Assembly (NCBI GenBank): GCA_016292635.1
Contig: JAEDIC010000001.1
Span: 67,275-131,274, forward strand
From: Clostridia bacterium
GTDB lineage: Bacteria > Bacillota > Clostridia > Christensenellales > CAG-138
Length of the DNA: 64,000 nucleotides
Direction of reading: 5' to 3'
Of this stretch, positions 1-64,000 are shown piece after piece. How positions within the stretch are numbered: the stretch's first letter is position 1; each line of letters starts with the position of its first letter. The translations under genes were made by a program, and so were the position numbers. The notes below the pieces were generated by a model, which worked only from the letters and a program-made list of their open reading frames with translations, was not told the origin of the DNA and did no database searches.

Positions 1-14
1 ATGGTATTAACGCC

Positions 15-383
15 ATGGGGAGGTGGAATATGAACCGTATATTTGTAGTAGAAGGCGAGACAGCCATCAACAGACTGATATGCATGAGCCTTACGGCCGC
101 AGCATATGAAACCGTACCTGCCTACGATGGGCAGGAAGCATTGGAACTTCTGCTTTCGAGAGAGAAGTTTCACCGGGCGCTGCTGGATTTAACGCCGCCC
201 GGTCTGGATGGCTTTGAGCTGCTGCCCCGCATGAAGAAGCGGAAAATACCCGTAATATACTTGACCGCAAAGAGCGACATTCAATCCAAGGTTCAGGGCC
301 TCACCTCAGCCGCCGAGGATTATATTGTAAAACCAGCTGGAAAAAGATGGTTTTATATCCTCGGAAAAGCGGAGCAGGGATAA
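15..383 (+). pseudogene. Response-regulator receiver domain remnant. It is truncated right after beta5, and the ORF tail is blaI-like sequence read out of frame.
   Basis: The translation matches a CheY/OmpR receiver (LLDL..PGLDGFELL, IPVIYLTAKSD, EDYIVKP). The acidic pocket reads VVEGET, and no output domain follows. Homology stops at about 335. Confidence 0.5.
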
Positions 384-588
384 ACTCTGTTCTCCGGCAG
401 TATCAAGGTTGGAGTGCATAGAGCGGGAGAGGCGTGCCCTGCTCAGCAGGATGGAGCCCCGCTCGGCGGAAATGCTGGTCACCAGCATGGTGCGTAAAGG
501 AGGCTTTTCCAAGGGCGACATACTGGAGCTTATGGAAATGCCGGAGCGCATTGCACAGCCTCTCTGGCCTTCCTGTTCATACCCATAA
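331..588 (+). pseudogene. 3' fragment of a BlaI/MecI-family repressor gene, a paralog of 27318..27710.
   Basis: The frame-1 translation NQLEKDGFISSEKRSRDKLCSPAVSRLECIE..LVTSMVRKGGFSKGDILELMEM aligns position by position with NVLEKKGYVSSVKRGRDKFYSPAVSREECIA..MVTSMVREGDLSKGDRLELMEM of the intact gene. There is an in-frame stop at 328 and no wHTH half. Confidence 0.65.
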
Positions 589-943
589 TGGTACCCGGAG
601 CCAGAGCGAATGCCAGGAAAATAAGCACCGACGGCACCATCATCTTGATGGATGCCCACAGGTTAGCGCCCATTAGGTGCCTGTCAGATTCAAAAGCCGC
701 AGCGATTGCTTCCACTTTCGGGAACAGGAAAGAATTGGCCCACCCATTATCCGATGAGTTCAAGAGGGATCTCCGGCTTTGGATGGCGGTTCTCCGCTCT
801 GTATACCTACGGCATGCAGCTGTCGCCATTTATATTCAGCGCTTTCCCGCCAAAGCGTTTACCAGTTTAAGCAGCGCGTTGAAAAAACCCTTATGCAAAT
901 AGGGCGGCTTTGGTGAATAGTGTGCCCTTTCAAAAAATGAAAG

Positions 944-976
944 CATGGTATGAACATCAGTCCATACCATGTTTTT
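944..976 (-). terminator. Bidirectional intrinsic terminator closing the peptide operon.
   Basis: A 9-bp stem CATGGTATG/CATACCATG with a 10-nt loop. An A-run lies on one side and a T-run on the other. It sits about 20 nt past the stop of the last operon gene. Confidence 0.6.
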
Positions 977-994
977 ATCAGTCATTTTCCTTTG

Positions 995-3100
995 TCACTT
1001 TTCCATGACCGGAAGCATTATGCGGCTGCAATAGCGCCCGCCGTGATATACCGTCTGCTCCGCCAATACCTTATCCGTATCATCCGCAATGGGAAGGCCG
1101 GTGTTCGTGTTGCAGAAAATGGAATTATCCGCGCCTGAGGTTATCTCCACCCGAATGCTGTGGCCCGCTTCAAACCTGTTTGCTATCCAGGTCATGGGGA
1201 TCTCGTACCTTACTATCTCACCGGGCAGCAGCAGCTTGGGTTCAATAAAGGACCGGCGGTATTTTGCCCTCACTATACCATCGCACAGGCGTATGGAGTT
1301 TCCTTTCTCATCCACATCCGTTATCCGCGCCACCCAGTCGGTATCTTTGGCGCTGGACGCAGCGTAAATAACGGCTACAGGTTCCCCGGCAATGGTCAGC
1401 GGCTTTTCCAGCGGCGCCGTAGTATATACCAGCACATCCTGCCTCAGCTCCACGTCCCTGTAGTTTTCAGGCACCAGGCACTCGTTTTCACTTACGTCGA
1501 TAAGGAAAGGCGCCGGATCGTGGGGATCATATACATAATGATCCTCTCCCGCCTTTTCAGGGCGGTCAAAGCTCAGCCTGCCATCTCCGCCGCTGGTGGC
1601 GGCGCTGCCCCCGGAGGAGAGGAACAGTTCCTTTTCCACCATATTCTCTGGCGGCCACTCGGTATCACTATGCCAGCGGTTTTCCCCTATAACGAAATAC
1701 TCCACGGGGGCATCCCTGTCCACGCCGTTGTCCACGCCCTTGAGGAAGCGGTCGTACCAGCGCATATAAAGATAAAACATATCATAGCGTACCGCGTCAG
1801 GACCGTAGTAAATATTATGTATGTCCCTGGATACATTCATCTTGTGCATCCATGCGCCGCAGACCAGCTTCTGGTTTTTACGGCCGTTGCGCTTGTTCAT
1901 ATCCCATATCTGCATACTTCCGGGACCAACGTCGTCATACCACCCGGTAACATACAGCGACGGCACATCTATCTTATGCTGGTTTACCAGGAAATTTGCC
2001 TTGTGCCAGTACCCGTCGTAGAACTCGTGCTCCATCCACTCGTTCCAGAATGGGTTTTCTTCACCTGTAGCCGCCAAAGGTATGTCCCTTATAGGGCGGT
2101 GCTTCAATATCTGAGCCCAATCGTCCCGTACCATATCGCCGGGAGCGAAATTCCTGGCTCGCATTGAAGTAATCCAGGCCATAGTACCGGGAGACAGCAC
2201 GCCTGCCCTGTGGGGAAAATCAAACAGAGGCACGCCGCCCGTCACCATGCTGATGCTGGCTTTAAAATGGGGATTTCCGCTGGCAGCCGCCTGCCACTGA
2301 ACTATGGACAGGTAAGAGGGGCCTATCATGCCCACTCCGCCGTCGCTCCACTCCTGGGCCGCTATCCAGTTCAGGGTATCGTCGCCGTCGTCCCTTTCAT
2401 TTATAATGGGCTGCCAAAGGCCCTCCGAAAGCTCCCTCCCCCTTGTATCCTGGGCCACCACCGCATATCCGTAATGTACATAAGAATGGTACAGCGCGGT
2501 ATTTAATTTATTGTAGCATGTGCGGATAAGCACGGTGGGGAACTTCTGTCCCGGTCTGCGCTGGGCAGGCAGATAAATATCCGTTGCCAGACGCACGCCG
2601 TCCCGCATAGGCACCATTTCGGTGCCCACAAATTCTATACCGTATTCCGGTTTGGATAAAAGCGCATCCGTCATATCCGCCTGGGGCGTAACAGCTTCCC
2701 AGCCGTCCTCCACCAGCAGCCCTATATAATGCCTTTCATTGTCTATGCAGGCTACCACCCTGCCCTCGGATACTATCACATCCAAAGGATACCATCCGGA
2801 GGGCTGTATGTGGGTCTCCGTCTTTCTTTCACTGCCGCCTATAACGGCATATTCCGGCGCCTTCCGCTCATAACCTGTGGGTACGATGTTCTTTTGCGCC
2901 AGGCCAACCGCTTCTTCAATCCGTCTGTCCAGCTCCGCATTAAAGGGCTCCATGGGAAGTGAAAAAGCCCTTTCTTCGCCAAACTCCATTGTTTTAACGC
3001 AGCGCGGCGTGCAAAGCACTTCCTCTTCGGATATTCTGAACCGTGCCAGCGCTACGCCGGAGCGGTAATAAGTAAAATTTCTGAATTCCATAAATTTCAC
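995..3100 (-). CDS. CocE/NonD-family hydrolase (S15 X-Pro dipeptidyl-peptidase-like).
   Basis: 701 aa. Motifs: GVRLATDIYLP, FPTVLIRTCYNK, YAVVAQDTRGR, and the nucleophile elbow GPSYLS. The start is GTG 3100 or ATG 3091 (AGGGTG RBS). It abuts the ABC ATPase gene. Confidence 0.8.
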   Translation of the reverse strand: MKFMEFRNFTYYRSGVALARFRISEEEVLCTPRCVKTMEFGEERAFSLPMEPFNAELDRRIEEAVGLAQKNIVPTGYERKAPEYAVIGGSERKTETHIQPSGWYPLDVIVSEGRVVACIDNERHYIGLLVEDGWEAVTPQADMTDALLSKPEYGIEFVGTEMVPMRDGVRLATDIYLPAQRRPGQKFPTVLIRTCYNKLNTALYHSYVHYGYAVVAQDTRGRELSEGLWQPIINERDDGDDTLNWIAAQEWSDGGVGMIGPSYLSIVQWQAAASGNPHFKASISMVTGGVPLFDFPHRAGVLSPGTMAWITSMRARNFAPGDMVRDDWAQILKHRPIRDIPLAATGEENPFWNEWMEHEFYDGYWHKANFLVNQHKIDVPSLYVTGWYDDVGPGSMQIWDMNKRNGRKNQKLVCGAWMHKMNVSRDIHNIYYGPDAVRYDMFYLYMRWYDRFLKGVDNGVDRDAPVEYFVIGENRWHSDTEWPPENMVEKELFLSSGGSAATSGGDGRLSFDRPEKAGEDHYVYDPHDPAPFLIDVSENECLVPENYRDVELRQDVLVYTTAPLEKPLTIAGEPVAVIYAASSAKDTDWVARITDVDEKGNSIRLCDGIVRAKYRRSFIEPKLLLPGEIVRYEIPMTWIANRFEAGHSIRVEITSGADNSIFCNTNTGLPIADDTDKVLAEQTVYHGGRYCSRIMLPVMEK

Positions 3101-3101
3101 C

Positions 3102-4055
3102 CTATTTATCCGCGCAGAAGCAGGATACGAAGTGTCCCGGCGTTATCTCCCGCAGCTCCGGTGCACCGCTGCGGCACTGTTCAGACGCATATTTGCAGCG
3201 GCCCGCAAAGCGGCACTCGTCCTTGGGATTGATGGGAGATTTTATCTCGCCCTGCAGTATTTCCCTCTGGCGGTCGCGGCTGCTGAGCTTTGGAATGGGT
3301 ATAGCCTCCAGCAGCGCCCGGGTATAGGGATGCAGCGGATTTTTGAACAGCTCGTTCTTGGGCGCCTTTTCCACCATTTTGCCCAGGTACATTACCATGA
3401 TATCGTCGGAGATATGCTTTACCACGCTCAGGTTGTGGGATATGAACATATAGGTAAAACCCCTCTCCTTTTGCAGATCCTGCATAAGGTTCAGTATCTG
3501 CGCCTGAATGGATACATCCAGCGCGGACACCGGCTCGTCGCATACGATAAACTTGGGAGAAACCGAAAGCGCCCTGGCGATACCTATACGCTGGCGGCGG
3601 CCGCCGTCCAGCTCGTGGGGGTAAGAGTTTATCAGCCTCTCCGCAAGGCCAACGGTATCCATCAGCTCCCTTATCTTTTTATCCATCTCAGCCCCCTTGC
3701 ATATTTTGTTTACTATAAGGGGCTCGGCGATGAGCTCGCCTATGCTCATACGAGGATTGATGGATTCATAGGGATCCTGAAAGATTATCTGCATGCTTTT
3801 GCGCATAGCTCTCATCTCGGCCTTGGAATACTTGAGGATATCCTCGCCCTCAAACAGCACTTCGCCCTCTGTGCTTTTCAGCAGCCGAAGTATAACTCTG
3901 CCAAGAGTGGATTTGCCGCAGCCGGATTCACCCACAACGCCCAGCGTTTTTCCCTCCTCTATTGAAAAGGAAACGTCATCCACCGCGTGAAGCAGGCCGT
4001 GGGGCGTATTAAAGTATTTTTTTAATCCTTTTACTTCCAGAATGTTGTCTGCCAT
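3102..4055 (-). CDS. Oligopeptide/dipeptide ABC transporter ATP-binding protein (OppF/DppF type).
   Basis: Walker A GESGCGKST, signature LDGGRRQR, Walker B FIVCDEPVSALD. I trimmed the start to ATG 4055 (MADNILEV), which has a GGAGG RBS and lies 4 nt after the upstream stop. Confidence 0.9.
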   Translation of the reverse strand: MADNILEVKGLKKYFNTPHGLLHAVDDVSFSIEEGKTLGVVGESGCGKSTLGRVILRLLKSTEGEVLFEGEDILKYSKAEMRAMRKSMQIIFQDPYESINPRMSIGELIAEPLIVNKICKGAEMDKKIRELMDTVGLAERLINSYPHELDGGRRQRIGIARALSVSPKFIVCDEPVSALDVSIQAQILNLMQDLQKERGFTYMFISHNLSVVKHISDDIMVMYLGKMVEKAPKNELFKNPLHPYTRALLEAIPIPKLSSRDRQREILQGEIKSPINPKDECRFAGRCKYASEQCRSGAPELREITPGHFVSCFCADK

Positions 4056-4059
4056 GACG

Positions 4060-5046
4060 CTATTCCTCCTTCGCGGTAACCTTTGCCATGTGGCACTGCA
4101 CATAGTGGCCGGGGCCTACTTCCACATTGGCAGGCTGTTCCTCCCGGCATCTGTCTGTGGCGTATGGGCAACGGGGATGGAATTTGCATCCCCGGGGCAG
4201 GTTTACGGGGTCAGGCATAAGGCCGTTTATGGGAGTAAGCCTTTCCTGCTCATCCTCAAGGTTTGGCACAGAGTCAAACAGGCCAACGGTGTACGGATGC
4301 TGCCTTGCGCCGTATATGTCCTCCACGGAACCTGATTCCACTATCTCGCCGGCGTACATTATGGCCACCTTGCTGCACATTTCCACTACTATTCCCAAAT
4401 CGTGGGTAATGAGTATCATAGATGTGTTGCGCTCACGCTTAAGCTTCTCGATCATGTGGAGTATCTGCGCCTGAATGGTCACATCCAGCGCAGTGGTGGG
4501 CTCGTCCGCTATCAACAGCGCAGGGTTGCAGGCCAGCGCTATGGCGATAACGATACGCTGTTTCATTCCGCCGGAAAACTGATGGGGATATTCATCCTTG
4601 CGGGAAGCGGGAAGGCCCACGCTTTCCATTATTTCGTCCACCGTTTTCTCCGTTTCCTCTTTGCTTTGGCTGCGGTGAAGGTTGATTACCTCGGCTATCT
4701 GATCCCCCACACGCTGGAGGGGATTGAGCGCCGTCATGGGATCCTGGAATATCATGGCTATCTGGCTGCCGCGTATCTCAAACATATCCTTTTCAGGCAG
4801 TTCCAGCAGGTTTTGTCCGTTAAATATTATCTCGCCGTTCAGTATCTCGCTGGTACGCTTAGGCAGCAGCCGCATGATGCCGAGGGCGGTTGTGGTTTTT
4901 CCCGCGCCGGTTTCGCCTACGAGGCCCAGGGTTTCTCCCTTTTCAAGGGAAAGATTTATGTGGTTTACAGCGCTTACCACGTCGTCATACGCGTGATAGC
5001 AGACCGACAGGTCCTTGATCTTGAGGAACTCTTTGTTGTTTTCCAT
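4060..5046 (-). CDS. Oligopeptide/dipeptide ABC transporter ATP-binding protein (OppD/DppD type).
   Basis: Walker A GETGAGKT, signature FSGGMKQR, Walker B LLIADEPTTALD, a Cys-rich C-terminal extension, and an AAGGAGG RBS. Confidence 0.9.
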   Translation of the reverse strand: MENNKEFLKIKDLSVCYHAYDDVVSAVNHINLSLEKGETLGLVGETGAGKTTTALGIMRLLPKRTSEILNGEIIFNGQNLLELPEKDMFEIRGSQIAMIFQDPMTALNPLQRVGDQIAEVINLHRSQSKEETEKTVDEIMESVGLPASRKDEYPHQFSGGMKQRIVIAIALACNPALLIADEPTTALDVTIQAQILHMIEKLKRERNTSMILITHDLGIVVEMCSKVAIMYAGEIVESGSVEDIYGARQHPYTVGLFDSVPNLEDEQERLTPINGLMPDPVNLPRGCKFHPRCPYATDRCREEQPANVEVGPGHYVQCHMAKVTAKEE

Positions 5047-5058
5047 TATCTTTCCTCC

Positions 5059-5940
5059 TTACTTCAGCCTGGGGTCAAGCGCATCCCGCAGGCCGTCGCC
5101 CAGCAGATTCAGCGACAACACCGTTATCATGATGCAAAGGCCCGGATAGATGACCTGAGACGGCATGTTTCTTATAACCTCCCTGCCCTCAGAAAGCATC
5201 TGGCCCCACTCGGGAAGGGGAGGCTCAATGCCAAGGCCCAGGAAGCTGAAGCCCGCCGCGGCGATTATTATCTCGCCCACGCCCAATGTGGCCTGAACGA
5301 TCAGGGGACCTATGGCGTTGGGAATTATGTGCTTGCAGATAATTCGGAAATCTCCCGTGCCCACCGCCCTGGCGGATTCAATATACTCCTTGCTGCGTAT
5401 GGACAGCACCGAGGAGCGTATTACCCGGGCATATATGGGTACATAGGATACGGCAACCGCTATCATCAGGTTTATAATGCTGGAGCCCAGAGCCGCGATA
5501 ACAGCTATCGCAAGCAGCACAGAAGGCAATCCAAGGAATACGTCCATTATGCGCATGATGATATTATCCAGCTTTCCCCCATAGAATCCTGCCACGGCGC
5601 CAATAAGTCCACCCACCGCAAGAGCGGAAAGGGCCGTAGCTATGCCTATGGTAATGGATATGCGTCCGCCATATATAAGTCTTGCCAGGGTATCCCGTCC
5701 GTAGTTATCTGTGCCAAGGAGATGCTCCGGGCTGGGGCCCTGCAGCTTTATAGAGATATTCTGCTGAATTACTTTTGCGTCATAGTCTATATACAGCGGC
5801 GCTGAAAAGCATACGAGCACGATCAGACAGAACACAGCCAAGCCTACCATGGCCTGCTTGTTCTTCCTCAAACGCAGCCATACTTCCTGCGCCTGACTTC
5901 TTTTCTTGGTTCCGCCCGCAGCGGCAGTTTTATTTGTCAT
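5059..5940 (-). CDS. ABC peptide permease (OppC/DppC type).
   Basis: 293 aa, multi-TM, with an EAA-type loop (SKEYIESARAVGTGDFRIICKHIIPN). Confidence 0.9.
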   Translation of the reverse strand: MTNKTAAAGGTKKRSQAQEVWLRLRKNKQAMVGLAVFCLIVLVCFSAPLYIDYDAKVIQQNISIKLQGPSPEHLLGTDNYGRDTLARLIYGGRISITIGIATALSALAVGGLIGAVAGFYGGKLDNIIMRIMDVFLGLPSVLLAIAVIAALGSSIINLMIAVAVSYVPIYARVIRSSVLSIRSKEYIESARAVGTGDFRIICKHIIPNAIGPLIVQATLGVGEIIIAAAGFSFLGLGIEPPLPEWGQMLSEGREVIRNMPSQVIYPGLCIMITVLSLNLLGDGLRDALDPRLK

Positions 5941-5955
5941 AGCCTACCTCCCCCC

Positions 5956-6873
5956 TCAGTCACGAATCCGCGGATCAACATAGGTATATAGGATATCGAC
6001 AATTAAGTTGACCAGGCTGAATGCCAGCGCTATAACGATAACAGACGCCAGGACAACGGGATTATCTTTTTGCCGTATTGCCGTAATGATCTGGGTACCC
6101 ATGCCCGGCAGGCCGAAAACGGTTTCCGTTACAACGGCGCCGCCAAGACTGGCGCCAAAGGCATTGCCTACCACGGTGATAACGGGTATTATGGCATTTT
6201 TCAGCGCGTGCTTGAAAATAACCCGCTTTTCCGCAGCGCCCTTTGCCCGGGCAGTACGGATAAAGTCCTGCCGCACCACCTCCAGCATACTGGAACGAGT
6301 CATGCGCATAATTGTGGCACAGTTTATGAATCCCAGCGTAACGGATGGAAGTATGAGCCACTTCAGCCCTTCATATCCGCTGGATGGCAGCCAGCCCAGG
6401 TTAAGCGAAAACAGCAGCATAAGCAGCATACCCAGCCAAAATGCGGGAATAGACGCCATCAGCAAAGCAAACACCACCGAAAACGCATCGATGACAGAAT
6501 ACTGCTTTACCGCTGACAGAATACCCACCGGCACACCTATCAACACCGCTATAAGCATAGTAAAGGTGGTGAGCTGCAGCGTCAGCGGGAATCTTAGCTT
6601 GATAATATCCCATACCGGCATACGAAGCTGATATGAATCGCCAAAGTCGCCCTGAACGGCGCCCTTTATGTAGTTAAAAAGCTGCTGGTGATATGGAAGA
6701 TCAAGGCCCAGCTCATGTCTCAGGGCTTCTACCTGCTCTTCCGGCGCGCGATCGCCCAGTATCAGCTTGGCGGGATCTCCAGGAGAAAAATACATGATGG
6801 TGAATACGACAAAAACGATGCCGATCAGCACCGGTATAAGATACACCAGGCGTTTTGAAACATATTTCAGCAA
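5956..6873 (-). CDS. ABC peptide permease (OppB/DppB type).
   Basis: 305 aa, multi-TM, with the loop FIRTARAKGAAEKRVIFKHALKNA. TTG start with a GGAGG RBS. Confidence 0.9.
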   Translation of the reverse strand: MLKYVSKRLVYLIPVLIGIVFVVFTIMYFSPGDPAKLILGDRAPEEQVEALRHELGLDLPYHQQLFNYIKGAVQGDFGDSYQLRMPVWDIIKLRFPLTLQLTTFTMLIAVLIGVPVGILSAVKQYSVIDAFSVVFALLMASIPAFWLGMLLMLLFSLNLGWLPSSGYEGLKWLILPSVTLGFINCATIMRMTRSSMLEVVRQDFIRTARAKGAAEKRVIFKHALKNAIIPVITVVGNAFGASLGGAVVTETVFGLPGMGTQIITAIRQKDNPVVLASVIVIALAFSLVNLIVDILYTYVDPRIRD

Positions 6874-6937
6874 GTTCAGCCCTCCTTTTTTCGCAGTTGC
6901 TTCAAATTATTTTGCCTCTGCCGGTAAAACCGCATTT

Positions 6938-6982
6938 TTTTATAAAAAGGCATGAAGGAGCGCCGGATACGGCACTCCTTCA
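6938..6982 (-). terminator. Intra-operon hairpin plus U-tract after the binding-protein gene (partial terminator/attenuator).
   Basis: Stem TGAAGGAG.GCCG / CGGC.CTCCTTCA with one mismatch and a 4-nt loop. On the minus strand it is followed by TGCCTTTTTATA. Confidence 0.5.
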
Positions 6983-6995
6983 CGAAGATAAATTC

Positions 6996-8522
6996 TTACT
7001 GGTTCAAAGTCCAGGTTGCTACGGGGAAATAGCAGTTATCAACAATCTTAATGCCGTCGATATTCTTGTTCGCTCCCACAATCTCATTGGGGAAGAGCAG
7101 GCATATAATAGGAAGATCCTCGTGGCCCAGCTCTACGATCTGATTGTACAGCTTTACGCGTTCCTCAGTATCGAGGGTCTGGCTGGCTTTCTCAATCATC
7201 TCATCCATTACGGGGTTGCTGTAAACACGGTCATAGTTAAATCCGCCATCGGTGTGATAGAGGTATGTGACCATGTTATTTGTATCGGCCCAGTTAAGGG
7301 TGCCCAGGGCAATTTCAAAATTGCTCTTGTTAAGGTTATCGCTCCAGGTAGCCTTTTCCAGCTGCTCCACGGATACTTCGATACCGATCTGCGCCAGCTG
7401 GTTCTGCATTATCTGAGCAACCTTCATGGAAATGGCGTTGTTGCTGTTTACCATAAGGCTGCAGGAGAAACCATCAGGATATCCCGCCTCTGCCAGCTTG
7501 GCCTTTGCCGCTTCCACATCATACTCGTTGAAGGGGATGTTCTCGTTGTAGCCAAGGTGCAGGCTGTTCAAGGGAGCGTTGGCAATTGCGCCGATGCCAT
7601 TGAGGGCGCCGTCCAGCAGATCCTGCTTGTTGATGGCGTAATTTACAGCCTGACGAACTTCCTTGATATTCCAGGGAGCGTTATTCTTATTAAAGCAGAC
7701 ATAGTGAATGGTATAGCTGGGAGCCTGATAAAGCGCAAGGTCTTCATCGCTCTCAATAGTCTCAATATCGTTTACGGTCAGCGCGGGGATAAAGTCCACC
7801 TCTCCATTCTGCAGGGAAATAACCGCAGTGTTGGTGTCGGGCTGAATCTTAAAGTTGATCTCCTTGATATCCGGCTCCGCGCCATAGTACTTATCATTAT
7901 AGACAAACTTGAAGGCCTGTCCGGGAACATAATCGCCCTCCAGCTTGTAGGGACCGGTTCCAACGGGCTTGTACATAAAGTCATCGCCCGCTGTAATGGC
8001 TTCCTCACAGCAGATGCCGAAATAAATACCGCCGATCATGGTCAGGAAGTCCGCAAAGGGATAGTTAAGATGGGCAACAAAAGTATGCTCATCGGTAGCT
8101 TCTACGGACTTAATGGAAACCGCATAGTAGGAAGTATAGGGCTCAGTCATGACCCTTTCAAATGTATAAACCACATCATCCGCGGTCAGCTGTTTGCCAT
8201 TATGGAAATATACATCCTCGCGCAGTTTAAAAGTATAGGTCAGGCCATCTTCGCTGATCTCCCAGCTTTCGGCAATATCAGGCTTGATCTCGGCGGAATT
8301 GCCACCGCTGCTGTCTACCAGCATGCTGAACAGCTGTGTTTCCACCATAAGAGAATGACCGTCTACCGTGGTAGCGGGATCCAAACTCGCGGGAGAAGAC
8401 AGCAGAGAGAAAGTAACGGACTTGGCGCCGCTGCTTTCAACCGCCTCTTTGCCTGCGCTGCAGCCCGCAAACATGGAAACTACTGCGAGCAGGGACATTA
8501 CAAGCGCAACTACTTTTTTCAT
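6996..8522 (-). CDS. Family-5 peptide-binding lipoprotein (OppA/DppA type).
   Basis: Signal peptide with lipobox MFAGC. Long solute-binding body. I prefer the start at ATG 8522 (AAGGAG RBS) over the track start at 8540. Confidence 0.85.
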   Translation of the reverse strand: MKKVVALVMSLLAVVSMFAGCSAGKEAVESSGAKSVTFSLLSSPASLDPATTVDGHSLMVETQLFSMLVDSSGGNSAEIKPDIAESWEISEDGLTYTFKLREDVYFHNGKQLTADDVVYTFERVMTEPYTSYYAVSIKSVEATDEHTFVAHLNYPFADFLTMIGGIYFGICCEEAITAGDDFMYKPVGTGPYKLEGDYVPGQAFKFVYNDKYYGAEPDIKEINFKIQPDTNTAVISLQNGEVDFIPALTVNDIETIESDEDLALYQAPSYTIHYVCFNKNNAPWNIKEVRQAVNYAINKQDLLDGALNGIGAIANAPLNSLHLGYNENIPFNEYDVEAAKAKLAEAGYPDGFSCSLMVNSNNAISMKVAQIMQNQLAQIGIEVSVEQLEKATWSDNLNKSNFEIALGTLNWADTNNMVTYLYHTDGGFNYDRVYSNPVMDEMIEKASQTLDTEERVKLYNQIVELGHEDLPIICLLFPNEIVGANKNIDGIKIVDNCYFPVATWTLNQ

Positions 8523-8590
8523 TTTCGTTCTCCTTTTCATTTAATTAATTTTTTTAATTCTTTATGATACAGGGCTTTTTCAGCCCGCGA

Positions 8591-9622
8591 TCAAACCAGT
8601 ACTTCCCTGTATACGCGAAGGAAATTTTCCGCGTATATCTTCCGCAGCATTTCTTCCGTATACCCGTGCTTTATCAGGGCGTCGGTGAAATTCGGAATAT
8701 CTTTGTGGCCCTCAACAAGGTCCACCACCTTCTGTTCAAACCCGTTGACCGTGATATACGCGTCCGGAAGTATCATCTGCGCCACATCGAGGCCAAGGCC
8801 CACATGCTCAATTCCGGCAACCTTCACAAGGTGGTCCAGGTGGGCTATCATCATTTCCCTGTTGGCATTATCCGCCCTGTCGCCCACCAGTACGCTGCAT
8901 CCGTTGAGGCCTATAACGCCGCCGCTGTCCGCAATGCGGCGCAGCAGTTCATCGCTTATATTTCTCAGCGTGCCGTTCAGCGCGCGGCAGTTGCTGTGGC
9001 TGGCGATGACCGGCCCTTTTACTATATCCAGCACATCCTCTGTTCCGGCGTCGTTCAGATGGGATACGTCTATAAGCATACCGAGCTCCTGCGCCCTTTC
9101 CGTAAAGGCCACGCCCAGCTCGGTAAGTCCGCCGCCTATGTTGTAACGGCCGCTGGTATATCTTGCTCCGTCACAGGCAAGGTTGCGCCTGGCATGAGCC
9201 AGCCCCAGACCCCTCACTCCAAATTTATAAAAGAAATCCAGCAGCTCTATATTGCTGCCCAGAGGTTCAACGCCCTCAAAGGAAATCAGTATAGCCAGCC
9301 TGCCCTGCTCCCTGGCCTTTTCCAGCTCGGCGTAGGAGGTGCATATGTCAAACAGCCCGGGGGATTCCCGCTGCTCCGCCTGCAGCGCGGCAAGCTGCTC
9401 GCATGCCTGCTGCAGTGAGCTGCCGTTAATGCCGGTCTCATCCACATATACGGCATTTACCAAAACCTGAACTCCTCCCTGTTTCAGGTCGGGCATAAGT
9501 TCGCTTTCTATTATTTTTCTTTTGCCCTTTTGCCTTTCCTGCCGCAAAAACATGCCCAAATCATAATGTGCATCAACCACGGGAATTTTCATTTGGCCGT
9601 CTGGCTCTATCCTACTCTTCAC
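8591..9622 (-). CDS. Dipeptidase, peptidase M19 family.
   Basis: 343 aa. Motifs: VVDAHYDL, IDVSHL, VIASHSNCRAL. GTG start 5 nt after GGAGG. First gene of the operon. Confidence 0.75.
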   Translation of the reverse strand: MKSRIEPDGQMKIPVVDAHYDLGMFLRQERQKGKRKIIESELMPDLKQGGVQVLVNAVYVDETGINGSSLQQACEQLAALQAEQRESPGLFDICTSYAELEKAREQGRLAILISFEGVEPLGSNIELLDFFYKFGVRGLGLAHARRNLACDGARYTSGRYNIGGGLTELGVAFTERAQELGMLIDVSHLNDAGTEDVLDIVKGPVIASHSNCRALNGTLRNISDELLRRIADSGGVIGLNGCSVLVGDRADNANREMMIAHLDHLVKVAGIEHVGLGLDVAQMILPDAYITVNGFEQKVVDLVEGHKDIPNFTDALIKHGYTEEMLRKIYAENFLRVYREVLV

Positions 9623-9701
9623 TCAGTCCTCCAAATATTGCCGTCAGAAAATATACTGTATCCGATAAAATCTTTTGAAGCTGCTTCCATTCCGTAAAAT
9701 G

Positions 9702-9731
9702 TTAACTCACAGTTAATTTGCTGTGAGTTAA
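9702..9731. promoter_or_regulatory. Perfect 11-bp inverted repeat, a candidate operator in the divergent intergenic region.
   Basis: TTAACTCACAG-N8-CTGTGAGTTAA, located between the dipeptidase operon start and the XRE-cupin regulator gene. Confidence 0.45.
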
Positions 9732-9898
9732 TTATGCCCCTTGCTTTAATAATTGTCAATACGCTATTTAAGCTTGCAAGGTTTATTATTCGGCCCCATA
9801 TTGCCCTTCTTGAAAAACATTTTCCCGTAACATATAATTAGACATATACCATCAATTAACAAATACACACATCACAAAATCGAAGGAGTGTCCGGAGT

Positions 9899-10468
9899 AT
9901 GATAAACGGCGAATATCTAAAAGCTATTCGAAAGGAGCGCGGTATAACGCTTGCCGTTTTAAGCAGAGAAACCGGCTGTACCGCAAGTTATTTAAGCCAA
10001 ATCGAACGCAGGCTTAAAGAGCCGTCCCTTCCAATGCTCCGAAAGCTTTCCGAAACACTCAATATCCCAATGGTTTCCCTTCTGTCCTCCGTAAACGATA
10101 ACCAGCAGCCATCAAAAAACAGCTTCTTTCAAGTGACCCTTGCCGGGCAGCGAAATGTAGTAATTCTACCGGAGCTCGAAACAAAAAGCGAGATTTTTAC
10201 CCCCATAAACAGCAGCTGCTCCATGAAGGGCACCATATACACCACGCCTCCCGGGAAATACTCTTCGGAAGGAATGATAAGCCACACCTATGACGAATGT
10301 ATTTTTGTATTAAGCGGGCAAACAACGGTATTCATTGAAAGCGAAGCGGTTTCTCTAAAGGGCGGCGACAGCATATACATATACGCTGCCGCCAAACACA
10401 ATTTCTATAATTGTGGCCAGGACGACCTGGTAATCCTGGCCTTCAGCGATTCCCGCATCAGGCAGTGA
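9899..10468 (+). CDS. XRE-family HTH regulator with a C-terminal cupin domain.
   Basis: HTH LAVLSRETGCTASYLSQIERRLKEPSL. Cupin-like C-terminus (GDSIYIYAAAKHNFYN). Divergent from the peptide operon. Confidence 0.8.
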   Translation: MINGEYLKAIRKERGITLAVLSRETGCTASYLSQIERRLKEPSLPMLRKLSETLNIPMVSLLSSVNDNQQPSKNSFFQVTLAGQRNVVILPELETKSEIFTPINSSCSMKGTIYTTPPGKYSSEGMISHTYDECIFVLSGQTTVFIESEAVSLKGGDSIYIYAAAKHNFYNCGQDDLVILAFSDSRIRQ

Positions 10469-10653
10469 CCGCCTTTACCCGTTCTTTCGCAGTTTTGCCT
10501 GCAGAATTGCCCTTTAGAGGTATTCCGCAGGTTTTTTCATGTCTTACATCCCGGTCGCCCGGCTTATGCAAAGGCGAATCACGGTATGGGAAGCGCCCTT
10601 TCCCACATCATGGAAAAGGTCATGGAGGAGCAAAATATTGACCCGCTTTGCGT

Positions 10654-12264
10654 TCATTCGTTTCCGTGTTTTCCCAGCGACGCCTCTATAAATCCCTTGA
10701 ACAGCGGATGGGGCCTGTTGGGGCGGCTCTTAAATTCCGGATGATACTGTACCCCAACATAGAAGGGGTGATGGGGCAGCTCGATTGTCTCAACCAATGT
10801 GCCGTCGGGCGAAAGCCCGCTCAGCGTCATACCCGCCTCACAAAGGATTTCTCTGTAATAATTGTTGAATTCATACCGATGACGATGCCGCTCATGAACC
10901 AGATGCTCACCATAGCACCGCGCCATCGTCGTCTGCCTCGCGATGACACATGGATAGCTTCCCAAGCGAAGCGTACCGCCTTTAGCGATCTCATCACTTT
11001 GGCCCGGCATATAATCGATTACCTTATGTTCTCCGCACGGAGCAAACTCTCCGGAATTTGCATCGGCAATACCCGCAACATGGCGGGCATATTCAATGAC
11101 GGCAATCTGCATGCCGAGACATATTCCAAAGTATGGAATATGATGTTCGCGGGCATATTGCGCAGCGATGATCATTCCCTCTATCCCGCGATGACCGAAG
11201 CCGCCGGGCACAATGATTCCGTCAAGGCCGGATAAGATCTCGTCTGTTGAACCTTCCTCAATGCCCTCGGAATCAATCCATCGAATATCTATTTTTGCGC
11301 CCAACGCATACCCCGCATGGCGCAAAGCCTCTGCAACGGAAAGATACGCATCATGGAGCTGCACATATTTTCCAACCAATCCAATCGTTACTGTTTTACT
11401 GCGGCTTTTGATTGCATCCACCATTGCCTGCCATTCTGCGAGATCCGGCTCCGGCGCGGACAGATGAAGCTCACGGCACACCACAGACGACAGGTTTGCT
11501 TTTTCCAAGTACAGAGGCGCTTCATAGAGAACAGGAAGGGTCAGATTCTCGATAACACAATCCGCCTTAACATTGCAGAAGTCGGCAATCTTGCGGAAGA
11601 TGCTTTCATCGGTAATCGGCTCGTCACAGCGCAGGACGATGATATCCGGAGCAATTCCCATGCCCTGCAATTCCTTTACGGAATGCTGGGTAGGCTTGGA
11701 TTTATGCTCGCCCGATGCTTTCAGATAAGGCACCAATGTGACATGGATATAGAGAACATTATCTTTTCCCACTTCATGTCCCACCTGACGGATCGCTTCC
11801 AAAAAAGGCTGGCTCTCTATATCTCCTATTGTGCCGCCGATTTCGGTAATCACCACGTCGGCTTCCGTTTTATCGGCAACGCGATAAATGAACCGCTTGA
11901 TTTCATCGGTAATATGAGGAATCGTCTGCACTGTCGTACCAAGATAAGCGCCCTGACGTTCTTTCGAAATTACGTTGGAGTAGACCTTTCCCGTAGTAAG
12001 GTTAGAGTATTTGTTCAGATCTTCGTCAATAAACCGCTCATAGTGCCCCAAATCAAGATCCGTTTCCGCGCCATCTTCGGTTACATAAACCTCTCCATGC
12101 TGGTAAGGGCTCATAGTTCCCGGATCAACATTGATATACGGGTCAAGCTTTTGCGCCGCTACTTTGAATCCCCTCGACTTCAACAAGCGTCCCAAGGAGG
12201 CCGCAGTAATGCCCTTGCCTAGCCCTGAAACCACACCGCCGGTTACAAATATGAACTTTCCCAC
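10654..12264 (-). CDS. pyrG: CTP synthase.
   Basis: [29 protein letters not shown]-terminus. C-terminal glutamine amidotransferase with GICLGMQ. 536 aa. GTG start with a GGAGGC RBS. Confidence 0.97.
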
Positions 12265-12278
12265 GTTTTTGCCTCCTT

Positions 12279-12331
12279 AAAATACAAAGAAGGCGTTCAT
12301 CCGGGGACACCTGCTCCCAAATGAACGCCTT
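12279..12331 (-). terminator. pyrG leader hairpin plus U-tract (candidate attenuator).
   Basis: On the minus strand: AAGGCGTTCAT..(20 nt with an inner GGGA/TCCC pairing)..ATGAACGCCTT followed by CTTTGTATTTT. It sits immediately upstream of the RBS. Confidence 0.5.
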
Positions 12332-12345
12332 TGTTCAACGATAGA

Positions 12346-12375
12346 ATCATACTCCAAAGAAACACGATTTGTCAA
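12346..12375 (-). promoter_or_regulatory. Candidate sigma-A promoter of pyrG.
   Basis: Minus-strand TTGACA-18 nt-TATGAT, located upstream of the leader hairpin. Confidence 0.5.
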
Positions 12376-12591
12376 CCAGAACGCTGCCGGTAAAATATCC
12401 GCTTCGTTTATCCGGCAGTTCCGTCATCCGCATGCTTTTCTGCCCTCGCTGCTATCTGTGAGGTACTTGACTGCGAAGCCGGCGATATTCTCAAGTATCA
12501 AAAAACGATTAAGCGGCCATAGCCAACGCTGCCCATCGAAATTGGAAATGACTTTGGCGGGCATTTTTATCTTTATGCTGCAATTATTGTA

Positions 12592-13209
12592 TTATTTATA
12601 TGTTTTGATGATATTTTCGGCAACCTCACGCTTTGAGACGCGCAGATCCATTGCCTGCTTTTCGATATACCGATGGGCATCGGGCTCTGTCATGCTCAGG
12701 CATTCGATCAACAACCACTTTGCTCTGTTAATCAGGCGGATCTCTTCAATTTTTTCCTCCACGGTTGCCTGCTTTGCTTCCATTTGGCGCATACGCTCCC
12801 GTGTTGCGCACAAAATACGCAAGTTCTGCGCGATCATCTGCATATTGGTGGGCTTTGACAGAGTGATAACGCCGTATCCAACAACCTTAACATAGATATC
12901 ATTGAAAAGGTCGTTCTTTACGAGTAACAGAACGCCTGCTCCGCTGCTGCTGCAGATATCAATAGCGAGCCGCATCCCAAAGTCGTCCGGCAGCGGCGCG
13001 TTGATGATTACGATATCAAATCCGTTGCCTGCAATTATGCGCCGTGCTTCGCTGACGCTGTGCGCCGTGGAGATCGGCCAGTAGTCGGTGGGGGGAAGCA
13101 ACGGCATAATATTGTTGGAAAAACTGTCTGTAGCGGTAACGATTAACACACTATAGGTGCGTTCCTGAAAGACCAAAGGCCTCCCTCCCTTCCGAGAAAT
13201 TTGTTGCAT
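12592..13209 (-). CDS. ANTAR-domain RNA-binding antiterminator with a pseudo-receiver.
   Basis: C-terminal ANTAR region (INRAKWLLIECLSMTEPDAHRYIEKQAMDLRVSKREVAENII). The receiver-like N-terminus reads FDIVIINAPLPDDFG, with Asn where the phospho-Asp is expected. The start lies 4 nt after the glnA stop. Confidence 0.8.
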   Translation of the reverse strand: MQQISRKGGRPLVFQERTYSVLIVTATDSFSNNIMPLLPPTDYWPISTAHSVSEARRIIAGNGFDIVIINAPLPDDFGMRLAIDICSSSGAGVLLLVKNDLFNDIYVKVVGYGVITLSKPTNMQMIAQNLRILCATRERMRQMEAKQATVEEKIEEIRLINRAKWLLIECLSMTEPDAHRYIEKQAMDLRVSKREVAENIIKTYK

Positions 13210-13212
13210 CCT

Positions 13213-14424
13213 TTATCCGCGGGTATAGGCGGAAATCACGGATTGCGGCAGCCGTTCTCTTATAAACTCGCTTGCGTTTGCGGCGGCGGCCGCCTCATAC
13301 AGCGAGCCGGGAATCTTTCGATAATCTGCCAAAACCTCCGCAGACGCAGTATAGAGGTTGAAATCTGCCGAAGGCGGCAGCGACAATTTCTTTTCAATGC
13401 CGTAAAGGCCGGCATAGATCAAAAGCGCGTACGCAAGATACGGATTTGCCATTGGATCGGCAGAGCGAAGCTCCGCCCGCCGATATTCCCCAACCGCAGC
13501 GGGAATCCGAATCAGCTGCGATCGATTCTCGGCAGACCAAGTAATATAGCTTGGGGCTTTGTCGTGTCCAAGACGCCGATACGATTCCTCGCAGGGGTTC
13601 AGAAACACCGTCATATCCCCGATCTTTTCCAAAATTCCGGCAATCACATAGGGCATGAGATCGGCCTTTCCTCGCCCCTTTGCCGAAATGTTGATATGCA
13701 TACCGTTTCCGTCACAATCCGGCAGCGGCTTTGGAGAAAAATCAGCACAAAGCCCGTTTTGCGCAGCAACCGTTTTAACTACCCCATGGAAGGTAACGGC
13801 GTTATCTGCTGCCGTAAGGGGATCAGAGTAGCGAAAGTCAATTTCGTTCTGCCCGGGTCCGCTTTCATGGTGAGAGCTTTCGGGCTGAATTCCCATCTGC
13901 TCCAGCATCATGCAGATTTCCCGGCGAATATTCTCGCCCTTGTCCTCGGGCACTATATCCATATAACCGGCTCTATCGTAGGGCACCTTTGTGGGCTCCC
14001 CCTGTTCGTTTATCTTGAACAGATAGAATTCCATTTCCGCGCCAAAGGCAAAGGAATACCCCTTGCTTTCGGCAGCTGAAATCGCCTTCTTCAGAATGCT
14101 GCGGGTATCCCCTTCAAAAACCGTACCATCCGGATAGGATATGTCGCAAAACATACGAACTACTTTTCCCTGCTCGGGTCGCCACGGAAGCTGGATCAGC
14201 GTAGATGCGTCAGGGTGAAGCAGCAAATCAGACCGAACCTCTCCGCCAAACCCGCAAATTGCCGACGCGTCGATAGCGATTCCGAACTCAAAAGCCCTTT
14301 TCAGCTCGCTGGGCATAATAGCCACGTTATGCTGCTTTCCGTAGACATCACAGAACGCAAGCCGAATGAATTTAATCTCTTCCTCTTGCACAAACTGCGT
14401 CACTTCCTCCGGCGTGTACTTCAT
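13213..14424 (-). CDS. glnA: Glutamine synthetase, type I family (short form).
   Basis: 403 aa. Beta-grasp N-terminus, KPLPDCDGNGMHINIS ATP-site motif, EMEFYLF, SAENRSQLIRIP. Confidence 0.85.
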   Translation of the reverse strand: MKYTPEEVTQFVQEEEIKFIRLAFCDVYGKQHNVAIMPSELKRAFEFGIAIDASAICGFGGEVRSDLLLHPDASTLIQLPWRPEQGKVVRMFCDISYPDGTVFEGDTRSILKKAISAAESKGYSFAFGAEMEFYLFKINEQGEPTKVPYDRAGYMDIVPEDKGENIRREICMMLEQMGIQPESSHHESGPGQNEIDFRYSDPLTAADNAVTFHGVVKTVAAQNGLCADFSPKPLPDCDGNGMHINISAKGRGKADLMPYVIAGILEKIGDMTVFLNPCEESYRRLGHDKAPSYITWSAENRSQLIRIPAAVGEYRRAELRSADPMANPYLAYALLIYAGLYGIEKKLSLPPSADFNLYTASAEVLADYRKIPGSLYEAAAAANASEFIRERLPQSVISAYTRG

Positions 14425-14441
14425 GGCGTCACCTGCTTTCT

Positions 14442-14735
14442 TTAATTCATAACATACATTTGTTGATACGGATTCTTACTGTCCGGTGTAATAACGGTAA
14501 AAGGCCCTTGCATGATTTCAGCAGGATTGCGCTGAAATAAATCGCAGAAGGTTCTCAGATCCCCTTCAATTTCCAATAGCTCCGTTGGAGCAGCGGGACG
14601 CGCGGTTACCTGGTTTAGAAGAAGCAAGCTCCTGCAATCCAAGCGAAGGTACAGACGCCCGCCGTGCCTTCCGGTACAGGGGAAATCGCTCGCGATGGGC
14701 TTCTCATTTCGGGAAAGCCATGTGGGATGCATCAA
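14442..14735 (-). other. A 97-codon ORF with no RBS directly upstream of glnA. It is either a long 5' leader or a decayed gene.
   Basis: The ORF opens with TTG-ATG only about 10 nt downstream of a perfect TATAAT and has no Shine-Dalgarno sequence. I recognise no family. Confidence 0.25.
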
Positions 14736-15014
14736 TATGAAATATTATATTACACCTTCCTGCAAATTTCCATAGAGCACTATTCGCCTGCATACCATAT
14801 CCCGAAAATGCTTAGCTCCTTATCCGTCATCCCGATGCCGCGCAGCATCAGCCCATTCCCTCCTCAACCCTGCCATAGAATTGACGCCCATGCCGCCCGT
14901 CATTTTCCTGATTCCATGTTTCCACACCTTTATAAGGTTAACGTCCAATCTCGATACGGAGCCGTTTTTCCGGCGTCCTTTTCGCCTTGAACAAATAAAA
15001 TTATGGATTTTTTG

Positions 15015-15043
15015 TTGACATAACCCTGAATTTCGTGTATAGT
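15015..15043 (+). promoter_or_regulatory. Sigma-A promoter of the type III glutamine synthetase gene.
   Basis: TTGACA (15015-15020), a 17-nt spacer, then TATAGT (15038-15043). Confidence 0.65.
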
Positions 15044-15055
15044 GAGCGACATTAA

Positions 15056-15108
15056 GAGACATTGGCGTCTCGGAGGAGTTTCTCTTTAGCGCCAATGTCT
15101 CTTTTTAT
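15056..15108 (+). terminator. Leader terminator in the glnN 5' UTR, with an overlapping alternative hairpin.
   Basis: A perfect 12-bp stem GAGACATTGGCG/CGCCAATGTCTC followed by TTTTTATT, 25 nt before the ATG. The 5' arm can instead fold as GAGAC-AUUGGC-GUCUC. Confidence 0.65.
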
Positions 15109-15132
15109 TCGCTTGGAAAGGAAGTAAGAGCT

Positions 15133-17229
15133 ATGACGACTGTACCGGATTACTTTGGCAGTATGGTTTTTGACAGCCGCGTTATGAAAGCGCGTTTGTC
15201 TGCGGAGGTATATCACTCTCTGAAGCAAACCGCGCAGAAGGGCACAAAGCTTGATCTTTCGGTTGCCAATGCCGTGGCTGTTGCAATGAAAGACTGGGCG
15301 GTCGAGAATGGGGCTACGCATTTTACCCACTGGTTCCAGCCGCTGACCGGCGTAACCGCCGAAAAGCACGAAAGCTTTATCTCTCCCGCACCCGACGGAC
15401 GGGTCATCATGGAGTTCTCCGGAAAGGAGCTCATCAAAGGTGAGCCCGACGCATCCTCATTTCCATCGGGCGGTTTACGGGCCACCTTTGAGGCCCGCGG
15501 ATATACTGCATGGGATCCCACAAGTTATGCCTTTATCAAGGATAAGACGCTTTGTATTCCAACGGCTTTCTGTTCTTATGGCGGTGAGGCGCTGGATAAA
15601 AAGACCCCTTTGCTTCGAAGCATGGAAGCGCTGAACAAACAAACGCTTCGCGTTCTAAGGCTGTTTGGCAACAGCGATGTAAAACGGGTATGCCCATCTG
15701 TCGGCGCTGAACAGGAATATTTCCTTGTAGATCAGTCCATGTACAACAGGCGTAAAGATCTGATGTACACCGGTCGAACGCTTTTTGGCGCGAAGCCGCC
15801 CAAAGGTCAGGAGCTTGACGATCACTACTTCGGAACAATCAAGCCTCGCGTTGCTGCCTTCATGGAGGAACTTAACACCGAACTGTGGAAGCTTGGCATT
15901 CTCGCCAAAACCGAGCACAACGAAGTGGCTCCCGCGCAGCATGAGCTTGCACCAATCTACACCACCGCCAATATCGCCACCGATCAAAACCAGCTGACCA
16001 TGGAGATTATGCAGAAGGTTGCCGCGAAACACGGTATGGTTTGTCTTCTGCATGAGAAACCCTTTGCCGGGGTCAACGGCAGCGGCAAGCATAACAACTG
16101 GTCAATTTCTACCGATACCGGCGTAAACCTTCTCGCGCCCGGTGACACGCCCCATGAAAACGCCCAGTTCCTTCTGTTTTTGGTTGCCGTTATCAAAGCG
16201 GTGGATGATTATCAGGGGCTTCTGCGCGCCGCAGTAGCTACTGCGGGAAACGATCATCGGCTTGGCGCAAATGAGGCGCCGCCTGCGGTAATCTCCATCT
16301 TCCTGGGCGACGAACTGACCGCCATTTTGGATTCCATCAAAACGGATTCGCCATATAACGGCATCGAAAAGAGAAAGATCAAGCTGGGCGTTGACGCTTT
16401 GCCGAGATTTACCCGCGACAATACGGACCGCAACCGTACCTCGCCCTTTGCGTATACGGGCAACAAATTTGAGTTCCGTATGTTGGGTTCCGCAAATTCC
16501 ATTGCCTGCGCCAACATTATGCTGAACACCGCGGTTGCGGAATCGCTCAGAGTATTTGCTGAGGAGCTGGAAGCGGCTTCCGATTTCAACGCTGCGCTGC
16601 ATGAGCTTATCAAGCGGACCATTCGGGAACATGAACGGATTATCTTCAACGGCAACGGCTATGATGATGCGTGGATCAGGGAAGCAACCGAAACCCGCGG
16701 GCTCCTGAACCTGCGCACTACACCGGATGCCATACCCATGCTGATCGAAAAAGAAAACATGGAAATGCTTCTTTCCCACGGGGTGTATACGGAATCAGAG
16801 CTGCGTTCCCGCTATGAGATCCTTCTGGAAAACTATTGCAAGATCGTGCGTATTGAAGCCTTGACCATGATCGATATGGTTCGGAAAGAGATTCTCCCCG
16901 CAGTTGCTTCCTATGTGGCCGACCTGGTTTCGGTTGCCGGCGCAAAGAAGGCGCTCGACGCGGAAATTCCGCGCAACTACGAACAGAAGCTGATTATGCG
17001 CCTCTCCCGCCTGAACGAAGCCATCGACGGCAGAACCGACCTATTGGAAGCTTCCATGATTAAATTGGACACCATGGGTGATCTTGCCCGGGAGGCCGCC
17101 TGGATTCGCGATGATATCCTTCCGAAGATGGGCGAGCTGCGCGCGGCTTCCGATGAAGCGGAGACGCTGACCGCCGAGGCTTATTGGCCGTTCCCAACTT
17201 ACGGCGATCTGCTGTTTGGCGTAAAATAA
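15133..17229 (+). CDS. glnN: Glutamine synthetase type III.
   Basis: 698 aa, the length typical of GSIII. Motifs: ATHFTHWFQPLTG, KPFAGVNGSGKHNNWS, NRTSPFAYTGNKFEFR. Confidence 0.9.
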   Translation: MTTVPDYFGSMVFDSRVMKARLSAEVYHSLKQTAQKGTKLDLSVANAVAVAMKDWAVENGATHFTHWFQPLTGVTAEKHESFISPAPDGRVIMEFSGKELIKGEPDASSFPSGGLRATFEARGYTAWDPTSYAFIKDKTLCIPTAFCSYGGEALDKKTPLLRSMEALNKQTLRVLRLFGNSDVKRVCPSVGAEQEYFLVDQSMYNRRKDLMYTGRTLFGAKPPKGQELDDHYFGTIKPRVAAFMEELNTELWKLGILAKTEHNEVAPAQHELAPIYTTANIATDQNQLTMEIMQKVAAKHGMVCLLHEKPFAGVNGSGKHNNWSISTDTGVNLLAPGDTPHENAQFLLFLVAVIKAVDDYQGLLRAAVATAGNDHRLGANEAPPAVISIFLGDELTAILDSIKTDSPYNGIEKRKIKLGVDALPRFTRDNTDRNRTSPFAYTGNKFEFRMLGSANSIACANIMLNTAVAESLRVFAEELEAASDFNAALHELIKRTIREHERIIFNGNGYDDAWIREATETRGLLNLRTTPDAIPMLIEKENMEMLLSHGVYTESELRSRYEILLENYCKIVRIEALTMIDMVRKEILPAVASYVADLVSVAGAKKALDAEIPRNYEQKLIMRLSRLNEAIDGRTDLLEASMIKLDTMGDLAREAAWIRDDILPKMGELRAASDEAETLTAEAYWPFPTYGDLLFGVK

Positions 17230-17408
17230 CGCTCTTTTGAGCGATATACGGAAAGACGGCTTTTTCACGGCACCCACATGGGACGATCTGCCCCCACAGG
17301 CAAAATCCCATACGGAATATATTAAAAAAGGCGCTCGGCCGCCATGTTGTATATGCGTCGTCAGGTCACCAACGCGACGCCTGCGTCAAACGATAAAAAG
17401 GAGGAACT

Positions 17409-19235
17409 ATGTGCGGAATTGTTGGATTCACGGGGAAGCAGAATGCCGCTCCCATCCTATTGGAAGGATTAAAAAAACTGGAATACCGCGGATATGATTC
17501 TGCCGGCATTGCTGTGGAAAACAGCGGGGTCATCACCCTTTCCAAAGTAAGCGGAAGAATCGCCAATCTGTGCGAAAAAACGGATAACGGAAATAATATC
17601 CCCGGTTATTCAGGTATTGGGCACACACGTTGGGCAACGCACGGTGCGCCAACAGACGCAAACGCGCATCCCCATATGAGCTGTGACGGACGTTTTTCCG
17701 TCGTTCATAACGGTATTATTGAGAACTATATGGCGCTGCGAGAAGAACTCCACGCGAAGGGCTATGCCTTCAAAAGCGAGACCGACACGGAGGTCATCGT
17801 CCACTTAGTGGAAATGTATTATAGCGGTGATTTCCGGGAAGCTGTTATGAAAGCAGTTTCGCGCCTGGAAGGATCCTATGCCTTGGGGGTTCTTTGCTCG
17901 GAATGTCCCGGAAAAATCATTGTAGCACGGGAAGCAAGTCCCCTGATTTTGGGAATTGGTGTTGGCGAAAACTATTTTTCTTCCGATGTGACAGCGCTTG
18001 TTGCTCACACCCGAAACGTACTGTATTTGGATGACGGGGAGTTTGCCGAGCTGACATCTGAAAGTATTACGGTATATGACTGCACAGGCGCAGCGATACA
18101 AAAGCCCATCAACCGAATCACCTGGAGTGTGGAAGCTGCGGAAAAGGGCGGATATGAGCACTTCATGCTGAAAGAGATCATGGAACAGCCTCGTGCTGTA
18201 AAAGCGGCTCTGGCAGCCAGAATGCAGGAGAATCAAATTGTATTGGACGGTTTTGATTTATCCGCAAAGCAATTGAGCCGCATCCGGAAAATCGTCATAA
18301 CAGCCTGCGGATCTGCCTACTATGCCGGATGCGCGGCAAAGTACACGATCGAGAAGCTTTGCAAAATTCCTGTGGATGTACAGTTGGCAAGCGAATTGCG
18401 ATATGCGGATCCTCAAATCGATCGGAGAACCCTTTTAATCGTCTTATCCCAATCCGGTGAAACCGCGGACACAATCGCCGCCATGAAAGAGTGCAAAAGG
18501 CGCGGCGCACAAACCCTTGCAATCGTAAATGTTGTAGGCAGTACCATTGCAAAGCTCGCAGACCATACGCTCTATACTTGGGCAGGCCCCGAAATTGCGG
18601 TTGCCACCACCAAAGGCTATACAACGCAGCTTTCCGTGCTCTATCTGTTTTGCGTAAGCGCCGCAAAAACGATGGGCTATCTCTCCGACGAAGACTATCA
18701 GACGCTTGTTGACCATCTTCGGGAGCTGCCGAAGAAGATTCAGCAGGCATTGGATATGTGCGCAGCCATACCGCAGCTTGCGGCAAAGTATCATAGCAAT
18801 CACTCCATGTTTTTTATTGGGCGCAATACAGACTATGCGGTAGCGCTGGAAGGCGCGCTGAAGATGAAGGAGATATCCTATATTCATGCGGAAGCTTACG
18901 CGGCGGGCGAACTGAAACACGGAACCATCGCATTGATAGACGAAGGCCAGCCCGTAATTGCCCTATGCTGTAATCGTGACGTTGCTGAGAAAACCATGAA
19001 CAATATTGTGGAGGTTAAGGCACGAGGCGCGCAGGTTCTTGCCCTTTCCCTCAGTGGCAACCGTGCCATATCGGCTCATGCCGACGATATCATTCATATT
19101 CCGCCGGTGGATCCGCTTTTTCAGGCAGCCGTGGAAATCGTTCCGCTGCAGATGCTCGCATATTATGTTGCCAAAGAAAACGGCTGTGACATTGACAAAC
19201 CAAAGAATCTTGCAAAGTCCGTCACTGTTGAATAA
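17409..19235 (+). CDS. glmS: Glutamine--fructose-6-phosphate aminotransferase.
   Basis: MCGIVG N-terminal nucleophile, two SIS domains, C-terminal KSVTVE. 608 aa. AAGGAGG RBS. Confidence 0.97.
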   Translation: MCGIVGFTGKQNAAPILLEGLKKLEYRGYDSAGIAVENSGVITLSKVSGRIANLCEKTDNGNNIPGYSGIGHTRWATHGAPTDANAHPHMSCDGRFSVVHNGIIENYMALREELHAKGYAFKSETDTEVIVHLVEMYYSGDFREAVMKAVSRLEGSYALGVLCSECPGKIIVAREASPLILGIGVGENYFSSDVTALVAHTRNVLYLDDGEFAELTSESITVYDCTGAAIQKPINRITWSVEAAEKGGYEHFMLKEIMEQPRAVKAALAARMQENQIVLDGFDLSAKQLSRIRKIVITACGSAYYAGCAAKYTIEKLCKIPVDVQLASELRYADPQIDRRTLLIVLSQSGETADTIAAMKECKRRGAQTLAIVNVVGSTIAKLADHTLYTWAGPEIAVATTKGYTTQLSVLYLFCVSAAKTMGYLSDEDYQTLVDHLRELPKKIQQALDMCAAIPQLAAKYHSNHSMFFIGRNTDYAVALEGALKMKEISYIHAEAYAAGELKHGTIALIDEGQPVIALCCNRDVAEKTMNNIVEVKARGAQVLALSLSGNRAISAHADDIIHIPPVDPLFQAAVEIVPLQMLAYYVAKENGCDIDKPKNLAKSVTVE

Positions 19236-19250
19236 TAAGACTGCCATGAT

Positions 19251-19284
19251 AAAGGGATGGGTTGAAAATACCCATCCCTTTTTC
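19251..19284 (+). terminator. Intrinsic terminator of glmS.
   Basis: AAAGGGATGGGT-TGAAAAT-ACCCATCCCTTT followed by a T-run. Confidence 0.7.
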
Positions 19285-19516
19285 CCTGGGCCATGCTTAC
19301 GATAAAATGCTGTTTTTGCTTTCACACAAAAAGCGTATCCAAACCCGGAGAAAGCTTTGGGTTGCGTTGGGTTGCGTAGTAATCCCCCTCGCTGACAAAA
19401 AGGGCGGCGTGGGCAAATAAGGTCAAAGGCAGGCATAATTACGCGCTGATCGGCTGTATGCCATCACTTGCTTTTTAAGATAGTATGTTTTATTCTAATA
19501 ATATAAAGATATTTTA

Positions 19517-19789
19517 ATGGATACCATCACCGCTGTAAGAAACAGAATTCCGATTCTATGTGAAGAACGGAAGATCGCCATCAACCGGTTGGCCGGTATT
19601 TTCTCTCTTCCATCACTCCGCATCAAAAACATATCGCGCAGCAGGAACCGCAAGCCAAAACTGCTTACAATCAAGATGATTTATAACGGATCGATCATTA
19701 CGTTGAACGGGTTTTTAATTATCACTGAATTCGACGCACCTGAGCAGGATTTGAGGCAGCTTAACGTCAAATTCCGCTGGGCTGTCTGA
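19517..19789 (+). CDS. Small degenerate XRE-like HTH protein.
   Basis: The pattern VRNRIPILCEERKIAINRLAGIFSLPSLRIKNI..KLLTIKMIYNGSIITLNGFL resembles an HTH_3 domain but is divergent. Confidence 0.35.
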   Translation: MDTITAVRNRIPILCEERKIAINRLAGIFSLPSLRIKNISRSRNRKPKLLTIKMIYNGSIITLNGFLIITEFDAPEQDLRQLNVKFRWAV

Positions 19790-19812
19790 TTATAAAAAGG
19801 AAGTGAAGAATA

Positions 19813-20190
19813 GTGTTAAAAGAATTCTATGCGCTGCTTCACGGAGACTATGCTGACGCGCTGAAGCGGTTTGGAACAGAAGCGCGGCTGGAGAAGTATC
19901 TGTTCAAATTTTTAGCGGATACCAGCTTTTCCGATCTCCGCGCCGCCTTGGAACAGCAGGATACAGAAGTCGCTCTGCGCGCAGCCCATTCGCTCAAAGG
20001 AACCAGCAGGCTATTGGGACTTGTAAATCTTGGTACGGTGAGCGAGACCTTGGAACGCGCGCTGCACAATGCTCAATCTGCGGATTTACCTTTTCTGCTT
20101 TTGCAGACTCAAACAGAATATGTGCGAACGGTTTCCGCCATTCATTCCCTACAGGCCTCTATTGAAGGACAACCCGAACCCAACAGGTGA
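19813..20190 (+). CDS. Hpt (histidine phosphotransfer) domain protein.
   Basis: AAHSLKGTSRLLGL motif in a four-helix-like 125-aa protein. GTG start. Confidence 0.75.
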   Translation: MLKEFYALLHGDYADALKRFGTEARLEKYLFKFLADTSFSDLRAALEQQDTEVALRAAHSLKGTSRLLGLVNLGTVSETLERALHNAQSADLPFLLLQTQTEYVRTVSAIHSLQASIEGQPEPNR

Positions 20191-20260
20191 CGGGACGCTA
20201 TGGTCTGTGGCTTGCCGCTTTACATCCTCATCTGCCTTTACCGGTCGATGTTTGGCAGAA

Positions 20261-20686
20261 TCACGAGACTCTTCCAAATGAAGGCTGCATACCGGAGACG
20301 CCGTTTTGCCTGCCGGTCTTCATGATTTTATGACGGGTCTGCGCCGCAACAACGGCAATAAAGACCGAGCTTGTGGGGCGATCATATCGCAAATCTACAA
20401 AATGGCCGAACCACTCTGCTTTCTGGCTGGAAACGCTGCGTTCAAATGTGACACGGATAGCGTGTCGAATGGAACGCTCAATCATGGACTTATTGACGTG
20501 ATGCTGTTCCGCAAGCGCAGTATAAATGGATTTATTGCTTACCTTTCCTTCTGTTTCGAGTACGATGCTGATCGCATCATGCAGATAGTAGAACCCCTTT
20601 AAATGAGGCGGTACGCCGAGTTCCCAAAGGGTCTGCTCAATTATGAGCTGTTCCTCAAGAATGGCCGCGTTGTTGTTTAATTCCAT
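20261..20686 (-). CDS. Stand-alone Spo0A C-terminal (DNA-binding) domain protein.
   Basis: LGVPPHLKGFYYLHDAISIV..MIERSIRHAIRVTFER matches the Spo0A effector domain (GVPAHIKGY..RVERAIRHAIEVAW). There is no receiver domain. Start ATG 20686 after GGGGG. Confidence 0.8.
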   Translation of the reverse strand: MELNNNAAILEEQLIIEQTLWELGVPPHLKGFYYLHDAISIVLETEGKVSNKSIYTALAEQHHVNKSMIERSIRHAIRVTFERSVSSQKAEWFGHFVDLRYDRPTSSVFIAVVAAQTRHKIMKTGRQNGVSGMQPSFGRVS

Positions 20687-20807
20687 ATTTATCCCCCTGA
20701 TATATTTTTGTTTCATTCATACGTAATAAGATGGGCGTCTGCGGTTTATTGCCGTTCAGGGCGCAAGGCCCGCGTTTATCCGGCCCAGGCGCATAATGCG
20801 GATACCC

Positions 20808-21614
20808 TTATTTTGCGGAAAAATCGTCCCAGCGCGCGTGAGAAAATGAGAGAGACGCCAGGGTTTCCTCCGCCCAGGAATATTGGAACATATATTCCTC
20901 CGGTGGCTGCGCGCCGGGATTCTTCAGGTAGTCGTAATAATCGCACAGGACCTTTTCCGGCCGGATGTAGCACTGTCCGCGCTTACTGACGAAAATATCC
21001 GGTATGCCGTGTATGTCCAATGTATGGTGCAGCATCATAACGGCCTTGCGGTATCTCTTCTTTGCCTTTTCGTCATAGGGCTTATCCGGCCATAGCAGCT
21101 CGATTGCTTCCTCCATGGTAACACCGCAGCCGCGCTTGTCCACGCAAAGCGCGAGGAGTTCCTTGGATTTTGCGTTGGGGAAGTGGACGGGCGTCGCCTT
21201 AGCAAACACATCGAAACGACCGAAAGTACGTATCATAGTCTGTTTGAACTGGCGCGCCGAAAGCAGCTGCGCCCTTTCGATTGCCTCCAGAATGTCCTCC
21301 CGGTCGAAGGGTTTGCAGACATAATAATCCGCCTTAATTCGCATGGCGTCGATATAGGCGTTTTCATGGCCGGTAACATAGATCAGAACTATTTTCGGAT
21401 AAAGCTCGCGAAACTTTTTCCCCAGATCAATGCCGTTCATTTTGGGCATTTCCACATCCAACAGGGCAAACTCGACGGCGTTCTTTCCTGCAAAATCCAG
21501 CGCTTCCATCGGATCGGTAAACTCTCCGACAATCTCAGCAAAGGGAGATGCCCCACAGATTTCATGCAGTATGTCCAGCGACAGCCGGTTATCATCTACA
21601 AGCAGCGTTTTCAT
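20808..21614 (-). CDS. Response regulator: receiver plus a SARP/OmpR-like winged-helix output domain.
   Basis: MKTLLVDDN..LLDVEMPKMNGIDL..VCKPF receiver. The C-terminus reads FGRFDVF..PVHFPNAKSKELLALC. Start ATG 21614. Confidence 0.8.
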   Translation of the reverse strand: MKTLLVDDNRLSLDILHEICGASPFAEIVGEFTDPMEALDFAGKNAVEFALLDVEMPKMNGIDLGKKFRELYPKIVLIYVTGHENAYIDAMRIKADYYVCKPFDREDILEAIERAQLLSARQFKQTMIRTFGRFDVFAKATPVHFPNAKSKELLALCVDKRGCGVTMEEAIELLWPDKPYDEKAKKRYRKAVMMLHHTLDIHGIPDIFVSKRGQCYIRPEKVLCDYYDYLKNPGAQPPEEYMFQYSWAEETLASLSFSHARWDDFSAK

Positions 21615-21700
21615 GGTGCCATGCCTCATAGTTTTTAGAATCTGTATTAATTATTATTTTACATTGTATTATGTAAAGCACTACCATAAAGCTACCCTGA
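21583..21700 (-). repeat. Copy 1 of a roughly 120-bp duplicated unit. It covers the response-regulator 5' end, its promoter region, and a GGTAG-N6-GGTAG site.
   Basis: Aligns with 21823..21942. It contains CTACC at 21681 and 21692 on the plus strand, with 11-nt phasing. Confidence 0.6.
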
Positions 21701-21822
21701 GACGAAGCCGACCATCCCTGTCAAACGTGACCTCCTTTCCGCGGCAGCATAAGCAAATCATCGGCATTGTAACTATCTGGTTAACGCTCCAAAAAGCAGA
21801 TCGCTAGGTAAAGGACGTATAT

Positions 21823-21942
21823 AGCCGGTTATCATTTACAAGCGGTGTTTTTATTGTGAAAAGCCTCATAATCTTCAGAATTTGCTTTTATTCTTTCATT
21901 TTTTACATTATATCACGGGATGCGCTACCATAGCGCTACCCC
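21823..21942 (-). repeat. Copy 2 of the unit, degenerate. The start codon is ATA and the unit sits just after the kinase stop.
   Basis: AGCCGGTTATCATTTACAAGCGGTG.. compared with AGCCGGTTATCATCTACAAGCAGCG... CTACC occurs at 21925 and 21936. Confidence 0.6.
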
Positions 21943-22016
21943 GCGCCGCCGGACGGAAATAGTTTTATTGCTGCGGCGGCACAGGCAGGTATATGGTAGC
22001 AATATCGGCTCTCTGG

Positions 22017-24995
22017 CTAGCGCTTCAAAAGAGAGCAGATGGTTTGACAAAGGATATCCATATCAACCGGCTTGGGAATATATGCGTTCATACCCGCATC
22101 CATCGCTTCCTGAACATCCTCGGAGAAAACGCTGGCCGTCATTGCAATAATTGGAATGGTATCTGCGTCTGGATGATTGCCTGCGCGAATGGTTCTTGTC
22201 GCCTCATAGCCGTTCATGCCAGGCATCTGTACATCCATGAGGATCACGTCATAGCAGCCCGGCTCCGAACGCTCAAACATGGCGACGGCGTCCCGGCCAT
22301 TGGTTGCGCGGCTGCAGCGGACGCCTTCCATATCCTGCAGCAGCTCGCTGAGAATTTCAGCGTTCAGATCGTTATCCTCCACGATCAGGAAGCGCAGTCC
22401 ATCCAGCGGCGTACGCTCCTGAGGGCTTGCTCCGGACACATCCGTATGCAGCAGTCGCTCCAGGCTCTGCTGAAGGGTATAAGCGAAAAACGGCTTTGGA
22501 ATAAACGCGTACAGTCCGGCTTCTCCGGCTATAAGGGGCGGCTTGTTAATGCCGCGGTCGGTCAGCAGCAGGATGGGTATTTCCGGCCCCACCACATTCC
22601 GAATGAGCTGAGCGTCCTCTGTGTCGCCCGGGCCGCAAGTCTCCATATCCAGCAGCACCACATGAAAACCCTGCTGACATGCTTGCGCATACACCGCGGT
22701 ATCCACAGCCTGCGCTCCATCGGCAACATAAGTTACCTCAATACCCACTTCAGCCATCGCACTCTGAATCTGCCGGCAGACGGTCTCGCTGCCGCTCACT
22801 GCCAGCAGGCGGCTGATACCGTGCGTCTGCCAGAAGCGGGCGTCATGGGCTTCATCCGCTATTATCAGGGGAAGCTCAACGCAAAATGTAGTGCCTGTGC
22901 CCTTAACGCTGTCTACGGAGATGGTTCCGCCCATCAGGCTCACGAGACTTTTTGTAATGGCCATTCCAAGGCCGGTGCCTTGCGGTTGGCTGGCAGAGCC
23001 GCTCGATTCTCGGGCGAACATATCAAATACACGCTCTGCAAAATCGGGGTCCATGCCGATACCGTTGTCGCTTACAATGAATTCCAAGCGCACAGTATTC
23101 CTGGCGCCGGAAGAAAGCCGCCGCACAGAAAACACAATACATCCGTTCGGCGGCGTATATTTTATAGCGTTGGTCAACAGATTCAGCAGAATCTGGCTGA
23201 TCCGTTCCATATCGCCCTGAAGCCGTTCCGGCACATCATCGGATATGCGGACGGTCAGCTTGTGCCCCTTGGCGTGAAGCTGGGGCTGAATGATGTCCAG
23301 CACGCGACGGATCAGCTCTGGAAAGATAAATGCGTTAATGTTCAGGCTGGTATTGCCGCTTTCTATCATGGACATATCGAGCACGTCGCTAATCAGGCTG
23401 AGAAGATGCTGTCCGGAGGAAGCGATCTTGCGGGTATGTTCCCTCACTTTGCCAGGCTTGTCGGCATCGCGCGCCAATAGAGCGGAGAGCCCGGTGATAG
23501 CGTTGATCGGCGTACGAATGTCATGGCTTATATTGGAAAGAAAAGTACTCTTTGCGCGATTGGCAGTACGGGAATCCTCCAATGCCTGCCGGAGGTTTTG
23601 CGTCATTTGTTTTTCTTGCGTGCGGTCGGAAAACTCAAAAACAAATTTTTCCGACTCCTGAATGGATGTATGATAAACGCGGATACGGAACCAGCGGCGG
23701 TCTCCCGTTTTGCCGTGGACATATTCCCGCTCCATCTCCAGACATTCTCCCATTGGGATTTCGGAAAGGAATGTGTCGAGGCGTCCGGAACTCTGTATCC
23801 CGAACGATTCAAATACCCGGGTATCCCGTTTGGCCGCTTCCGGAGATATTCCCGCCAGCGGCTCAATGTTTGGGCTTATGTATTCGATCTGCATCCCCTC
23901 GGGATTGAGCATGATAAAAATATCGTTTACGTTGCTGGACAGGATGCTGAACAGCTGCTCACGATACTGGATCTCCAGATCTTTTTTATACAGGATTTGA
24001 CGGTTGCGCGCCACCAGAAAATAAATAGTGCTCCCAAGGATCAGCCCTGCCAGCGCCACCACAGCGCCCAAGGTAAGCCTTTGGAGCCTGTTCATACTTG
24101 CGTTTACCACTTTTTGCGGCACGAGTCCGAGTACCATCCAGCCTTGCGTGCCAACCGGTTGATAGTTGAGATAATACGCCCCGTTATCCATCTGGCAGGC
24201 AATTGTGCCGGAGCCCCCTCGGGCAAAGACTGCCTTCAAATCATCAATCTCCCTATCGCTCATTGTGGAATGTATTCTCAGCCAATGAAAGAAGTTCCAG
24301 GAGACTTGCTCGGTGTCGGCGGCGTTATGAATCAGTACGCGACCGTCGGAATAGACCACATAGCTGCTGGATTTGCCGTTAAAAGAGTCGGTATCCAGCG
24401 TGGATATCATATCGCTGTTATTGAAGCTCATGGCCAGCGCAACATAGGAAAAACCATCGTAGACATTTGGCTCTGCGGGCACGGCAAACACGGTTAAGTT
24501 GGCGCTGCCGGGCAGAGTGGCGTCTACGATTACGCTCTTGCCATATAGAATCAAGTCTGAGAGTTTATCCTGAAAGTCGATATAGCCGGTTTCACCGCTT
24601 GGCGTCTTATAATTACCATCCCTGGAAATAAAAAAGCATTCAGTAAATCCCCATGTCTTTTTTTCCTCCTGCAGGTAGGAGCATACTTCCTCCGCACAGC
24701 CCTCCTGCATTCTATTTCCCAGATAAGGGCGCCAGCTATTCATGATGTTAAAATTGGTCTGTATCAGATTGGAAAAGGCGCTGTTGACCTGGGTATAGAT
24801 CTCGTTCAGATGGCTGACGCTTTCTTCGCGTATCATCTGTGATACAAAGTTCAGATATGGCAGTCCTATCCCGGCTATCGCTATCAGGCAGACCACAAGG
24901 ACCGCAGCGGCGTCACGCCGTTTTTTTATAGGTGCGATACCCTTTCTTTTCCGTTTCGCCGACGATGTTGCGCCGGCGTGCTGTACGGGCCGCAT
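22017..24995 (-). CDS. Hybrid sensor histidine kinase: TM, Cache-like domain, TM, PAS-like region, HisKA, HATPase and two receivers.
   Basis: H-box SHDIRTPINAI, N-box LLNLLTNAIKYT, DNGIGM, GTGLGMAI, and a terminal receiver ILMDVQMPGMNGYEATRTIR. 992 aa. Confidence 0.9.
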   Translation of the reverse strand: MRPVQHAGATSSAKRKRKGIAPIKKRRDAAAVLVVCLIAIAGIGLPYLNFVSQMIREESVSHLNEIYTQVNSAFSNLIQTNFNIMNSWRPYLGNRMQEGCAEEVCSYLQEEKKTWGFTECFFISRDGNYKTPSGETGYIDFQDKLSDLILYGKSVIVDATLPGSANLTVFAVPAEPNVYDGFSYVALAMSFNNSDMISTLDTDSFNGKSSSYVVYSDGRVLIHNAADTEQVSWNFFHWLRIHSTMSDREIDDLKAVFARGGSGTIACQMDNGAYYLNYQPVGTQGWMVLGLVPQKVVNASMNRLQRLTLGAVVALAGLILGSTIYFLVARNRQILYKKDLEIQYREQLFSILSSNVNDIFIMLNPEGMQIEYISPNIEPLAGISPEAAKRDTRVFESFGIQSSGRLDTFLSEIPMGECLEMEREYVHGKTGDRRWFRIRVYHTSIQESEKFVFEFSDRTQEKQMTQNLRQALEDSRTANRAKSTFLSNISHDIRTPINAITGLSALLARDADKPGKVREHTRKIASSGQHLLSLISDVLDMSMIESGNTSLNINAFIFPELIRRVLDIIQPQLHAKGHKLTVRISDDVPERLQGDMERISQILLNLLTNAIKYTPPNGCIVFSVRRLSSGARNTVRLEFIVSDNGIGMDPDFAERVFDMFARESSGSASQPQGTGLGMAITKSLVSLMGGTISVDSVKGTGTTFCVELPLIIADEAHDARFWQTHGISRLLAVSGSETVCRQIQSAMAEVGIEVTYVADGAQAVDTAVYAQACQQGFHVVLLDMETCGPGDTEDAQLIRNVVGPEIPILLLTDRGINKPPLIAGEAGLYAFIPKPFFAYTLQQSLERLLHTDVSGASPQERTPLDGLRFLIVEDNDLNAEILSELLQDMEGVRCSRATNGRDAVAMFERSEPGCYDVILMDVQMPGMNGYEATRTIRAGNHPDADTIPIIAMTASVFSEDVQEAMDAGMNAYIPKPVDMDILCQTICSLLKR

Positions 24996-25001
24996 TGCCG
25001 G

Positions 25002-26867
25002 TCATCCCAGCACCGCATACGGTGTGGGTTTAGAGAGCCCGCCGTGGGAGAGGGCTTCCTGCAGAATATTGGCAACGGGTTTTTCCAGAGGTATAAGGCG
25101 GGAACCTGGCGCCTCGGGGAAGGCCCGGTTTACCTGGAAGCCGAGAGAACCCCATACCATCACATGGTATACGGAGTCGTCTGCAAGCGGCTCTCCGTTG
25201 ACCGTTACGTTACCGAGGGAGAAAGAGCCGTCCCCGTTGTCATTCATGGTATATTCCATATGGCTCATCACAGGCACCAGGCTCAAATCGGAGATTTGGC
25301 TGGAGCCATCCTCCGCCGGCTCCATGGCCCATTTGAGAATTTCCCGAATCTCGGCACCGGTAGCCTCCAGCTCATAGGCGGTCACGCCCTTGCTGGATAT
25401 CAGCCAGCAGAGCTGCTGCCAAGTGTACTCGCCTACGAAAACATCGGAGGAGAGCAGCAAGCCAAACCCGATAAGGGCGTCTGCCCGCACTTCCCGGCAC
25501 AGGGTGTTGGCTACGGCGGAGACGGCACGGCTGCCTCCCCATTCCTCATCGAACCGATACGCATAATGTGTATCTATACTGGCGACGACTTCCGTATCCA
25601 CCTCGCCCGCAGGAGCGCCAAGCTGTGCATTGAACGCCGCATAAGCGTCTTCTGCCGTATACTCGCCGGCCACCATTTTCTGGCCGACCATTTGAGAGAT
25701 GGAGAAAAACTCGTTGGACGCCAGGCGCTGATAAAGATGGTTGCGCTGGATACAGGAACGAATGTTGTCGAATGGCTCCGGCAGCACAAAGTCCACGCCC
25801 TTTCGATAGGACACGACCACGCCGCTTCCCGAAATGGCGGATTGACCTTCCTGACTGAAGATTTTATCCAATACCGCCATAACATTTTTATACTTTTCCT
25901 CGTTCTCCGCAACATGCTTGTTTACGGCCAGCTGGAAATTCGGATAGGTCAGTATCCAGTTGTCCGATTCGGTATCTCCAAAATACGGAAGAAAAGCAAG
26001 CTGCATGCCAAGACTCTCCGAGCCGTAGATGAGATCGCCGCCGGTACCCCTAAGCATGGCGGCTTTCCCTTCCCGAAACAGCCCCGTGGCCTCTGAAAAA
26101 GACATATGGGCGTCCTCCGGTTCTGCATGGGTGTCTTTCAGAAACCGTTCAAACCGCGTAAAGACTTCGGGCCAAATCTGGTTGTCCAGAAATGTCACCT
26201 CATCTACGCCGGCGCTCTCATATTGCCTGCGCCAAAGCGTGCCCTCCAGGCGCATCAGATCGGGGATGGCGCAGCCCTGCATGATTTCGAGATTGGTATA
26301 ATCATAGTCATAGTCGGTGACAAAGCACCGGTAGCCGTTGGCTTCCAGTACGTCGCAGCATTGGACGAACTCAGTATAGTTGGAAGGCAGCTCCAGCCCA
26401 CATTCCCCAAAGATAGCCGTATTGGCGATGATACCGTCCAGTTCGCCGCACATAGGCAGCCATCTGACTGTGCCGTCGGTAAAACGGTTGCTTTCAAGGT
26501 AAACGGTATAGAAGGAGCCGGCCAGATCTGTCTCGCTCAGGTCAAGTATCTCGTTGTTAATCGCCGCCGCGTCGTTGAGCGAGAACCGCCGGCAGGTTAT
26601 GATATCGGGCAGCGCACCCCGCTCATGGAGATAGGCATAGAAATCAATGTTATTGTGACCCACGACAAAATCAAAATCCAAATCAGGAAACGCCTCCCGC
26701 AGCAGCTTGGACAGCCTGCCGCAGAGCGAGATGTCCCATAGATAGATGCTGATAGTCTGGTCGTCCGTCTTTGCCGCTCCCTGCGCAACATGATCGGCGC
26801 TGCAGCCCAGAAGACATCCTACACACAGAAGCACACAAAGCAATGAAGTAAAGAAATGCTTTTTCAT
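25002..26867 (-). CDS. Extracellular solute-binding lipoprotein with an extra C-terminal domain.
   Basis: Lipobox LLGC. About 420 aa of family-1-like binding fold. A C-terminal region of about 190 aa resembles a 5'-nucleotidase C-terminal domain (tentative). The stop is 7 nt before the kinase start. Confidence 0.7.
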   Translation of the reverse strand: MKKHFFTSLLCVLLCVGCLLGCSADHVAQGAAKTDDQTISIYLWDISLCGRLSKLLREAFPDLDFDFVVGHNNIDFYAYLHERGALPDIITCRRFSLNDAAAINNEILDLSETDLAGSFYTVYLESNRFTDGTVRWLPMCGELDGIIANTAIFGECGLELPSNYTEFVQCCDVLEANGYRCFVTDYDYDYTNLEIMQGCAIPDLMRLEGTLWRRQYESAGVDEVTFLDNQIWPEVFTRFERFLKDTHAEPEDAHMSFSEATGLFREGKAAMLRGTGGDLIYGSESLGMQLAFLPYFGDTESDNWILTYPNFQLAVNKHVAENEEKYKNVMAVLDKIFSQEGQSAISGSGVVVSYRKGVDFVLPEPFDNIRSCIQRNHLYQRLASNEFFSISQMVGQKMVAGEYTAEDAYAAFNAQLGAPAGEVDTEVVASIDTHYAYRFDEEWGGSRAVSAVANTLCREVRADALIGFGLLLSSDVFVGEYTWQQLCWLISSKGVTAYELEATGAEIREILKWAMEPAEDGSSQISDLSLVPVMSHMEYTMNDNGDGSFSLGNVTVNGEPLADDSVYHVMVWGSLGFQVNRAFPEAPGSRLIPLEKPVANILQEALSHGGLSKPTPYAVLG

Positions 26868-27245
26868 ATGGATTCTCTCTTTGGTTTGATATTGATAATA
26901 TTGGTCGGACGTTAATTATTTGTTATAAGTATTATTGTTGACCTATATATTTTACATCTTTAGAAAAGCATTGTCCATGTTATCAAAAAATTTTTCTTTT
27001 TTGTCGAAAAAAGTTAGGCAGCATCCCGTATGATATCCGCAAGCGCCGGTATGATGATAATGGAATATTATTATGTAAACATAGGGGGCTGCTGCCGATA
27101 ATAACAAAGTAATTAAGAAAGTTACTTTGAGTTATTGTTTGGATAGCTCAGATATTCCTCCAAAGACATTACTGCGCAAACCTTAACGGCCTTGCGCTGT
27201 TTTTCTTTTACCCATGAACGAAATGTAAACGATGCTCCATTAGCG

Positions 27246-27274
27246 TTGACGGTATGTCAAATATAGATTATATT
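27246..27274 (+). promoter_or_regulatory. Candidate promoter of blaI-blaR1-like, with an overlapping palindrome.
   Basis: TTGACG-17 nt-TATATT. The palindrome TTGAC-GGTAT-GTCAA spans the -35 element. Confidence 0.5.
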
Positions 27275-27317
27275 TATAAGCACAAGCTTGATAATGCTGC
27301 TAATGGAGGTTTTGAAT

Positions 27318-27710
27318 ATGAAGGACACACTCAATCCCAATGAATGGATCGTGATGGAAGCTCTGTGGGCAGAAAGCCCCGCCACCCTTGGCGAGACCAT
27401 CGCCCGCATAGGCGAGCGTGCCAACTGGAACTACAAGACCTATCAATCATATGTAAACGTGCTGGAAAAGAAGGGCTACGTCTCTTCCGTAAAGCGTGGC
27501 CGGGACAAGTTCTACTCTCCCGCCGTATCCCGTGAGGAGTGCATCGCCAAGGAAAGCCGCGCAATCCTCGGCAGGATGGAATCCCGCTCACTGGGCCTGA
27601 TGGTAACAAGCATGGTGCGGGAGGGAGACCTTTCCAAGGGCGACAGGCTGGAGCTTATGGAAATGCTGGAGCGGATGCTCAAGGAGGAGCAGGATGGAAA
27701 GGATAGTTGA
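27318..27710 (+). CDS. BlaI/MecI/CopY-family transcriptional repressor.
   Basis: wHTH N-terminus (EWIVMEALW..TYQSYVNVLEKKGYVSSVKRGRDKFYSP). GGAGG RBS before ATG 27318. The stop overlaps the next gene. Confidence 0.85.
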   Translation: MKDTLNPNEWIVMEALWAESPATLGETIARIGERANWNYKTYQSYVNVLEKKGYVSSVKRGRDKFYSPAVSREECIAKESRAILGRMESRSLGLMVTSMVREGDLSKGDRLELMEMLERMLKEEQDGKDS

Positions 27711-30700
27711 TATTCTCATAGAGGTCAGCCTCTATTCCGCCGTAATCACGGCCTTCATGCTGCTGTTTCGGGCGGTGTTCAAAAAGCGCATTTCCCCCAA
27801 AGTGCAGTATGCAATGTGGCTGCTGCTGGTGCTGCGGCTGATGCTGCCCGTCACCATCGAAAGCGGCTTCTATATTGAAAACATACTGCCGGAGCGCCCC
27901 GCCCCTGTGGTACAGCAGGAAAGTGTTTTTGAAATAGAAGCCCCTGTGATAGATGCTGCTCCTGTGATAATTAAGCCTGCCACCGATGTACAAATTGATA
28001 ACACATGGACTCCCGAGGAGAGCTCTCCCGCCATCCCACAGAAGATGCCCGAAAGTGCACCTTCGGCAGTTCCCGAAGAAATCGAACCTGCCCATGATAT
28101 CAACTGGCGCCTTGTGGCCTTCTGGGTATGGGCAGCGGGAGCAATGATATTCAGCATATGGATGATGATAGTAAAGCTGCGTTTTTACGAGGATATGCAG
28201 CGGCACACCACCTCCGTGTCTCCCCGAGTATACGCCATATATGACGAATGTTGTGCTGCCCTCAATGTAAAGCCCCTCACCATGTGGGCGGTGGACAGAG
28301 CCATATCCCCCGGCATAGCCTTCTTCACATACCCTGTGCTGCTGCTCCCCGCCTCCATGGACGGGGACGAGGATAAACTTCGCTATGCTTTTCTCCACGA
28401 GCTGACACACAAAAAGCGGTATGATCACTATATGACCGTGCTCTTGAACGTGTTGCGTATACTGTATTGGTTCAATCCTGCGGTGCACATCGGCTTTGCC
28501 GAGATGCGTGCCGATATGGAGACCGCCTGCGACGCTGATGTTATCGCATTCGTAGGCAAGGAACAGAAGCGGGGCTATCTCACAGCCATTTTGGAGCTGT
28601 TCTCCTACGCCACCCGCCCCCAGCTGGGCATGAGCCAGGCAAGCTCCCGCCGCATGGCAAAGCGCCGCATGAAGGGTACGTTCATGCGGGAGCGCACCAC
28701 CTTCCTTGGCAGGGCTGCGGCGCTGATGCTTGCGGCAATAATGCTGGTTGGCTGCTTCACCACGGCGTGCCAGAGCGCGCCTGTTGGGGTGGAAGAACCC
28801 CCCGAGTTTGAGGCTGTTGACACCCAAACAGAGCCCCTTATCGATATAGACGGCGACGGCATTGAAGATACCATCATCGTCGATACAGATAATACATCCG
28901 ATAAAAACTTCGACCCTGAAAACGCAAAGGCCACCTTAACGGTCGAACTTGGCAGCGGGGAAACAATAACCCGGGAAATCCCCGGCTGGTGGCAGAATGC
29001 AGAATACCACACCGCTGACTTCGACTCTGACAACAGAACCGACATTGCCCTTATGCTATGGGCAGGCGGCAGCAACTATGATGCAACCAACGTATACGTT
29101 TACCATATGGGAAACAGCAAGCTCACAGAGCTTGCAAAGAACGTCATTACAAATGACGCCATCACCTATGACCAGAGCAAATATTCTGCTTTAAACGGCG
29201 AAAACACCCATTGGGTAAGCGGCGGCACAGTAATAAAGGACGTCGAAAAAACCGCGCTGCGGCTGCGCCAAATCCTCGATTATGACCCCGGCGCAGGGAT
29301 AACCACCGCATATTACACCAATTTGGTATGGAACGGCAACGGCTGGCTCATAGAAAGCATGGAAATAGGCGAAGCCTTTGGGGAGGAGCAGGTTTATCCC
29401 GATACTCTGCAATATGCGCCGGCGATCCCCGACCCCATCGACACCCTTTCCGACATGGACCTGCTCATATATTCCTCGCTGACAAACAGCAGCAAGGCTT
29501 ACGCCCTGCCCCGCACCCTCAGTGGCAACGATCTTTCCACAAGCATATGGGATAATATTCTGCTGACTGTAAATGACAGATATTTTGACGGGAAGCCCTA
29601 CGATGCGGCAGGTGCGGCATATAACGTGGTAGCTGTAAGTCTTGACAAAGAGGGAAATATAGATGTATATCTGATTTTCACATATCGTCAATATATAATT
29701 TTGAATGATGAATTGTCTGTGGATGGCGAACTGAACTGTGCTGTTATTTGGCACTATAAGGAAAATGAAAACGGAGAAATAGAGTTTGTTCGCGTAACAT
29801 GGCCCGAAAAAGATGGCGACGGATACGCAAGCTCCATCAAAAAAAACTGGCCCGAAGATTTGCAGAAATATGCTGAATTTTCGCCTGATTCCATTGGCCG
29901 CGCAGAGCGCCTGAAAGCTATAGATGAGCAGATAGCCATTTCAATGGATAATACCACAAACGTAGGCTCTCTCCTTGGCATCATAACCTCAAGCCCCAAG
30001 GGGTCCTCTGCCCGTATTGACTACATCAACGAGCATGTGGGCGAATACGGTCAGCTTTGCGCCATGGGCCGCAGGGCAGTGGGCCATTTTATGCCCAGGT
30101 TTGAGAAGGGCTACGAAACAGGTTTGGAAGGGCAGATAATGGCCGCGGTGCTCAACGCCCTTACCGGTATAGGCTTGGTTTACGATCATGCCAACGGACA
30201 GGAGTGGTACGATGCCAACAGGAATGAAATTCTGGCATATATGAGATTGGCGGATGAAAAAGCCGCCCTCCGTGATGCCATACTCAGGCTGTACCCGCTG
30301 GCGGATGAGATAGCCGAAAAGGGATTTGCCGCAATACCGGGGCAGGGCTGGCTTGAAGAAAGCAAAGCACTGTTCCAAACCGTTGGCTTGCGCCTTGCAG
30401 GTGCAGGTGGGGCGGTGATGGACTACTTAGGTTATACCGTTGAGGCCCCCGATAAGTATTGCAGTAATGACCTTTGTCACATGTACGCCGCAGTGCTGTT
30501 CGCCGTCGTTCCGAATCTCTATGAGATAGACATTGGCAATTCCGACTATATCACATACAACACCTATCTGGACGAGGAGCATGAACATCTCCTTGCCACC
30601 GCCGTTGGCGATGTAATCTCTCGAGAGGATGCGGAAAAGCACTGGGCAGGCCTTACAAAGCCCCTTGAGGAATACGGCAGCAGCGGCAGCGGAATAAGGG

Positions 30701-31803
30701 AGCTGCTGCACACGATAGCTAAGCTGAGCGACGCGGAGTCTGTCGAAGCGGTGTCGCTGCAGCCCACGCCCGCCCTTAACGCGATAAACCCCGAATGGCA
30801 GAATGCTGAAAGGGTGTGCGCTCCCTTCAGCGAAACAGGAAAGCGGATAAACTTATCCTATTATGAAGTCTCCATAGATCTGAACAATACCAAGCGCACC
30901 CGCACAATGACGGAAAACAACGTGACGCCGGACCAGTTTGACAGGATGGACGAAGGGCGAACCCTGCTGTTGGTATACAGGGCATCGGCAGATGCAATAA
31001 ACGACAGCAGCAGGATGGAAGATTTATTCTTGCAGTTTGCCCGAATAAGCCGCTTCGAAACCGTCACGGAATTCATACAGCTTGACCACACGGCCTATTT
31101 CGGCACAGATTCCCCGGTTTATCGCATGGATAAGATGACCTCCGTTATGGATATTGCAGAGCCGGGCTGGGAGGATACCGCCTATACCACCTACTTTGTT
31201 TATCTTACTCCCCAGTGGGATTATAGGGGACAAACCCAGAGCCAAAATATCGTGCTGGGCTTCCGCTTTGTCAATGCAGTAAGGGGCGATACCGGCGGCT
31301 GGAAGCTGCTGCAAACTGAGACTGACTGCGAAAAGTGGATGGATACAGTGAAGTTTGGTGATGCATTCGCTGATGTACCCGTATTAACGCCCGCACCTGA
31401 GCCTACCCCCTCATCCGCCGCCCGTGCAAACGCCATAGTTGACAGGGCTGAACAGCTGATAGGTAAGAAGTACGAAATAGACGCATACGGCCCCGAAACC
31501 TTTGATAGTGCCGGATTTGTATACTATGTGCTGACAAGTGAAGGCGTTAAGCTGACAAAGCAAAGCTGCCAGAAATATTCCAATAACGAAAGCTGGCAGA
31601 AAATAACCGATAAGGCAGACCTGCAGCCGGGCGATATATTGTTCTTCCACAGCAATGATTTCGCCGAAATAAACCATGCCGGCATTTACATCGGCGATAG
31701 CAAGATGATAGACGCATCCTCTTCCAATGGCAAAGTAACCGAGCGCAGCTGCGATACATCCTACTGGAACAAACACTTTGCCTTTGCAAGGCGGGTATCA
31801 TAA
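27694..31803 (+). CDS. BlaR1-like M56 membrane metalloprotease/sensor fused to an extracytoplasmic region of about 1000 aa that ends in an NlpC/P60-like domain.
   Basis: N-terminal TM helices, HELTHKKRYDH (HExxH), and a further TM (AALMLAAIMLVGCF). DxDxDG-like segments (DIDGDGIEDT, DFDSDNRTD). The C-terminus reads FDSAGFVYY..PGDILFF..NHAGIYIG. Confidence 0.8.
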   Translation: MERIVDILIEVSLYSAVITAFMLLFRAVFKKRISPKVQYAMWLLLVLRLMLPVTIESGFYIENILPERPAPVVQQESVFEIEAPVIDAAPVIIKPATDVQIDNTWTPEESSPAIPQKMPESAPSAVPEEIEPAHDINWRLVAFWVWAAGAMIFSIWMMIVKLRFYEDMQRHTTSVSPRVYAIYDECCAALNVKPLTMWAVDRAISPGIAFFTYPVLLLPASMDGDEDKLRYAFLHELTHKKRYDHYMTVLLNVLRILYWFNPAVHIGFAEMRADMETACDADVIAFVGKEQKRGYLTAILELFSYATRPQLGMSQASSRRMAKRRMKGTFMRERTTFLGRAAALMLAAIMLVGCFTTACQSAPVGVEEPPEFEAVDTQTEPLIDIDGDGIEDTIIVDTDNTSDKNFDPENAKATLTVELGSGETITREIPGWWQNAEYHTADFDSDNRTDIALMLWAGGSNYDATNVYVYHMGNSKLTELAKNVITNDAITYDQSKYSALNGENTHWVSGGTVIKDVEKTALRLRQILDYDPGAGITTAYYTNLVWNGNGWLIESMEIGEAFGEEQVYPDTLQYAPAIPDPIDTLSDMDLLIYSSLTNSSKAYALPRTLSGNDLSTSIWDNILLTVNDRYFDGKPYDAAGAAYNVVAVSLDKEGNIDVYLIFTYRQYIILNDELSVDGELNCAVIWHYKENENGEIEFVRVTWPEKDGDGYASSIKKNWPEDLQKYAEFSPDSIGRAERLKAIDEQIAISMDNTTNVGSLLGIITSSPKGSSARIDYINEHVGEYGQLCAMGRRAVGHFMPRFEKGYETGLEGQIMAAVLNALTGIGLVYDHANGQEWYDANRNEILAYMRLADEKAALRDAILRLYPLADEIAEKGFAAIPGQGWLEESKALFQTVGLRLAGAGGAVMDYLGYTVEAPDKYCSNDLCHMYAAVLFAVVPNLYEIDIGNSDYITYNTYLDEEHEHLLATAVGDVISREDAEKHWAGLTKPLEEYGSSGSGIRELLHTIAKLSDAESVEAVSLQPTPALNAINPEWQNAERVCAPFSETGKRINLSYYEVSIDLNNTKRTRTMTENNVTPDQFDRMDEGRTLLLVYRASADAINDSSRMEDLFLQFARISRFETVTEFIQLDHTAYFGTDSPVYRMDKMTSVMDIAEPGWEDTAYTTYFVYLTPQWDYRGQTQSQNIVLGFRFVNAVRGDTGGWKLLQTETDCEKWMDTVKFGDAFADVPVLTPAPEPTPSSAARANAIVDRAEQLIGKKYEIDAYGPETFDSAGFVYYVLTSEGVKLTKQSCQKYSNNESWQKITDKADLQPGDILFFHSNDFAEINHAGIYIGDSKMIDASSSNGKVTERSCDTSYWNKHFAFARRVS

Positions 31804-31814
31804 CAGAAACACAC

Positions 31815-31846
31815 AATGCCCCGTCCTGAAAATAACGGGGCATTTT
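31815..31846 (+). terminator. Intrinsic terminator.
   Basis: AATGCCCCGT-N10-ACGGGGCATT followed by TT. Confidence 0.7.
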
Positions 31847-32086
31847 CATGTCATAAAGCTGAAATGGTTACAGTTTGGCAACATTTTCAGCTTTAAATTC
31901 ATGTTAAAATGTGTATAACACAACATAATATTTGTTTTGCATTTTTCTCTTGTCATAAAAAACTACGATTTTTAAACATTCGCTGTCATATTTTACCCCT
32001 CTTTTCTCTCTCATTAGTGTGGAGTAATATCCATTTCTGCAAAAATAATTGGCAGTGCTTTCTTCTGCCAAAGAAAGTGTATCGGG

Positions 32087-32611
32087 ATGAACAAGCCGGA
32101 ACTAATAAAACACTTTGGAAAACACCATAACGAGCTGATGCTGTATGCCCTGAAGCTGACAGGCAGTATGCAGGACGCCGAGGATCTTGTAAGCGACCTA
32201 TGTGTGATCATCTTAGAGCGGCATGATGACGCGGAAGAGGTTCGCTTCCCCTTGGCGTTTTTCAGGACATGCCTTCGCAATCTGTTTTACGGCAGCACCA
32301 ACAAAGCACGCCGCCTTGTGGTTGTCGACCCAACAGATTCTTCCCTGGAATCAATAGTATCTGATAACTCTGAAGATATGGAAGCGGTGGACTTTTTGCT
32401 GGGCTTGAATAAGCGATTGGCCCAGTACCCGCCCGATCTTGCCGAGGCCTTCTGCATGAGGTATCTGGATGGCTATCCGCTGCAGGAAGTAGCGCGCAAA
32501 ATAGGAGTCCCTGCCAACACATTGGCTCAGAAGTTCAAACGCCTGCGAGGCTCTCTGGCAAAATCCGGCCCTGATTTCTGGCTGATGACGCTAATGTTCC
32601 ATTGCAAATGA
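32087..32611 (+). CDS. ECF-type RNA polymerase sigma factor.
   Basis: Region 2-like N-terminus and region 4 YLDGYPLQEVARKIGVPANTLAQKFKRLR. Confidence 0.8.
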   Translation: MNKPELIKHFGKHHNELMLYALKLTGSMQDAEDLVSDLCVIILERHDDAEEVRFPLAFFRTCLRNLFYGSTNKARRLVVVDPTDSSLESIVSDNSEDMEAVDFLLGLNKRLAQYPPDLAEAFCMRYLDGYPLQEVARKIGVPANTLAQKFKRLRGSLAKSGPDFWLMTLMFHCK

Positions 32612-32630
32612 TAAGAAAGGAGTCCGAAAA

Positions 32631-33482
32631 ATGCGCGAGCGCAAATTCGCAGAATTGATAGCCAACTATCCTAACCTTGTGGACGGGCGTTTTGCCATAA
32701 GCCACGCACAGGCTCAGGCTATAATAGATGAACGCGGCGGCTTTCCTACGCTGGAAGAAACAATACTTAACGCAAAAAAACGTTCAAACCTGCCCGACAG
32801 CGTATGGGAAGCCTTTGACGGCCTATTGATGCATAAAAAAGCCCATACATCACATAGCGAAAGCACTTCCGATGGCCGTTCATTCTTTAAAGCTCATCCC
32901 ATACTCGCAGTCACTCTTGCAATTATACTGGCCCTGGTATCATTCTTTACCGTTACTCCATACGGCCGGGCTATGGCAAGTGAACTTCATGACTTTGTAT
33001 TGGAATTTCACCACGGCGGCTATACTGTAACCCCCCTATCCGAAGTTGGCAAAACCGTTATACCGGCAAAACCAGCTCCTCCAAATATAGGTGAAACGGT
33101 ATATTCAACCTACGATGAGCTTCAGGCAGATACGGATTATGTTATATATCGTCCGGATTACACCGACGGCATGACGCAGGATTATCTTAAATTGGCAACG
33201 GAATACGCAGGAATTGTTCATTATGCAGTATTCCACGATTCACAGGAACGCTACATTACTATTATACAGAATTTGGAAATATGGACCACATATTATGGCT
33301 TTGCTACTCCCGGCAGCGAGGAATGGGATGGTTATTTGGCCGATGGCACTCCGATGCATTGCAGTCTGGACAGCATTGACGGCTCGCTGTGCGCTGTGGG
33401 TGAATGGAACGATACCTTCCTGACGATATATGTGCAAGACGGCATCGATTACAGCAATATTATTTTCGAAAAGAAGCCGTAG
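32631..33482 (+). CDS. Putative single-pass anti-sigma factor.
   Basis: Position immediately after the sigma gene. Cytoplasmic N-terminus, one TM (ILAVTLAIILALVSFFTV), and an extracytoplasmic C-terminus. No recognisable zinc motif. Confidence 0.45.
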   Translation: MRERKFAELIANYPNLVDGRFAISHAQAQAIIDERGGFPTLEETILNAKKRSNLPDSVWEAFDGLLMHKKAHTSHSESTSDGRSFFKAHPILAVTLAIILALVSFFTVTPYGRAMASELHDFVLEFHHGGYTVTPLSEVGKTVIPAKPAPPNIGETVYSTYDELQADTDYVIYRPDYTDGMTQDYLKLATEYAGIVHYAVFHDSQERYITIIQNLEIWTTYYGFATPGSEEWDGYLADGTPMHCSLDSIDGSLCAVGEWNDTFLTIYVQDGIDYSNIIFEKKP

Positions 33483-33501
33483 TCAGTAAAGGAGCAGCCC
33501 T

Positions 33502-33957
33502 GTGATGAAGCATATTAAAAGCAAAAAGAATTTGATTATATTGATATCAATCGGGGCGCTTATGCTGCTGTTATTCGCTTACTTACATCGCTTTAGGGCC
33601 ATAAGTCAGATGATATCTTTGGATAACGTGCAGGAAGTTTCGGTATTCAATGGAAACAGATACTATTTCACAGACGAAGAAGGGCAGGGCGTGCTGAATC
33701 GGTTGGATGAAATTCCGGTGAATAAATGCGTAGTCACTCGTCCCAGACGACCGTCACCGCCGGGCTGGCAGTATCAAATAGGAATACACTATAATGACGG
33801 AACTCGTACAAGCATAGTGTTTGTAAGCGCCGGTGTTATTGAGATTTATCCTCAGGATAAGGAAAAATTCCGCATCTCAGGAAATATCCGGGAAGAGTAT
33901 GTGGCATTTGCAGAATATGTCCATGGCTTAGCCGGGTGGCAGTGGAACTGGAAGTAA
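33502..33957 (+). CDS. Membrane-anchored hypothetical protein.
   Basis: N-terminal TM (LIILISIGALMLLLFAYL). Same strand with tight spacing. Confidence 0.5.
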   Translation: MMKHIKSKKNLIILISIGALMLLLFAYLHRFRAISQMISLDNVQEVSVFNGNRYYFTDEEGQGVLNRLDEIPVNKCVVTRPRRPSPPGWQYQIGIHYNDGTRTSIVFVSAGVIEIYPQDKEKFRISGNIREEYVAFAEYVHGLAGWQWNWK

Positions 33958-34006
33958 GAAAAAACGCAAGCGCAGCCACAGAGATGACATATAAAAAGGA
34001 GGCCAT

Positions 34007-34435
34007 ATGTTTTACAGCCATATTTTTAAACTCAACATCGGAAAGGCAGCAAAATACCTGCTGCTGTTCATTGACAGCCTGGTTTTCGTCTCTTTAATAA
34101 TGTATGCAGCACATCTGACTATAACCCTGTTTTACAAGATGCCCCCCGTAGAGCCCATCTCTTTTGCAGCCAGATCTATTGCCTTCGCACTTGTATATAC
34201 AACAAGATTCGCCAAAGAGCCACCCGCAAAGTCAGAAAAGCCACGGTTTTCCCGTGTGCTTCCGGGTTGTTTGATCACGGGATTTATAGTAGGATTCGTA
34301 ATCAGCCTCAGCTCAAGAGCTGTAGCGCTGTTTACGGGCTATATTTCTATGATTGGCCTTTGCCTTACAAGCGCCTTGTTGATGATATGCGTTTACTATC
34401 TCTATCGGTTCATCAACAAAAGGAGCGCATCATGA
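34007..34435 (+). CDS. Multi-pass membrane protein, hypothetical.
   Basis: Four hydrophobic segments. ATGA stop/start overlap with the next gene. Confidence 0.5.
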   Translation: MFYSHIFKLNIGKAAKYLLLFIDSLVFVSLIMYAAHLTITLFYKMPPVEPISFAARSIAFALVYTTRFAKEPPAKSEKPRFSRVLPGCLITGFIVGFVISLSSRAVALFTGYISMIGLCLTSALLMICVYYLYRFINKRSAS

Positions 34436-35673
34436 AAAAGCATCTGTATCAAATTCTATCCTGCGGCATCATCTTAATACTATGCCTCGCTTTACTGTGC
34501 ACTGCATGCGTTGCAAAATCCGAAGAACAGTTTGTGAGCCCTGAATCCGACGGCATAGTTGGTATTCTTGAACGCCCGGATCTGTCGGAAGATATGCTCA
34601 CGAATAACTACATCATGGTGTATGACGGATATTTGCTTCAGCTTACACCCAAAGAATACTCCTTTATCTTAAGCGGAGAGGAATCGCAGGTGCTGGCCAC
34701 CAACCCGGACTGGGACAGAATGGATGCACTATCATACAAATTCGGTCCCTACACAATCGAGAATAACGTCATTGTTGACGACCCATTTGCACCCAAATCC
34801 GATTACACATTTCCCCCAGAAAACATAGTAGAACTCCAATGGGCGCTGGACAAGGCAGGCCTGAACTGGAGTATACAGGACGATGATACACAGCCTGCAA
34901 ATCTTCAGCCCGATCCCTTTGCCATACACAGCATAACAAGCGCAGATGGCTTGGTTAACGCCTCCATAAACATGCGCTATTACATGCCGCCGGATGACAG
35001 GACCGCCAGCATAACCTTTGCGTATAATGAGCAAACCGCCGAGGATATTCTCCGCTTTGAGCAAAACGACTGGCCTTTGATATGGCAGCTTGCAGGGATA
35101 TTGTTTGAATGTCCCGAGGAAATCCAAGCGCTTTACCAACAGTGGGATGCCGATTTCGAAAAAGAAGAGGAAGGCATCACAGGGGATTCCCTAATATGGA
35201 ACGGCCAAGAGGGGGATGTACACTGTCAGGTGGTGTTCACATGGCATCCCATGCTTGAAATGTACGTTCCGGATGGAATACATCTCGACAATCCCCTTTC
35301 CTATGAAGCGGCCGCTGCCTCCGCAGCTTACAAGTATCCGGTATCCGCAGATGAGCTCAATGACATGATGTCTCTTTACGATTGGAACTGGAAGGCCGAT
35401 AAAGACGCATACGGAGCCAACAGTTATCAAGGCTTGGTTGCAGGCGAACCTGACGTAATGTTCTTTACTGAAATCGTCCCCATCGTTAATGACAAAATTG
35501 GAATGGGATTCGCTAATATGCATTGTTATTCCGGAAGCAAGCTGTCGACGGAAGCGATGAACGAGATCTCAGCATCAACCTTGCCATTCAGCCCTTCGCC
35601 GCAACAGAGGAGCAACTGCAGGCTTTCTGCGAAACGGATGTTCCCGCAGTATATGCCCTCTCCGGAAAGCTAA
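34432..35673 (+). CDS. Lipoprotein, hypothetical. Its 3' end is probably frameshifted.
   Basis: MKKHLYQILSCGIILILCLALLCTAC lipobox. The last ~50 codons (from about 35520) are Ser/Pro-rich and look out of frame. Confidence 0.6.
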   Translation: MKKHLYQILSCGIILILCLALLCTACVAKSEEQFVSPESDGIVGILERPDLSEDMLTNNYIMVYDGYLLQLTPKEYSFILSGEESQVLATNPDWDRMDALSYKFGPYTIENNVIVDDPFAPKSDYTFPPENIVELQWALDKAGLNWSIQDDDTQPANLQPDPFAIHSITSADGLVNASINMRYYMPPDDRTASITFAYNEQTAEDILRFEQNDWPLIWQLAGILFECPEEIQALYQQWDADFEKEEEGITGDSLIWNGQEGDVHCQVVFTWHPMLEMYVPDGIHLDNPLSYEAAAASAAYKYPVSADELNDMMSLYDWNWKADKDAYGANSYQGLVAGEPDVMFFTEIVPIVNDKIGMGFANMHCYSGSKLSTEAMNEISASTLPFSPSPQQRSNCRLSAKRMFPQYMPSPES

Positions 35674-36251
35674 TGGCTGATTCTGACTCCGTTACACTTA
35701 TGGAAAATATGGCGCAGGAGATACTTCCCGGACTGAAATACGATGGCATCAACACAGTTTCATTCCTGAATCACAACAATGACGCATACTGTCAAAGCGA
35801 TTATATTTGGAATGAAACCATAGGCGAATACATATTTACCTCTTTTACCATAACCAAAAGCGAAAAGTACCTTTCAAGGGATATGCGAACCTTCGCCTCA
35901 CACTTCCCTTTTTACGACTGGACTGATACTGCCTGTACAATACAAGAAATGACCGCTCAGGCTTCCGATGAGGGGAAATTCCTTGCAGCAGGTACGCTTG
36001 TTGACATCCGCCCCATAGGCAAAGATGTCTATTACAGCCTTGCCGCTAAGGGCCTTGTAGCAGGAACTGCTTATGAGGCCACTCTTGTAGACGAAACCGG
36101 AGAGGTTAAAGTGAGGATTTTGCCAAACATGCTGAACGAAGAGGAACTCAGCATGGAACTCCTTCACATGGTAAGCTGCCGCATAGAGGACGGTACCCCC
36201 GTATTTACCATTGAAAAAAGTGCCCTTCCTGAGGCACAGTTGCTTTTGTAG
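35523..36251 (+). CDS. Hypothetical protein, probably the continuation of 34432..35673 in the -1 frame.
   Basis: This frame reads protein-like from 35517 (YALLFRKQAVDGSDERDLSINLAIQPFAATEEQLQAF). An internal ATG at 35673 overlaps the upstream stop as TAATG. Confidence 0.45.
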   Translation: MLFRKQAVDGSDERDLSINLAIQPFAATEEQLQAFCETDVPAVYALSGKLMADSDSVTLMENMAQEILPGLKYDGINTVSFLNHNNDAYCQSDYIWNETIGEYIFTSFTITKSEKYLSRDMRTFASHFPFYDWTDTACTIQEMTAQASDEGKFLAAGTLVDIRPIGKDVYYSLAAKGLVAGTAYEATLVDETGEVKVRILPNMLNEEELSMELLHMVSCRIEDGTPVFTIEKSALPEAQLLL

Positions 36252-36280
36252 ATTCTTGACACGGAGGATAGGATCAAAGA

Positions 36281-37594
36281 GTGAAGACACGAGATGGAAT
36301 CAAAAAATCTTTCTTGTGGGTTTGTTTACTGCTTGTATTGATAGTGGGAATCAATCAAATCCACAAAAAGAATCTGGGGCGTGATATAGATGCCCTGAAT
36401 ATCGATGCTGTGCTTCCATCCGTGAGGTTGATTGCGGCAGGTGAGGCTACCCATGGCAACCGGGAGACTGCTTTGGTATGGAAGGAGCTGCTGATGCGGC
36501 TTGTGGAGGAACATGGTTGCCGGGCTTTTATACTGGAAACCTCCTTTGGAGACGCTGAGAAAATCAACCAATATCTCCTAAATGATTCGGGAACAGCTGA
36601 GGAATGTGTATTCCAGATAGATGCCGGTCCATACCGAACCGAAGAGATGGTGGATTTGCTCCAATGGATTCATGATTACAATCTGCTGGTGGAAGATCAC
36701 GAAAGGATTCGCTTTTATGGGATCGACATACAGCGTAATATAGACAGCAAAGAAGCGCTGCTCGCCTACATACAGCGCGCAGAACCAAAACACGTTTCGG
36801 CATATTATCCTATGCTGGGACAGAACAAGCCCCATGAAAGAGCAGATACGGAGTTATCTGCCGCCGATGTGACCACAGGGATGGAAAACAACAAGAGTCT
36901 TTATATAGAGCAAACTTCCGAACAGGAGTATATGCTGGCAAAGAGGCATGCTGATTGCATCCTAATGACAGAAGATTTGCTGCTTGCTGAAGGCGAAGCC
37001 CAATCCACCCTGCGTGATCGATACATGGCGGAAAATGTGCTATGGATATTGGAGCACGAAGCAGCCTATTATCAAAATTCTCACGCCCTGTTAGGCGCTC
37101 ATAACGGACACATTTTGCGGCAATCCAATTCCCCTCTGGCCTACGAAAAGCCTATGGGCCAATACTTAGGCGAGGCCCTTGGAAGTGATTATTACCCCAT
37201 TGGCCTGGAGACCAGGGAAAACACATTCTGGGCGTGGAAGCGGCGTATCCCCTGGGCATACCATGTTGAACGGAAAGGTTGGCTCATCGATTTGCTGGAC
37301 GACGCTTCCGGACAGGCAACTTTTGTGGATTTTTCCGATTACAATGATACTAACACCACCGCAATTCGAGGACAGGAATGGAATATAACAGGAATTGGCA
37401 GCGTCTACAGGCAGATTCAGAGCCTATATCCGGAATCCTCCGGCTTGCCGGTTCGCCTGGACGCGGCGTATTCCGCAATTCTCTTTTTACCTACAGCGAC
37501 TCCCTCGGCTTTGTTGGCCGGCAATAACATAACAATGGTTTTATTGGTTTCAGTGTTTGTTTTTCTATGCTGGCGAATTATGCGAAAAAAGTGA
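36281..37594 (+). CDS. Erythromycin-esterase-family protein with N- and C-terminal TM anchors.
   Basis: Motifs: AAGEATHGNRE, LGAHNGHI. Hydrophobic N-terminus (FLWVCLLLVLIVGI) and C-terminus (MVLLVSVFVFLCW). Confidence 0.75.
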   Translation: MKTRDGIKKSFLWVCLLLVLIVGINQIHKKNLGRDIDALNIDAVLPSVRLIAAGEATHGNRETALVWKELLMRLVEEHGCRAFILETSFGDAEKINQYLLNDSGTAEECVFQIDAGPYRTEEMVDLLQWIHDYNLLVEDHERIRFYGIDIQRNIDSKEALLAYIQRAEPKHVSAYYPMLGQNKPHERADTELSAADVTTGMENNKSLYIEQTSEQEYMLAKRHADCILMTEDLLLAEGEAQSTLRDRYMAENVLWILEHEAAYYQNSHALLGAHNGHILRQSNSPLAYEKPMGQYLGEALGSDYYPIGLETRENTFWAWKRRIPWAYHVERKGWLIDLLDDASGQATFVDFSDYNDTNTTAIRGQEWNITGIGSVYRQIQSLYPESSGLPVRLDAAYSAILFLPTATPSALLAGNNITMVLLVSVFVFLCWRIMRKK

Positions 37595-37731
37595 CGCTGT
37601 CCAATCAGTAGAAAACTACAAAGATAAACCAGAAGCCGAGAAAACAGCATCTACAATTAAGGGCGTATTTGCAAATGCGATATATCAATCGCTTGTCTCA
37701 GATAAAAGATATGTAATAGGGAGGTAAAACT

Positions 37732-37899
37732 ATGGAAGGCGGTCTTCTGTTAATAGTCTCATCAATAATTAATATTGTTTTGAAGATAGCACTGTTTGTG
37801 GCACTATTCTGCTTGATTATTTATCTTTTGAGAATAGCGCGATGGTTTATTGAACGACACGATGTACCGCCCCTGTTCAATATTAGGCGGAATAAATAA
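37732..37899 (+). CDS. Tiny membrane protein (55 aa). Not in the ORF track.
   Basis: GGAGG 6 nt before ATG 37732. MEGGLLLIVSSIINIVLKIALFVALFCLIIYLLRIARWFIERH. AT-rich context. Confidence 0.45.
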   Translation: MEGGLLLIVSSIINIVLKIALFVALFCLIIYLLRIARWFIERHDVPPLFNIRRNK

Positions 37900-38011
37900 T
37901 TTAGTAAAAGTGAATTTTATTATCCTTTTAATGGTTTCTGAAACAGCGGTTACGCTATAGTCTGTAATATTGTTATACAAAAATATTCTGTATAGATGGA
38001 GCATTACGTAT

Positions 38012-38155
38012 ATGGCTCATTCCTTTAAGATGATTCAAATAATATTCAATTATTTAATTCTGATTTCAACATATACATTATATGTTTTAGCTATTATCGC
38101 ATTAATCCTATTTATTAAATGCATGTTGCGATATTTAAAAACAAATAACCAGTAA
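38012..38155 (+). CDS. Tiny membrane protein (47 aa).
   Basis: GGAG 10 nt before ATG 38012. One TM, then CMLRYLKTNNQ. Confidence 0.4.
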   Translation: MAHSFKMIQIIFNYLILISTYTLYVLAIIALILFIKCMLRYLKTNNQ

Positions 38156-38243
38156 TCGGTAAGCTGCACAAGTTCTACGTTTCTAGCAGATATAAACATT
38201 AGGTGTTTTGACTAGGTGCAAGAGGATAAACTTTAAGGCAAAA

Positions 38244-38335
38244 GCCGGACGCAGGGCGGTGAGCCGCTTCCTTCCTCGTTTTGAAAGTGGGAGAGAAACG
38301 GGCCTTGAGGGGCAGATAATGGCAATTGTGTTTAA
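38244..38335 (+). pseudogene. Internal fragment homologous to the BlaR1-like gene (30061..30155).
   Basis: GRRAVSRFLPRFESGRETGLEGQIMAIVFN compared with GRRAVGHFMPRFEKGYETGLEGQIMAAVLN. The nucleotide alignment is visible by eye. Confidence 0.6.
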
Positions 38336-38373
38336 TTGCTGCAACAAAATATAAAAATTTGGAGGTTTAGTGT

Positions 38374-38574
38374 ATGCAAGGAGATTTGATTAGAATACTA
38401 TTGTACAGCATTGCGATCTTCATGCTTGGCCTCATTGCAATCAACCTTGCTGAGGAATACTTTATCAAATATATGCTTTTTTCAATAATAATGAGCGGGA
38501 CAACGATTATTACATGTATAGGGTGCTTGCGTAGATTGAAAAGTGATAATATCCGTGATAAAAACAGTGATTAG
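38374..38574 (+). CDS. Small two-TM membrane protein (66 aa).
   Basis: GGAGG RBS. Two hydrophobic segments, then CLRRLKSDNIRD, which resembles the tail of the 38012 ORF. Confidence 0.5.
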   Translation: MQGDLIRILLYSIAIFMLGLIAINLAEEYFIKYMLFSIIMSGTTIITCIGCLRRLKSDNIRDKNSD

Positions 38575-38639
38575 TATATTTGATTTATATTTTTATTGCC
38601 ATGGGATAGCTGGAGAAATGGCTCAATCCCAAATTCTGT

Positions 38640-39211
38640 GTAAACACCAAAATGGCGTAAAATAGAGCAACTATTTATTGGGTGGGAATGCCGGGAAACG
38701 GCATTCCCGCCTTGTGTGCATTCTATCCGGAGCCTGGCGGCATGTCAAGGACAGCCGTAAGGCTGTGCACTTTATCCTTGACAGGATGGCAGGGGCCGGT
38801 TATCCGGGAATCCTGTCTGCAAAGAATATCTCCGGCTGGGAATGGACCGCGCCCCAGTCCTGCCGTCGTCCCGTCCACTTTTTCGTGATGCCAATCATGG
38901 CCAGATGCAGCATTAAGCAGGCTGTCATCCTCTGTCCCATATCTGCTTTTATTTTTCCATATATTTCTTGCCTTCTGTACTTTAGTGCAAATACTATATG
39001 ATATTTGCATCTCCATTTACTGTGTGATAAGCTTTTGATGTCATCTTGCATGACTTAGACCTCCTTTGTTTTGATGTGGTTGGCGGACCTTCATCATTCT
39101 ATCATTGGGGGTCTACTGCTTGAAGCTTTTTATTCCACCAGCATAGCTGGTGGTTGTTTTTCGCTGAAGCTACAAACACTATGTGCACAACATCACTGTT
39201 GTGCACATAGA
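38640..39211 (-). mobile_element. IS200/IS605-family element remnant. Boundaries are approximate.
   Basis: A degraded tnpA flanked by a 10-bp-stem hairpin (38684-38708) and a 9-bp-stem hairpin (39183-39206). There are no terminal inverted repeats, as expected for this family. Confidence 0.5.
38800..39051 (-). pseudogene. tnpA: IS200-type Y1 transposase (tnpA), internally deleted or degraded.
   Basis: The N-terminus SLSHSKWRCKYHIVFALKYRRQEIYGKIKAD is the IS200 TnpA signature. The HUH (xDHxHxL) segment is missing. The ORF ends early at 83 aa, and C-terminal similarity continues past an in-frame TAA. Confidence 0.65.
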
Positions 39212-39328
39212 TGGCGGAGAAGGAGGGATTCGCGCGCCAGTCACCCCAGCCTACTCCCTTAGCAGGGGAGATAAGGGTGGCTGTTTCTCTGGGCAAAATA
39301 AGGCTGTGTATGTAGTACGTATGTAATA
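39183..39328 (-). repeat. Repeat unit A: hairpin, tRNA-Ser 3' fragment, and an arm with two 9-mers.
   Basis: Shares with 45385..45710 the hairpin GTGCACAAC-N6-GTTGTGCAC, the tRNA-derived block, and GTATGTAGT-N2-GTATGTA(A/G)T. Confidence 0.75.
39212..39270 (-). pseudogene. tRNA-Ser(GCU) 3' fragment, decayed.
   Basis: The reverse complement reads CTCCC-CTGCTAA-GGGAG..(variable arm)..GAATCCCTCCTTCTCCGCCA. Relative to the copy at 45587, 6 nt (AACCCT on the plus strand) of the T-arm are deleted. There is no acceptor 5' strand (GGAGAAG) upstream. Confidence 0.7.
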
Positions 39329-39499
39329 GATATCTTTGAAATTTCTACATAGCACATCTTTATGTGCGACTTCATAAATGCAGGCTTGCAAATTATTATA
39401 ATATTCCCTTTATTTCTTATCATCACTCCATCAGTAAAACTCTATTTTATTTCACATCCATCTAAATAACACTATATCATCTTCCTCGTTTTTACCACC

Positions 39500-39533
39500 T
39501 GAGCAATTTTTTGCCGTAAACCAATGCTATACT
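39500..39533 (+). promoter_or_regulatory. Conserved bipartite promoter-like module, copy 1.
   Basis: TGAGCAATTTTTTG-N11-TGCTATACT (extended -10, TGnTATACT), about 50 nt upstream of the PcfJ-like gene. Same spacing as 41787..41820. Confidence 0.45.
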
Positions 39534-39583
39534 GATATTCCGCTTAAAACAGCCGTATTAAAATCTTACCGGAGGACTGATTT

Positions 39584-41200
39584 GTGAGTGATTGCTTTGC
39601 TTTTGAGATAACCGTTTCCGACGGCTTCATCCTGCAGGAAGAATGTCTTAATATGCCTTTGGATGCAGCTGCTCGCCTGCTTAAAACAAAGCGCAGGCGC
39701 AGATACACCTCTGCTCTTAGGGACAATGATACCGCAATGCTTACACGTCACTTTTTCATCTGTCCTCATTGCCGCCGCAGGACTCCTGCTTATCCTCGCT
39801 TTATTATGTTCCGGAAAGACATTCCTTCTGCAGTTACCCGATGCACAGTAACAACTTGGGCGGATCCTCAGCTGTCGGTTTTTGAAAAAGAAAACACCGT
39901 GCTGTGTCTCAATAAGCCTCTGACAGACCAACATTTTTTCTCCTGCCCTCATTGCGGCATTAGCTCATACCCCGCCTCAGAGTCACACCACATAAACATA
40001 AGCAATCGCAGGGACTGTATCACGCTTTCACATACCACCTTCAGCCTGGATACGCTATATGCCATGCTCCCCGATGAGGATTGCGGTTTATCCTTTCTTC
40101 TCCCTGTCACAGAAAGCGCAGTATTCGATTTTTTCTTAGGAAAGGTATTTCTGCGTATCACAGATAACCGCGGCACTCAGCTTTGCAGCCGGGATATCAC
40201 CTCCATTCCCAGCATATGGGGCCGCAGTACACTGTATCGCCTTCTCTGCAATAACTCCCTTGTGCAACGCAGGCTGCGCCGGCTTTTCGCCTGCCATATG
40301 TCCTTCCCCTTTTTGAATTGCGAGCTTACCGCCCTCCACTTTGTTGCAGCCACTCGCTTTCAGGGCTTTTCCCGCAGCTTTTATGATTCCATACCTTATA
40401 CTGTTAAAACAGGGCATCTTGACGAATCTTTTGATTCCGTATCCGCAGCTTTGAAATGCGCAGCAGATATCCCTTCCCTTTATAAAAAATCCAGACTGCC
40501 TCAGATGAAGTCCATTAAGAAATGCTTTTTTGCCAATACCGGCTTTTTCTTCTATCTTTCGGAAGCTGTATTCCTTTGGAATACCATTAAAGACCCCAAT
40601 CTCTTTCGTACTCTGTTGGTGTCGCCCGGAATATATCGGCTTTTTGCCTTTCTGCACCAGTTCCCGGGAACAACGGTTTTCTTCGGTGATTATGCTGAAA
40701 GACATGGTAAAAAGTCCCTGACTGACCTTCTTGTGAACCTCTCGGATACTGTTAAGCAATTTGCAATACAGTATTCCGCTATGAATACTGCTGCCCGAAA
40801 CCATGAACCCTTTCTCTTTGAAAGGCATGATAATATACCTGGATATGTTCTCCCCCTCGCCTACTCGGTTCCGGTACATTCACCTGCCAGGCGATTTATA
40901 CATAATACCTCCATCGACGGCTACTGCTTTGACTGCCTCAGAAGCACAAGGGATTATACCTTCGCAGGTCAAGCACTGAACAACTGTCTGAACGCCTCTT
41001 ATCCCCAGGACAATACAGTAATATGCATAAAAAGGAATTCTGAAATTATAGCAGCCATAGAAGTTAACGGAGATACCGTGCTGCAGGCACGGACCCACGG
41101 CAATGCAGACATAGATAAAAGCCCTGCTATTTACAAAGCTTTTAAAAAATGGATGCGGCACAATTCCCTCCGTATCAGCCTTGAATCGGCCGATGCATAA
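39584..41200 (+). CDS. PcfJ-like protein (conjugative-plasmid-type).
   Basis: GTG start 8 nt after GGAGG. C-terminal block GQALNNCLNASYP..ICIKRNSEIIAAIEVNGDTVLQARTHGN resembles the PcfJ-like domain. CxxC pairs lie near the N-terminus. Confidence 0.5.
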   Translation: MSDCFAFEITVSDGFILQEECLNMPLDAAARLLKTKRRRRYTSALRDNDTAMLTRHFFICPHCRRRTPAYPRFIMFRKDIPSAVTRCTVTTWADPQLSVFEKENTVLCLNKPLTDQHFFSCPHCGISSYPASESHHINISNRRDCITLSHTTFSLDTLYAMLPDEDCGLSFLLPVTESAVFDFFLGKVFLRITDNRGTQLCSRDITSIPSIWGRSTLYRLLCNNSLVQRRLRRLFACHMSFPFLNCELTALHFVAATRFQGFSRSFYDSIPYTVKTGHLDESFDSVSAALKCAADIPSLYKKSRLPQMKSIKKCFFANTGFFFYLSEAVFLWNTIKDPNLFRTLLVSPGIYRLFAFLHQFPGTTVFFGDYAERHGKKSLTDLLVNLSDTVKQFAIQYSAMNTAARNHEPFLFERHDNIPGYVLPLAYSVPVHSPARRFIHNTSIDGYCFDCLRSTRDYTFAGQALNNCLNASYPQDNTVICIKRNSEIIAAIEVNGDTVLQARTHGNADIDKSPAIYKAFKKWMRHNSLRISLESADA

Positions 41201-41274
41201 AACAATTTTTCCGTATGTGCGCCATCCGTATTTATTGATCTCAACGGTATGATTATACCTCAGCCAAAATTTAA

Positions 41275-41301
41275 ACTCCCCCTCGTTAATCGAGGGGGAG
41301 T
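41275..41301. terminator. Bidirectional terminator between convergent genes.
   Basis: ACTCCCCCTCG-TTAAT-CGAGGGGGAGT, an 11-bp stem. The stop codon of the minus-strand ORF lies in the loop. Confidence 0.55.
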
Positions 41302-41741
41302 ATGGTTGACAGGGGGCCGCCGGAGCTTTCCGTGCGCGCCCCTATTTTCCAGTTGTTTTTGTTGAAGGGGCTGCCGTAACCGCTGCAGGTATAATCCCGA
41401 GTCTCGTTATATGGATAGAGATAATCCCTAAAATACCCTCCCACAGTATGCAGGCAGTATTTCGCCTCGTCCTCGGGCCTGAGCGGTTCGTTCAGATACA
41501 CCCGATACACACAGATGTCCTCATCCGGAACAAACCGGTCAGGCAGAGGCTTTACCAGGCATTCCATGAGGTGCTCCCTGCAGTTTTCATCCACCCGATA
41601 TTCCCTCCGAAGCTCACGGCATTCCACCATTGTCTTGCCCTTAAGGCGCACCACCTGGCAGAAAGTATAGGCAGAATACAGCTCGAATGAACTGCTTTTT
41701 ACGAATATATCCCCCACCTGAACATTGTGATTTCTCTCCAT
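41286..41741 (-). CDS. Hypothetical protein.
   Basis: 151 aa with an AAGGAGGG RBS. No family recognised. Confidence 0.55.
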   Translation of the reverse strand: MERNHNVQVGDIFVKSSSFELYSAYTFCQVVRLKGKTMVECRELRREYRVDENCREHLMECLVKPLPDRFVPDEDICVYRVYLNEPLRPEDEAKYCLHTVGGYFRDYLYPYNETRDYTCSGYGSPFNKNNWKIGARTESSGGPLSTILPLD

Positions 41742-41786
41742 AGCACACCCTCCTTTATTTCTGTAATATAGTTATAGCATTATAGG

Positions 41787-41820
41787 TGAGCAATTTTTTG
41801 ACCCCCGCAGTTGCTATGCT
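41787..41820 (+). promoter_or_regulatory. Conserved bipartite promoter-like module, copy 2.
   Basis: TGAGCAATTTTTTG-N11-TGCTATGCT upstream of the WYL gene. It is followed by TTGCCA-18-TATGAT (41822-41851), whose spacer holds CAGGC-N5-GCCTG. Confidence 0.45.
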
Positions 41821-41884
41821 ATTGCCATGGCAGGCGTAATGCCTGTATGATAATATTGATCATATCGGAAAGGATTCTCATAGC

Positions 41885-42892
41885 ATGTCTAATTCCGCTC
41901 CCATCAAGGATAAAGAAGAAAAGAAAATACTGCCCTTTCGCATACTGCAGATACTCAAAGAACACTCGGATGAAAATCACCCCTTGACCTCTTCACAGAT
42001 AATCTCCCGGTTGGATCGCGACTATGGACTCAAGGCCACCCGCAATACCATCCGCAGCAACCTTCATGTGCTCATGGATGCAGGTTATGAAATCAGCACC
42101 TTTGAGGACAACGGCAAAGGCATATATATTGAGGAGGGTGAGCTGCTCCACGAGCAGCTCCGCTGGCTGATTGACAGCGTGCTGAACTGCCGTTATCTTC
42201 CGGAAAACAGGGCGCAGGAACTTATCACCACCCTCAAAAAAATGGGTGGACCTGGCTTCTGCAGCAGCATGGATTACGCCGATGCGTTAAAGCAATGGCC
42301 CCGCCACACTAATCAGGAGTTTTCTTTAAGCCTTGAACTGTTGGAAGAAGCCATTGAAGAAGGCCGCCGTGTCACCTTTAACTACAATCGCATGGACTGC
42401 GACGGCGAGCTCCATCAGTTAGGAAACACCCACCTTGTGCTGCCCATCTGCATATTCCCGGTGAATTATCAGTATTACATGGTAGGATATGACTTTGGAG
42501 CAAATATGCTGCTCCACTACCGTCTGGACAGAATAACCGGGACGAATGTTGCAGAAACGGCCATAGACGATGACAAAAAGCTGAAGCCCCGGGATTTCAA
42601 CGCCGTCCAGTATGCCCGCCAGCACCCTCATATGTACGGCGGAGTGCCCGAACCCATCACCATGAAGATGCCCCGCCGCCTTGCCGGCGCCGTAATGGAC
42701 ACCTTTGGCCCCGCCGCACTCATGCGCCCGCTGGATGAGGAATACATGCAGGTGCGTGTAACAGCAGCGCCTGAGGGCATGCGCTTTTTCGCTCTGCAAT
42801 ACGGTCCAAGCTGCGAGGTGCTGAGCCCCCAAAGCTTGCGTGATATAATTAAACAGGATATAATGGGAATGGTAGAAAAATATTCTGATTAA
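41885..42892 (+). CDS. WYL-domain transcriptional regulator (HTH-WYL-WCX architecture).
   Basis: N-terminal wHTH (FRILQILKEHSDENHPLTSSQI). WYL core VTFNYNR..YYMVGYDFGANMLLHYRLDRITG. Confidence 0.85.
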   Translation: MSNSAPIKDKEEKKILPFRILQILKEHSDENHPLTSSQIISRLDRDYGLKATRNTIRSNLHVLMDAGYEISTFEDNGKGIYIEEGELLHEQLRWLIDSVLNCRYLPENRAQELITTLKKMGGPGFCSSMDYADALKQWPRHTNQEFSLSLELLEEAIEEGRRVTFNYNRMDCDGELHQLGNTHLVLPICIFPVNYQYYMVGYDFGANMLLHYRLDRITGTNVAETAIDDDKKLKPRDFNAVQYARQHPHMYGGVPEPITMKMPRRLAGAVMDTFGPAALMRPLDEEYMQVRVTAAPEGMRFFALQYGPSCEVLSPQSLRDIIKQDIMGMVEKYSD

Positions 42893-42934
42893 GGCGCCAT
42901 AAAACACATCTTTAAAACAAAAGGAGAATTTCAA

Positions 42935-43774
42935 ATGGCAGGTTTTGAGCGTTCGCTTTCGGATGGTCTTATTGCAAAACTTCAAAACGAAAAGATTTTT
43001 ACAGATAAGCTGCTACCAGATATACGTAATGGGAAAGTATTTCCCGCTGTCAGAAATGAAGAAATATCATTTTATTATAAAGGCGGAAGGCTGTTTGCTT
43101 ATGATAAAAACGGGTTTAAAACTCATATAAAATACTGTATAATTCCCGAGTTCCACGACAATTACATTACAGAAACAGAATTAAATAATATCACCATTTC
43201 AACATCATTCTATAATGAGTATGAAGAAATAAAAAAAATATGCGAATTATATAGTGGAGGCGAAGCCAATGCAGTATCTGCCTTATACGAGAACGCCTGT
43301 CTTTCCGATAGCCGAGTTATTTTTCTTGATACAGAGATAGCATTATACACCAATTCAGAAAACGACCGTATCGACTTATTGCTCTATGACATAATTTCCC
43401 GAAAATTGTGCTTCTGTGAAGCAAAGCTTTTTTCCAATCCGGAAATATGGGCTCTTAAATACAAAAAACCGAAAGTATGCAGCCAAATCGACAAGTATGA
43501 TAAAAAAATAAACACTTATTACGATGATATAGTAGCACAATATTCCAATTATATAGGCATCTTAAACAAACTGTTTAGCACAGACCTCCCCGTTCCCACT
43601 TCTCTTCATAAAAAAACAGGATTGCTGATAACCGGCTTTGATAGTTCCCAAAAAGAAAAAATCAAAAACCTTCTTATTGATGATGGTAGTTTAGATGGGA
43701 TTTCCAATTATCGCACCGGCGAACTGAAAAGCAAGCAAATTTCTACACTGTTTAAAAATATTACCAAGGCTTAA
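42935..43774 (+). CDS. Hypothetical protein with a PD-(D/E)XK-like nuclease motif.
   Basis: VIFLDTEIAL..DRIDLLLYDIISRKLCFCEAKLF fits a D..(E)xK core. Visibly AT-rich and Lys/Asn/Ile-rich, unlike its neighbours. Confidence 0.5.
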   Translation: MAGFERSLSDGLIAKLQNEKIFTDKLLPDIRNGKVFPAVRNEEISFYYKGGRLFAYDKNGFKTHIKYCIIPEFHDNYITETELNNITISTSFYNEYEEIKKICELYSGGEANAVSALYENACLSDSRVIFLDTEIALYTNSENDRIDLLLYDIISRKLCFCEAKLFSNPEIWALKYKKPKVCSQIDKYDKKINTYYDDIVAQYSNYIGILNKLFSTDLPVPTSLHKKTGLLITGFDSSQKEKIKNLLIDDGSLDGISNYRTGELKSKQISTLFKNITKA

Positions 43775-43853
43775 ATTACCCACACCATGCCCGACCACAA
43801 ACTTGCGCACCATTCATCTTATACTTATATCACAACAACACAGGAGGTAAATC

Positions 43854-45101
43854 ATGAAGGTTGAAATACTCAGAGGCAAAGAACACATCGGCGGAAATAT
43901 CATAAAGGTGACGGAAGGCGAAACCGCCATACTGCTGGACTGCGGCGCAATGCTGCCCGTCATTGGCGAAGCAAAAGTTGAAGACGTTTTCGACATGGGT
44001 CGAATTGGCAAGGTGGATGCACTTTTCCTCTCCCACCATCATGGGGATCACTCCGGCCTTATGGAAAAGCTGTCTCCTGAGGTGGACCTTTATACCACCG
44101 TCGAGACCGTAACCTTTATGGATAAGCTGGATATGTACATGAACAGACCGCTGCGTACACGTGGAAGGGCGGTTCACAGCCTGTTTGACGGCGAGAGCGT
44201 GACCGTAGGTTCCCTTACAGTCACCCTCTATATTACCGAGCATTCTGCCGAAGGCTCCGCCATGTTCCGTGTGGAGGGCGGCGGCAAAACCCTTCTTTAT
44301 ACCGGAGACTTCAAGCACAGCCTCAACATTCCCCGCGGTGTTGACCTGCTTATTACTGAAGGCACTATGCTCACCAGAGACGGTCAGGCCTATGCCGATG
44401 AGGACGGCGTGGAGATGGCCTTCCGCAGGGTCTTCAGAGAAACCGAGGGCAGGGTATTTGTCCTCACCTCCAGCGCAAACCTGCCCAGAATACGCTCGGT
44501 AATATCCGCAAGAAATCACGACTGTCCGGATGAAATCCGCTATACCAATTATTCATATTCCTCCGGTGATGCTCCCCGCCCCATAATGCAGGATGTATTC
44601 CTCAAGTACATTCTGGAAAACACGGGCCACAAGGAACTTGCCGCACCATATGCATTTATCTGGAACCAGTTCAGCGACAGCCGCAACAAAGCGTATGACC
44701 GCATAGCAAAGCACTACTGCGATACCAATGCCGCTGCAAGCTGCCGCCGCATAAATGACCTTTCCAGAGCAGTGGTATTTATTCGCCCCACCATGGTAGA
44801 TATGCTTGAAAAGCTGATAAACGAGGGCATGGATCTATGTGATGACACACTGGTCTTCTCCATGTGGCGCGGCTATGAGAAGGATCCTAATGTGGCAAGG
44901 CTGCTGACGCTCTTTGACAAGTTTGGTGTACATCCCACATATATCCACACCAGCGGACATGCCGATGCGGCACATATACAAGAATTGATAAACAATGTAA
45001 ACCCCAGAAGGATTGCCTGCATCCACAGCGAAAACTCCGCCATGATAGAAGAAATTGCAGGAGAGATACCCGTAGAAAAGGCCGACGTAATCGAGCTGTA
45101 G
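43854..45101 (+). CDS. MBL-fold metallo-hydrolase of the beta-CASP (RNase J/CPSF-like) type.
   Basis: Motifs: SHHHGDHSG (HxHxDH), TEHS, YTGDF, LITEGT, HTSGHA, CIHSE. Confidence 0.8.
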   Translation: MKVEILRGKEHIGGNIIKVTEGETAILLDCGAMLPVIGEAKVEDVFDMGRIGKVDALFLSHHHGDHSGLMEKLSPEVDLYTTVETVTFMDKLDMYMNRPLRTRGRAVHSLFDGESVTVGSLTVTLYITEHSAEGSAMFRVEGGGKTLLYTGDFKHSLNIPRGVDLLITEGTMLTRDGQAYADEDGVEMAFRRVFRETEGRVFVLTSSANLPRIRSVISARNHDCPDEIRYTNYSYSSGDAPRPIMQDVFLKYILENTGHKELAAPYAFIWNQFSDSRNKAYDRIAKHYCDTNAAASCRRINDLSRAVVFIRPTMVDMLEKLINEGMDLCDDTLVFSMWRGYEKDPNVARLLTLFDKFGVHPTYIHTSGHADAAHIQELINNVNPRRIACIHSENSAMIEEIAGEIPVEKADVIEL

Positions 45102-45133
45102 CGGATTTATATTCGATCCTTAACGGACAAGCC

Positions 45134-45165
45134 AAAGGTCATGCGTAAACAGCATGACCTTTCTT
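45134..45165 (+). terminator. Intrinsic terminator.
   Basis: AAAGGTCATGC-GTAAACA-GCATGACCTTT followed by CTT. Confidence 0.65.
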
Positions 45166-45384
45166 CATTGCAGTTCTTTCTTTATTTTCGGCAGAGAATT
45201 TATTGCCATATTCCTCTGCCCCTGCATGCATTGTCTGCCCAGCCCCCTCTGAATATATGACAATGCTGAACAGAGCCGACGCCTAAAAGAAAACATCTGT
45301 AATGCTGCGGATATCCCATATTGAAACCCGCTAATACAAAATTCATTGAACGTGAAATCCTTCGGTCTTTTCCCAAAACACCAA

Positions 45385-45433
45385 GTGCACAACATTTCTG
45401 TTGTGCACGTAGATGGCGGAGAAGGAGGGATTC
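45385..45433 (-). repeat. Repeat unit B, proximal part: hairpin plus a 20-nt copy of the tRNA-Ser 3' terminus.
   Basis: GTGCACAAC-ATTTCT-GTTGTGCAC, then GTAGA, then TGGCGGAGAAGGAGGGATTC. The same 20-mer recurs at 45587-45606. Confidence 0.75.
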
Positions 45434-45541
45434 CCCCCGGCACTGGGGCAGTGCCGACGCCAGCCCGGGGCGCTGAAAAACCATTCACTGGATGGTTTTT
45501 ACCCGCCACAGGCGGGCCGTTCCCTTCTTATCCCTCCTTCT
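45420..45541. other. A 122-nt multi-hairpin element closed by a 12-bp long-range stem.
   Basis: AGAAGGAGGGAT (45420-45431) pairs with ATCCCTCCTTCT (45530-45541). Internal hairpins lie at 45439-45455, 45476-45500 and 45502-45516. Confidence 0.4.
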
Positions 45542-45554
45542 TTTATGCAGCGCG

Positions 45555-45584
45555 AAAAAGAGACCGCAAATGCGATCTCTTTTT
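45555..45584 (-). terminator. Hairpin directly downstream of the tRNA-Ser fragment.
   Basis: AAAAAGAGA-N12-TCTCTTTTT, with an inner CGC/GCG pairing. It lies 2 nt from the CCA end. Confidence 0.5.
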
Positions 45585-45586
45585 CG

Positions 45587-45651
45587 TGGCGGAGAAGGAG
45601 GGATTCGAACCCTCGCGCCAGTCACCCCAGCCTACTCCCTTAGCAGGGGAG
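45587..45651 (-). pseudogene. tRNA-Ser(GCU) 3' fragment, running from the anticodon stem-loop through CCA.
   Basis: The reverse complement reads CTCCC-CTGCTAA-GGGAG, a long variable arm, GAGGG-TTCGAAT-CCCTC, then CTTCTCC-G-CCA. Upstream sequence lacks a D-arm and the GGAGAAG acceptor strand. Confidence 0.75.
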
Positions 45652-45769
45652 GTAAGGGTGGCTAAATGTCTAGAGAAAATGGGGCTGTGTATGTAGTGGG
45701 TATGTAGTAGGGTTCGCCTTTTTGTCGGGAATCATCATTCCAGCATTTGAGCATGACGCCGAAAGATCA

Positions 45770-46213
45770 TCAGACATCAGTATCGTCATCCCAGTCAGGA
45801 TCATCCCATGTAGGATCGTCCCAGACATCATCCTCTTCGTCTAAATCCTCGTCCTCGTCAAAGTCATCTAACTCATCAGAATCAATATCGTCATCGCCGT
45901 CAAACTCCAGAGAAGCAAAGGTAATTCCGGAGGACTCGGTATAGCCGCCGCCTATATTGCCTTTTGAGTCGACGAATACGGTATTGCCAAACAGCCCCTC
46001 TGTGGAGGAACCGATCGCATTTCCATCACGGTCGAAATGCCCCGTTATCCCGAAAAGGCCCTTACAACTGCCGCCTGCGTAATTGCCTTTAGCGTCCACG
46101 TACACATCATTTCCCCATATGTCTTTCGTACTTCCGCCTACCACACTGCCCTTACCGTCAACAAAGGTTTTGCTTCCGAATAGTCCGGGTATGCCAAATA
46201 TATCCTTTTTCAT
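45770..46213 (-). CDS. Repeat protein with an extremely acidic Asp/Trp tail.
   Basis: Four repeats of about 22 aa (LFGxxxFVDxKGNxxGGS), then about 50 residues of almost only D/E (DDVWDDPTWDDPDWDDDTDV). Confidence 0.6.
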   Translation of the reverse strand: MKKDIFGIPGLFGSKTFVDGKGSVVGGSTKDIWGNDVYVDAKGNYAGGSCKGLFGITGHFDRDGNAIGSSTEGLFGNTVFVDSKGNIGGGYTESSGITFASLEFDGDDDIDSDELDDFDEDEDLDEEDDVWDDPTWDDPDWDDDTDV

Positions 46214-46240
46214 GAATAGTTCCTCCCAGAATTATCGTGG

Positions 46241-47047
46241 TTAATTATGTTCGTACCAGTAATCTTCTGCCTCTTCGTAATCGAAGAAATCATTGTAATA
46301 GTCGTAGTAGAAATCATCTGCGTTGGAATATGCTCCGGCGTCGTATGGGTCGGAATTGCATGAACAGGATGGGGAGCTGAAGTTTTTATGATTTACGTTC
46401 TTCCAAGTGTCGCCGGACCAATGGATATCGTTGCGCTTATCTGTTTCCACTACCTTGCCTTTATATACTTCCAGCCAGAATATCATACATCCGTCTGCAG
46501 CGTCCCATGTATATACATCAAGATCATCTGTAGAAAATGACAGTTTCCCCTTGCCCAGCTTTGTATCGTGTATGTATTCGGGATCCATACCTACATATGG
46601 AAGCCCAGCCTTGATCTCTGCCCGCTGCCGCCGGATTTCTTCATCTGCGGCGGCTTTTACCTGCTTGGCATACCGGCAAATCTCATCATAGCAGGGAAGG
46701 TAGTCTCCGTATTCCACAACTTCTTCAAGTTTGTCGTATGCATAAACGGCTTCTTTGCCAGTCGGGTTTTCTCCGTATTTTGCCCGTGTGTTTGCGTAAC
46801 TCAACAGCCAGATACTGTCATGATCATCGGATGAAACGGCATCCAGAACATCCGCAGCCCTCTCATAATTGCCTTCGGCTATCAGTTGAATGGACTTGTT
46901 GTAGGCTATTGTCGGCGCCGCAAAGCTTATAAAGCAAACTATTCCAATAGCAACGATAACATAGATACCTATTACGTATTGTTTACGCTTTATGATTAAA
47001 TATAGGGCCAGCACAAATGCGGCAATTATGTATATCAGAATTTCCAT
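46241..47047 (-). CDS. Two-TM membrane-anchored hypothetical protein.
   Basis: Hydrophobic N-terminus (ILIYIIAAFVLALYLI, IGIYVIVAIGIVCFISF), a soluble body, and a Tyr/Asp-rich tail. Confidence 0.6.
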   Translation of the reverse strand: MEILIYIIAAFVLALYLIIKRKQYVIGIYVIVAIGIVCFISFAAPTIAYNKSIQLIAEGNYERAADVLDAVSSDDHDSIWLLSYANTRAKYGENPTGKEAVYAYDKLEEVVEYGDYLPCYDEICRYAKQVKAAADEEIRRQRAEIKAGLPYVGMDPEYIHDTKLGKGKLSFSTDDLDVYTWDAADGCMIFWLEVYKGKVVETDKRNDIHWSGDTWKNVNHKNFSSPSCSCNSDPYDAGAYSNADDFYYDYYNDFFDYEEAEDYWYEHN

Positions 47048-47187
47048 AGATATGTTAACCTCGTATGATGAACAGTTTAAGCAATTTGCATCTTATCACT
47101 ATTATAATGCAAATTCCATTCAGTATCTACCCAAAGATAGACCCCGTATAATTCGAGCAGCCGCTTATCGCAACCGGCATATCCGGC

Positions 47188-47370
47188 TTATGCTGCCGGA
47201 TATGCTTTGGCCTTATACTCACGGATCGGATAGGCATTTGATGCAGATGCTGTCTGAGTGCGTCTTGGTTCTGAGTATCCGACCATTTCCCTCCAGCTCA
47301 AGCTCCACATGTTATCCAAACGCTCTTCCATGATTTCCCTGTTGTCTTCTTCGTACTTTGCCCAACCCAT
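47188..47370 (-). CDS. Small hypothetical protein (60 aa).
   Basis: AAAGGAGG RBS (ttaaaaggaggttccATG). No family recognised. Confidence 0.45.
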   Translation of the reverse strand: MGWAKYEEDNREIMEERLDNMWSLSWREMVGYSEPRRTQTASASNAYPIREYKAKAYPAA

Positions 47371-47402
47371 AATGGAACCTCCTTTTAATTTATTATTAGG
47401 TA

Positions 47403-47900
47403 TTATGCTGCGTAAATAAGCTGCGCCGCTTTTTCAAAGTCGCAGTTAAGCCTTATCATCGAGATTACATCTCCAACACAGGCAGATAATTTCTTTTCGA
47501 TGGACGGAATATGATATTCGTTGGTGATAGTGACATATTTAAGCTGCCAGCCGCCGGAAGGGCACTTGTCCGCCTGTAAAACCCTCATTCCTTCATATCC
47601 GGCAAGAGCCTCTGTGACGATGTTTAATATGCTTTGTGATATTTGAGCTGCTTTCAGAGGGCGCTTTTCATTCTTTGGCTTTGGAAGATAGTAATAACAC
47701 CCTTTGCCGATACAGTCGTGCTCTGTTCGAAGTTTTTCGGTGAGGAATCCGGGGTGCTCCTTGTATTGGCAGTACCCTACACAGTTTCCGCAGCCGGTTA
47801 TCTTGCCGTCTATGCAGCGCCTGTGATGTGCTGAGCTATTTTGCTGTTCGTAAAATGTGTACGTGTGATTGGTTTCAAAGTAAGCATTGTTGTTTATCAT
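47403..47900 (-). CDS. Cysteine-rich protein. The N-terminal domain may be Cys-rich-VLP-like, as seen on Firmicute mobile elements.
   Basis: CIDGKITGCGNCVGYCQYKEHPGFLT..HDCIGKGCYYYLP holds six Cys in 40 residues. Confidence 0.55.
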   Translation of the reverse strand: MINNNAYFETNHTYTFYEQQNSSAHHRRCIDGKITGCGNCVGYCQYKEHPGFLTEKLRTEHDCIGKGCYYYLPKPKNEKRPLKAAQISQSILNIVTEALAGYEGMRVLQADKCPSGGWQLKYVTITNEYHIPSIEKKLSACVGDVISMIRLNCDFEKAAQLIYAA

Positions 47901-48094
47901 TGCAGGTGCGCTTCCTTTATATTGTTTTGTAGGGGTTCGTGTATATAGTAATGAGAAAGCGAAAAAGTAAGGTCGTTTTATGAAATATATAATATATTTT
48001 CATCGGCTCCGGTTTACTCTCGTTTTTATATACAGGATGTGATTACCCGCCACTTTGAAAAGTGTATTGTCTGTATTTTTCGTTGGAATATAGT

Positions 48095-48124
48095 AAAGTT
48101 CGCCGCAAAACTGCGGCGAACTTT
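48095..48124. other. A 12-bp perfect hairpin in a divergent intergenic region.
   Basis: AAAGTTCGCCGC-AAAACT-GCGGCGAACTTT flanked by AT-rich sequence. It lies between two divergently transcribed genes, so it is not an ordinary 3' terminator. Confidence 0.4.
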
Positions 48125-48307
48125 ATATTGAAACTAAACGAAATAGATTACATACTTACCTAAATATATTGGCGCAGAACAGCTGCCCTCCCTGCCAAAC
48201 ATCATGCCCGATATTCGCCCTATACACCCTTGATGTAAAATGATATACTAAAATTATATATGTAAAGATAAAATTCTATCGAAAATAAAAGCATTTTGGG
48301 GTCTCAT

Positions 48308-51300
48308 ATGCGAGTAAATATTCTGGATTTTGCTGAAAACTATGCCATAAAGCAAATATTTGAGCTTTGTAAATTTAAGCCTGCAACGAATCCCAAGGAT
48401 GATTTGGCAATATCACAATTGGCAGATTATATTGAAAGCCTCAGCCCCTATGTCGAACGTGATGCGGCTCAGATTTCGCTGCTTCAAAGTATCATGATTT
48501 CCATGGACGATAATGGCATGGCAGACTCATACAGAGTAAAGGCATTGCATTCAGCCGTTATGCATTGGGGCATGGGCTCCGCTGCGGATAAAATCACATC
48601 TACTCAGGAATACTCAGCGCTCTATGAAAAGGGATTTATCTATGAAGTGCTGCGTCTCGGGAAGCAGCGATGCCTTAAATTCCAGCATCCGTATTCGGAT
48701 GCTCTCAAGAGCGGCGCGTTGGCAGGTATTAAAGAACTGCTTGCAAAAAATGATATTGTAAAATCAAACAACAAAAATGTATCTGAAGGCATATCAAAAT
48801 CTCATCTTTACAATAAAACCGAGCCTACAGAAAACTCTGCCATGCAGATGCTTTTCAGGAGAATCAACCGCGAATTTCCCGATGCTGCTTACATTGGCGA
48901 TATAAAAATCAACGATGAAGAATACGCCATTCTGAAGCAGTATTTGAAAAAAGCATTGGAAAATCTTGATGGCAATCCTGACGATGCCATGTATGCTGTG
49001 GCTGTGGTACAGGTTGCCATGCGTACATATCGTGAACATGTTTTTTGGGGAAATTTCTTTGCCGAAGCAGATGTTCCGTCAAATGCCTCCCTGCAGGGAA
49101 TTATAGGCAAAAAGTTCTGGGCTATTCTCATAAAGCATAACAAGTTTCATACAGACAGCAAACGCTATATACAGAACATTCTGATGCATTGCTATGTTTC
49201 TGATTATTACGCACCCAAGTATTTTGACTTTTTATACAAGTTTTACAGCATAGACCTGGACAGAGATATATCGAGGCTTGATCAGGAAACGATGAACATC
49301 CTGCTTGACTCGGTATGCTCTGAAGATAATACCGGGCGCCGATATATGCTGGTACAGCATACAAGCCAGGCAGTAGCAGCAAACAGACCCGATGCAGCAG
49401 TTCGTATACGTCGCCACCTTGAGCAAATCGATAAGCTGTTCTGGAACCCGGAATATGAAATCATAGCGGACCACCGGCTGGATTCCCTTATGCAAGATTG
49501 GGCAAGGTCAGCCAACGAGCTGGCGCTGGATGCAAACAGCATTGGAAGAAATCACGGGCGCGGTGCACGAAGGTTCTCTTCCCCTTATATTTTCTTCGAC
49601 AAAGCAAATGCTTCTTTCCAGCTGGTATTGCCGTCCCAGATAGTAAAATGGGGTGGAGAAAGCGACCTGTACTGGGAGATTTCCGGCGCAGAGGAAATCT
49701 GTCTGGAAACTGAACTCACAGAGTCGGTAACGGGCTACAAAGTACTGCAGACAAGCACTCCCATAAATTGGCATTCTGTGCTTGGCAAATTCAGGATCAG
49801 ATTGACTGATAACGGCGGAATCGCTCACAAGACTTTTTACATAACAGAAAGCAACATCAGATTTTTCGATTGCGATGGATATCCCGTAAATGCCAATGCG
49901 CTTAAGACAGAGGAAATCATTGCAGTATCTCAACCCGAAGACATATTGCTGTCCAGCGCTCTTACTGACAGTTATGTGGCGAATGGGCTGCTATTCTCCT
50001 GCTTTGATTTTGAATATGAGGACATATTGCGTCTGCCTGACGGCAAAGCGGTAATAGTGGGTAAAAAAGAAATTCAAAGCGGCCTTGCCGGCAAAGGCTA
50101 TGTGGAAGCGGCTGTATGCACCTATGATGACAACGAGTGCAGGCTATATCGGGAAATGCCCCATCTGGTTCTCAGAATGCAGCCTCAAAAGGCCGCAGGA
50201 ACATGCATAGAAATAAATGGGCAGCGGTTTAAGCTGTTTGATACCGAAACCGTAGAGTTTTCCATAGATGACCGTTCAGGAGAGACAGGATATTACATAA
50301 ATCTGGCATTCTTAGGTGCTCAGAATGGATTATACGAAATAATGGCCGATATCCCCGGGGGTGCTGTACATCGCTGGAAATTTGTGCTGGTCAAAGATTT
50401 TGAGGCTGTATTCGACGGTGCTCCATATGTATTTGAGCCCCGTGGAACAGTAAGCTTTAATGACAGCATGCAGGTAATACCGCTCAGTGCCGCAGCAGAA
50501 CAAGTGCCGGGAACCAATGATTTCAAGTTTGAAATAGAGCGCACCGGCCGCCGGATAGAGTTTGAACTTGCTGCATTGGATAAGCCATGCATTGTGTCGC
50601 TTCCGGTGCCTGCTGTGTTTATAAAGGCAGGGAATGACAATTGGTCAAGCCGCCGTCCGCCCCATATGTGGCACAAAGATTTCCCGGATATTATTGAACT
50701 GTCCGTACCCTATCACAAGGTTTCGCTCAGTATGGAACATCCATCTTCAGATGATGGCGGAAGAAGAATTGAATACGGAAGAAACATGGGCAGCGACAGC
50801 ATTGTTTGCGATGTTCGTCGTTTCAAGTCGTACTTATCCGGCGACGGAAACTTAAGGCAGCTGCGTATGAGCTTTGCAGAAGTAGATACCGATTTGTTTA
50901 ATATACTGATCAGAAGTATAGTTACTTCCTGTGATATAATAGGCAACTTCGAAAATGATTCTATCACTATAAACGCAAATATTATCGGCCAGGCACAGTA
51001 TTGCTTTGATCTGTATCATAACGGAGCGTTGATAGCGGATAAGGCAATGCTTGATAATGGAACTGCAACACTATTCGGCCTGGCAAAGAATGGACGATAT
51101 ACAGTAGAATTATTTGAAGAGGAAGCAGATACCTCCGGCTTTGAAGACGCTTATTATTCCTCCCTCGGCAAATATGAACAGCAGCTGCTCAATCCTTATG
51201 ATATGAGCGACAGGTCCTTCCGCATCATCCAGATAGAGAATAAAGAAAATGGCACTATATATCCGTTGATGTGCAACTTCTACGTGGAGCACCTGAAAAA

Positions 51301-52258
51301 GGTTGATGCAAATATCTATTGTGGAACCATGGTTGCAGAAAAGCGTGATGGAACAATACTTGCCGCATTTCCTATAAATGTTGAGTTTCCGGATCTTAAG
51401 ACTCCCGGCCTTCTTTGGATAAGCTTTGCTGATGAGTATGGTGACAAGACAGAATTCCTTTATGACACCAGAAGAAAAGTAATTCTTAAAGAGGAAAATC
51501 CTGCGCTGCGAAAGCTTGAATGCTATCGCAGATACAGTGTTCTTAATCAAAGTGAAGAAATCTTCCGCGTTGAATTCTGTGATAGAGCAAAGTGCGCAAG
51601 AGAAGATATCCCCAATACTTTGGTGTTTGAGGAAACATCGAATGTATTCAGTTTTGCCAATCAAAGACAATCCCGCGCCTTGCAAGAAAAAAACAACAGA
51701 AGCATTAAGGATATAAGCTGGAAGGGGTTAGACTATGAATTTCTGAAGGCTGCAGGAATTCATAGAATGGGGCAAATAGTCTGTCACGACAGAAATTCAT
51801 TCAAAAGGCTGATTGGAGCAGCGGAAGAAAGCATCGACAGAATTGAACGCACCTTGGCTGCATATGGTTATTCTTTTGCAAAAGCCGAAGCATCTATTGG
51901 CAGCGCAAAAGCATATGCAACATCCTTTGCTTCGAAAGAACCGATTGAGAAAGCTTCTGTCATTTTACCGGCACCTGATGCCTGGGACGAAGTACAAGTT
52001 CTGGAACCATGCAACGATGAGTACAGTACTTCAACTGAAGAAGCAGCTCCAAAAGACACGAGAGATATTAAGGTATCCCATACCATGCTACCGCCCATGA
52101 CATACAACTGCCTTAAAACTGCGGGGCATCTAACTGTTGGCGATGTGCTGGAGCTGTACCTGGTTAAAGGCAAAAAAGGTCTTGAGAATATCCCGCGAAG
52201 TACGGCAGAGATGAGACAGCAGATCATGGATATGCTCAAACACTACGAATTGATATAG
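48308..52258 (+). CDS. Giant orphan protein (about 1316 aa) with two C-terminal RpoA-alphaCTD-like HhH modules. DruH-like by position only.
   Basis: Uninterrupted ORF. ATG 48308 is preferred over TTG 48296. I find no Walker or catalytic motif. C-terminal LDYEFLKAAGIHRMGQIV and TYNCLKTAGHLTVGDVLEL..GLENIPRSTAEMRQQI resemble SYNCLKRAGINTVQEL..NLGRKSLEEV. Confidence 0.7.
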   Translation: MRVNILDFAENYAIKQIFELCKFKPATNPKDDLAISQLADYIESLSPYVERDAAQISLLQSIMISMDDNGMADSYRVKALHSAVMHWGMGSAADKITSTQEYSALYEKGFIYEVLRLGKQRCLKFQHPYSDALKSGALAGIKELLAKNDIVKSNNKNVSEGISKSHLYNKTEPTENSAMQMLFRRINREFPDAAYIGDIKINDEEYAILKQYLKKALENLDGNPDDAMYAVAVVQVAMRTYREHVFWGNFFAEADVPSNASLQGIIGKKFWAILIKHNKFHTDSKRYIQNILMHCYVSDYYAPKYFDFLYKFYSIDLDRDISRLDQETMNILLDSVCSEDNTGRRYMLVQHTSQAVAANRPDAAVRIRRHLEQIDKLFWNPEYEIIADHRLDSLMQDWARSANELALDANSIGRNHGRGARRFSSPYIFFDKANASFQLVLPSQIVKWGGESDLYWEISGAEEICLETELTESVTGYKVLQTSTPINWHSVLGKFRIRLTDNGGIAHKTFYITESNIRFFDCDGYPVNANALKTEEIIAVSQPEDILLSSALTDSYVANGLLFSCFDFEYEDILRLPDGKAVIVGKKEIQSGLAGKGYVEAAVCTYDDNECRLYREMPHLVLRMQPQKAAGTCIEINGQRFKLFDTETVEFSIDDRSGETGYYINLAFLGAQNGLYEIMADIPGGAVHRWKFVLVKDFEAVFDGAPYVFEPRGTVSFNDSMQVIPLSAAAEQVPGTNDFKFEIERTGRRIEFELAALDKPCIVSLPVPAVFIKAGNDNWSSRRPPHMWHKDFPDIIELSVPYHKVSLSMEHPSSDDGGRRIEYGRNMGSDSIVCDVRRFKSYLSGDGNLRQLRMSFAEVDTDLFNILIRSIVTSCDIIGNFENDSITINANIIGQAQYCFDLYHNGALIADKAMLDNGTATLFGLAKNGRYTVELFEEEADTSGFEDAYYSSLGKYEQQLLNPYDMSDRSFRIIQIENKENGTIYPLMCNFYVEHLKKVDANIYCGTMVAEKRDGTILAAFPINVEFPDLKTPGLLWISFADEYGDKTEFLYDTRRKVILKEENPALRKLECYRRYSVLNQSEEIFRVEFCDRAKCAREDIPNTLVFEETSNVFSFANQRQSRALQEKNNRSIKDISWKGLDYEFLKAAGIHRMGQIVCHDRNSFKRLIGAAEESIDRIERTLAAYGYSFAKAEASIGSAKAYATSFASKEPIEKASVILPAPDAWDEVQVLEPCNDEYSTSTEEAAPKDTRDIKVSHTMLPPMTYNCLKTAGHLTVGDVLELYLVKGKKGLENIPRSTAEMRQQIMDMLKHYELI

Positions 52259-52268
52259 GAGACATACA

Positions 52269-55200
52269 ATGGCATTTTTCCCGGTAGCGGCCTCCGCAGA
52301 AATCACAAAGAAATATAAGCAGTATCTCAAAACTATATTTGAGCTGAAGGATCCGGTGTATCAGAAGCAATTCCAGAAGCTTCTGGATGATGATTCTCAG
52401 TTTGCCAACGGGCCCTATCTCGATGTAACAGACTCCTTCAAAAAGGGTAGTTCCATCAACGAGCTGATAGAAAGCGGGATCCTTCCCAAGGGCTTTGAAA
52501 AGCTGAACATGAACCTTACCAGGCCATTGTATCTGCATCAGGAAAAGGCGGTATCCAAGGCTGTTTCCGGAAAAAACATGGTTGTTTCCACGGGTACAGG
52601 CTCCGGTAAAACAGAGAGCTTTCTTATTCCCGTGCTGGCACATATAGTATCCGAGCTGCAGACAGGCAAAAAAGAATCCGGAGTAAGGGCATTGCTTATT
52701 TACCCTATGAACGCCCTTGCCAACGACCAGATCGAACGTCTGCGCTCCTTGCTCAAAGATTATCCCGAAATAACATACGGCAGCTATACAGGACAAACCC
52801 GAAAAACTTATAGAGAGGCGCTGGCTGAATATCGAATGCTCAACAACGGCAGCGAGCCAAATCCCAACGAGCTTATAAGCCGCGAGCAGATGCAGGACGA
52901 CCCTCCCCATATTCTTGTCACAAACTATGCCATGCTGGAGTACCTTATGGTACGTCCAGATGACAGCGTTTTCTTCCAGAACGGAAGCAGCTGGAAATAT
53001 GTTGTACTGGATGAAGCCCACGTGTATTCCGGCTCCACCGGAATAGAGGTATCAATGCTGCTCAGGCGGCTGAAGAGCACCCTTAAAGGCAGCAATCTCC
53101 AGTACATCCTTACCAGCGCCACCTTGGGCGATGAAAACAGTAATAAGGAAGTAGCTGAGTTTGCATCCGCCTTGTGTGCAGCCCCCTTTTCTGCCGCGGA
53201 TGTGATCAGGGCATACCGGGTAGAAACGGTGGTACAGAATACAAAAACAAACCTGCCTGCCGAGTTTTACAGGGCCTGCGGCGATGAACTGGCAAAAGAT
53301 ATTCCGGACGAAAAGCATATTGCTGCCTTGCTGCAGCAGTATACAGGGATGAACTGCAGCACCGGAGAACTGAGCGAGTGGCTTTATGATGCGCTGGAAT
53401 GTGACGGAACATTTCAGAAAATAAAGCGCTTTATGAATGTTCCCCGAAAGGTTAAGGAGATATCCCGCCATGCAGGCTGGAGCGATTCTGATACCGAGCG
53501 GTTTATAATAACAGCATCCCATGCGGCAAAGGGCGGAATACAGCTTTTTGACGCCCGCTATCATATGTTTCTCAGAGCCACAGAGAGCGTATTTGTAACA
53601 CTCGGCTCCAACAAACGGCTGTTTTTAGACCGTAAAGAATATCATTACGAAGCAGACGGCAGGCAACAAAAGGTGTTCGAGATAGGAACCTGCAGCTTTT
53701 GCCATGCAATATTTATCACAGGCGAAATCCAAAACGATATTCTGATGCAGACGGGTAAAGCCAACAGCGACGATGGCTCTGCAGTGTTTTTGCTTGAAAA
53801 TGAATTCGCGGATACAGACGAAGATCACCTCATGGAATATGACGGGCTGGATTTGGAACCCTACGAGGTATGCCCCCAATGCGGATTTATACGTCGGGCA
53901 GATGCGGTAAAGAAAAAGAGCTGTGCCTGCGGGCAGCCCATGATAAAGCTGTGGAAAGCAAATAAGCTCTCCAAATCCTTAAAAAAGTGCCCTTCCTGCG
54001 AAGCGGTTAGTCCTTTGGGCATATTGCGCATGTTCTTTACCGGGCAGGAGGCTGTTACCAGCGTTATAGGTACAGCGCTGTTTGAATCGCTGCCTGCATA
54101 TAAAATAACCATACAGCAAACGGTGGAAGAAGATGACTCCGGTTTCGGCTTCAGCGATCAGTCCGTAGAAAGCAATGAAAAAGAAGCCAAGCAGTTTCTG
54201 GCTTTTTCAGATAGCCGTCAGGCCGCTGCGTTTTATGCCACTTACATGGATAAAACATACAGAAATATGCTCAATAAGAGGCTTATAGTGGAGACGCTGA
54301 GCGGACTTCGCGCACCGATGCCCATGGAGCAGTTTGTAGGTGATCTTGCCGGCGAGTTTGATGCGCATAAAAGTTGCGACAACGGCAGCTATGCCGAAAA
54401 AGAAGCCTGGAAAGCCATACTTGCTGAACTTATAGACAACAACGGCAACACATCCCTGTATAGGACGGGATTGCTTCAGCTGAACTTGAAAAAGCAAACC
54501 TTCCCCGGAAACGGGCTGTGGAAGCTGTCCCCGGAGGAAGTGCGTGCGATATGCTGCGAAATTTTGCTGCCGATGGTGGCAGATGCAGCTGTTTCCCACA
54601 GCCAGGTGGCCCTTACAAAAGCAGATCTGGAAGATATAACCCACAGCGGAGTGAAGAGCGCATATACCTATTCCGATGCGGATTCACGCAAGCGGCAAAA
54701 GGCCTTTATACCTACCAGATCCGGACTCAGCAATAAGCGAATAGACTATATTTCAAAGCTGGCCCGTAAGGTTGGGCAGCCTGACGATCAGCAGAATTGC
54801 ATAAAACTGCTGAACGGAATATGGAAAATACTGACCAAGCCGGAAGATTCTATCCTTTCACAGGAAAACGGCGCTTATACAGTTGATGTGGGTGCATTTA
54901 CCGTATTCGGAAAAGGACAGTGGTATCGCTGTCCAAAATGCAAAAAACTGACTGCATATAACGTAAAGGGCATATGCCCCACTTATCATTGCGACGGTGA
55001 ATTGGAGCCGGTTGATCCGGAAACGCTGTTTGCAGGCAACCACTATTTTGAAATGTACCGCACCATGGATATGCGCCCCCTCAGAATAGTGGAGCATTCT
55101 GCCCAGCTTTCCAAAGAGAAGGCATATGAGTACCAGCGCAGATTCAAGGAAAAGGAGCTAGACGTGCTGAGCTGCTCCACCACCTTTGAAATGGGTGTTG

Positions 55201-62041: not shown

Positions 62042-64000
62042 CTACCATTCCAGTACAAATTCATCCATTGCCGAATAATCTGAGTATTTATTATTCTTGA
62101 TTTCAAGCAAAAGTACCATACAGTTTGTACAATTATTTTCCGAGGCAAGTTTAATATACTCCGCAATCTGAGCAAGGGTACAGCTTTCAAGCAGCGGCGC
62201 AACAGATACATCATCCTTCAGGATGCGCTCCATCAGTGTCCATTTGTCCAGCAGAGACACAATGTGATTTTCCCTTCTTCCGAACTTGCCTTTTATGGTA
62301 AATGTACCCAAAGTAAAGGTTTCATCTTTGCCTATAAGGTGGCGGATCCATTCGGTGCGCTCAAATGTGATGTCGCAATTGCAATTGAAATAGAATCCGA
62401 TATCATTATGAAAATCATTGTCATAAAAGCTTATGCCATTCTTTTCGTTTCGCATGAACCTGTATACGGATACCTTGCAATCCTTATAACGGTCTGAATC
62501 AATGGACTTTGGATTGACTTTGGGCTCCCAAATCTGCTCAAACGGCTGCTTGAGTCCCTTTGCGGTAAAGTATTTCTGCCATCCCCGGATATCATCTTCG
62601 TTCATTTCTACGGGATGAGCGACCTGGATTTTAGCAGTTTCATCAATGACATAGCTGTTGCCTTTTGCATCCACAGCACCGTTGTCGGAAAGAGTAAATG
62701 TCTTTTTGTTCTGCGTCCATACAATAAGTTGTGCTACAAGATTAAGAATCGGATTTTTGGTATAAGACCCAATCCAACTTGCTGCATCAAATTTGCCACC
62801 GCTTAAGAAAGCATCAAAGAGAAGATCGTTTCTACCTTTAACCACCTTTTTCAGGTTCTTCTTCATTTCGGCATAATCTTTGGATACCGCATCATACAGA
62901 TTTTCATCTACGCCTTTCTTGGGGATAGACTTTACCACCTTGCCTTCCGCGCTATCATAGAGTTCAAAGGCAAGGTTCTTTTGTACAGTTGCCGTGATTG
63001 TCTTGCTGCCAAGGTTATAAATTTTTCTTCCCATTTCATCAAGACCAAATTCACTTAACACGGTATCACGCAAAACATCGGCTGTCGTATCGCGCATATG
63101 GGCATAGCTGATGAGAAGGTTATTCTTATCCGCATAGAGCATAGCCTCGCGGGAATCGTTAAGCAGCAGCGCGCCTCTGACTACAATGATGGCGCTTCTG
63201 CCTGAAGCAGCATAGGTGTCCCAATCGCTCCAAGCATTCATGCGGGAAATAACTTCTTTTATCTGCTCCAGCGTTGCAAAACGACAATAGGGAATAAAGC
63301 ACTGCGGAGCTTTGCAGTCTGCAGTTTTTGCAATTTCTGAAAGCATTGCAAGGAAGCTTGCCTTATCCAGCGCAGAGGCAATTTCATCTGCCTTGGCATC
63401 AATGCTTGTGTTAGTATAATCCTTACGATAATTGCCGATGCTCTTGGGGCGGGACTCCATCTGCTCAATGTATGGAGCGATAGCACACTTTACAACAAAA
63501 GACGGGGCTGTCTTGGAAGAATCTTTGTATTTTACGCTGCTGAGGAGCTTTTCTGATATGCCGGCTTTTTTGATAGCCTTGTCCAGAATAGGCTCGGAAA
63601 AGGCTGCCCGGCACAGCGCTTCTACTGGGTGTTCGTCTGCTTGCTTGACTGTGCTTTTTTTAGATTTTGCGGCTGAACCGGCGGTTTTGCCTGCATCGCT
63701 GACGCATGATTGCAGAATCTCCAAGGCTTTTTTTGCTTTTGCAGCGGCAGCTGCAGCATAGAAGTCATCAATCGTTTGCTGCTTGATTTTAGCTTTGTTT
63801 TTGAAGATGAATTCAGCAGCCGTTGCAAAGGCAGTCCCTTTTTTACAGTCCGCAAGAACTTTTATATATGCCTGAACAGATGCTTCAGGTTTAGCTTCCA
63901 ACTTCCACTGACAAAGGCTCAATAAATCTTTGTCGCTTTGGAAAAGGGAAAGGGCCGCATAATCTTCCAATGTTGCCTTATCTTCCCATTTACTTATCAG
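62042..64000 (-). CDS. DUF4132-domain protein, 5'-truncated by the window edge.
   Basis: C-terminal block LVAQLIVWTQ..IQVAHPVEM..WQKYFTAKGLKQPFEQIWEP fits DUF4132. The frame stays open upstream of the track start (63970) to position 64000 (LISKWEDKAT...). Confidence 0.7.
   Translation of the reverse strand: MISKWEDKATLEDYAALSLFQSDKDLLSLCQWKLEAKPEASVQAYIKVLADCKKGTAFATAAEFIFKNKAKIKQQTIDDFYAAAAAAKAKKALEILQSCVSDAGKTAGSAAKSKKSTVKQADEHPVEALCRAAFSEPILDKAIKKAGISEKLLSSVKYKDSSKTAPSFVVKCAIAPYIEQMESRPKSIGNYRKDYTNTSIDAKADEIASALDKASFLAMLSEIAKTADCKAPQCFIPYCRFATLEQIKEVISRMNAWSDWDTYAASGRSAIIVVRGALLLNDSREAMLYADKNNLLISYAHMRDTTADVLRDTVLSEFGLDEMGRKIYNLGSKTITATVQKNLAFELYDSAEGKVVKSIPKKGVDENLYDAVSKDYAEMKKNLKKVVKGRNDLLFDAFLSGGKFDAASWIGSYTKNPILNLVAQLIVWTQNKKTFTLSDNGAVDAKGNSYVIDETAKIQVAHPVEMNEDDIRGWQKYFTAKGLKQPFEQIWEPKVNPKSIDSDRYKDCKVSVYRFMRNEKNGISFYDNDFHNDIGFYFNCNCDITFERTEWIRHLIGKDETFTLGTFTIKGKFGRRENHIVSLLDKWTLMERILKDDVSVAPLLESCTLAQIAEYIKLASENNCTNCMVLLLEIKNNKYSDYSAMDEFVLEW

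Follow-up and report, generated by a model that had tools for sequence, protein, structure and literature searches.

The locus, which belongs to an uncultured gut Clostridium, lies in the window, that is, the whole stretch of 64,000 nucleotides that was analysed, and holds two overlapping genes and a terminator:

27318 to 27710, forward strand: blaI-like repressor gene, 130 aa (PF03965, E=4e-24)
27694 to 31803, forward strand: gene for an M56 (BlaR1-type) membrane protease-transducer with a modular ectodomain, 1369 aa
31815 to 31848, forward strand: intrinsic terminator AATGCCCCGT-loop-ACGGGGCATT followed by a T run, the end of the operon

The true blaI start is the ATG at 27318, which relatives also use and which follows a GGAGG at 27305-27309. 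The initial annotation had described a blaI stop overlapping the start of the M56 gene, and the coordinates of the two reading frames give an overlap of 17 nt (blaI-like ORF end, 27710). A BlaI-like reading frame also precedes most M56 genes among 79 related loci. Promoter, RBS and terminator of the cassette are all conserved; its flanks vary from genome to genome. The genome also contains a second, decayed cassette, of which the promoter and half of an NlpC/P60 domain are left. In the 900-aa clade of relatives, the neighbours are the wall genes LytR-CpsA-Psr and NAGPA, and PG_binding_1 is added in many alleles.

Three elements lie upstream of the blaI-like gene:

27214 to 27233, forward strand: conserved upstream element ATGAACGAAATGTAAACGAT, about -50 to -70, shared by the two deep clades and the decayed paralogue
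27246 to 27274, forward strand: sigma-70-like promoter TTGACG-17-TATATT, 10/12 matches
27266 to 27295, forward strand: candidate BlaI operator, consisting of the dyad GATTATAttTATAAgC (27266-27281) over the -10 box and the conserved CACAAGCTTGATAAT

A promoter at 27246 had been proposed before; it is found there and conserved in relatives, with the -35 and -10 boxes kept in the 10 aligned cassettes. Farther upstream of the ATGAACGAAATGTAAACGAT element, the sequence is wholly different between genomes. The 7-2-7 dyad, to which the BlaI-like protein may bind, is perfect in L001, L004, L006, L008 and L009. With at most one mismatch it occurs at two sites in the 1.9-Mb genome, against none in 5 shuffles, and these two sites are the cassette and its decayed second copy, so that the sole visible target is the cassette itself. 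Throughout the genus, nearly all dyad sites lie at blaI-M56 promoters, while a control pattern matches once in nine genomes. Two features of this region count against the explanation preferred below: the operator scan of the genome found no target beyond the cassette, and the conserved dyad over the -10 box reads GATTATAnnTATAATC rather than the canonical TACA/TGTA box.

The product of the first gene reaches 85.6 bits against Penicillinase_R (PF03965; cut-off 22.6), aligns over its full length with MecI residues 9-121, and has the winged helix and C-terminal dimerisation helices of that family. The Asn-Phe scissile bond of MecI and BlaI is absent from it, the aligned residues being Ser-Met, which also counts against the preferred explanation. 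In the second protein, residues 8-314 match Peptidase_M56 (PF05569, E=1e-39, 136.6 bits against a cut-off of 31), and hydropathy and charge predict four TM helices, a cytoplasmic protease and an extracellular C-terminal domain:

27859 to 28101, forward strand: extracellular TM2-TM3 loop, residues 56-136, acidic, Pro-rich and variable (by hydropathy and charge)
28396 to 28428, forward strand: zinc-binding motif HELTHKKRYDH (H235, E236, H239), residues 235-245
28711 to 28779, forward strand: TM4, residues about 340-362, leading into the ectodomain (by hydropathy and charge)

The protease part had been described as canonical on account of this motif, a reading that the PF05569 match bears out. 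Residues H235, E236, H239, E276 and D280 show no variation across the family alignment and are spaced as H201, E202, H205, E242 and D246 of BlaR1 from S. aureus (PMC9834060). The TM2-TM3 loop, with 16 D/E against 3 K/R, corresponds in position to the loop with which BlaR1 fills its sensor site (PMC9834060). A penicillin-binding domain is missing: the NCBIfam model blaR1_generic gives 119.5 bits where 400 are required, and over the M56 part only; PF00905 is absent, and residues 361-1236 are without PDB or Pfam match. The pair is thus of the BlaI/BlaR1 type without a beta-lactam sensor, as originally suggested.

Close counterparts are BlaR1/BlaI and MecR1/MecI from S. aureus and Bacillus licheniformis. 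The cassette shares with them a BlaI-family winged-helix repressor upstream, a four-TM M56 gluzincin whose HExxH, Glu and Asp are spaced alike, an extracellular C-terminal sensor, a long extracellular TM2-TM3 loop and a dyad operator (here a candidate) over the core promoter, which in both cases would make the system autoregulated. Unlike them, it has no penicillin-binding (class D beta-lactamase-like) sensor and no beta-lactamase or PBP2a target gene; the order is blaI followed by blaR1, overlapping and without a divergent target; the scissile-site residues are Ser-Met, the candidate operator is of the ATTATA-nn-TATAAT type, and the ectodomain is modular and reaches about 1000 aa.

Between TM4 and the terminal NlpC/P60 domain, roughly 870 aa form four shuffled modules, which are probably ligand-binding:

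28789 to 29439, forward strand: Module A, residues 366-582, an independent, FG-GAP-like module with DxDGDG motifs (weak FG-GAP match)
29440 to 30243, forward strand: Module B, residues 583-850, a helix and a 4-stranded sheet (NTF2-like cone) followed by a helical subdomain
30244 to 30747, forward strand: Module C, residues 851-1018, alpha/beta, its presence varying among close relatives
30748 to 31389, forward strand: Module D, residues 1019-1232, mostly beta, with a weak PsbP/Mog1-like resemblance

The DxDxDG-type segments noticed earlier (DIDGDGIEDT, DFDSDNRTD) fall in Module A; among 72 relatives, FG-GAP_3 is found in 14 and FG-GAP in 8. Module B has more than 90 non-redundant relatives and was modelled with an AF2 mean pLDDT of 83.5, its fold matches (NTF2-like, ARC6, VirB8-like) being weak only (best E=0.02). 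The resemblance of Module D to 4rti and 5zx9 is likewise weak (probability about 0.97, E about 0.05). At least one of the ectodomain modules is shared by 72 proteins, 39 of which carry M56. The cassette shows BlaR ectodomains of gut Clostridia to be assembled from a toolkit of shuffled modules.

The protein ends in a wall peptidase fold:

31411 to 31800, forward strand: NlpC/P60 domain (PF00877), residues 1240-1369, without the Cys nucleophile
31507 to 31509, forward strand: Ser1272, codon AGT, in the nucleophile column of alignments to solved structures
31675 to 31713, forward strand: retained triad partners His1328 (31675-31677) and Asp1340 (31711-31713)

Residues 1257-1367 match PF00877 with E=1e-19 (70.9 bits against a cut-off of 23), 7cfl is matched with E=4e-18, and the domain model matches 3h41, 6bim and 4xcm with probability 1.0. 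Alignments with 7cfl, 8v3w and 8i2f place FDSAGF on FDCSGF. The initial annotation was therefore right to read a Cys-to-Ser replacement, with the codon AGT at 31507-31509 and the His kept (His1328 in NHAGIY); the third triad position is Asp1340, in MIDASS. With Ser1272 in the nucleophile column of the DCSG motif, the domain is a pseudo-enzyme member of the fold and not a C40 peptidase.

In 113 homologues, the nucleophile column holds Cys 73 times, Ser 32, Pro 3 and Gly 2, with His and Asp essentially invariant. Every close relative has Ser, Gly or Pro. The Ser codons are AGT, AGC, TCC or TCT depending on the lineage, each one step from a Cys codon; the Gly codon GGT and the Pro codons CCC and CCT can be derived from TGT or TGC step by step. 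From the same bacterial family, 23 stand-alone NlpC/P60 genes were sampled. All 23 have Cys as well as Asp as third triad residue, and some 30 positions invariant in these enzymes are retained in Cys and non-Cys fusions alike. A tree of the domain requires 10 changes between Cys and non-Cys, at least 4 of them forced, and includes one independent fusion (L016). Non-Cys forms are found across species, and dN/dS is 0.23-0.32 in the NlpC/P60 domain and 0.12-0.32 over all modules. From these comparisons the domain is a maintained pseudo-enzyme, and a clean example of convergent pseudo-enzyme evolution after domain fusion. A strain-specific Ser lesion, named at the outset as the finding that would undo this reading, does not fit relatives in which nucleophile loss is recurrent and maintained. 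The Ser-His variant hydrolase offered in the same annotation is disfavoured, since in sister lineages that are equally constrained this position holds Gly or Pro, neither of which can act as a nucleophile. However, most alleles of the 900-aa clade keep Cys, so that catalysis has not been lost everywhere; this counts against the preferred explanation.

A comparable loss is known from RipD (Rv1566c) of Mycobacterium tuberculosis, whose non-catalytic NlpC/P60 domain binds peptidoglycan without hydrolysing it (PMC12067865). RipD is secreted and stands alone, and the rest of its triad is altered too (Ala-Ser-Glu), whereas the present domain has lost Cys alone from its triad, retains His and Asp, and forms part of a signaling protease. 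Orthology to RipD was rejected (NF033743, 28.8 bits against a cut-off of 215), which leaves RipD as an analogue only.

The explanation that we consider probable is an autoregulated BlaI/BlaR1-family cassette with a non-catalytic stem-peptide-binding end, for which the signal would be exposed or released stem peptide. The ectodomain would be a chain of exchangeable ligand-binding modules, ending in a D,L-endopeptidase domain taken from the wall hydrolases of the same lineage and turned by loss of its Cys into a peptidoglycan stem-peptide-binding domain; such an end makes stem peptide the most likely signal, and would report the wall state of the cell itself or of a neighbour. Once the ectodomain is occupied, the cytoplasmic gluzincin domain would cleave the BlaI-like repressor and thereby derepress the cassette's own promoter through the dyad over the -10 box. 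A wall peptidase domain repeatedly without its catalytic Cys points most likely to a sensor of the own wall rather than of antibiotics. The interpretation in the initial annotation, of a sensor for wall fragments and envelope damage, is partly supported, and envelope damage may be the signal.

With about 870 residues of other modules ahead of the NlpC/P60 domain, another module could be the gating sensor. The pseudo-enzyme would then merely anchor or position the protein in the wall, and Module B or A, for instance, would read the signal, perhaps a foreign polymer or a small molecule. Many M56 proteins without NlpC/P60 do share Modules A, B and D; among close relatives whose N-terminal parts are about 65-97% identical, P0009 and P0015 end in SH3_3 and P0024-P0028 have no C-terminal wall domain; and NTF2-like domains have been proposed as non-catalytic ligand binders tied to M56 and NlpC/P60 (PMC3924330). 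An anchor, however, has no obvious need for the conserved His, Asp and entire groove, and does not explain the repeated removal of the nucleophile only, though a non-cutting anchor would gain from it too. We regard this alternative as unlikely.

A more specific and, as a whole, doubtful form of the stem-peptide reading treats the fusions as substrate-trap receptors. A housekeeping gamma-D-Glu-mDAP endopeptidase domain would have been captured by the M56 transducer at least twice, and its nucleophile repeatedly removed by selection, so that the stem peptide is held and not cut. Stem peptide and the Pro-rich TM2-TM3 loop would compete for the peptide groove, in parallel to BlaR1, where the beta-lactam displaces an extracellular loop from the sensor. 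Since the only operator lies at its own promoter, the switch would amplify itself, its output being the display of its own exchangeable ectodomain on the surface, and in the 900-aa clade Cys and Ser would be maintained side by side as a polymorphism in sensitivity.

It is rather improbable that the protein is mainly an output and not a sensor, namely a membrane-tethered factor that remodels the wall and is repressed by BlaI. Its Cys alleles would be active, and its Ser alleles would either hydrolyse slowly through Ser-His-Asp or protect stem peptides by competition. Operator copies confined to the cassette, together with the wall-gene neighbours and PG_binding_1 of the 900-aa clade, would suit such a role. 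Nevertheless, Cys-to-Ser replacements in papain-like enzymes are normally near-inactive, hydrolysis is impossible for the Gly and Pro alleles, and the fusion of every copy to an M56 protease whose active site is intact argues for signaling. It is highly improbable that the cassette is an accessory element in decay or without function, with Ser as the first step of pseudogenisation. The decayed second cassette and the dissimilar flanks would agree with this, but the intact 4.1-kb frame, the low dN/dS in every module, the preserved promoter, RBS and terminator and the persistence of non-Cys forms across species do not.

BlaIR systems that do not respond to beta-lactams are already described in bulk, and a penicillin-binding domain is found in just about 6% of M56 proteins (bioRxiv 10.64898/2026.04.08.717257), which leaves about 94% of BlaR-family receptors without one. 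Another close system is CenIR from Clostridioides difficile, also of the BlaIR family, linked to the envelope and without transpeptidase domain (10.64898/2026.04.08.717257). CenR has a short, mostly unstructured tail and a 12-gene regulon, in contrast to the folded multi-module chain here, for which no regulon was found beyond the cassette. The same survey lists the wall-hydrolase domains M23 and Amidase_3 as C-terminal partners of M56, and the combination of M56 with NlpC/P60 is not among the common architectures that it names; for CenR, the one such receptor studied in Clostridia, no inducer is known, and the authors hold that ligands are not predictable (10.64898/2026.04.08.717257). Here, the tail ends in a recognisable pseudo-hydrolase, which makes the ligand predictable; the cassette is a BlaIR variant whose predicted ligand is the peptidoglycan stem peptide. 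A recognisable enzyme fold with a known substrate class stands at the sensor end, and the natural series of Cys, Ser, Gly and Pro alleles supplies controls, so that what non-beta-lactam BlaRs sense becomes directly testable for one class.

The same design, with exchangeable modules outside the cell on a single-gene transmembrane signaling protein, is seen in the RsgI-type anti-sigma factors of cellulolytic clostridia and in PASTA kinases. Their outside modules are carbohydrate- or wall-binding or derived from enzymes, and are exchanged between paralogues; the transducer is an anti-sigma factor or a Ser/Thr kinase instead of an M56 protease, and the binding folds are different.

The cassette is a compact two-gene operon that ends at a clean terminator (31815-31848) and whose genes overlap by 17 nt:

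27318-27710, + strand: blaI-like gene, 130 aa; Penicillinase_R, E=4e-24 (Pfam)
27694-31803, + strand: M56 protein gene, 1369 aa; second gene of the operon

In the 1369-aa protein, Pfam places Peptidase_M56 at residues 8-314 (E=1e-39) and NlpC/P60 at residues 1257-1367 (E=1e-19), while searches of Pfam and NCBIfam found no penicillin-binding domain in it. The generic BlaR1 model of NCBIfam matched the M56 part only, with 119.5 bits against a cut-off of 400. Hydropathy and charge predict a BlaR1 topology, consisting of TM1, a basic cytoplasmic turn, TM2, an acidic Pro-rich outer loop (residues 56-136), TM3, the cytoplasmic HELTH domain, TM4 (about 340-362), and an acidic ectodomain of about 1000 residues. 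Residues H235, E236, H239, E276, and D280 do not vary across the family alignment, and their spacing is that of the zinc site in S. aureus BlaR1 (PMC9834060). The full length of the BlaI-like protein can be aligned with MecI, but Ser-Met stands at the position of the scissile Asn-Phe pair of MecI. The only other M56 gene of this genome (contig C6:71783-72604; 183 bits to PF05569) probably encodes little or no ectodomain, because its open frame is just 322 aa.

The FDSAGF motif of the NlpC/P60 domain aligns on FDCSGF of solved NlpC/P60 structures, and Ser1272 (codon AGT, 31507-31509) therefore stands in place of the catalytic Cys. His1328 is retained and the third triad position is held by Asp1340. 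The initial annotation, which had reported the Ser, the retained His, and the AGT codon at 31507-31509, was thus right in every detail, and the strain-specific mutation that it had considered as a counter-explanation does not apply, since non-Cys residues recur among 113 homologous domains. A search of 5.8 billion proteins yielded 280 relatives, in which the combination of M56 and NlpC/P60, with or without PG_binding_1, recurs in uncultured gut Clostridia. The nucleophile column of the 113 domains holds Cys in 73, Ser in 32, Pro in 3, and Gly in 2, and the catalytic His and Asp are essentially invariant. Stand-alone NlpC/P60 genes of the same bacterial family carry Cys in all 23 sampled.

The tree of the M56 part separates two groups, both from the genus of the window: long proteins including the query, with Ser in 15, Gly in 1, and Cys in 1, and near-identical proteins of about 900 aa, with Cys in 73, Ser in 16, and Pro in 3. 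The latter sit at a single fixed locus adjoining LytR-CpsA-Psr and NAGPA genes. At this locus (L084-L088, L006, and L009), Cys, Ser, and Pro alleles all occur, and alleles differ by a whole block: 900 aa without PG_binding_1, 903 aa with PG_binding_1 and, by eye, a 3D/RlpA-like stretch, and one form of 1363 aa.

The codons at the nucleophile column are distributed as follows:

Sub-lineage of the window: TGT Cys (P0021), AGT Ser (window), GGT Gly (P0006)
Second lineage: TCC Ser (L002, P0013, P0017, L123), TCT Ser (L121), CCC Pro (L001)
900-aa clade: TGC Cys, AGC Ser (4 of the 4 alleles read), CCT Pro
L016, an independent fusion from another genus: TCC Ser

Serine codons of the AGY and TCN types cannot be interconverted in one step, a Cys codon being an intermediate. 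The codons thus reveal separate routes away from Cys. In a tree of the NlpC/P60 domain that left out the nucleophile column and took the stand-alone enzymes as root, 10 changes between Cys and non-Cys are needed, at least 4 of them forced by well-supported branches. The L016 fusion falls among stand-alone enzymes of other genera, and therefore had a separate origin. The same tree contains a Cys/Ser pair (P0099 and P0100) whose domains are otherwise identical. Within the 900-aa clade, a linked haplotype is common to some of the Ser alleles, so recombination also spreads them; with AGC in all four sampled and the haplotype in some, the Ser alleles of this clade may go back to a single origin. 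Judged by the pattern of variation, a diversity-generating mechanism behind the Cys, Ser, Gly, and Pro residues was rejected: a single codon varies while the rest of the domain is conserved, and point mutations in steps account for the codons seen.

Despite these losses, the domain itself is maintained. About 30 positions invariant in the stand-alone enzymes are retained in Cys and non-Cys fusions alike, including His1328, Asp1340, Tyr1277, Trp1301, Ser1342-Ser1343, Arg1351, and the C-terminal YW...F.ARR. Asp1340 is not a second lesion, since Asp is the norm at the third triad position in this bacterial family. The fold that AF2 predicts for residues 851-1369 (pLDDT 71) matches NlpC/P60 structures at probability 1.0. 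Compared among the window, L001, and L002, the NlpC/P60 domain has a dN/dS of 0.23-0.32, vs 0.12-0.18 for the M56 part. As Gly and Pro cannot be nucleophiles, the domain must work without catalysis in the lineages that carry them. RipD of M. tuberculosis offers the nearest precedent, with an NlpC/P60 domain that is non-catalytic and binds peptidoglycan (PMC12067865). Unlike the query protein, however, RipD has no transducer fused to it, and the rest of its triad has changed too, whereas His1328 and Asp1340 are kept here.

BlaR1 cleaves BlaI directly, and signaling has been proposed to begin once a beta-lactam drives an extracellular loop out of the sensor active site (PMC9834060). The query protein has corresponding parts: its gluzincin site is intact, its long outer loop sits where that of BlaR1 does, and at the far end lies a peptide-binding groove that no longer cuts. 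From these parts a BlaR1-like sequence can be proposed: a stem peptide of peptidoglycan would fill the groove, possibly along with ligands of other modules, the M56 domain would be activated, the repressor would be cleaved, and the cassette promoter would be derepressed. Loss of the nucleophile would suit such a receptor because the ligand is held and not destroyed. Three rival readings remain: that the pseudo-enzyme serves only as an anchor, that the regulated output is chiefly this protein itself, and that the cassette is decaying.

Residues 363-1232, between TM4 and the NlpC/P60 domain, gave no Pfam or PDB sequence match except a weak one to FG-GAP. They consist of four blocks:

Residues 366-582: module A, FG-GAP-like, with DxDGDG motifs
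Residues 583-850: module B, a four-stranded sheet with one helix packed against it, followed by a helical subdomain (pLDDT 83.5)
Residues 851-1018: module C, no assignment
Residues 1019-1232: module D, with a weak PsbP/Mog1-like resemblance

A fold search with module B returned no significant match, with a weak trend to NTF2-like folds; it has been proposed that NTF2-like domains accompanying M56 and NlpC/P60 proteins bind ligands without catalysis (PMC3924330). The model of modules C and D (pLDDT 71) comes from only 15 sequences. Relatives were aligned per module; a joint A+B alignment by MAFFT put B on A. The blocks are present, absent, or reordered among relatives while the M56 part stays about 80% identical, and even syntenic orthologues differ greatly in length (904 aa in L006 vs 1363 aa in L009). 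When 1.84 billion representatives were searched exhaustively, each block turned up on its own in many proteins; among 72 block-sharing proteins, M56 occurs in 39, FG-GAP_3 in 14, and DUF4825 in 7. At two related loci (L002:12260-18089 and L082:6756-9588), the genes after the cassette are a sigma-like one, one of 289 aa, and one for a giant exported protein. The L002 giant (1430 aa) contains module B and has a module D match in its reading frame, so ectodomain modules are common to two different signaling systems.

The upstream regions of relatives are unrelated up to a block of about 105 nt kept in both deep clades, comprising an ATGAAC-TAA-TGTAAAC element, a -35 box TTGAC, the stretch AGATTATAnnTATAAkCAyAAGCTTGATA across the -10 box, and the RBS. 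Inside it lies a 7-2-7 dyad, GATTATAnnTATAATC, perfect in several relatives and with one mismatch in the window (27266-27281). The 1.9-Mb genome, a MAG of an uncultured member of Clostridia, has just two sites for the dyad (allowing 1 mismatch) and likewise two for the whole-block profile, at the cassette and on contig C37. Dyad sites in the nine genomes of the genus are nearly all at blaI-M56 promoters. Nothing dyad-like was found upstream of the neighboring ECF sigma operon. The C37 copy (C37:75361-75730; L133:1443-1810), outside the window, has the same promoter block and dyad; about 100 nt past the promoter only the 3' half of NlpC/P60 is left (...QPGDILFF...GHAGIY...YASSS...HFAFTRRVA, then a stop), with blaI, the M56 part, and the ectodomain deleted, and is, by its remnants, a decayed second cassette. 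The cassette is therefore the only visible target of predicted repressor binding.

The only promoter-like dyad found outside blaI-M56 cassettes (L132:1501-2993, genome G131, contig C52) has 1 mismatch and precedes a DUF6034 lipoprotein gene, with about 25 nt between it and the RBS; this gene may be an additional target in that species, but a single such site is too little to count. Part of the conserved upstream element, the word ATGTAAAC (27223-27233), recurs 150 nt further upstream, at 27073-27083 (TTATGTAAACATAG), in a copy that is not conserved in relatives.

BlaIR systems without beta-lactam sensing are already known. A preprint on CenIR (10.64898/2026.04.08.717257) describes 254 M56 architectures, with a transpeptidase domain in only about 6% of M56 proteins, and fusions of M23 and Amidase_3 to M56. 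No paper was found in the literature on M56-NlpC/P60 fusions or on nucleophile loss in them. By sequence, the nearest relative of the cassette (L001:12524-14411; 84% identity) adjoins, by eye, ParB-like and replication-initiator-like genes, and the positional orthologue (L002) shares only 65% identity, a pattern suggesting that cassettes move or recombine between sites. Four loci from MAGs of Christensenellales or Bacillota (L014, L024, L046, and L056) carry three or four M56 genes in tandem, each encoding about 800 aa and most of them paired with a separate blaI, which makes a large local expansion of BlaIR-family switches.

Follow-up and report, generated by a model that had tools for sequence, protein, structure and literature searches.

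The window analyzed here, a stretch of 64,000 nucleotides, carries two 3' fragments of tRNA-Ser(GCU) on its minus strand. The intact gene lies 6 kb past the end of the window in the same orientation (contig C28, complement of 137259–137351, window-equivalent 69985–70077), beyond 64 kb as the initial annotation had predicted. The fragment at 45587–45651, the long form, matches the gene over all of its 65 nt; that at 39212–39270 is a short form of 59 nt that starts at the anticodon stem, ends with CCA and has no AGGGTT in its T-arm. Both had been read in this way before, including the missing D-arm and 5' acceptor strand, and the sequence agrees; ARAGORN called no tRNA over the window. Half of the T-arm is missing in many copies of the fragment. 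The 6 nt missing at 39212–39270 do not reflect local decay: the 59-nt form is also found in G001, G003, G008, L077 and L055, and recurs at about seven sites in other genomes. The 20-nt copy described at 45.4 kb (45414–45433, minus strand) was likewise recovered and matches the 3' end of the tRNA exactly.

Hairpin H (TCTAT-GTGCACAAC-N6-GTTGTGCAC-ATAG with its flanks) occurs twice in the window versus 0.03 times expected, on the minus strand at 39183–39206 and 45385–45408, as first described. Copy 1 begins 5 nt past the CCA of the 59-nt fragment, copy 2 lies 5 nt past that of the 20-nt copy, and a third is found just 3' of the intact tRNA. In the tRNA sense H was scored as terminator-like, with 14 pairs; a role as a recombination arm was rejected, and H is instead taken as an intrinsic-terminator-like site after CCA. 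A degraded IS200/IS605 copy (38650–39175, minus strand) is inserted just past H, outside the att structure. It retains an N-terminal remnant of Y1_Tnp (38929–39018) and 242 nt that are 94.6% identical to an intact copy on contig C26. The end of that intact copy falls 7 nt before H, and H does not belong to the neighboring IS. Four assemblies from other samples end at 38648/38649.

Between the 20-nt copy and the long fragment, terminator T (CGAAAAAGAGATCGCATTTGCGGTCTCTTTTTCG) is followed by a structured unit (45414–45586 together, minus strand) with a 12-bp closing stem, and the unit ends in the 20-nt copy. The fold at 45414–45586 has a free energy of −87.8 kcal/mol (z = −5.7), and no Rfam match was obtained for it. 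The intact tRNA has the same 153-nt unit on its 3' side in G002, G004, G008 and the conspecific strain L054, and two such units in tandem in G007. The 20-nt copy belongs to a unit that is native beside tRNA-Ser(GCU) across the genus.

Each long or short fragment adjoins a module that we term the P-arm, in which a conserved 40-nt spacer is followed by two arm-type repeats and about 10 nt more (39271–39337 and 45652–45720, both minus strand). The repeats lie at 39308–39316 (GTATGTAGT) and 39319–39327 (GTATGTAAT) and, read from the sequence, at 45689–45697 and 45700–45708 (both GTATGTAGT). Positions and 11-nt phasing were as given in the initial annotation, but the copy at 39319 has one mismatch to the sequence claimed there. 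The motif GTATGTA(G/A)T (GTATGTART) has 5 matches where chance would give 0.48, and none of 100 shuffles reached 5. The pair has the consensus CTACTACAYAC-N1-2-ACTACATAC in the junctions. Alignments match the module at 39271–39337 to 18 further island modules as well as to the P-arms of phage attP, and the phasing is exact across module copies that are 82–91% diverged, a pattern that suggests selection for protein binding and not mere homology.

The island repeats have counterparts beside int genes in phages with an attP beginning at the same anticodon-stem position. In phage L083 (ENA ERZ27268072 k141_136282), the 3' end of int (P0010, PF00589 match of 36.9 bits) overlaps GTTACACAC-CC-CACTACATAC, and the attP core is identical to the tRNA-Ser(GCU) of this genome at 61/61 positions. 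An int gene is also found upstream of a core starting in the same anticodon stem in G061 (IMG/VR UViG_3300028887_000316), the G015 prophage and Faecalibacterium phage Aster (PP479941), and paired arm repeats lie upstream of the core in G061 and G015 as well. The proposal that the phased repeats are arm-type sites is upheld by this homology to repeats flanking attP in L083, G061 and the G015 prophage. As in the islands, the core of L083, UViG_3300028887_000316 and Aster runs from the anticodon stem to CCA, and paired TACAYAC-type repeats lie 5' of the core, 50–60 nt away from it, in L083 and the IMG/VR phage (none were noted in Aster). Unlike in the islands, int lies directly upstream of the repeats in the phages, and L083 and G061 have a second, P'-type repeat pair 80–110 nt after CCA. 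This pair is absent at the tRNA-proximal ends of the cassettes, so a lone cassette would not rebuild a full attP. Note also that the phage spacers are 51–62 nt versus 40 nt in the island modules and differ in sequence, so a phage helper is proposed by family resemblance only.

It is highly improbable that the repeats are functional tRNA-like RNA elements (3' processing or stabilizing signals of upstream operons) or local duplications of the tRNA region instead of recombination sites. Most upstream genes do point toward the fragment, and the adjoining 153-nt unit folds strongly into a tRNA-like structure. However, the truncated fragments and the lack of Rfam matches speak against such elements, the upstream repeats match attP arm sites of real integrases, and the genes upstream of the fragment of one cassette, Y (see below), point away from it.

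The fragments had been proposed to be att-type junctions delimiting tandem inserted islands, and this is supported: island A has 39212–39270 as the core of its attR-type junction, and island B has 45587–45651. Island A is ∼6.1 kb, and its cargo (39338–45384), which comprises a WYL regulator and nucleases, contains no recombinase by Pfam and PHROGs scans. It encodes a Zn-ribbon/PcfJ-like protein of 538 amino acids (39584–41200, plus strand), a 151-amino acid protein (41286–41741, minus strand), a WYL/WCX regulator (41885–42892, plus strand), a 279-amino acid protein (42935–43774, plus strand) and an MBL/beta-CASP hydrolase (43854–45101, plus strand). Among the matches listed in the search with island A, eight contigs were of the 5–10 kb class, ∼6-kb contigs beginning within the core were seen in at least three samples, and in six contigs of other samples the match ends by 45216. 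Island B is ∼24.3 kb; its cargo runs from 45721 to 64000 and on to window-equivalent ∼69955, beyond which come the third copy of hairpin H and the intact tRNA. By Pfam scan it carries defense and LRR/MoxR genes: a 1320-amino acid protein and a DEAD/MZB helicase, an LRR_5 protein, a DUF2201 vWA-like protein, a MoxR-type AAA ATPase, a DUF4132-LRR protein and a 1290-amino acid LRR protein, with proteins of 147, 268 and 165 amino acids whose function is unassigned. The tandem arrangement at 39.2–45.6 kb and from 45.6 kb onward stands as proposed, but the variable region is larger, extending from 27030 to 69985. Its distal part, the strain-variable segment at 27030–38649, encodes BlaI/BlaR1-like proteins, an ECF sigma factor, an erythromycin esterase and small membrane ORFs; a sequence search of this segment returned no arm repeat, hairpin H or recognizable att scar.

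An integrase had been expected beside the intact tRNA. None is there, and no tyrosine or serine recombinase was found on the whole 196-kb contig C28 (no PF00589 or PF00239 match). Because int lies on the arm-repeat side in the attP of L083 and G061 and in the complete G015 prophage, integration would place it next to the displaced fragment and not the intact tRNA; no integrase remnant was found beside the displaced fragments. Likewise, no PF00589 match was obtained on the module-bearing contigs of G001, G003 and G008, and searches of this genome, the genus representatives and the surroundings of 19 modules found no cognate integrase. Islands A and B are therefore probably fixed at present.

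These 19 copies of the conserved module (fragment, repeats and 40-nt spacer) come from four same-genus genomes, three further assemblies and one camel metagenome. Alignment of all 19 extends from the core out to a point about 10 nt upstream of the repeats, past which they have nothing in common. The cargo is unrelated between copies (defense genes, ABC transporters, methyltransferases), and the arm-adjoining genes are metabolic: M19 peptidase, amidohydrolase, cysteine desulfurase and ABC transporter. Islands A and B are members of a genus-wide family of integrase-less cassettes that have only the junction module in common and pile up behind the tRNA in varying order. Were each island instead the remnant of a separate int-bearing phage, ICE or IME that lost its int and transfer genes and has not moved since, as is usually proposed for CIMEs (PMC5704250), independent deletions should differ in position, whereas similarity is lost at the same point in 19/19 modules and no module retains an int fragment. 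The cargo is also neither phage- nor ICE-like, and cassette Y, without an integrase, sits in at least five contexts and reaches 99.4% identity between two species. We consider such an origin quite unlikely, even though the genome and contig have no integrase, the proximal ends lack P' arm sites and the IS200 remnant attests to ongoing local decay.

We favor as probable the reading in which the half-copies are attR-type junctions of a phage-type tyrosine-integrase family, bounding integrase-less, CIME-like cassettes that are moved with the help of a phage. The integrase family would target the anticodon-loop region of tRNA-Ser(GCU), and each junction consists of about 10 conserved nt, the two arm-type repeats, the 40-nt spacer and the tRNA from its anticodon stem through CCA, with a terminator (H or T) after it. 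A temperate phage of the L083/G061 type may supply the integrase for both insertion and movement of the cassettes. As the most plausible route, a tRNA-integrated prophage would excise together with downstream cassettes via a distal attR; the prophage could later leave alone while the cassette remains.

Cassette Y, found in at least five contexts, bears on how the cassettes spread. Between G001 and G008, two species, it is 99.36% identical over 5492 nt; for the M23 peptidase beside the tRNA, identity between this genome (G000) and three congeneric species is only 70–75%. The left boundary of Y falls right after the GGGGTGA of the core, within AAGGGAGTAGGCTGGGGTGA, in three contexts (L074, L075 and L077), and its right boundary falls at the same core position in four of five. 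Both ends are at this position in L074 and L077, and only the right one in G001 and G008c19. Some junctions misfit a single crossover point: the switch at the right junction of Y in L075 lies in the conserved spacer, upstream of the core, and whether a long or a short T-arm form flanks Y in G001 and G008 depends on the host genome and not on the cassette. Homologous recombination or gene conversion also acts. It could even be the main mover, with the modules (∼150 nt of arm and core, T and the 153-nt unit) serving as portable homology by which RecA swaps cassettes among strains and species after DNA uptake and no integrase taking part in the spread. The misfitting junctions favor this, as does the left boundary of the identical Y block in G001 and G008, which lies inside the 153-nt unit. 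Still, we regard it as unlikely, since it leaves the origin of the module unexplained and sits poorly with the coincidence of left and right boundaries of Y at one core position and with the exactly kept phasing of the arm-type repeats.

Comparison with relatives revealed the polymorphism anticipated for this site: a conspecific strain has a different and much shorter array, with 11.4 kb (GCA_051883915.1) in place of 43 kb in G000. Conspecific strain L055 is 99.2% identical up to window position 27030 and 99.7% identical again from the tRNA CCA onward. The module in the conspecific strain is inverted relative to the tRNA, which counts against the phage-assisted cassette reading.

Among the closest known systems are the CIMEs and the site-specific accretion described beside ICEs and IMEs of streptococci (PMC5704250). 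These are likewise att-flanked elements at the 3' end of a target gene that lack integration and transfer genes and stack in tandem; their movement is proposed only with, or by, an integrase-encoding element, as it is for the cassettes here. In contrast to CIMEs, the cassettes show no trace of decay from an ICE or IME, their att module is matched by phage attP and not by ICE att, a single conserved P-arm module with one fixed cut point is common to many unrelated cargos, and the host is an uncultured Clostridia genus of the pig and ruminant gut. Tycheposons of Prochlorococcus also accumulate cargo beside tRNA genes, with partial tRNAs marking successive integrations and newer arrivals pushing older ones deeper into the island. 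They were found via their own tyrosine recombinase and have integration and replication modules in common (bioRxiv 10.1101/2020.12.28.424599), whereas the cassettes here have no recombinase, integration or replication modules and occur in another phylum and habitat. The ssrA-targeted genomic islands of Dehalococcoides (PMC3146451) are also tandem at the 3' end of a small-RNA gene, with direct repeats of that end between units and some units without their own recombinase. The recombinase families and target genes are different there, as they are in SCC elements, and the long conserved P-arm module with arm repeats has no equivalent in those islands. Composite SCC islands lacking ccr are arranged in tandem at the 3' end of a housekeeping gene, with direct repeats of that end between them. 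Finally, integron cassettes resemble the present array in being promiscuous cargo units, each with its own recombination site and in variable order at one chromosomal locus, served by a recombinase not encoded in the units. Here, in contrast, there is no intI/attI at the array head and there are no attC hairpin sites; the units are multi-gene blocks of 5–25 kb, and the site is of the lambda type, with arm and core, instead of a folded single strand.

Two displaced half-copies of tRNA-Ser(GCU) lie on the minus strand of the window. The copy at 45587-45651 (65 nt) is an exact match to the 3' part of the tRNA, and the copy at 39212-39270 (59 nt) reads CTCCCCTGCTAAGGGAG...CCA and has a T-arm shorter by AGGGTT. 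A separate 20-nt stretch at 45414-45433 (minus strand) matches the last 20 nt of the tRNA exactly. The arm repeat GTATGTAGT occurs at 39308, 45689 and 45700 and, with one mismatch, as GTATGTAAT at 39319; the repeats are phased at 11 nt, far above chance. The hairpin GTGCACAAC-N6-GTTGTGCAC (H) was located at 39183 and 45385, and a third copy follows the CCA of the intact tRNA. Apart from the single repeat mismatch, half-copies, repeats and hairpin are therefore as the initial annotation had described them. The shorter T-arm had been read as a local loss of 6 nt. This reading was abandoned because about seven other sites share the short form, which is an inherited variant rather than the product of local decay.

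No complete tRNA was called in the window by ARAGORN. Applied to the whole assembly, the program located the intact tRNA-Ser(GCU) that had been predicted beyond 64 kb, at c[137259-137351] of the 196-kb contig C28, on which the window spans 67275-131274 (window-equivalent of the tRNA 69985-70077, minus strand), in tandem with tRNA-Ser(UGA). Both fragments are direct copies on the far side of an insert whose near side has the intact gene, in the same orientation. Core copies (the tRNA-derived segments) flank both island A (∼6.1 kb, cargo 39338-45384) and island B (∼24.3 kb, from 45721 to beyond the window) on both sides.

Phage counterparts of the arm repeats were reached through IMG/VR and protein searches. 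The island repeats (CTACTACAYACCCACTACATAC) match GTTACACACCCCACTACATAC at the 3' end of the integrase gene (P0010) of phage L083, and the motif is also present in phage G061, in the family member G015 and in the record G112. In L083, an ENA contig, the integrase-side pair GTTACACAC-CC-CACTACATAC overlaps the 3' end of P0010 (PF00589, 36.9 bits), the core is identical at 61 of 61 positions to the tRNA of the genome under study (G000), and the CCA is followed by a terminator and then by CTATTACATAC-GC-GTTACATAC. In G061 (32 kb), the repeat ATTACACAC occurs twice directly 3' of a 376-amino-acid integrase gene, the core starts at CCCCTGCTAAGGGAG, and a related repeat pair lies after the CCA; the two integrases share 57% identity. 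G015 carries a complete 34-kb prophage with the tRNA at one end and integrase, repeats and core, in that order, at the other, and in G112 a repeat pair adjoins a convergent integrase gene, 3' of the CCA of the intact tRNA. In Faecalibacterium phage Aster, the integrase has an Arm-DNA-bind_4 domain, its gene lies upstream of attP, and attP begins in the same anticodon stem. The integrase gene is thus on the repeat side in phage attP and, after integration (as in G015), beside the displaced fragment. From their match to phage attP arms that adjoin integrase genes, the island repeats are arm-type integrase sites and the fragments attR-type junctions.

Variation at the site between close strains, expected from the initial annotation, was seen in the conspecific strain GCA_051883915.1, which has an identical M23 peptidase and flanks 99.2-99.7% identical to those of G000. 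The distance from the tRNA CCA to the equivalent of window position 27030 is 11.4 kb in this strain versus 43 kb in G000, and the site is occupied by a corrinoid methyltransferase island (a cluster with a B12-dependent MTTB methyltransferase). Since the conspecific flanks resume at 27030 and at the tRNA CCA, the variable region is 27030-69985. One module of arm, short core and H in this strain (L055 1957-2134; JBJEUQ010000007.1) is inverted relative to the tRNA and is joined through a palindromic terminator, and a second arm pair in the same record (12285-12306) has no core. No empty site could be located from the left flank, whose synteny does not extend to other species of the genus. Compared with the known att junctions of tRNA-targeting tyrosine integrases, the tRNA copy, the arm repeats and the polymorphism are all found here, but an integrase gene inside is not.

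An integrase had also been predicted beside the intact tRNA; none is present there or elsewhere on C28. A genome-wide six-frame profile search gave six matches to PF00589 and two to PF00239, none of them on C28, and Pfam and PHROGs scans of the sizeable open reading frames from 39.2 to 70 kb found no recombinase. Upstream of the arms, tblastn with the phage integrases as queries returned only translation of the core and no integrase remnant. At almost all sites, a stop closes the reading frame through the arm repeats within 5-20 codons, and the slot taken by the integrase gene in phage and prophage sites holds unrelated cargo in the islands. By Pfam and PHROGs, the cargo of island A comprises a WYL regulator, an MBL/beta-CASP hydrolase and a Zn-ribbon protein with a weak PcfJ-like end, and that of island B comprises a 1320-amino-acid protein with a DEAD/MZB helicase, LRR_5 proteins, a DUF2201 vWA protein, a MoxR ATPase and a DUF4132 protein. 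Conjugation genes are absent from both islands. For the annotation of G000, the module signature sets where the Druantia-like/LRR-MoxR island and the WYL-nuclease island begin and end.

Integrases elsewhere were considered as partners. The closest homologue of the L083 integrase in G000 (25% identity) is an integrase-like 531-amino-acid frame with one in-frame TAG at the end of contig C25 (C25:44872-46056); it was rejected, having its own, different arm repeats (a phased pair, CTGGTACGAA twice, within 150 nt after the frame). Weak-match integrases of the related genomes G001, G002 and G008 (contig C46) were set aside because the module is absent from all of them; those of G002 and G008 adjoin tRNA-Arg(CCU). 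Two further integrase-family matches in G000, equal in score, lie in 430-amino-acid frames 37 kb apart (C32:24646-25221 and 61368-61943). One of these adjoins tRNA-Pro(CGG), and the pair may represent both ends of an element that is duplicated or in tandem. With no cognate integrase in G000, islands A and B are presently fixed.

To place the module among genomes, arm and core were searched jointly in 60 relatives, and further arm-bearing copies were found only in the same-genus G001, G003 and G008, often several in a row. Context look-ups added three more assemblies and the conspecific strain. The arm and core pattern gave 0 matches in IMG/VR, integrase-less sites only in GTDB genomes (three genomes, all of this genus) and one integrase-less camel-gut contig in JGI metagenomes. 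A single arm-only pattern match in IMG/VR, in a giant-virus MAG, was dismissed as chance. No PF00589 match was found on the same-genus contigs carrying modules. Genes adjoining the arms are metabolic or transport genes, and those upstream of the tRNAs encode an M23 peptidase, an AMP-binding enzyme and SelA. The module is ordered as CTACTACAYAC-CC-ACTACATAC, a 40-nt spacer (..CCCCATTTTC..AGACA..TAGCCACCCTT..) and the core. In an alignment of 19 modules, conservation begins about 10 nt before the repeats and ends in the core, with nothing upstream in common. The absence of integrase genes could reflect repeated, independent loss from many insertions. All 19 modules, however, end at one point upstream of the repeats, which suggests, at the level of sequence, one ancestral integrase-less module that later exchanged its cargo rather than repeated decay.

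Every core has either H or an alternative terminator (T) after it. H scores as intrinsic-terminator-like in the sense of the tRNA, and its use as a lox/dif-like 14-6-14 crossover site was set aside on that score. It was also considered as an IS200/IS605 end. A degraded copy of such an element does lie beside it (38650-39175, with a Y1_Tnp N-terminal remnant at 38929-39018; 94.6% identity over 242 nt to the intact copy at C26:45417-45773). The intact copy terminates at GAAGCTACAA, however, which in C28 is 7 nt before H, and two H copies have no adjoining IS. Several independent pig-gut assemblies end exactly at the IS border (38648/38649), and the degraded copy explains why other assemblies stop at 38649. 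A terminator and a 153-nt unit occupy 45414-45586 (minus strand). The unit has a multi-helix fold (z = -5.7) closed by a 12-bp stem, and its end is the 20-nt tRNA match, with the terminal 20 nt and CCA of tRNA-Ser; Rfam gave nothing meaningful for it or for the fragments. In most genomes of the genus it is found directly 3' of the intact tRNA (G002, G004, G007, where it occurs twice in tandem, G008 and the conspecific strain), and it may be either a small RNA gene resembling a tRNA or a miniature insertion. In G000 the unit shows what stood behind the tRNA when island B arrived.

Movement was examined with cassette Y, a 5.07-kb unit encoding a rhodanese-PBP, two permeases, an ABC ATPase and a 155-amino-acid protein. 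The copies of Y in G001 and G008, which are different species, share 99.36% identity over 5492 nt. For the M23 peptidase encoded next to the tRNA, identity between G000 and three other species of the genus reaches only 70-75%. Traced through its identical permease, Y occurs in at least five distinct neighbourhoods (L017 679-6157; L015 15751 to L016 1242; L074, L075 and L077), always bounded by tRNA-Ser cores. On the right side, Y-specific sequence stops right after ...CTGCCAAGGGAGTAGGCTGGGGTGA in four of the five contexts. On the left side, arm and core up to GGGGTGA come from the neighbour in three contexts, and past this boundary there is a Y-specific degenerate remainder (TTGATGTGAAAGGTCGAATCGCTCCTTAACAGTCA, terminator T and a truncated 153-nt unit). 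The stretch AAGGGAGTAGGCTGGGGTGA lies 3' of the anticodon, and a T/C difference within it marks the cassette side. This equal boundary on both sides of Y points to site-specific exchange within AAGGGAGTAGGCTGGGGTGA, as judged from the junction sequences. Homologous exchange or gene conversion is at work on these junctions as well, as shown by the exceptions (the right junction of L075, the left junction of G001 and G008, and the long versus short T-arm forms).

Island A was recovered as ∼6-kb contigs starting inside the core in at least three samples among those listed, and eight contigs among the listed island A matches fall in the 5-10 kb class. Six contigs from other samples, among the matches listed, matched the window no further than 45216, and in at least two of these (L066 and L067) a different ∼30-nt sequence comes next (TCGATAAGGTACAATAAATTGCGC...). 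Strains therefore differ in the tRNA-proximal border of the island A cargo, which does not coincide with a core. Contigs with the arm-end genes of island B likewise end in the module.

The tRNA-proximal cassette ends do not have the P' repeat pair carried by both L083 and G061, so we infer that rebuilding a full attP would be beyond a cassette by itself. The best-fitting model is cis-mobilisation, with a putative helper integrase and putative mobility; the occurrence of one cassette in two species and at least five contexts speaks for it indirectly. A helper prophage would integrate at the tRNA, bringing its integrase and an attL with P' sites, and would then excise using the distal attR of a cassette, taking the cassette along. 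After reintegration elsewhere, the helper would leave through its own attR and the cassette would remain. We advance only tentatively the broader proposal of a phage-dependent, integron-like but lambda-type array behind tRNA-Ser(GCU), distinct from satellites, ICE-derived CIMEs and integrons. Its recombinase-less, multi-gene units of 5-25 kb, each with one inherited P-arm and core module, would hijack the integrase of temperate phages with the same tRNA target and so be captured, reshuffled and carried from species to species.

The closest concept is that of CIMEs with site-specific accretion (PMC5704250), which have att sites on both sides and no integration or transfer genes, as islands A and B do. 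Unlike in CIMEs, the att module here matches phage attP sites, a single conserved P-arm module accompanies many unrelated cargos, and there are no decayed mobility genes; no ICE or IME remnants were seen in the islands. Tycheposon arrays are a parallel, but their own tyrosine recombinase and shared integration/replication module have no equivalent here, no recombinase, helicase-primase or replication module of that kind being found in islands A and B. The ssrA islands of Dehalococcoides (PMC3146451) are a further parallel. Integrons have intI and attI at the head of the array and attC on the cassettes, an arrangement that is not found at this locus; here the sites are of the arm and core type, and an M23 peptidase, an AMP-binding enzyme or SelA is encoded upstream of the tRNAs. 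If a phage integrase moves the cassettes, this would be a simple, general route for the exchange of defence systems and metabolic operons, operating, if true, among uncultured gut Clostridia with cargo that does not pay for its own mobility genes. The combination of arm repeats, 40-nt spacer and half tRNA-Ser is also a searchable signature for finding such islands in metagenomes.

The module signature explains the tendency of MAG assemblies in the family to break immediately 3' of tRNA-Ser(GCU). In many MAGs of the family, a contig ends within ∼50-115 nt of the 3' end of this tRNA (G006:C47, G010:C9, G018:C14, G022:C23, G023:C32, G033:C97 and G051:C69), which suggests that variation at this site is widespread and breaks assemblies at a hot spot. 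Note also that in two unrelated records, a large serine recombinase gene lies a few kb past the CCA side of the core. In L073 (= G008:C19) the gene at 3453-4985 is beyond the last core and hairpin and points toward the core, and in L042 (IMG/VR provirus G062) the gene at 6895-9766 points toward the tRNA-Ser core. A second type of element may use the region behind tRNA-Ser.

Follow-up and report, generated by a model that had tools for sequence, protein, structure and literature searches.

The DNA analysed here, a 64,000-nucleotide stretch from a Clostridia bacterium (the window), carries a three-gene operon in which a WYL-WCX transcription regulator stands ahead of a conserved two-nuclease module. 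All three open reading frames are on the forward strand: gene 1 (positions 41885-42892, 335 aa) encodes the regulator, gene 2 (42935-43774, 279 aa) a member of an unnamed PD-(D/E)XK-type family, and gene 3 (43854-45101, 415 aa) a beta-CASP metallo-beta-lactamase (MBL) nuclease of the RNase J / EF2904 type. The intergenic gaps, re-measured on the sequence, are 42 and 79 nt, as given in the first-pass annotation of this locus. That annotation matched the cassette to no named system; PADLOC v2 likewise has none for genes 2 and 3, and our literature search found no paper describing the pair. Judging from genomic context, we see about an even chance that this unnamed, WYL-controlled two-nuclease module serves in defence against phages or other mobile elements.

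Genes 2 and 3 are shown to stay together as a unit in genomes from many phyla. A homologue of gene 3 is located near a homologue of gene 2 in 44 of 64 species-representative loci from many phyla, and in 44 of 52 when at least 1.4 kb of flank is required on each side; the remaining 8 well-flanked loci carry gene 2 without an MBL gene. Adjacent (<400 nt) same-strand pairs number 38, with gene 2 preceding the MBL gene in 26 and following it in 12, and the pairing is also present in six of seven metagenome contexts. Co-conservation, which had been proposed at first pass as a check on the module, extends to the divergence of the two proteins: their pairwise distances are correlated (r = 0.64), a value reached by none of 2,000 Mantel permutations. 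The adjacency is far beyond chance. Because the two genes are found side by side in bacteria of many phyla, they represent a real, uncharacterised two-enzyme module, and they are very probably a functionally linked nuclease pair. No protein fusing gene 2 to an MBL domain was seen in the homologue match lists. Sampling of one mobile element was considered as an artefactual source of the co-occurrence and was ruled out by identities of 23-48%.

As the first reading had noticed, gene 2 is AT-rich beside its neighbours: its GC content is 0.346, whereas genes 1 and 3 have 0.512 and 0.513 (GC3 of 0.33 versus 0.61 and 0.59, respectively). It also evolves faster, with a dN/dS of 0.54 in the one pair compared versus 0.10-0.15 in its neighbours, a difference that relaxed constraint or composition bias, instead of an arms race, may explain. 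This dN/dS value, a gap of 17 GC points and the existence of close relatives of genes 1 and 3 that lack gene 2 are the features expected if the three genes were unrelated island cargo and gene 2 a recent, possibly decaying AT-rich insertion. Such coincidental adjacency is nevertheless highly improbable, given that the two genes recur side by side in 38 distant genomes, with either gene first and with correlated divergence. Moreover, gene 2 is intact and retains every residue that is invariant in its family, its dN/dS is below 1, and three sister contigs carry the trio collinearly.

The assignment of gene 2 to the PD-(D/E)XK enzymes was initially made from the motifs DRIDLLLYD and CFCEAKLF, both of which are found in its product. 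Among 25 homologues, down to 35% identity, residues E110, D132, E134, D147, E162-A-K164, Q184 and Y188 are invariant, giving the family an invariant RecB/Cas4-like motif set, D...ExK...QxxxY. An AlphaFold2 model (pLDDT 93.2) predicts a beta-rich domain at the N-terminus, then a nuclease core (approximately residues 96-215) and lastly a small domain at the C-terminus. Within the modelled core, helix 109-120, strands 128-135, 146-152 and 157-165, and helix 180-194 form an alpha-beta-beta-beta-alpha topology that carries the invariant catalytic residues. The best Foldseek matches are all PD-(D/E)XK proteins (SfsA, Shedu, MunI, Mus81 and Cas4/RecB-like), although by score they lend the fold weak support (best E-values 0.054 in PDB and 0.002 in BFVD). 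The model thus supports a canonical PD-(D/E)XK core in an unnamed nuclease family, and the structure prediction called for at first pass agrees with the original assignment. Most PD-(D/E)XK enzymes that have a QxxxY motif of the RecB/Cas4 type are DNases.

Searches of gene 2 against Pfam, NCBIfam, PADLOC, PHROGs and PDB sequences gave no match, and the family was not found in IMG/VR viral contigs. It is large (1,380 representative clusters when matches up to E <= 1e-3 are counted, 919 under the stricter E <= 1e-10) and is spread patchily over many phyla at 35-48% identity, with all homologues coming from uncultured genomes. Like Shedu (SduA, DUF4263), gene 2 has a PD-(D/E)XK core behind a separate N-terminal domain, and the Shedu nuclease domain is among its best, weak structural matches (8ti9, probability 0.57; 8ps5, 0.47). 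However, TM-scores are only 0.30/0.41, and gene 2 matches neither DUF4263 nor the PADLOC Shedu models. In addition, Shedu has been described as consisting of one gene (bioRxiv 10.1101/2023.08.10.552793), whereas gene 2 mostly occurs with a beta-CASP partner. REase-ARP genes are situated upstream of the pair in three loci, and one family member fuses REase-ARP to the gene 2 domain, but gene 2 itself has no profile similarity to REase-ARP. Also, unlike restriction-type modules (REase-ARP, GmrSD), gene 2 has no methyltransferase as a constant partner.

Gene 3 matches Lactamase_B_2 (5.5e-13) and RMMBL (4.1e-6) in Pfam and carries all six of the MBL/beta-CASP motifs attributed to it at first pass, with catalytic residues H61, H63, D65, H66, H130, D152, E169, H369 and H391 invariant among 24 homologues down to 26% identity. 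No PADLOC model matches this protein. The top structural matches of its AlphaFold2 model (pLDDT 91.5) are RNase J, EF2904, CPSF73, IntS11 and archaeal aCPSF1, with E-values of 1e-20 to 1e-23; RNase J 5a0t is matched at E = 2.5e-23 and TM 0.71, and the orphan EF2904 (PDB 2az4) at TM 0.74/0.73. In architecture (MBL plus beta-CASP) and in the full set of catalytic motifs, gene 3 agrees with RNase J and EF2904 (TM 0.71-0.74). However, identity to these enzymes is only 17-20%, the score against RNase J family models (51.5 bits) is far below the cutoff of 400, and the C-terminal dimerisation domain of RNase J is absent. Unlike a housekeeping RNase, gene 3 also lies in an island and has a PD-(D/E)XK gene as its partner.

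Gene 3 has its nearest structural relatives among RNA enzymes (RNase J, CPSF73), and its substrate is therefore no less likely to be RNA than DNA. Motif C is an invariant histidine rather than valine; in a distinction reportedly drawn by Callebaut and colleagues in 2002, histidine marks the RNA-acting branch and valine the Artemis/SNM1 branch. The whole module might therefore be directed at RNA, with gene 3 and possibly gene 2 cleaving transcripts, tRNA or rRNA instead of degrading DNA, in a growth-arrest or toxin-like system or in accessory RNA turnover. This possibility, which we regard as unlikely, draws on the structural matches and motif C histidine of gene 3, on its RMMBL ‘RNA-specificity’ C-terminal motif, and on the precedent of Cas14, a beta-CASP nuclease recruited as the immune effector of type VII CRISPR-Cas, where it acts as an RNase in defence (PMC12669027). 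The Cas14 model matches the N-terminus of gene 3 weakly (31 bits versus a cutoff of 800), but no part of gene 3 corresponds to the Cas10-like C-terminal domain, and its neighbours (the WYL regulator, gene 2, orf151 and a PcfJ-like gene) are not cas genes. The distance of gene 3 from RNase J thresholds, its lack of the RNase J C-terminal domain and the predominance of DNases among QxxxY-type enzymes all argue against an RNA-directed module, and the substrate is not readable from sequence. Action on RNA and a role in defence overlap and are not mutually exclusive.

The product of gene 1, originally described as a clear HTH-WYL regulator, has WYL (1.5e-8, residues 150-219) and WCX (2.4e-5, residues 282-329) domains in Pfam and matches two PADLOC WYL models (8e-26 and 7e-14). 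Pfam found no HTH domain in this protein; an N-terminal HTH is nonetheless probable, and the 7e-14 model aligns from residue 19. Gene 1 shares 87% identity with its counterparts in three sister loci (L082-L084) and 51-53% with the WYL genes of L077 and L085, and it matches no PDB chain at E <= 0.01. The intergenic control region that precedes it (41742-41884, forward strand) contains a promoter-like site, TTGCCA (41822-41827) and TATGAT (41846-41851) separated by an 18-nt spacer, which matches at 10 of 12 positions in a promoter scan. Within the spacer is a 5-bp palindrome, CAGGC-N5-GCCTG (41831-41845), a putative operator. The sister loci keep the −35 and −10 hexamers and have the palindrome swapped for AGCC-N4-GGCT. 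No inverted repeat of at least 8 nt was found in the control region.

WYL regulators are known from defence operons, including BrxR with BREX and other islands and CapW with CBASS (PMC9122601, PMC9122588, PMC11662680). Similarly, the regulator gene in the window comes first in a short operon whose other genes are of effector type, and the surrounding island includes a Druantia-like gene. The resemblance is incomplete, however, since gene 1 has no sequence similarity to any solved WYL regulator detectable in a PDB search, the cargo is an unnamed nuclease pair, and no long inverted-repeat operator was found. Nor is the regulator a regular companion of the nucleases. A WYL gene is present within 5 kb in 6 of 44 pair loci (~14%), directly upstream on the same strand in L053 and L054, and in none of 20 loci that lack the MBL gene. 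WYL genes were also seen in L005, L008 and L011. On this point the earlier description of a WYL-controlled nuclease pair needs correction, as WYL recurs as a partner but in a minority of loci.

WYL regulators are also established in the DNA-damage response, as with SiwR (PMC10693628) and DriD (PMC12041258). The operon could accordingly be a repair module, in which the WYL protein senses damage and works as an activator, as PafBC or DriD do, and the nucleases process damaged ends, crosslinks or stalled intermediates of the host chromosome rather than invaders. Apollo and Artemis are among the eukaryotic beta-CASP enzymes that gene 3 matches in sequence, the L008 WYL gene, at a distance of 3-4 kb from the pair, adjoins genes for a Tyr-DNA phosphodiesterase and an ATP-dependent DNA ligase, and neighbouring genes include an IMS/Y-family polymerase and PolIII-alpha-like ones. 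We nevertheless consider a repair role unlikely. The closest structures to gene 3 are RNA enzymes and not SNM1/Artemis, its motif C residue is not the valine of that branch, and its score for the ligase-associated exonuclease model is 18.6 bits (cutoff 325). Furthermore, no LexA/SOS or repair partner recurs among the neighbours, the pair is patchy and horizontally mobile rather than a lineage-stable repair gene set, and in the window it occupies a tRNA-fragment-bounded island adjoining a Druantia-like gene.

The boundaries of that island, first described as tRNA scars, were confirmed as direct repeats. The left copy (39174-39329) is repeated on the right (45376-45710) as a partial copy at 45376-45433 and a fuller one at 45587-45710 (families D1-D3, 87-100% identity), and together they bound a segment of ~6.3 kb. 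As read from sequence, each repeat would consist of a hairpin followed by ~77 nt of the 3′ part of tRNA-Ser(GCT); ARAGORN and Rfam detected no intact tRNA in the window. Megablast of the 6.3-kb segment against phage and plasmid records found nothing. A DruE-like (Druantia) helicase gene (9e-174) is located 3 kb downstream of the cassette. Defence-type neighbours elsewhere include REase-ARP, GmrSD/Schlafen, SIR2, reverse transcriptase, NACHT/nSTAND, IetA-like AAA, PbeA, PDC-S01 and PDC-S11, although such genes are scattered rather than dominant among 107 close neighbours. Several neighbourhoods look housekeeping-like, with L002 beside ClpS and Leu/Phe transferase genes and L006 beside pyrF and SurA.

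The sister loci carry orf152, WYL, gene 2 and MBL genes collinearly at 85.7% nucleotide identity, with the flanking blocks shuffled. Outside these loci, the closest relatives of gene 3 (41-63% identity) are Clostridial and lack gene 2; their neighbours are WYL, an AAA+ ATPase and an unrelated ~300-aa gene. Because these close relatives carry other partners, the window trio is one of several arrangements. The difference of 17 GC points suggests a later insertion of gene 2 into a WYL/beta-CASP scaffold. The trio would then have formed by this insertion into an older WYL/beta-CASP island carried, beside a Druantia-like system, in tRNA-Ser-associated mobile DNA.

If the module acts in defence, the WYL protein would keep expression of the operon low, and a nucleic-acid cue would lift this repression. 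Single-stranded DNA is such a cue for CapW and DriD. The PD-(D/E)XK enzyme would make endonucleolytic cuts that leave 5′-phosphate ends, and the beta-CASP enzyme would degrade the cut strands, RNA or single-stranded DNA, in the 5′ to 3′ direction, with the invading element destroyed or the infected cell arrested as the outcome. We propose this division of labour between an endonuclease and an exonuclease only tentatively.

Two further elements flank the operon. Downstream of gene 3, where the first-pass annotation placed a terminator, a genuine hairpin (45134-45165, forward strand) has an 11-bp stem, a 7-nt loop and a folding energy of −16.9 (centroid) to −18.3 kcal/mol (z = −3.7 versus shuffles). 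A terminator is only partly confirmed, because the T tail (CTTCATT) is weak, a consensus terminator scan did not call the hairpin, and homology with the sister loci ends at 45104, leaving the hairpin outside the block common with L083; it is a possible weak intrinsic terminator. On the other side is the divergent orf151 (41286-41741, reverse strand, 151 aa), which has no Pfam, PADLOC or PHROG match and is outside the wider module, since tblastn (E <= 1e-5) places it in L082-L084 only and not in L001-L081. It is nonetheless part of the conserved, collinear 3.8-kb block (41269-45104), with 85% identity in L083 and L084 and a dN/dS of 0.15.

Three genes on the forward strand make up the cassette: gene 1 (41885-42892, 335 aa), which encodes a WYL-WCX regulator, gene 2 (42935-43774, 279 aa), which encodes a PD-(D/E)XK-type protein, and gene 3 (43854-45101, 415 aa), which encodes a beta-CASP MBL protein. 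A first-pass annotation made from the sequence alone had described these as same-strand genes with gaps of 42 and 79 nt, and our ORF calls recover the same spacing. Base composition also agrees with its remark that gene 2 is AT-rich relative to its neighbours, with a GC content of 0.346 and a GC3 of 0.33, compared with 0.512 and 0.61 in gene 1 and 0.513 and 0.59 in gene 3. The terminator that it placed at 45134 stands in part. The hairpin (45134-45165; 11-bp stem, -16.9 to -18.3 kcal/mol, z = -3.7) is real, but its T tract is poor and a consensus terminator scan gave no call. We rate the cassette as a nuclease-based, WYL-gated island module.

Genes 2 and 3 are predicted nuclease genes that are catalytically intact and co-inherited. 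A genome scan for gene 2, conducted with a 14-sequence alignment and one genome per species, yielded 64 loci, all from metagenome-assembled genomes. These are spread over many phyla, including Bacillota, Bacteroidota, Planctomycetota, Desulfobacterota, Ignavibacteria, Fibrobacterota, Spirochaetota, Synergistota, Patescibacteria and Omnitrophota. A homologue of gene 3 is present in 44 of the 64 loci, and is absent in only 8 of the 52 that have at least 1.4 kb on both flanks. Thirty-eight pairs are adjacent on the same strand, with gene 2 preceding the MBL gene in 26 cases and following it in 12. The same pairing occurs in 6 of 7 metagenome contexts. Moreover, pairwise distances of gene 2 and MBL proteins are correlated across 29 pairs (r = 0.64), a value not attained in 2,000 Mantel permutations. 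Because adjacency is kept despite permuted gene order and divergence is correlated, we argue strongly that genes 2 and 3 are a functional unit. Co-occurrence of these genes had been put forward in the first-pass annotation as a check on its proposal, and these counts and this correlation come down on the side of the pair, whose functional link is well supported. That the genes are neighbours merely by chance is contradicted by the recurrent pairing and the correlated divergence, which make this explanation extremely improbable. No fusion of gene 2 with an MBL protein was seen in the hit lists, a scan of IMG/VR viral contigs did not find the gene 2 family, and megablast of window positions 39300-45600 against phage and plasmid collections gave no match.

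Among 25 sequences of the gene 2 family, residues E110, D132, E134, D147, E162-A-K164, Q184 and Y188 are invariant. An AlphaFold2 model of the protein (pLDDT 93.2, pTM 0.90) predicts a helix at 109-120, strands at 128-135, 146-152 (carrying D147) and 157-165 (E162 and K164), and a helix at 180-194 (Q184 and Y188). As modeled, the invariant residues map first to one helix, then to three strands in succession and to the helix that follows, which is the canonical PD-(D/E)XK layout. Gene 2 also has the QxxxY motif that is typical of RecB/Cas4-like nucleases. The PD-(D/E)XK core that had been noticed in the sequence is thus borne out by the invariance of D147, E162 and K164 and by the alpha-beta-beta-beta-alpha topology of a confident model. 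Structure prediction, which had been suggested as a check on the nuclease fold, returned the PD-(D/E)XK topology with the catalytic residues on strands 2 and 3.

This family carries no name. Gene 2 has no match in Pfam, NCBIfam, PADLOC or PHROGs, and neither the single protein nor the family profile matches a PDB sequence. Foldseek searches with the model found nothing at E < 1e-3 in PDB or BFVD, the best E values being at least 0.05 against PDB and 0.002 against BFVD. The weak top PDB matches are mostly PD-(D/E)XK nucleases (SfsA, the Shedu nuclease domain, MunI, SduA and Mus81), and the BFVD list also holds several RecB-family, Cas4-family and exonuclease VIII entries. In some family members the core gives sub-threshold matches to PDDEXK_9 and HSDR_N_2. 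Gene 2 resembles Shedu-type nucleases; however, assignment to Shedu (SduA) was rejected, with no DUF4263 or PADLOC match at E <= 0.1, a structural probability of 0.57 and TM scores of 0.30/0.41. Since matches were lacking in both the sequence and Foldseek searches, we do not assign gene 2 to Shedu or to another family that has a name.

A word-indexed search recovered 96 relatives of gene 2, and an exhaustive profile search recovered 1,380 representative clusters at E <= 1e-3, of which 919 reach E <= 1e-10. The family therefore comprises about 900-1,400 clusters at 50% identity from many phyla, entirely without annotation and with no Pfam entry, so assigning a function to it would annotate many genes at once. 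One member (P0314) is fused to a REase-ARP restriction-endonuclease domain. The family profile shows no relation to that domain, or to a 244-aa gene beside the MBL gene in locus L081, one of the loci retrieved from other genomes and metagenomes (L001-L087). In some loci a pair of gene 2 paralogues is located beside one beta-CASP gene, in tandem at L009 (5133-5984 and 6001-6969; 283 and 322 aa) and at L068 (1828-2178 and 4183-5007).

Gene 3 matches the Pfam families Lactamase_B_2 and RMMBL. Its residues H61, H63, D65, H66, H130, D152, E169, H369 and H391, which span MBL motifs 1-4 (including HxHxDH) and beta-CASP motifs A, B and C, are invariant among 24 homologues with identities down to 26%. 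This invariance upholds the earlier reading of a full MBL/beta-CASP motif set. The AlphaFold2 model (pLDDT 91.5) is predicted to combine an MBL fold with an inserted beta-CASP domain, as judged by Foldseek matches to RNase J, EF2904 and CPSF73 (E 1e-20 to 1e-23, TM 0.62-0.74). RNase J is matched with an E of 2.5e-23 and a TM of 0.71 and EF2904 with a TM of 0.74/0.73, and IntS11 and aCPSF1 are also matched. Gene 3 thus resembles RNase J and EF2904. The structure of EF2904 was solved in 2005 and is still deposited as that of a protein of unknown function.

Several named families were considered for gene 3 and rejected. RNase J models align only with residues 3-220 and score far below their cutoffs (TIGR00649/NF047419: 51.5 bits vs 400 and 49.6 vs 820). 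Moreover, at 415 aa gene 3 is shorter than RNase J (~555 aa) and lacks its C-terminal domain. The Cas14 model gives 31.1 bits vs a cutoff of 800, and the only Cas-related matches among the genes beside gene 3 are on gene 1, to WYL and weakly to Cas3c. The ligase-associated DNA-damage exonuclease model TIGR04122 gives 18.6 bits vs 325, and no ligase or Lhr family was matched near the cassette among the ORFs scanned. An Apyc1-type MBL cyclic-nucleotide phosphodiesterase was set aside with 19.9 bits vs 400 for NF041851 and a beta-CASP insert present in gene 3; precomputed Apyc1 matches in the metagenome contexts are faint only. For each named family, the window genes lack at least one tested defining feature. 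The first-pass annotation had been unable to match the cassette to a named system, and likewise genes 2 and 3 match none of the families in PADLOC-DB v2.0.0 at E <= 0.1. Among variants of this gene, a beta-CASP gene adjoining gene 2 is fused to DUF6508 (L008, 4389-5999), and in L079 a lone relative of gene 3 has a free-standing DUF6508 gene (199-615) at a distance of ~5 kb.

The protein encoded by gene 1 contains a WYL domain (Pfam PF13280, 1.5e-8, 34.9 bits vs a cutoff of 21.8; PADLOC WYL, 8e-26) followed by a C-terminal WCX domain (PF25583, 2.4e-5, 25.0 bits vs a cutoff of 23.9). Of the HTH-WYL regulator named in the first-pass annotation, the WYL portion is thereby confirmed, but the HTH portion corresponds to no Pfam HTH family at E <= 0.1. 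In the N-terminal region, the alignment to PADLOC model PDLC01457 begins at residue 19, and residues 20-67 give a weak NCBIfam match. No PDB chain matches the sequence at E <= 0.01. The operon follows a logic similar to that of the WYL-gated defence operons of BrxR and CapW, and the likeness of gene 1 to those regulators is one of domain architecture alone. A 5-bp palindrome, CAGGC-N5-GCCTG (41831-41845), is located within the spacer of the gene 1 promoter. In the sister contigs closest to the window cassette (about 1550-1565 in L083) AGCC-N4-GGCT takes its place, and the -35 and -10 hexamers are kept. This swap may be a compensatory change in a putative operator or hairpin. A search for operator repeats near gene 1 gave none of 8 nt or more.

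Searched with an iterated WYL profile, 6 of the 44 loci carrying both gene 2 and gene 3 homologues have a WYL gene no more than 5 kb away, compared with none of the 20 loci lacking the MBL gene. In a Bacteroidia locus (L054) and a deltaproteobacterial locus (L053) it lies immediately upstream in the same orientation, and WYL or WCX genes are also beside the pair in L005, L008 and L011. A WYL-WCX regulator therefore heads the operon in the window and in several distant lineages, and WYL control is a recurrent but minority feature. No constant third gene emerged from a Pfam census of 182 neighbours or a PADLOC census of 107. AAA+ ATPase genes are a repeated feature of the WYL-containing loci, and the window cassette has none. 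Truncated genes resembling DNA polymerase III alpha directly adjoin the beta-CASP gene in L064 (6208-7845), L067 (3785-5422) and L081 (3180-5231); two encode 545 aa with a partial NTPase/palm domain, and one encodes 683 aa with PHP and pol3-alpha domains.

Defence-type neighbours of the pair include REase-ARP (three loci), GmrSD/Schlafen, SIR2, reverse transcriptase, NACHT/nSTAND, IetA-like AAA+, PbeA, PDC-S01 and PDC-S11, and some other neighbourhoods are plainly housekeeping. Such context constitutes moderate evidence for defence. The candidate is credible, though new candidate defence modules are common, and a defence function for the pair is plausible. A role in DNA-damage repair is a rather improbable alternative.

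If the pair acts in defence, the WYL protein would, by analogy, keep expression low until a nucleic-acid signal appears. Single-stranded DNA is the signal sensed by CapW and DriD (PMC11662680, PMC12041258). The PD-(D/E)XK enzyme would then cut endonucleolytically, leaving 5′-phosphates, and the RNase J-like beta-CASP enzyme would degrade 5′→3′ from those ends, with RNA, ssDNA or both as the substrate. A preference for 5′-phosphates is a property of RNase J, and gene 3 may share it by analogy. Such a scheme overlaps with another reading, in which the module is mainly RNA-directed and serves growth arrest or RNA turnover; we consider that reading unlikely. Either repair or RNA turnover would give a new bacterial role to an orphan beta-CASP clade related to EF2904. 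If instead the pair is an immune module, it represents a new effector combination, joining a PD-(D/E)XK family that lacks a Pfam entry to an RNase J-like beta-CASP nuclease. Cas14 of type VII CRISPR provides a precedent for a beta-CASP immune effector, and is the only one that we found in the literature searched. No paper describing the gene 2/gene 3 pair was found in a literature search whose coverage leaves out most subscription journals. The locus also offers a compact three-gene system for testing WYL gating of nucleases.

Comparison with close relatives provides some insight into the history of the window's cassette. The sister contigs (L082-L084) share window positions 41269-45104 at 85.7% nucleotide identity, and the hairpin at 45134-45165 is just beyond this common DNA. 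The order of the sister block is orf152 on the reverse strand (the counterpart of a 151-aa window gene, 41286-41741, divergent from gene 1), then WYL (87% amino acid identity), gene 2 (74%) and MBL (91%). A PcfJ-like gene (39584-41200, + strand, 538 aa, with a weak PcfJ-like C-terminus at E 0.0048) is upstream of the cassette in the window, whereas in the sister contigs its 62% identical homologue follows the beta-CASP gene (L082, 3960-5603; L083, 5065-6708). The four-gene block is therefore a mobile unit, conserved while island blocks have been shuffled around it.

Within this block gene 2 is set apart. Its dN/dS between the window and L083 is 0.54, compared with 0.10-0.15 for its three neighbours. 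The gene 2 homologue is also lower in GC than the adjoining MBL gene in all 43 of 43 loci, by a mean of 5.4 points and by 17 points in the window. Clostridial relatives (L077/L078 and L085-L087) carry WYL genes (51-64% identical to gene 1) and beta-CASP genes (41-63% to gene 3) without gene 2, and have in addition a ~300-aa gene and a gene for an AAA/AAA_lid_6 ATPase (661-671 aa). Among MBL genes whose context is known, those that come next in similarity are linked to gene 2 once more. For this lineage we infer an older WYL/beta-CASP island that acquired gene 2 by insertion and whose partner position can be exchanged.

The known partners beside the Clostridial WYL/beta-CASP scaffold are gene 2 in the window and genes of 299 aa (L077) and 321 aa (L085); the last two have no BLAST similarity to each other and no PDB sequence match. 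This apparent exchange offers a route to studying the modular evolution of defence islands. Tentatively, proteins of the gene 2 family and the beta-CASP enzymes paired with them might constitute an unnamed, widespread two-nuclease immune system, with unrelated ~300-aa partners swapped on a constant Clostridial scaffold of WYL regulator and beta-CASP nuclease. Interchangeable subunits, acting as sensors or nicking enzymes, would then recruit a single RNase J-like effector, in loose analogy to Cas14 recruitment in type VII CRISPR.

The tRNA scars said to bound the cassette are confirmed as direct repeats, with a left copy at 39174-39329 and right copies at 45376-45433 and 45587-45710. From their sequence we read these repeats as the 3′ part of a tRNA-Ser(GCT) preceded by a small hairpin. 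Neither ARAGORN nor Rfam detected an intact tRNA in the window, and Rfam gave no other RNA family. About 3 kb downstream of the cassette is a DruE-like helicase gene (52269-56930, + strand; 1,553 aa; PADLOC DruE1, 9e-174; DEAD, Helicase_C and MZB domains). The ORF before it (48296-52258, + strand; 1,320 aa) has no Pfam, PADLOC or PHROG match, and the two may represent a type III-like Druantia with an unrecognised DruH-type partner. The genes that follow (56956-61931, + strand) encode a 665-aa LRR_5 protein, a 464-aa DUF2201 VWA-like/metallopeptidase protein and a 503-aa MoxR-like AAA ATPase with weak IetA and PDC-S73 matches, and may form another conflict-system gene set. Given the neighbourhood of the DruE-like gene and the tRNA-fragment repeats, the region has the appearance of island cargo that accumulated at a tRNA-Ser site.

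Directly left of the left repeat is a short ORF (38800-39051, - strand) that begins SKWRCKYHIVFALKYRR and resembles the N-terminus of an IS200/IS605 Y1 transposase, apparently truncated. The DNA at ~37600-38400 has a GC content of 0.30-0.35 and contains small hydrophobic ORFs. Upstream of the island on the + strand are a gene for a 1,369-aa fusion of a BlaR1-type M56 peptidase with NlpC/P60 (27694-31803) and an erythromycin-esterase family gene (36281-37594).

Follow-up and report, generated by a model that had tools for sequence, protein, structure and literature searches.

At the C-terminus of a giant protein encoded directly upstream of a DruE-type helicase we have found two genuine, diverged copies of the C-terminal domain of the RNA polymerase alpha subunit (alphaCTD), a double helix-hairpin-helix (HhH). 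By analogy with Druantia, the pair formed by the giant and DruE may be a variant, so far little known, of an established defence system, equipped with alphaCTD-like accessory arms. The gene of the giant lies on the forward strand at positions 48308..52258 of the window, the whole stretch of 64,000 nucleotides of a Clostridia bacterium contig analysed here. It codes for 1316 amino acids from the ATG at 48308, or for 1320 from an in-frame TTG at 48296, from which all residue numbers of the giant are counted. A copy in the public collections (P0003) starts at the ATG at 48308, has 1316 amino acids and is identical to the giant of the window.

The first module, M1 (residues 1132-1196, 51689..51883, forward strand), is a degenerate alphaCTD-like double HhH and the second, M2 (residues 1254-1320, 52055..52255, forward strand), is also alphaCTD-like. 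Between them runs an acidic, disordered linker (residues 1197-1253, 51884..52054, same strand) with pLDDT below 50 and a pI of 4.1. M1 and M2 contain the segments 51704-51877 and 52067-52255 (residues 1137-1194 and 1258-1320), which an earlier note had described as following the alphaCTD pattern, and this assignment was borne out by profiles and predicted structure alike. The CTD part of the NCBIfam rpoA models (positions 238-317 of 320) aligned to residues 1118-1197 with an E-value of 1.8e-5. PF03118, the Pfam model of the RpoA CTD, matched residues 1249-1286 (model positions 3-42) at 19.1 bits, and at 20.1 bits when M2 was scanned alone, so that the Pfam gathering score of 23.8 bits was not reached by M2; M1 scanned alone gave no Pfam match. 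HMMs of each module, built from the alignment columns of the giant's own family, matched one another and also the CTD of the genome's own RpoA, at 46.5 bits for M1 (RpoA residues 248-309) and 26.1 bits for M2 (247-303). Identity of the modules to this CTD is about 20%, and the real rpoA of the genome is located elsewhere, apart from the giant.

AlphaFold2 (AF2) predicts M1 and M2 as four-helix units (pLDDT of about 85-89) with the disordered linker between them, the helices spanning residues 1146-1189 in M1 (pLDDT about 85) and 1267-1316 in M2 (about 87). The resemblance to RpoA CTD structures anticipated for this region was recovered by Foldseek, the first 50 matches in the PDB being all RNA polymerase (RNAP) alphaCTD with a probability of 0.95-1.00, mostly 1.00. 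Isolated CTD chains superposed on one or other of the two modules with TMt of 0.65-0.86 and rmsd of 1.2-2.1 Å over about 60 columns. By sequence, phmmer with the C-terminal 199 amino acids retrieved weak alphaCTD matches from the PDB (E 0.18-1.4), suggestive and not significant alone.

The contact set that alphaCTD uses on UP elements, known as the '265 determinant', consists (in E. coli numbering) of R265, N268, C269, G296, K298 and S299. Aligned to the genome's RpoA CTD, M1 has L, E, F, A, E and S at these positions, so that one of the six contact residues is kept and three acidic ones have been gained. M2 keeps two of the six, with M, N and C at the equivalents of R265, N268 and C269, the remainder being non-conserved in either possible register. 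Because the minor-groove arginine and most of the other DNA-contact equivalents are lost, canonical docking on UP elements appears unlikely for the copy in the window, and its affinity for DNA may be weak or absent.

In spite of this loss, the modules have not drifted freely. Between the giant of the window (P0001) and its relative P0004 both M1 and M2 are 100% identical, with changes in the linker and the beta array. M2 also shares 66% identity with P0005, against 51% for the whole protein. Nowhere in the C-terminal tail is conservation lower than in the linker, which is 89% identical to that of P0004, 20% to that of P0005 and 14% to that of P0009. These comparisons indicate that M1 and M2 are under constraint and better conserved than the linker between them. 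The first hairpin of M2 (M-T-Y-N-C-L-K) is conserved, and hairpins of this type, [ML]-T-x-N-C-L-K, are kept across clades with only 24-38% overall identity, while M1-type modules keep aromatic surface positions (the W in 'DI[ST]W', and 'YG[YVM]xF'). Furthermore, both modules are basic (pI 9.5 for M1 and 8.1 for M2), in contrast to the acidic core (4.8) and linker (4.1).

This conservation bears on the idea that M1 and M2 bind no ligand of their own, being either leftovers of evolution or a cap with a purely structural role. Their optional presence in the family, the scores of the window's copy below the Pfam threshold (with M1 alone giving no match at all) and the decay of the DNA-contact residues would all fit such an origin. 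However, the invariance of both modules in P0004 while linker and beta array changed, the above-average conservation of M2 in P0005, the hairpin retained across distant clades and the prediction of well-folded units make it very improbable. The same combination of lost DNA contacts and persisting conservation could instead indicate protein-protein adaptors that dock the giant on DruE or on a neighbouring leucine-rich repeat protein, and so fill the part played in canonical DruH by its C-terminal helical domain, and the conserved aromatic positions of the M1-type modules would fit a packing interface. AlphaCTD is, besides, a classic protein-contact module. In Pseudomonas aeruginosa the C-terminal helical domain of DruH binds DruE (10.64898/2026.05.13.724313), so that an extra helical part at the C-terminus might just as well be a contact for DruE.

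The genes found next to the giant are relevant to this point. Only 10 nt past its stop codon starts the gene of a compact DruE-type helicase of the YprA/MrfA family (52269..56930, forward strand, 1553 aa), which matches the PADLOC models DruE1 (9.2e-174) and DruE3 (4.4e-154) and has the Pfam domains DEAD, Helicase_C and MZB (DUF1998; residues 1443-1526). Pfam detected no PLD or other nuclease family in it, and the protein ends 27 residues past MZB. In all nine other distinct loci examined, from genomes of Desulfitobacterium, Caloramator, Bacteroidales, Eubacterium and Ruminococcaceae and from metagenomes, a full-length DruE orthologue was present on the same strand directly downstream of the giant. 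Across these loci the giants share 27-45% identity and the DruE proteins 47-58%, indicating that the giant evolves faster. DruE is followed in the window by a gene coding for a BspA-type LRR_5 protein of 665 aa (56956..58953, forward strand; Pfam LRR_5, 1.4e-81). Such a gene comes after DruE in locus L020 as well; L019 and L004 have one in the vicinity, in P0007 and P0011 LRR_5 forms part of the giant itself by fusion, and L003, L006 and L007 have none. With an association that is partly conserved, the LRR_5 protein is a possible third component in this clade. The vWA (DUF2201) and MoxR genes located further downstream were considered as parts of the system and discarded, since other loci do not keep them beside the pair. 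The best score of DruE being on a type I model, the giant was also considered as a fused set of DruA to DruD, and this was rejected: it has no PADLOC match to DruA-D and has one continuous core.

Described at first as an orphan, the giant is in fact a family member: searched with a trimmed core profile (A4; the best 150 matches were listed), its family comprised at least 843 clusters at 50% identity. It is also the fixed upstream partner of the DruE helicase. Among 127 representatives of this family, alphaCTD-like modules were present in 39 and 91 consisted of the core only. Of the 127, 32 extend at the C-terminus by a tail of 60 aa or more, which in 30 of them carried alphaCTD-like modules. 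These modules are therefore optional accessory parts of the family. Given that they are missing in 91 of 127 representatives while DruE accompanies the giant in each of the loci examined, they are not a general interface for DruE. In long relatives such as P0008, P0014 and P0020, moreover, up to five modules of this type are located at the opposite, N-terminal, end, together with Sigma70_r4. Both observations speak against the protein-protein adaptors mentioned above, and we regard that explanation as unlikely, although less so than the others set against the one we prefer. The long relatives have in common with the giant of the window the conserved core, the DruE partner and the type of accessory module. 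They differ in that their modules are canonical (R-x-x-N-C-L, G-M-G-x-G-S), whereas the giant of the window has just two degenerate copies at the C-terminus and no sigma region 4. Motifs of the R-x-x-N-C-L and G-x-G-S types are kept by the N-terminal modules of the long relatives and also by M1 of a distant clade.

Parts derived from RNAP are overrepresented among the accessory domains of the family. PF03118 matched 22 of 33 homologues at or above the gathering threshold (best E 6.6e-52), alphaCTD was found in eight of 30 long relatives, Sigma70_r4 in nine of the 33 homologues, and there was one HARE-HTH, a fold that also occurs in the delta subunit of RNAP. Phage takeover proteins often target alphaCTD as well as sigma region 4. 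This counts in favour of M1 and M2 (and sigma region 4 in the relatives) being integrated decoys of host RNAP surfaces, in which a takeover protein that binds or modifies the bait would trigger DruE. R265 is, however, the residue modified by the known phage ADP-ribosyltransferases, and its equivalent is absent from both modules of the window. With only about one residue in five shared with the genome's own RpoA CTD, they would be poor mimics, and each of alphaCTD, sigma region 4 and HARE-HTH is, quite simply, also a widespread type of DNA-binding module. Even considering the proposal that DruH is a protein-recognising sensor (10.64898/2026.05.12.724681), we find such decoys quite improbable, if somewhat less so than leftovers. 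Apart from alphaCTD, the accessory domains of the family are for the most part of types that bind DNA (Sigma70_r4, HARE-HTH, HTH_28 and HHH_5), and some relatives have protein-binding LRR repeats at equivalent positions. The distribution of the giant is patchy and island-like: it was present in one of the 201 species genomes of its own order, and tblastn gave no match in the plasmid and phage collections.

For the remainder of the giant, in which no motif could be named at first, a recognisable layout resembling that of DruH was predicted. The N-terminal region (residues 1-179, 48296..48832, forward strand) is hypervariable, with 53% identity to P0004 against 95-100% elsewhere in the giant (89% in the linker), and partly of low confidence, with pLDDT between 32 and 60 in its first 60 residues and under 50 from residue 155 to 177. 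It is followed by a conserved alpha-helical domain (residues 180-420, 48833..49555, same strand; AF2 pLDDT mostly 80-94) that carries family-invariant residues, including D202, E209, Y210, Y245, W251 and H298. Then comes an all-beta array (residues 430-1095, 49583..51580, same strand), predicted by AF2 as about six Ig/FN3-like beta-sandwich domains, a number that derives from the grouping of strands and not from inspection in 3D. The mean pLDDT of the helical part (here counted as residues 1-417) and the array together is 79.5. The conserved core of the family comprises about 930 aa. Foldseek searches with the model of residues 1-1105 against the PDB and BFVD retrieved generic multi-Ig/FN3 ectodomain arrays; a baseplate-J-like match, of the type reported for DruH, was found in neither database (the PDB set has no DruH entry). 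Scanned whole, the giant gave no PADLOC match and only the sub-threshold PF03118 match in Pfam, and with PADLOC, Pfam and NCBIfam taken together there was no defence family, only weak alphaCTD signals.

The reading that we prefer, and to which we would give an even chance, is that M1 and M2 serve the sensor subunit of a system similar to Druantia type III-B as flexible arms that dock on DNA, likely with low specificity. We infer the defence function of the giant-DruE pair from analogy with Druantia, and the DNA-docking role of the modules from the properties given below. The giant would be the subunit in the position of DruH in a two-gene anti-phage system, with the compact DruE helicase without nuclease domain as its partner. 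Its conserved core, the helical domain plus the approximately six Ig-like domains, would be the part that works with DruE. M1 and M2, strung on disordered acidic linkers much like the tethering of alphaCTD in RpoA, would be accessory and outside the essential machinery of the family. As low-specificity arms they would most likely touch DNA, keeping the sensor subunit near the DNA substrates unwound by DruE, and would probably not read UP elements. We lean to a contact with DNA because the other accessory domains of the family are mostly of DNA-binding types, because the modules of some relatives keep their contact motifs, because M1 and M2 are basic whereas the remainder of the protein is acidic, and because DruH itself binds ssDNA (10.64898/2026.05.12.722862).

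If so, the modules would be a pointer to how a sensor subunit reaches its substrate. If their ligands are phage proteins instead, they would represent a novel type of bait, and decoys in particular would parallel, in bacteria, the integrated-decoy domains found in the NLR immune receptors of plants. Either way, a large family of DruE partners, whose members have gained RNAP-derived modules repeatedly, goes unrecognised by the current defence-finding profiles (PADLOC, Pfam) and would carry the annotation of Druantia over to gut and anaerobic Firmicutes and Bacteroidota. For experiments, the family supplies natural variants with and without the modules. We found no papers on this family of giant partners in the literature, nor, in searches for alphaCTD-like domains of defence proteins and in the Druantia/YprA preprints checked, any description of these modules.

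Compared with the CTD of RpoA (PF03118), the modules share the fold, a double helix-hairpin-helix of some 60 residues tethered by a flexible linker, and M2 keeps the motif of the first hairpin, Y-N-C-L-K-x-A-G. They differ in lying outside RpoA and below the Pfam gathering score, in the loss of the R265 equivalent from both and in not keeping the equivalents of G296 and K298. A similar HhH module might be carried by another defence protein, as suggested by the PADLOC profiles of PglW (Pgl / BREX type 2), positions of about 780-880 of 1403 of which match the canonical modules of the relatives with E-values down to 2.8e-12. PglW, however, contains a kinase and belongs to a different system, the match involves a single small module, and the giant of the window has no PglW match.

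DruH is built of an N-terminal helical domain, six Ig-like domains plus a C-terminal helical domain (10.64898/2026.05.13.724313; 10.64898/2026.05.12.722862). The giant has a DruH-like predicted layout, and homology of its core to DruH was not demonstrable by sequence. The giant and four relatives matched none of the PADLOC DruH HMMs (more than ten models; STY4851/ECs_5259) at E-values up to 10, in a test validated with the DruH of E. coli ATCC 8739 (P0036), which matched ten DruH3 models. Neither PF27205 nor PF27201, recorded on DruH homologues, was matched by the giant. With hhalign the probability against the giant family was 0.3% for P0036, not significant, and 4.2% for a profile of 15 DruH sequences (A5; E 0.0098, 73 columns), also insignificant. 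The A5 alignment pairs invariant positions (E, Y, L and W) with each other, which we take only as a hint. Contrary to DruH, the conserved core of the giant ends after the beta array, without a large C-terminal helical domain, and what its family appends instead is a changing set of modules derived from RNAP (alphaCTD, sigma region 4), together with LRR repeats.

Druantia type III (Doron et al. 2018), as a system, resembles the pair of the window in several respects. In both, a two-gene operon has a partner of about 1000-1300 aa directly upstream of a helicase of the DruE/YprA family (DEAD, Helicase_C, MZB), the partner evolves faster than the helicase, and the distribution is island-like and patchy. 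The model of the giant, with helices towards the N-terminus and then about six Ig-like domains, would agree with the corresponding part of DruH. The DruE of type III-A has C-terminal PLD-like nuclease domains. A compact 'III-B' branch of type III, in which DruE is devoid of them, has been described (10.1101/2025.09.15.676423; 10.64898/2026.05.13.724758), and the DruE of the window, without such domains, fits this III-B-like branch.

The giant partner protein of the DruE helicase is encoded on the forward strand at 48296-52258, as 1320 codons open from a TTG, and its residues are numbered here from 48296. An identical protein of 1316 residues (P0003), starting at the ATG at 48308, is present in the public collection. 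Two segments at its C-terminus had been read in the earlier note as resembling the C-terminal domain of the RNA polymerase alpha subunit (alphaCTD), a double helix-hairpin-helix (HhH). They correspond to residues 1137-1194 and 1258-1320, letter for letter as quoted, and lie within the modules delimited here as M1 (residues 1132-1196) and M2 (residues 1254-1320). NCBIfam models, family HMMs compared with RpoA, and AF2 models searched with Foldseek confirm that this likeness is real and no chance pattern match. Residues 1118-1197 matched the CTD part (positions 238-317 of 320) of the NCBIfam rpoA models (E 1.8e-5). Residues 1249-1286 scored 19.1 bits against Pfam RNA_pol_A_CTD (PF03118), and M2 scanned alone 20.1 bits, both below the Pfam cut-off of 23.8 bits; M1 alone had no match in Pfam, and no Pfam family besides PF03118 was found on the giant. 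PF03118 was found in 22 of 33 homologues of the giant (24-90% identity; best E 6.6e-52), and one homologue, P0026, carries the automatic NCBI name 'RNA polymerase subunit alpha C-terminal domain-containing protein'. HMMs made from the family's own columns for M1 and M2 match one another and also detect the CTD (residues 247-309) of the real RpoA of this genome, encoded on a different contig, at 46.5 and 26.1 bits respectively. The AF2 model of residues 1100-1320, built from a 25-row alignment, contains two four-helix units (pLDDT ~85-89) separated by a stretch with pLDDT <50. In the comparison with RpoA CTD structures that the earlier note had proposed, the top 50 Foldseek matches in the PDB were all RNA polymerase alphaCTDs, with probabilities of 0.95-1.00 (mostly 1.00); isolated CTD chains gave target-normalised TM-scores of 0.65-0.86 and rmsd of 1.2-2.1 A over ~60 columns.

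In E. coli, UP-element DNA is contacted by the '265 determinant', made up of R265, N268, C269, G296, K298 and S299. In an alignment of all 63 modules with the RpoA CTD of this genome, M1 has L, E, F, A, E and S at these positions. M2 retains only the N268 and C269 equivalents, with Met at R265 and a second hairpin that is non-conserved in either plausible register. By profile and predicted structure, both modules are thus members of the alphaCTD fold that miss the Pfam threshold as well as the DNA-contact signature. Long relatives keep the R-x-x-N-C-L motif and the G-x-G/K-S hairpin in their N-terminal modules, as does a distant clade (P0026-P0028) in M1. Nevertheless, the window's copies are, as judged from sequence comparison, not decaying. 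With the relative P0004 (90% identity overall) M1 and M2 are both 100% identical, against 89% in the linker (residues 1197-1253) and 95% in the beta array of the core; with P0005 (51% overall) the values are 66% for M2, 40% for M1 and 20% for the linker. The M2-type hairpin [ML]-T-x-N-C-L-K recurs across clades of just 24-38% overall identity. This pattern contradicts the idea that the modules are vestigial or purely structural, which we consider very improbable. Both are mildly basic (pI 9.5 for M1, 8.1 for M2), whereas the core (4.8) and the linker (4.1) are acidic. At the other end of the protein, residues 1-179 (48296-48832) are hypervariable, with 53% identity to P0004 versus 95-100% elsewhere (linker 89%), suggesting a specificity region that has been swapped or evolves fast; AF2 models the first 60 residues with low confidence.

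The giant had been called an orphan, a description that did not survive a search with its core profile (residues 180-1098): clustered at 50% identity, the matches number at least 843 at E up to 1e-3 and 351 at E up to 1e-30. Of the 127 representatives, 91 were classed as core-only and alphaCTD-like modules are present in 39, C-terminal in 30 and N-terminal in 7, with some matches in neither terminal class. Since most representatives are core-only and the modules occur at either terminus, they are optional accessories shuffled to either end of a constant core. C-terminal tails of 60 residues or more occur in 32 proteins, 30 of which have such a module there. Long relatives have up to five canonical copies in N-terminal extensions (in P0008, five stretches within the first 800 residues give 165.8 bits), and these arrays are often accompanied by Sigma70 region 4. 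The co-occurrence of alphaCTD and sigma region 4 makes it attractive to see the modules as integrated decoys of RNA polymerase surfaces, baiting phage takeover proteins, but the window's copies, lacking the R265 equivalent, are poor mimics and we regard this as improbable. LRR_5, HARE-HTH, HTH_28 and zinc ribbons occur sporadically as further additions. PADLOC PglW profiles (positions ~780-880 of 1403) match canonical modules of P0006, P0008 and P0026 (e.g. L004:8001-14108) with E down to 2.8e-12, suggesting from sequence that PglW (Pgl / BREX type 2) likewise holds an alphaCTD-like HhH module. RNA polymerase-derived or HhH modules were not found in the Druantia/YprA preprints searched by term, nor by broader literature searches.

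Ten nucleotides downstream of the giant lies DruE (52269-56930, 1553 residues), assigned by PADLOC (DruE1 9.2e-174, DruE3 4.4e-154) and by Pfam (DEAD, Helicase_C and MZB, the MrfA zinc-binding domain). It terminates 27 residues past MZB and is therefore without a nuclease domain. A full-length DruE orthologue is directly downstream on the same strand in 9/9 other distinct loci examined, from Desulfitobacterium, Caloramator, Bacteroidales, Eubacterium and Ruminococcaceae genomes and metagenome contigs (identity 47-58% for DruE, 27-45% for the giant). In L006 the pair stands alone amid housekeeping genes, so the two genes form a unit. The giant is present in 1 of 201 species genomes of its own order, a patchy presence that fits a mobile defence island. 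In L019 (4261-9512), a locus with a 51%-identical relative, a large serine recombinase, a TnpW-like gene, a small Sigma70_r4 protein and a NikA-like gene precede the pair, suggesting an integrative mobile element bearing the system.

A BspA-type LRR_5 protein (56956-58953) follows DruE, as in the closest relative (L020:12782-14908); an LRR_5 gene lies within ~2-3 kb in two more loci (L019:21119-23524, L004:21122-22108), and P0007 and P0011 have LRR_5 repeats fused at the giant's N-terminus. It may be a third component in the window's clade, and the gene is absent in the distant loci L003, L006 and L007. Same-strand DUF2201 (metallopeptidase-like and vWA-like) and MoxR-type AAA genes (58968-61931), ahead of a strong terminator (61957-61982), adjoin the pair in no other locus examined and are therefore probably a separate module. 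A WYL-domain regulator gene upstream of the system, adjoining in L004 (6888-7889) and ~5 kb off in the window (41885-42892), may be a regulator that recurs in these islands.

Docking of the modules onto DruE or the LRR protein seems unlikely to us, given that most family members lack them and are yet paired with DruE. The reading we favour, at roughly even odds for the statement as a whole, is that M1 and M2 are docking arms of low specificity on flexible tethers, with DNA as the most likely target. The reasons are that DNA-binding folds predominate in the family's accessory repertoire, that relatives with canonical modules retain the DNA-contact residues, that M1 and M2 are basic islands on acidic tethers, and that the system would act on DNA. 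Against DNA docking stands the loss of most of these residues in the window's own modules.

By analogy with published DruH-DruE work, the pair would provide a direct, DNA-centred defence in which DruE, loaded on 3' ssDNA or a DNA fork, would unwind its substrate, and the giant would serve as sensor and DNA-binding regulator. DruH is reported to bind ssDNA at its Ig5/CTD interface, with ATP competing (10.64898/2026.05.12.722862). With a mean pLDDT of 79.5, AF2 predicts residues 1-1105 to be helical up to ~417 and all-beta at 430-1095, with about six beta-sandwich domains counted from strand grouping, and Foldseek retrieved multi-Ig/FN3 arrays from the PDB and BFVD. The predicted N-terminal helical domain and Ig-like array thus appear to correspond to those of DruH, whose large C-terminal helical domain has no counterpart, the family core stopping right after the beta array. 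Our DruH reference from E. coli ATCC 8739 (P0036, 'STY4851/ECs_5259 family protein') is recognised by ten PADLOC DruH models, and Pfam PF27205 and PF27201 occur on its homologues; neither the giant nor any of four relatives matched the PADLOC models at E up to 10. When a 15-sequence DruH alignment was compared with the giant family, profile against profile, the probability was 4% (E 0.0098, 73 columns), and sequence homology is not demonstrable. Invariant E-Y-x-x-L and W positions of both families coincide in this short alignment, a lead and not a result. The system contains a member of the DruE family, with a partner that tested outside the DruH sequence family. A compact 'type III-like / III-B' Druantia branch has a DruE of the same description, without a nuclease (10.1101/2025.09.15.676423; 10.64898/2026.05.13.724758), and the window's system is organised like Druantia type III-B and, by analogy, would also work like it.
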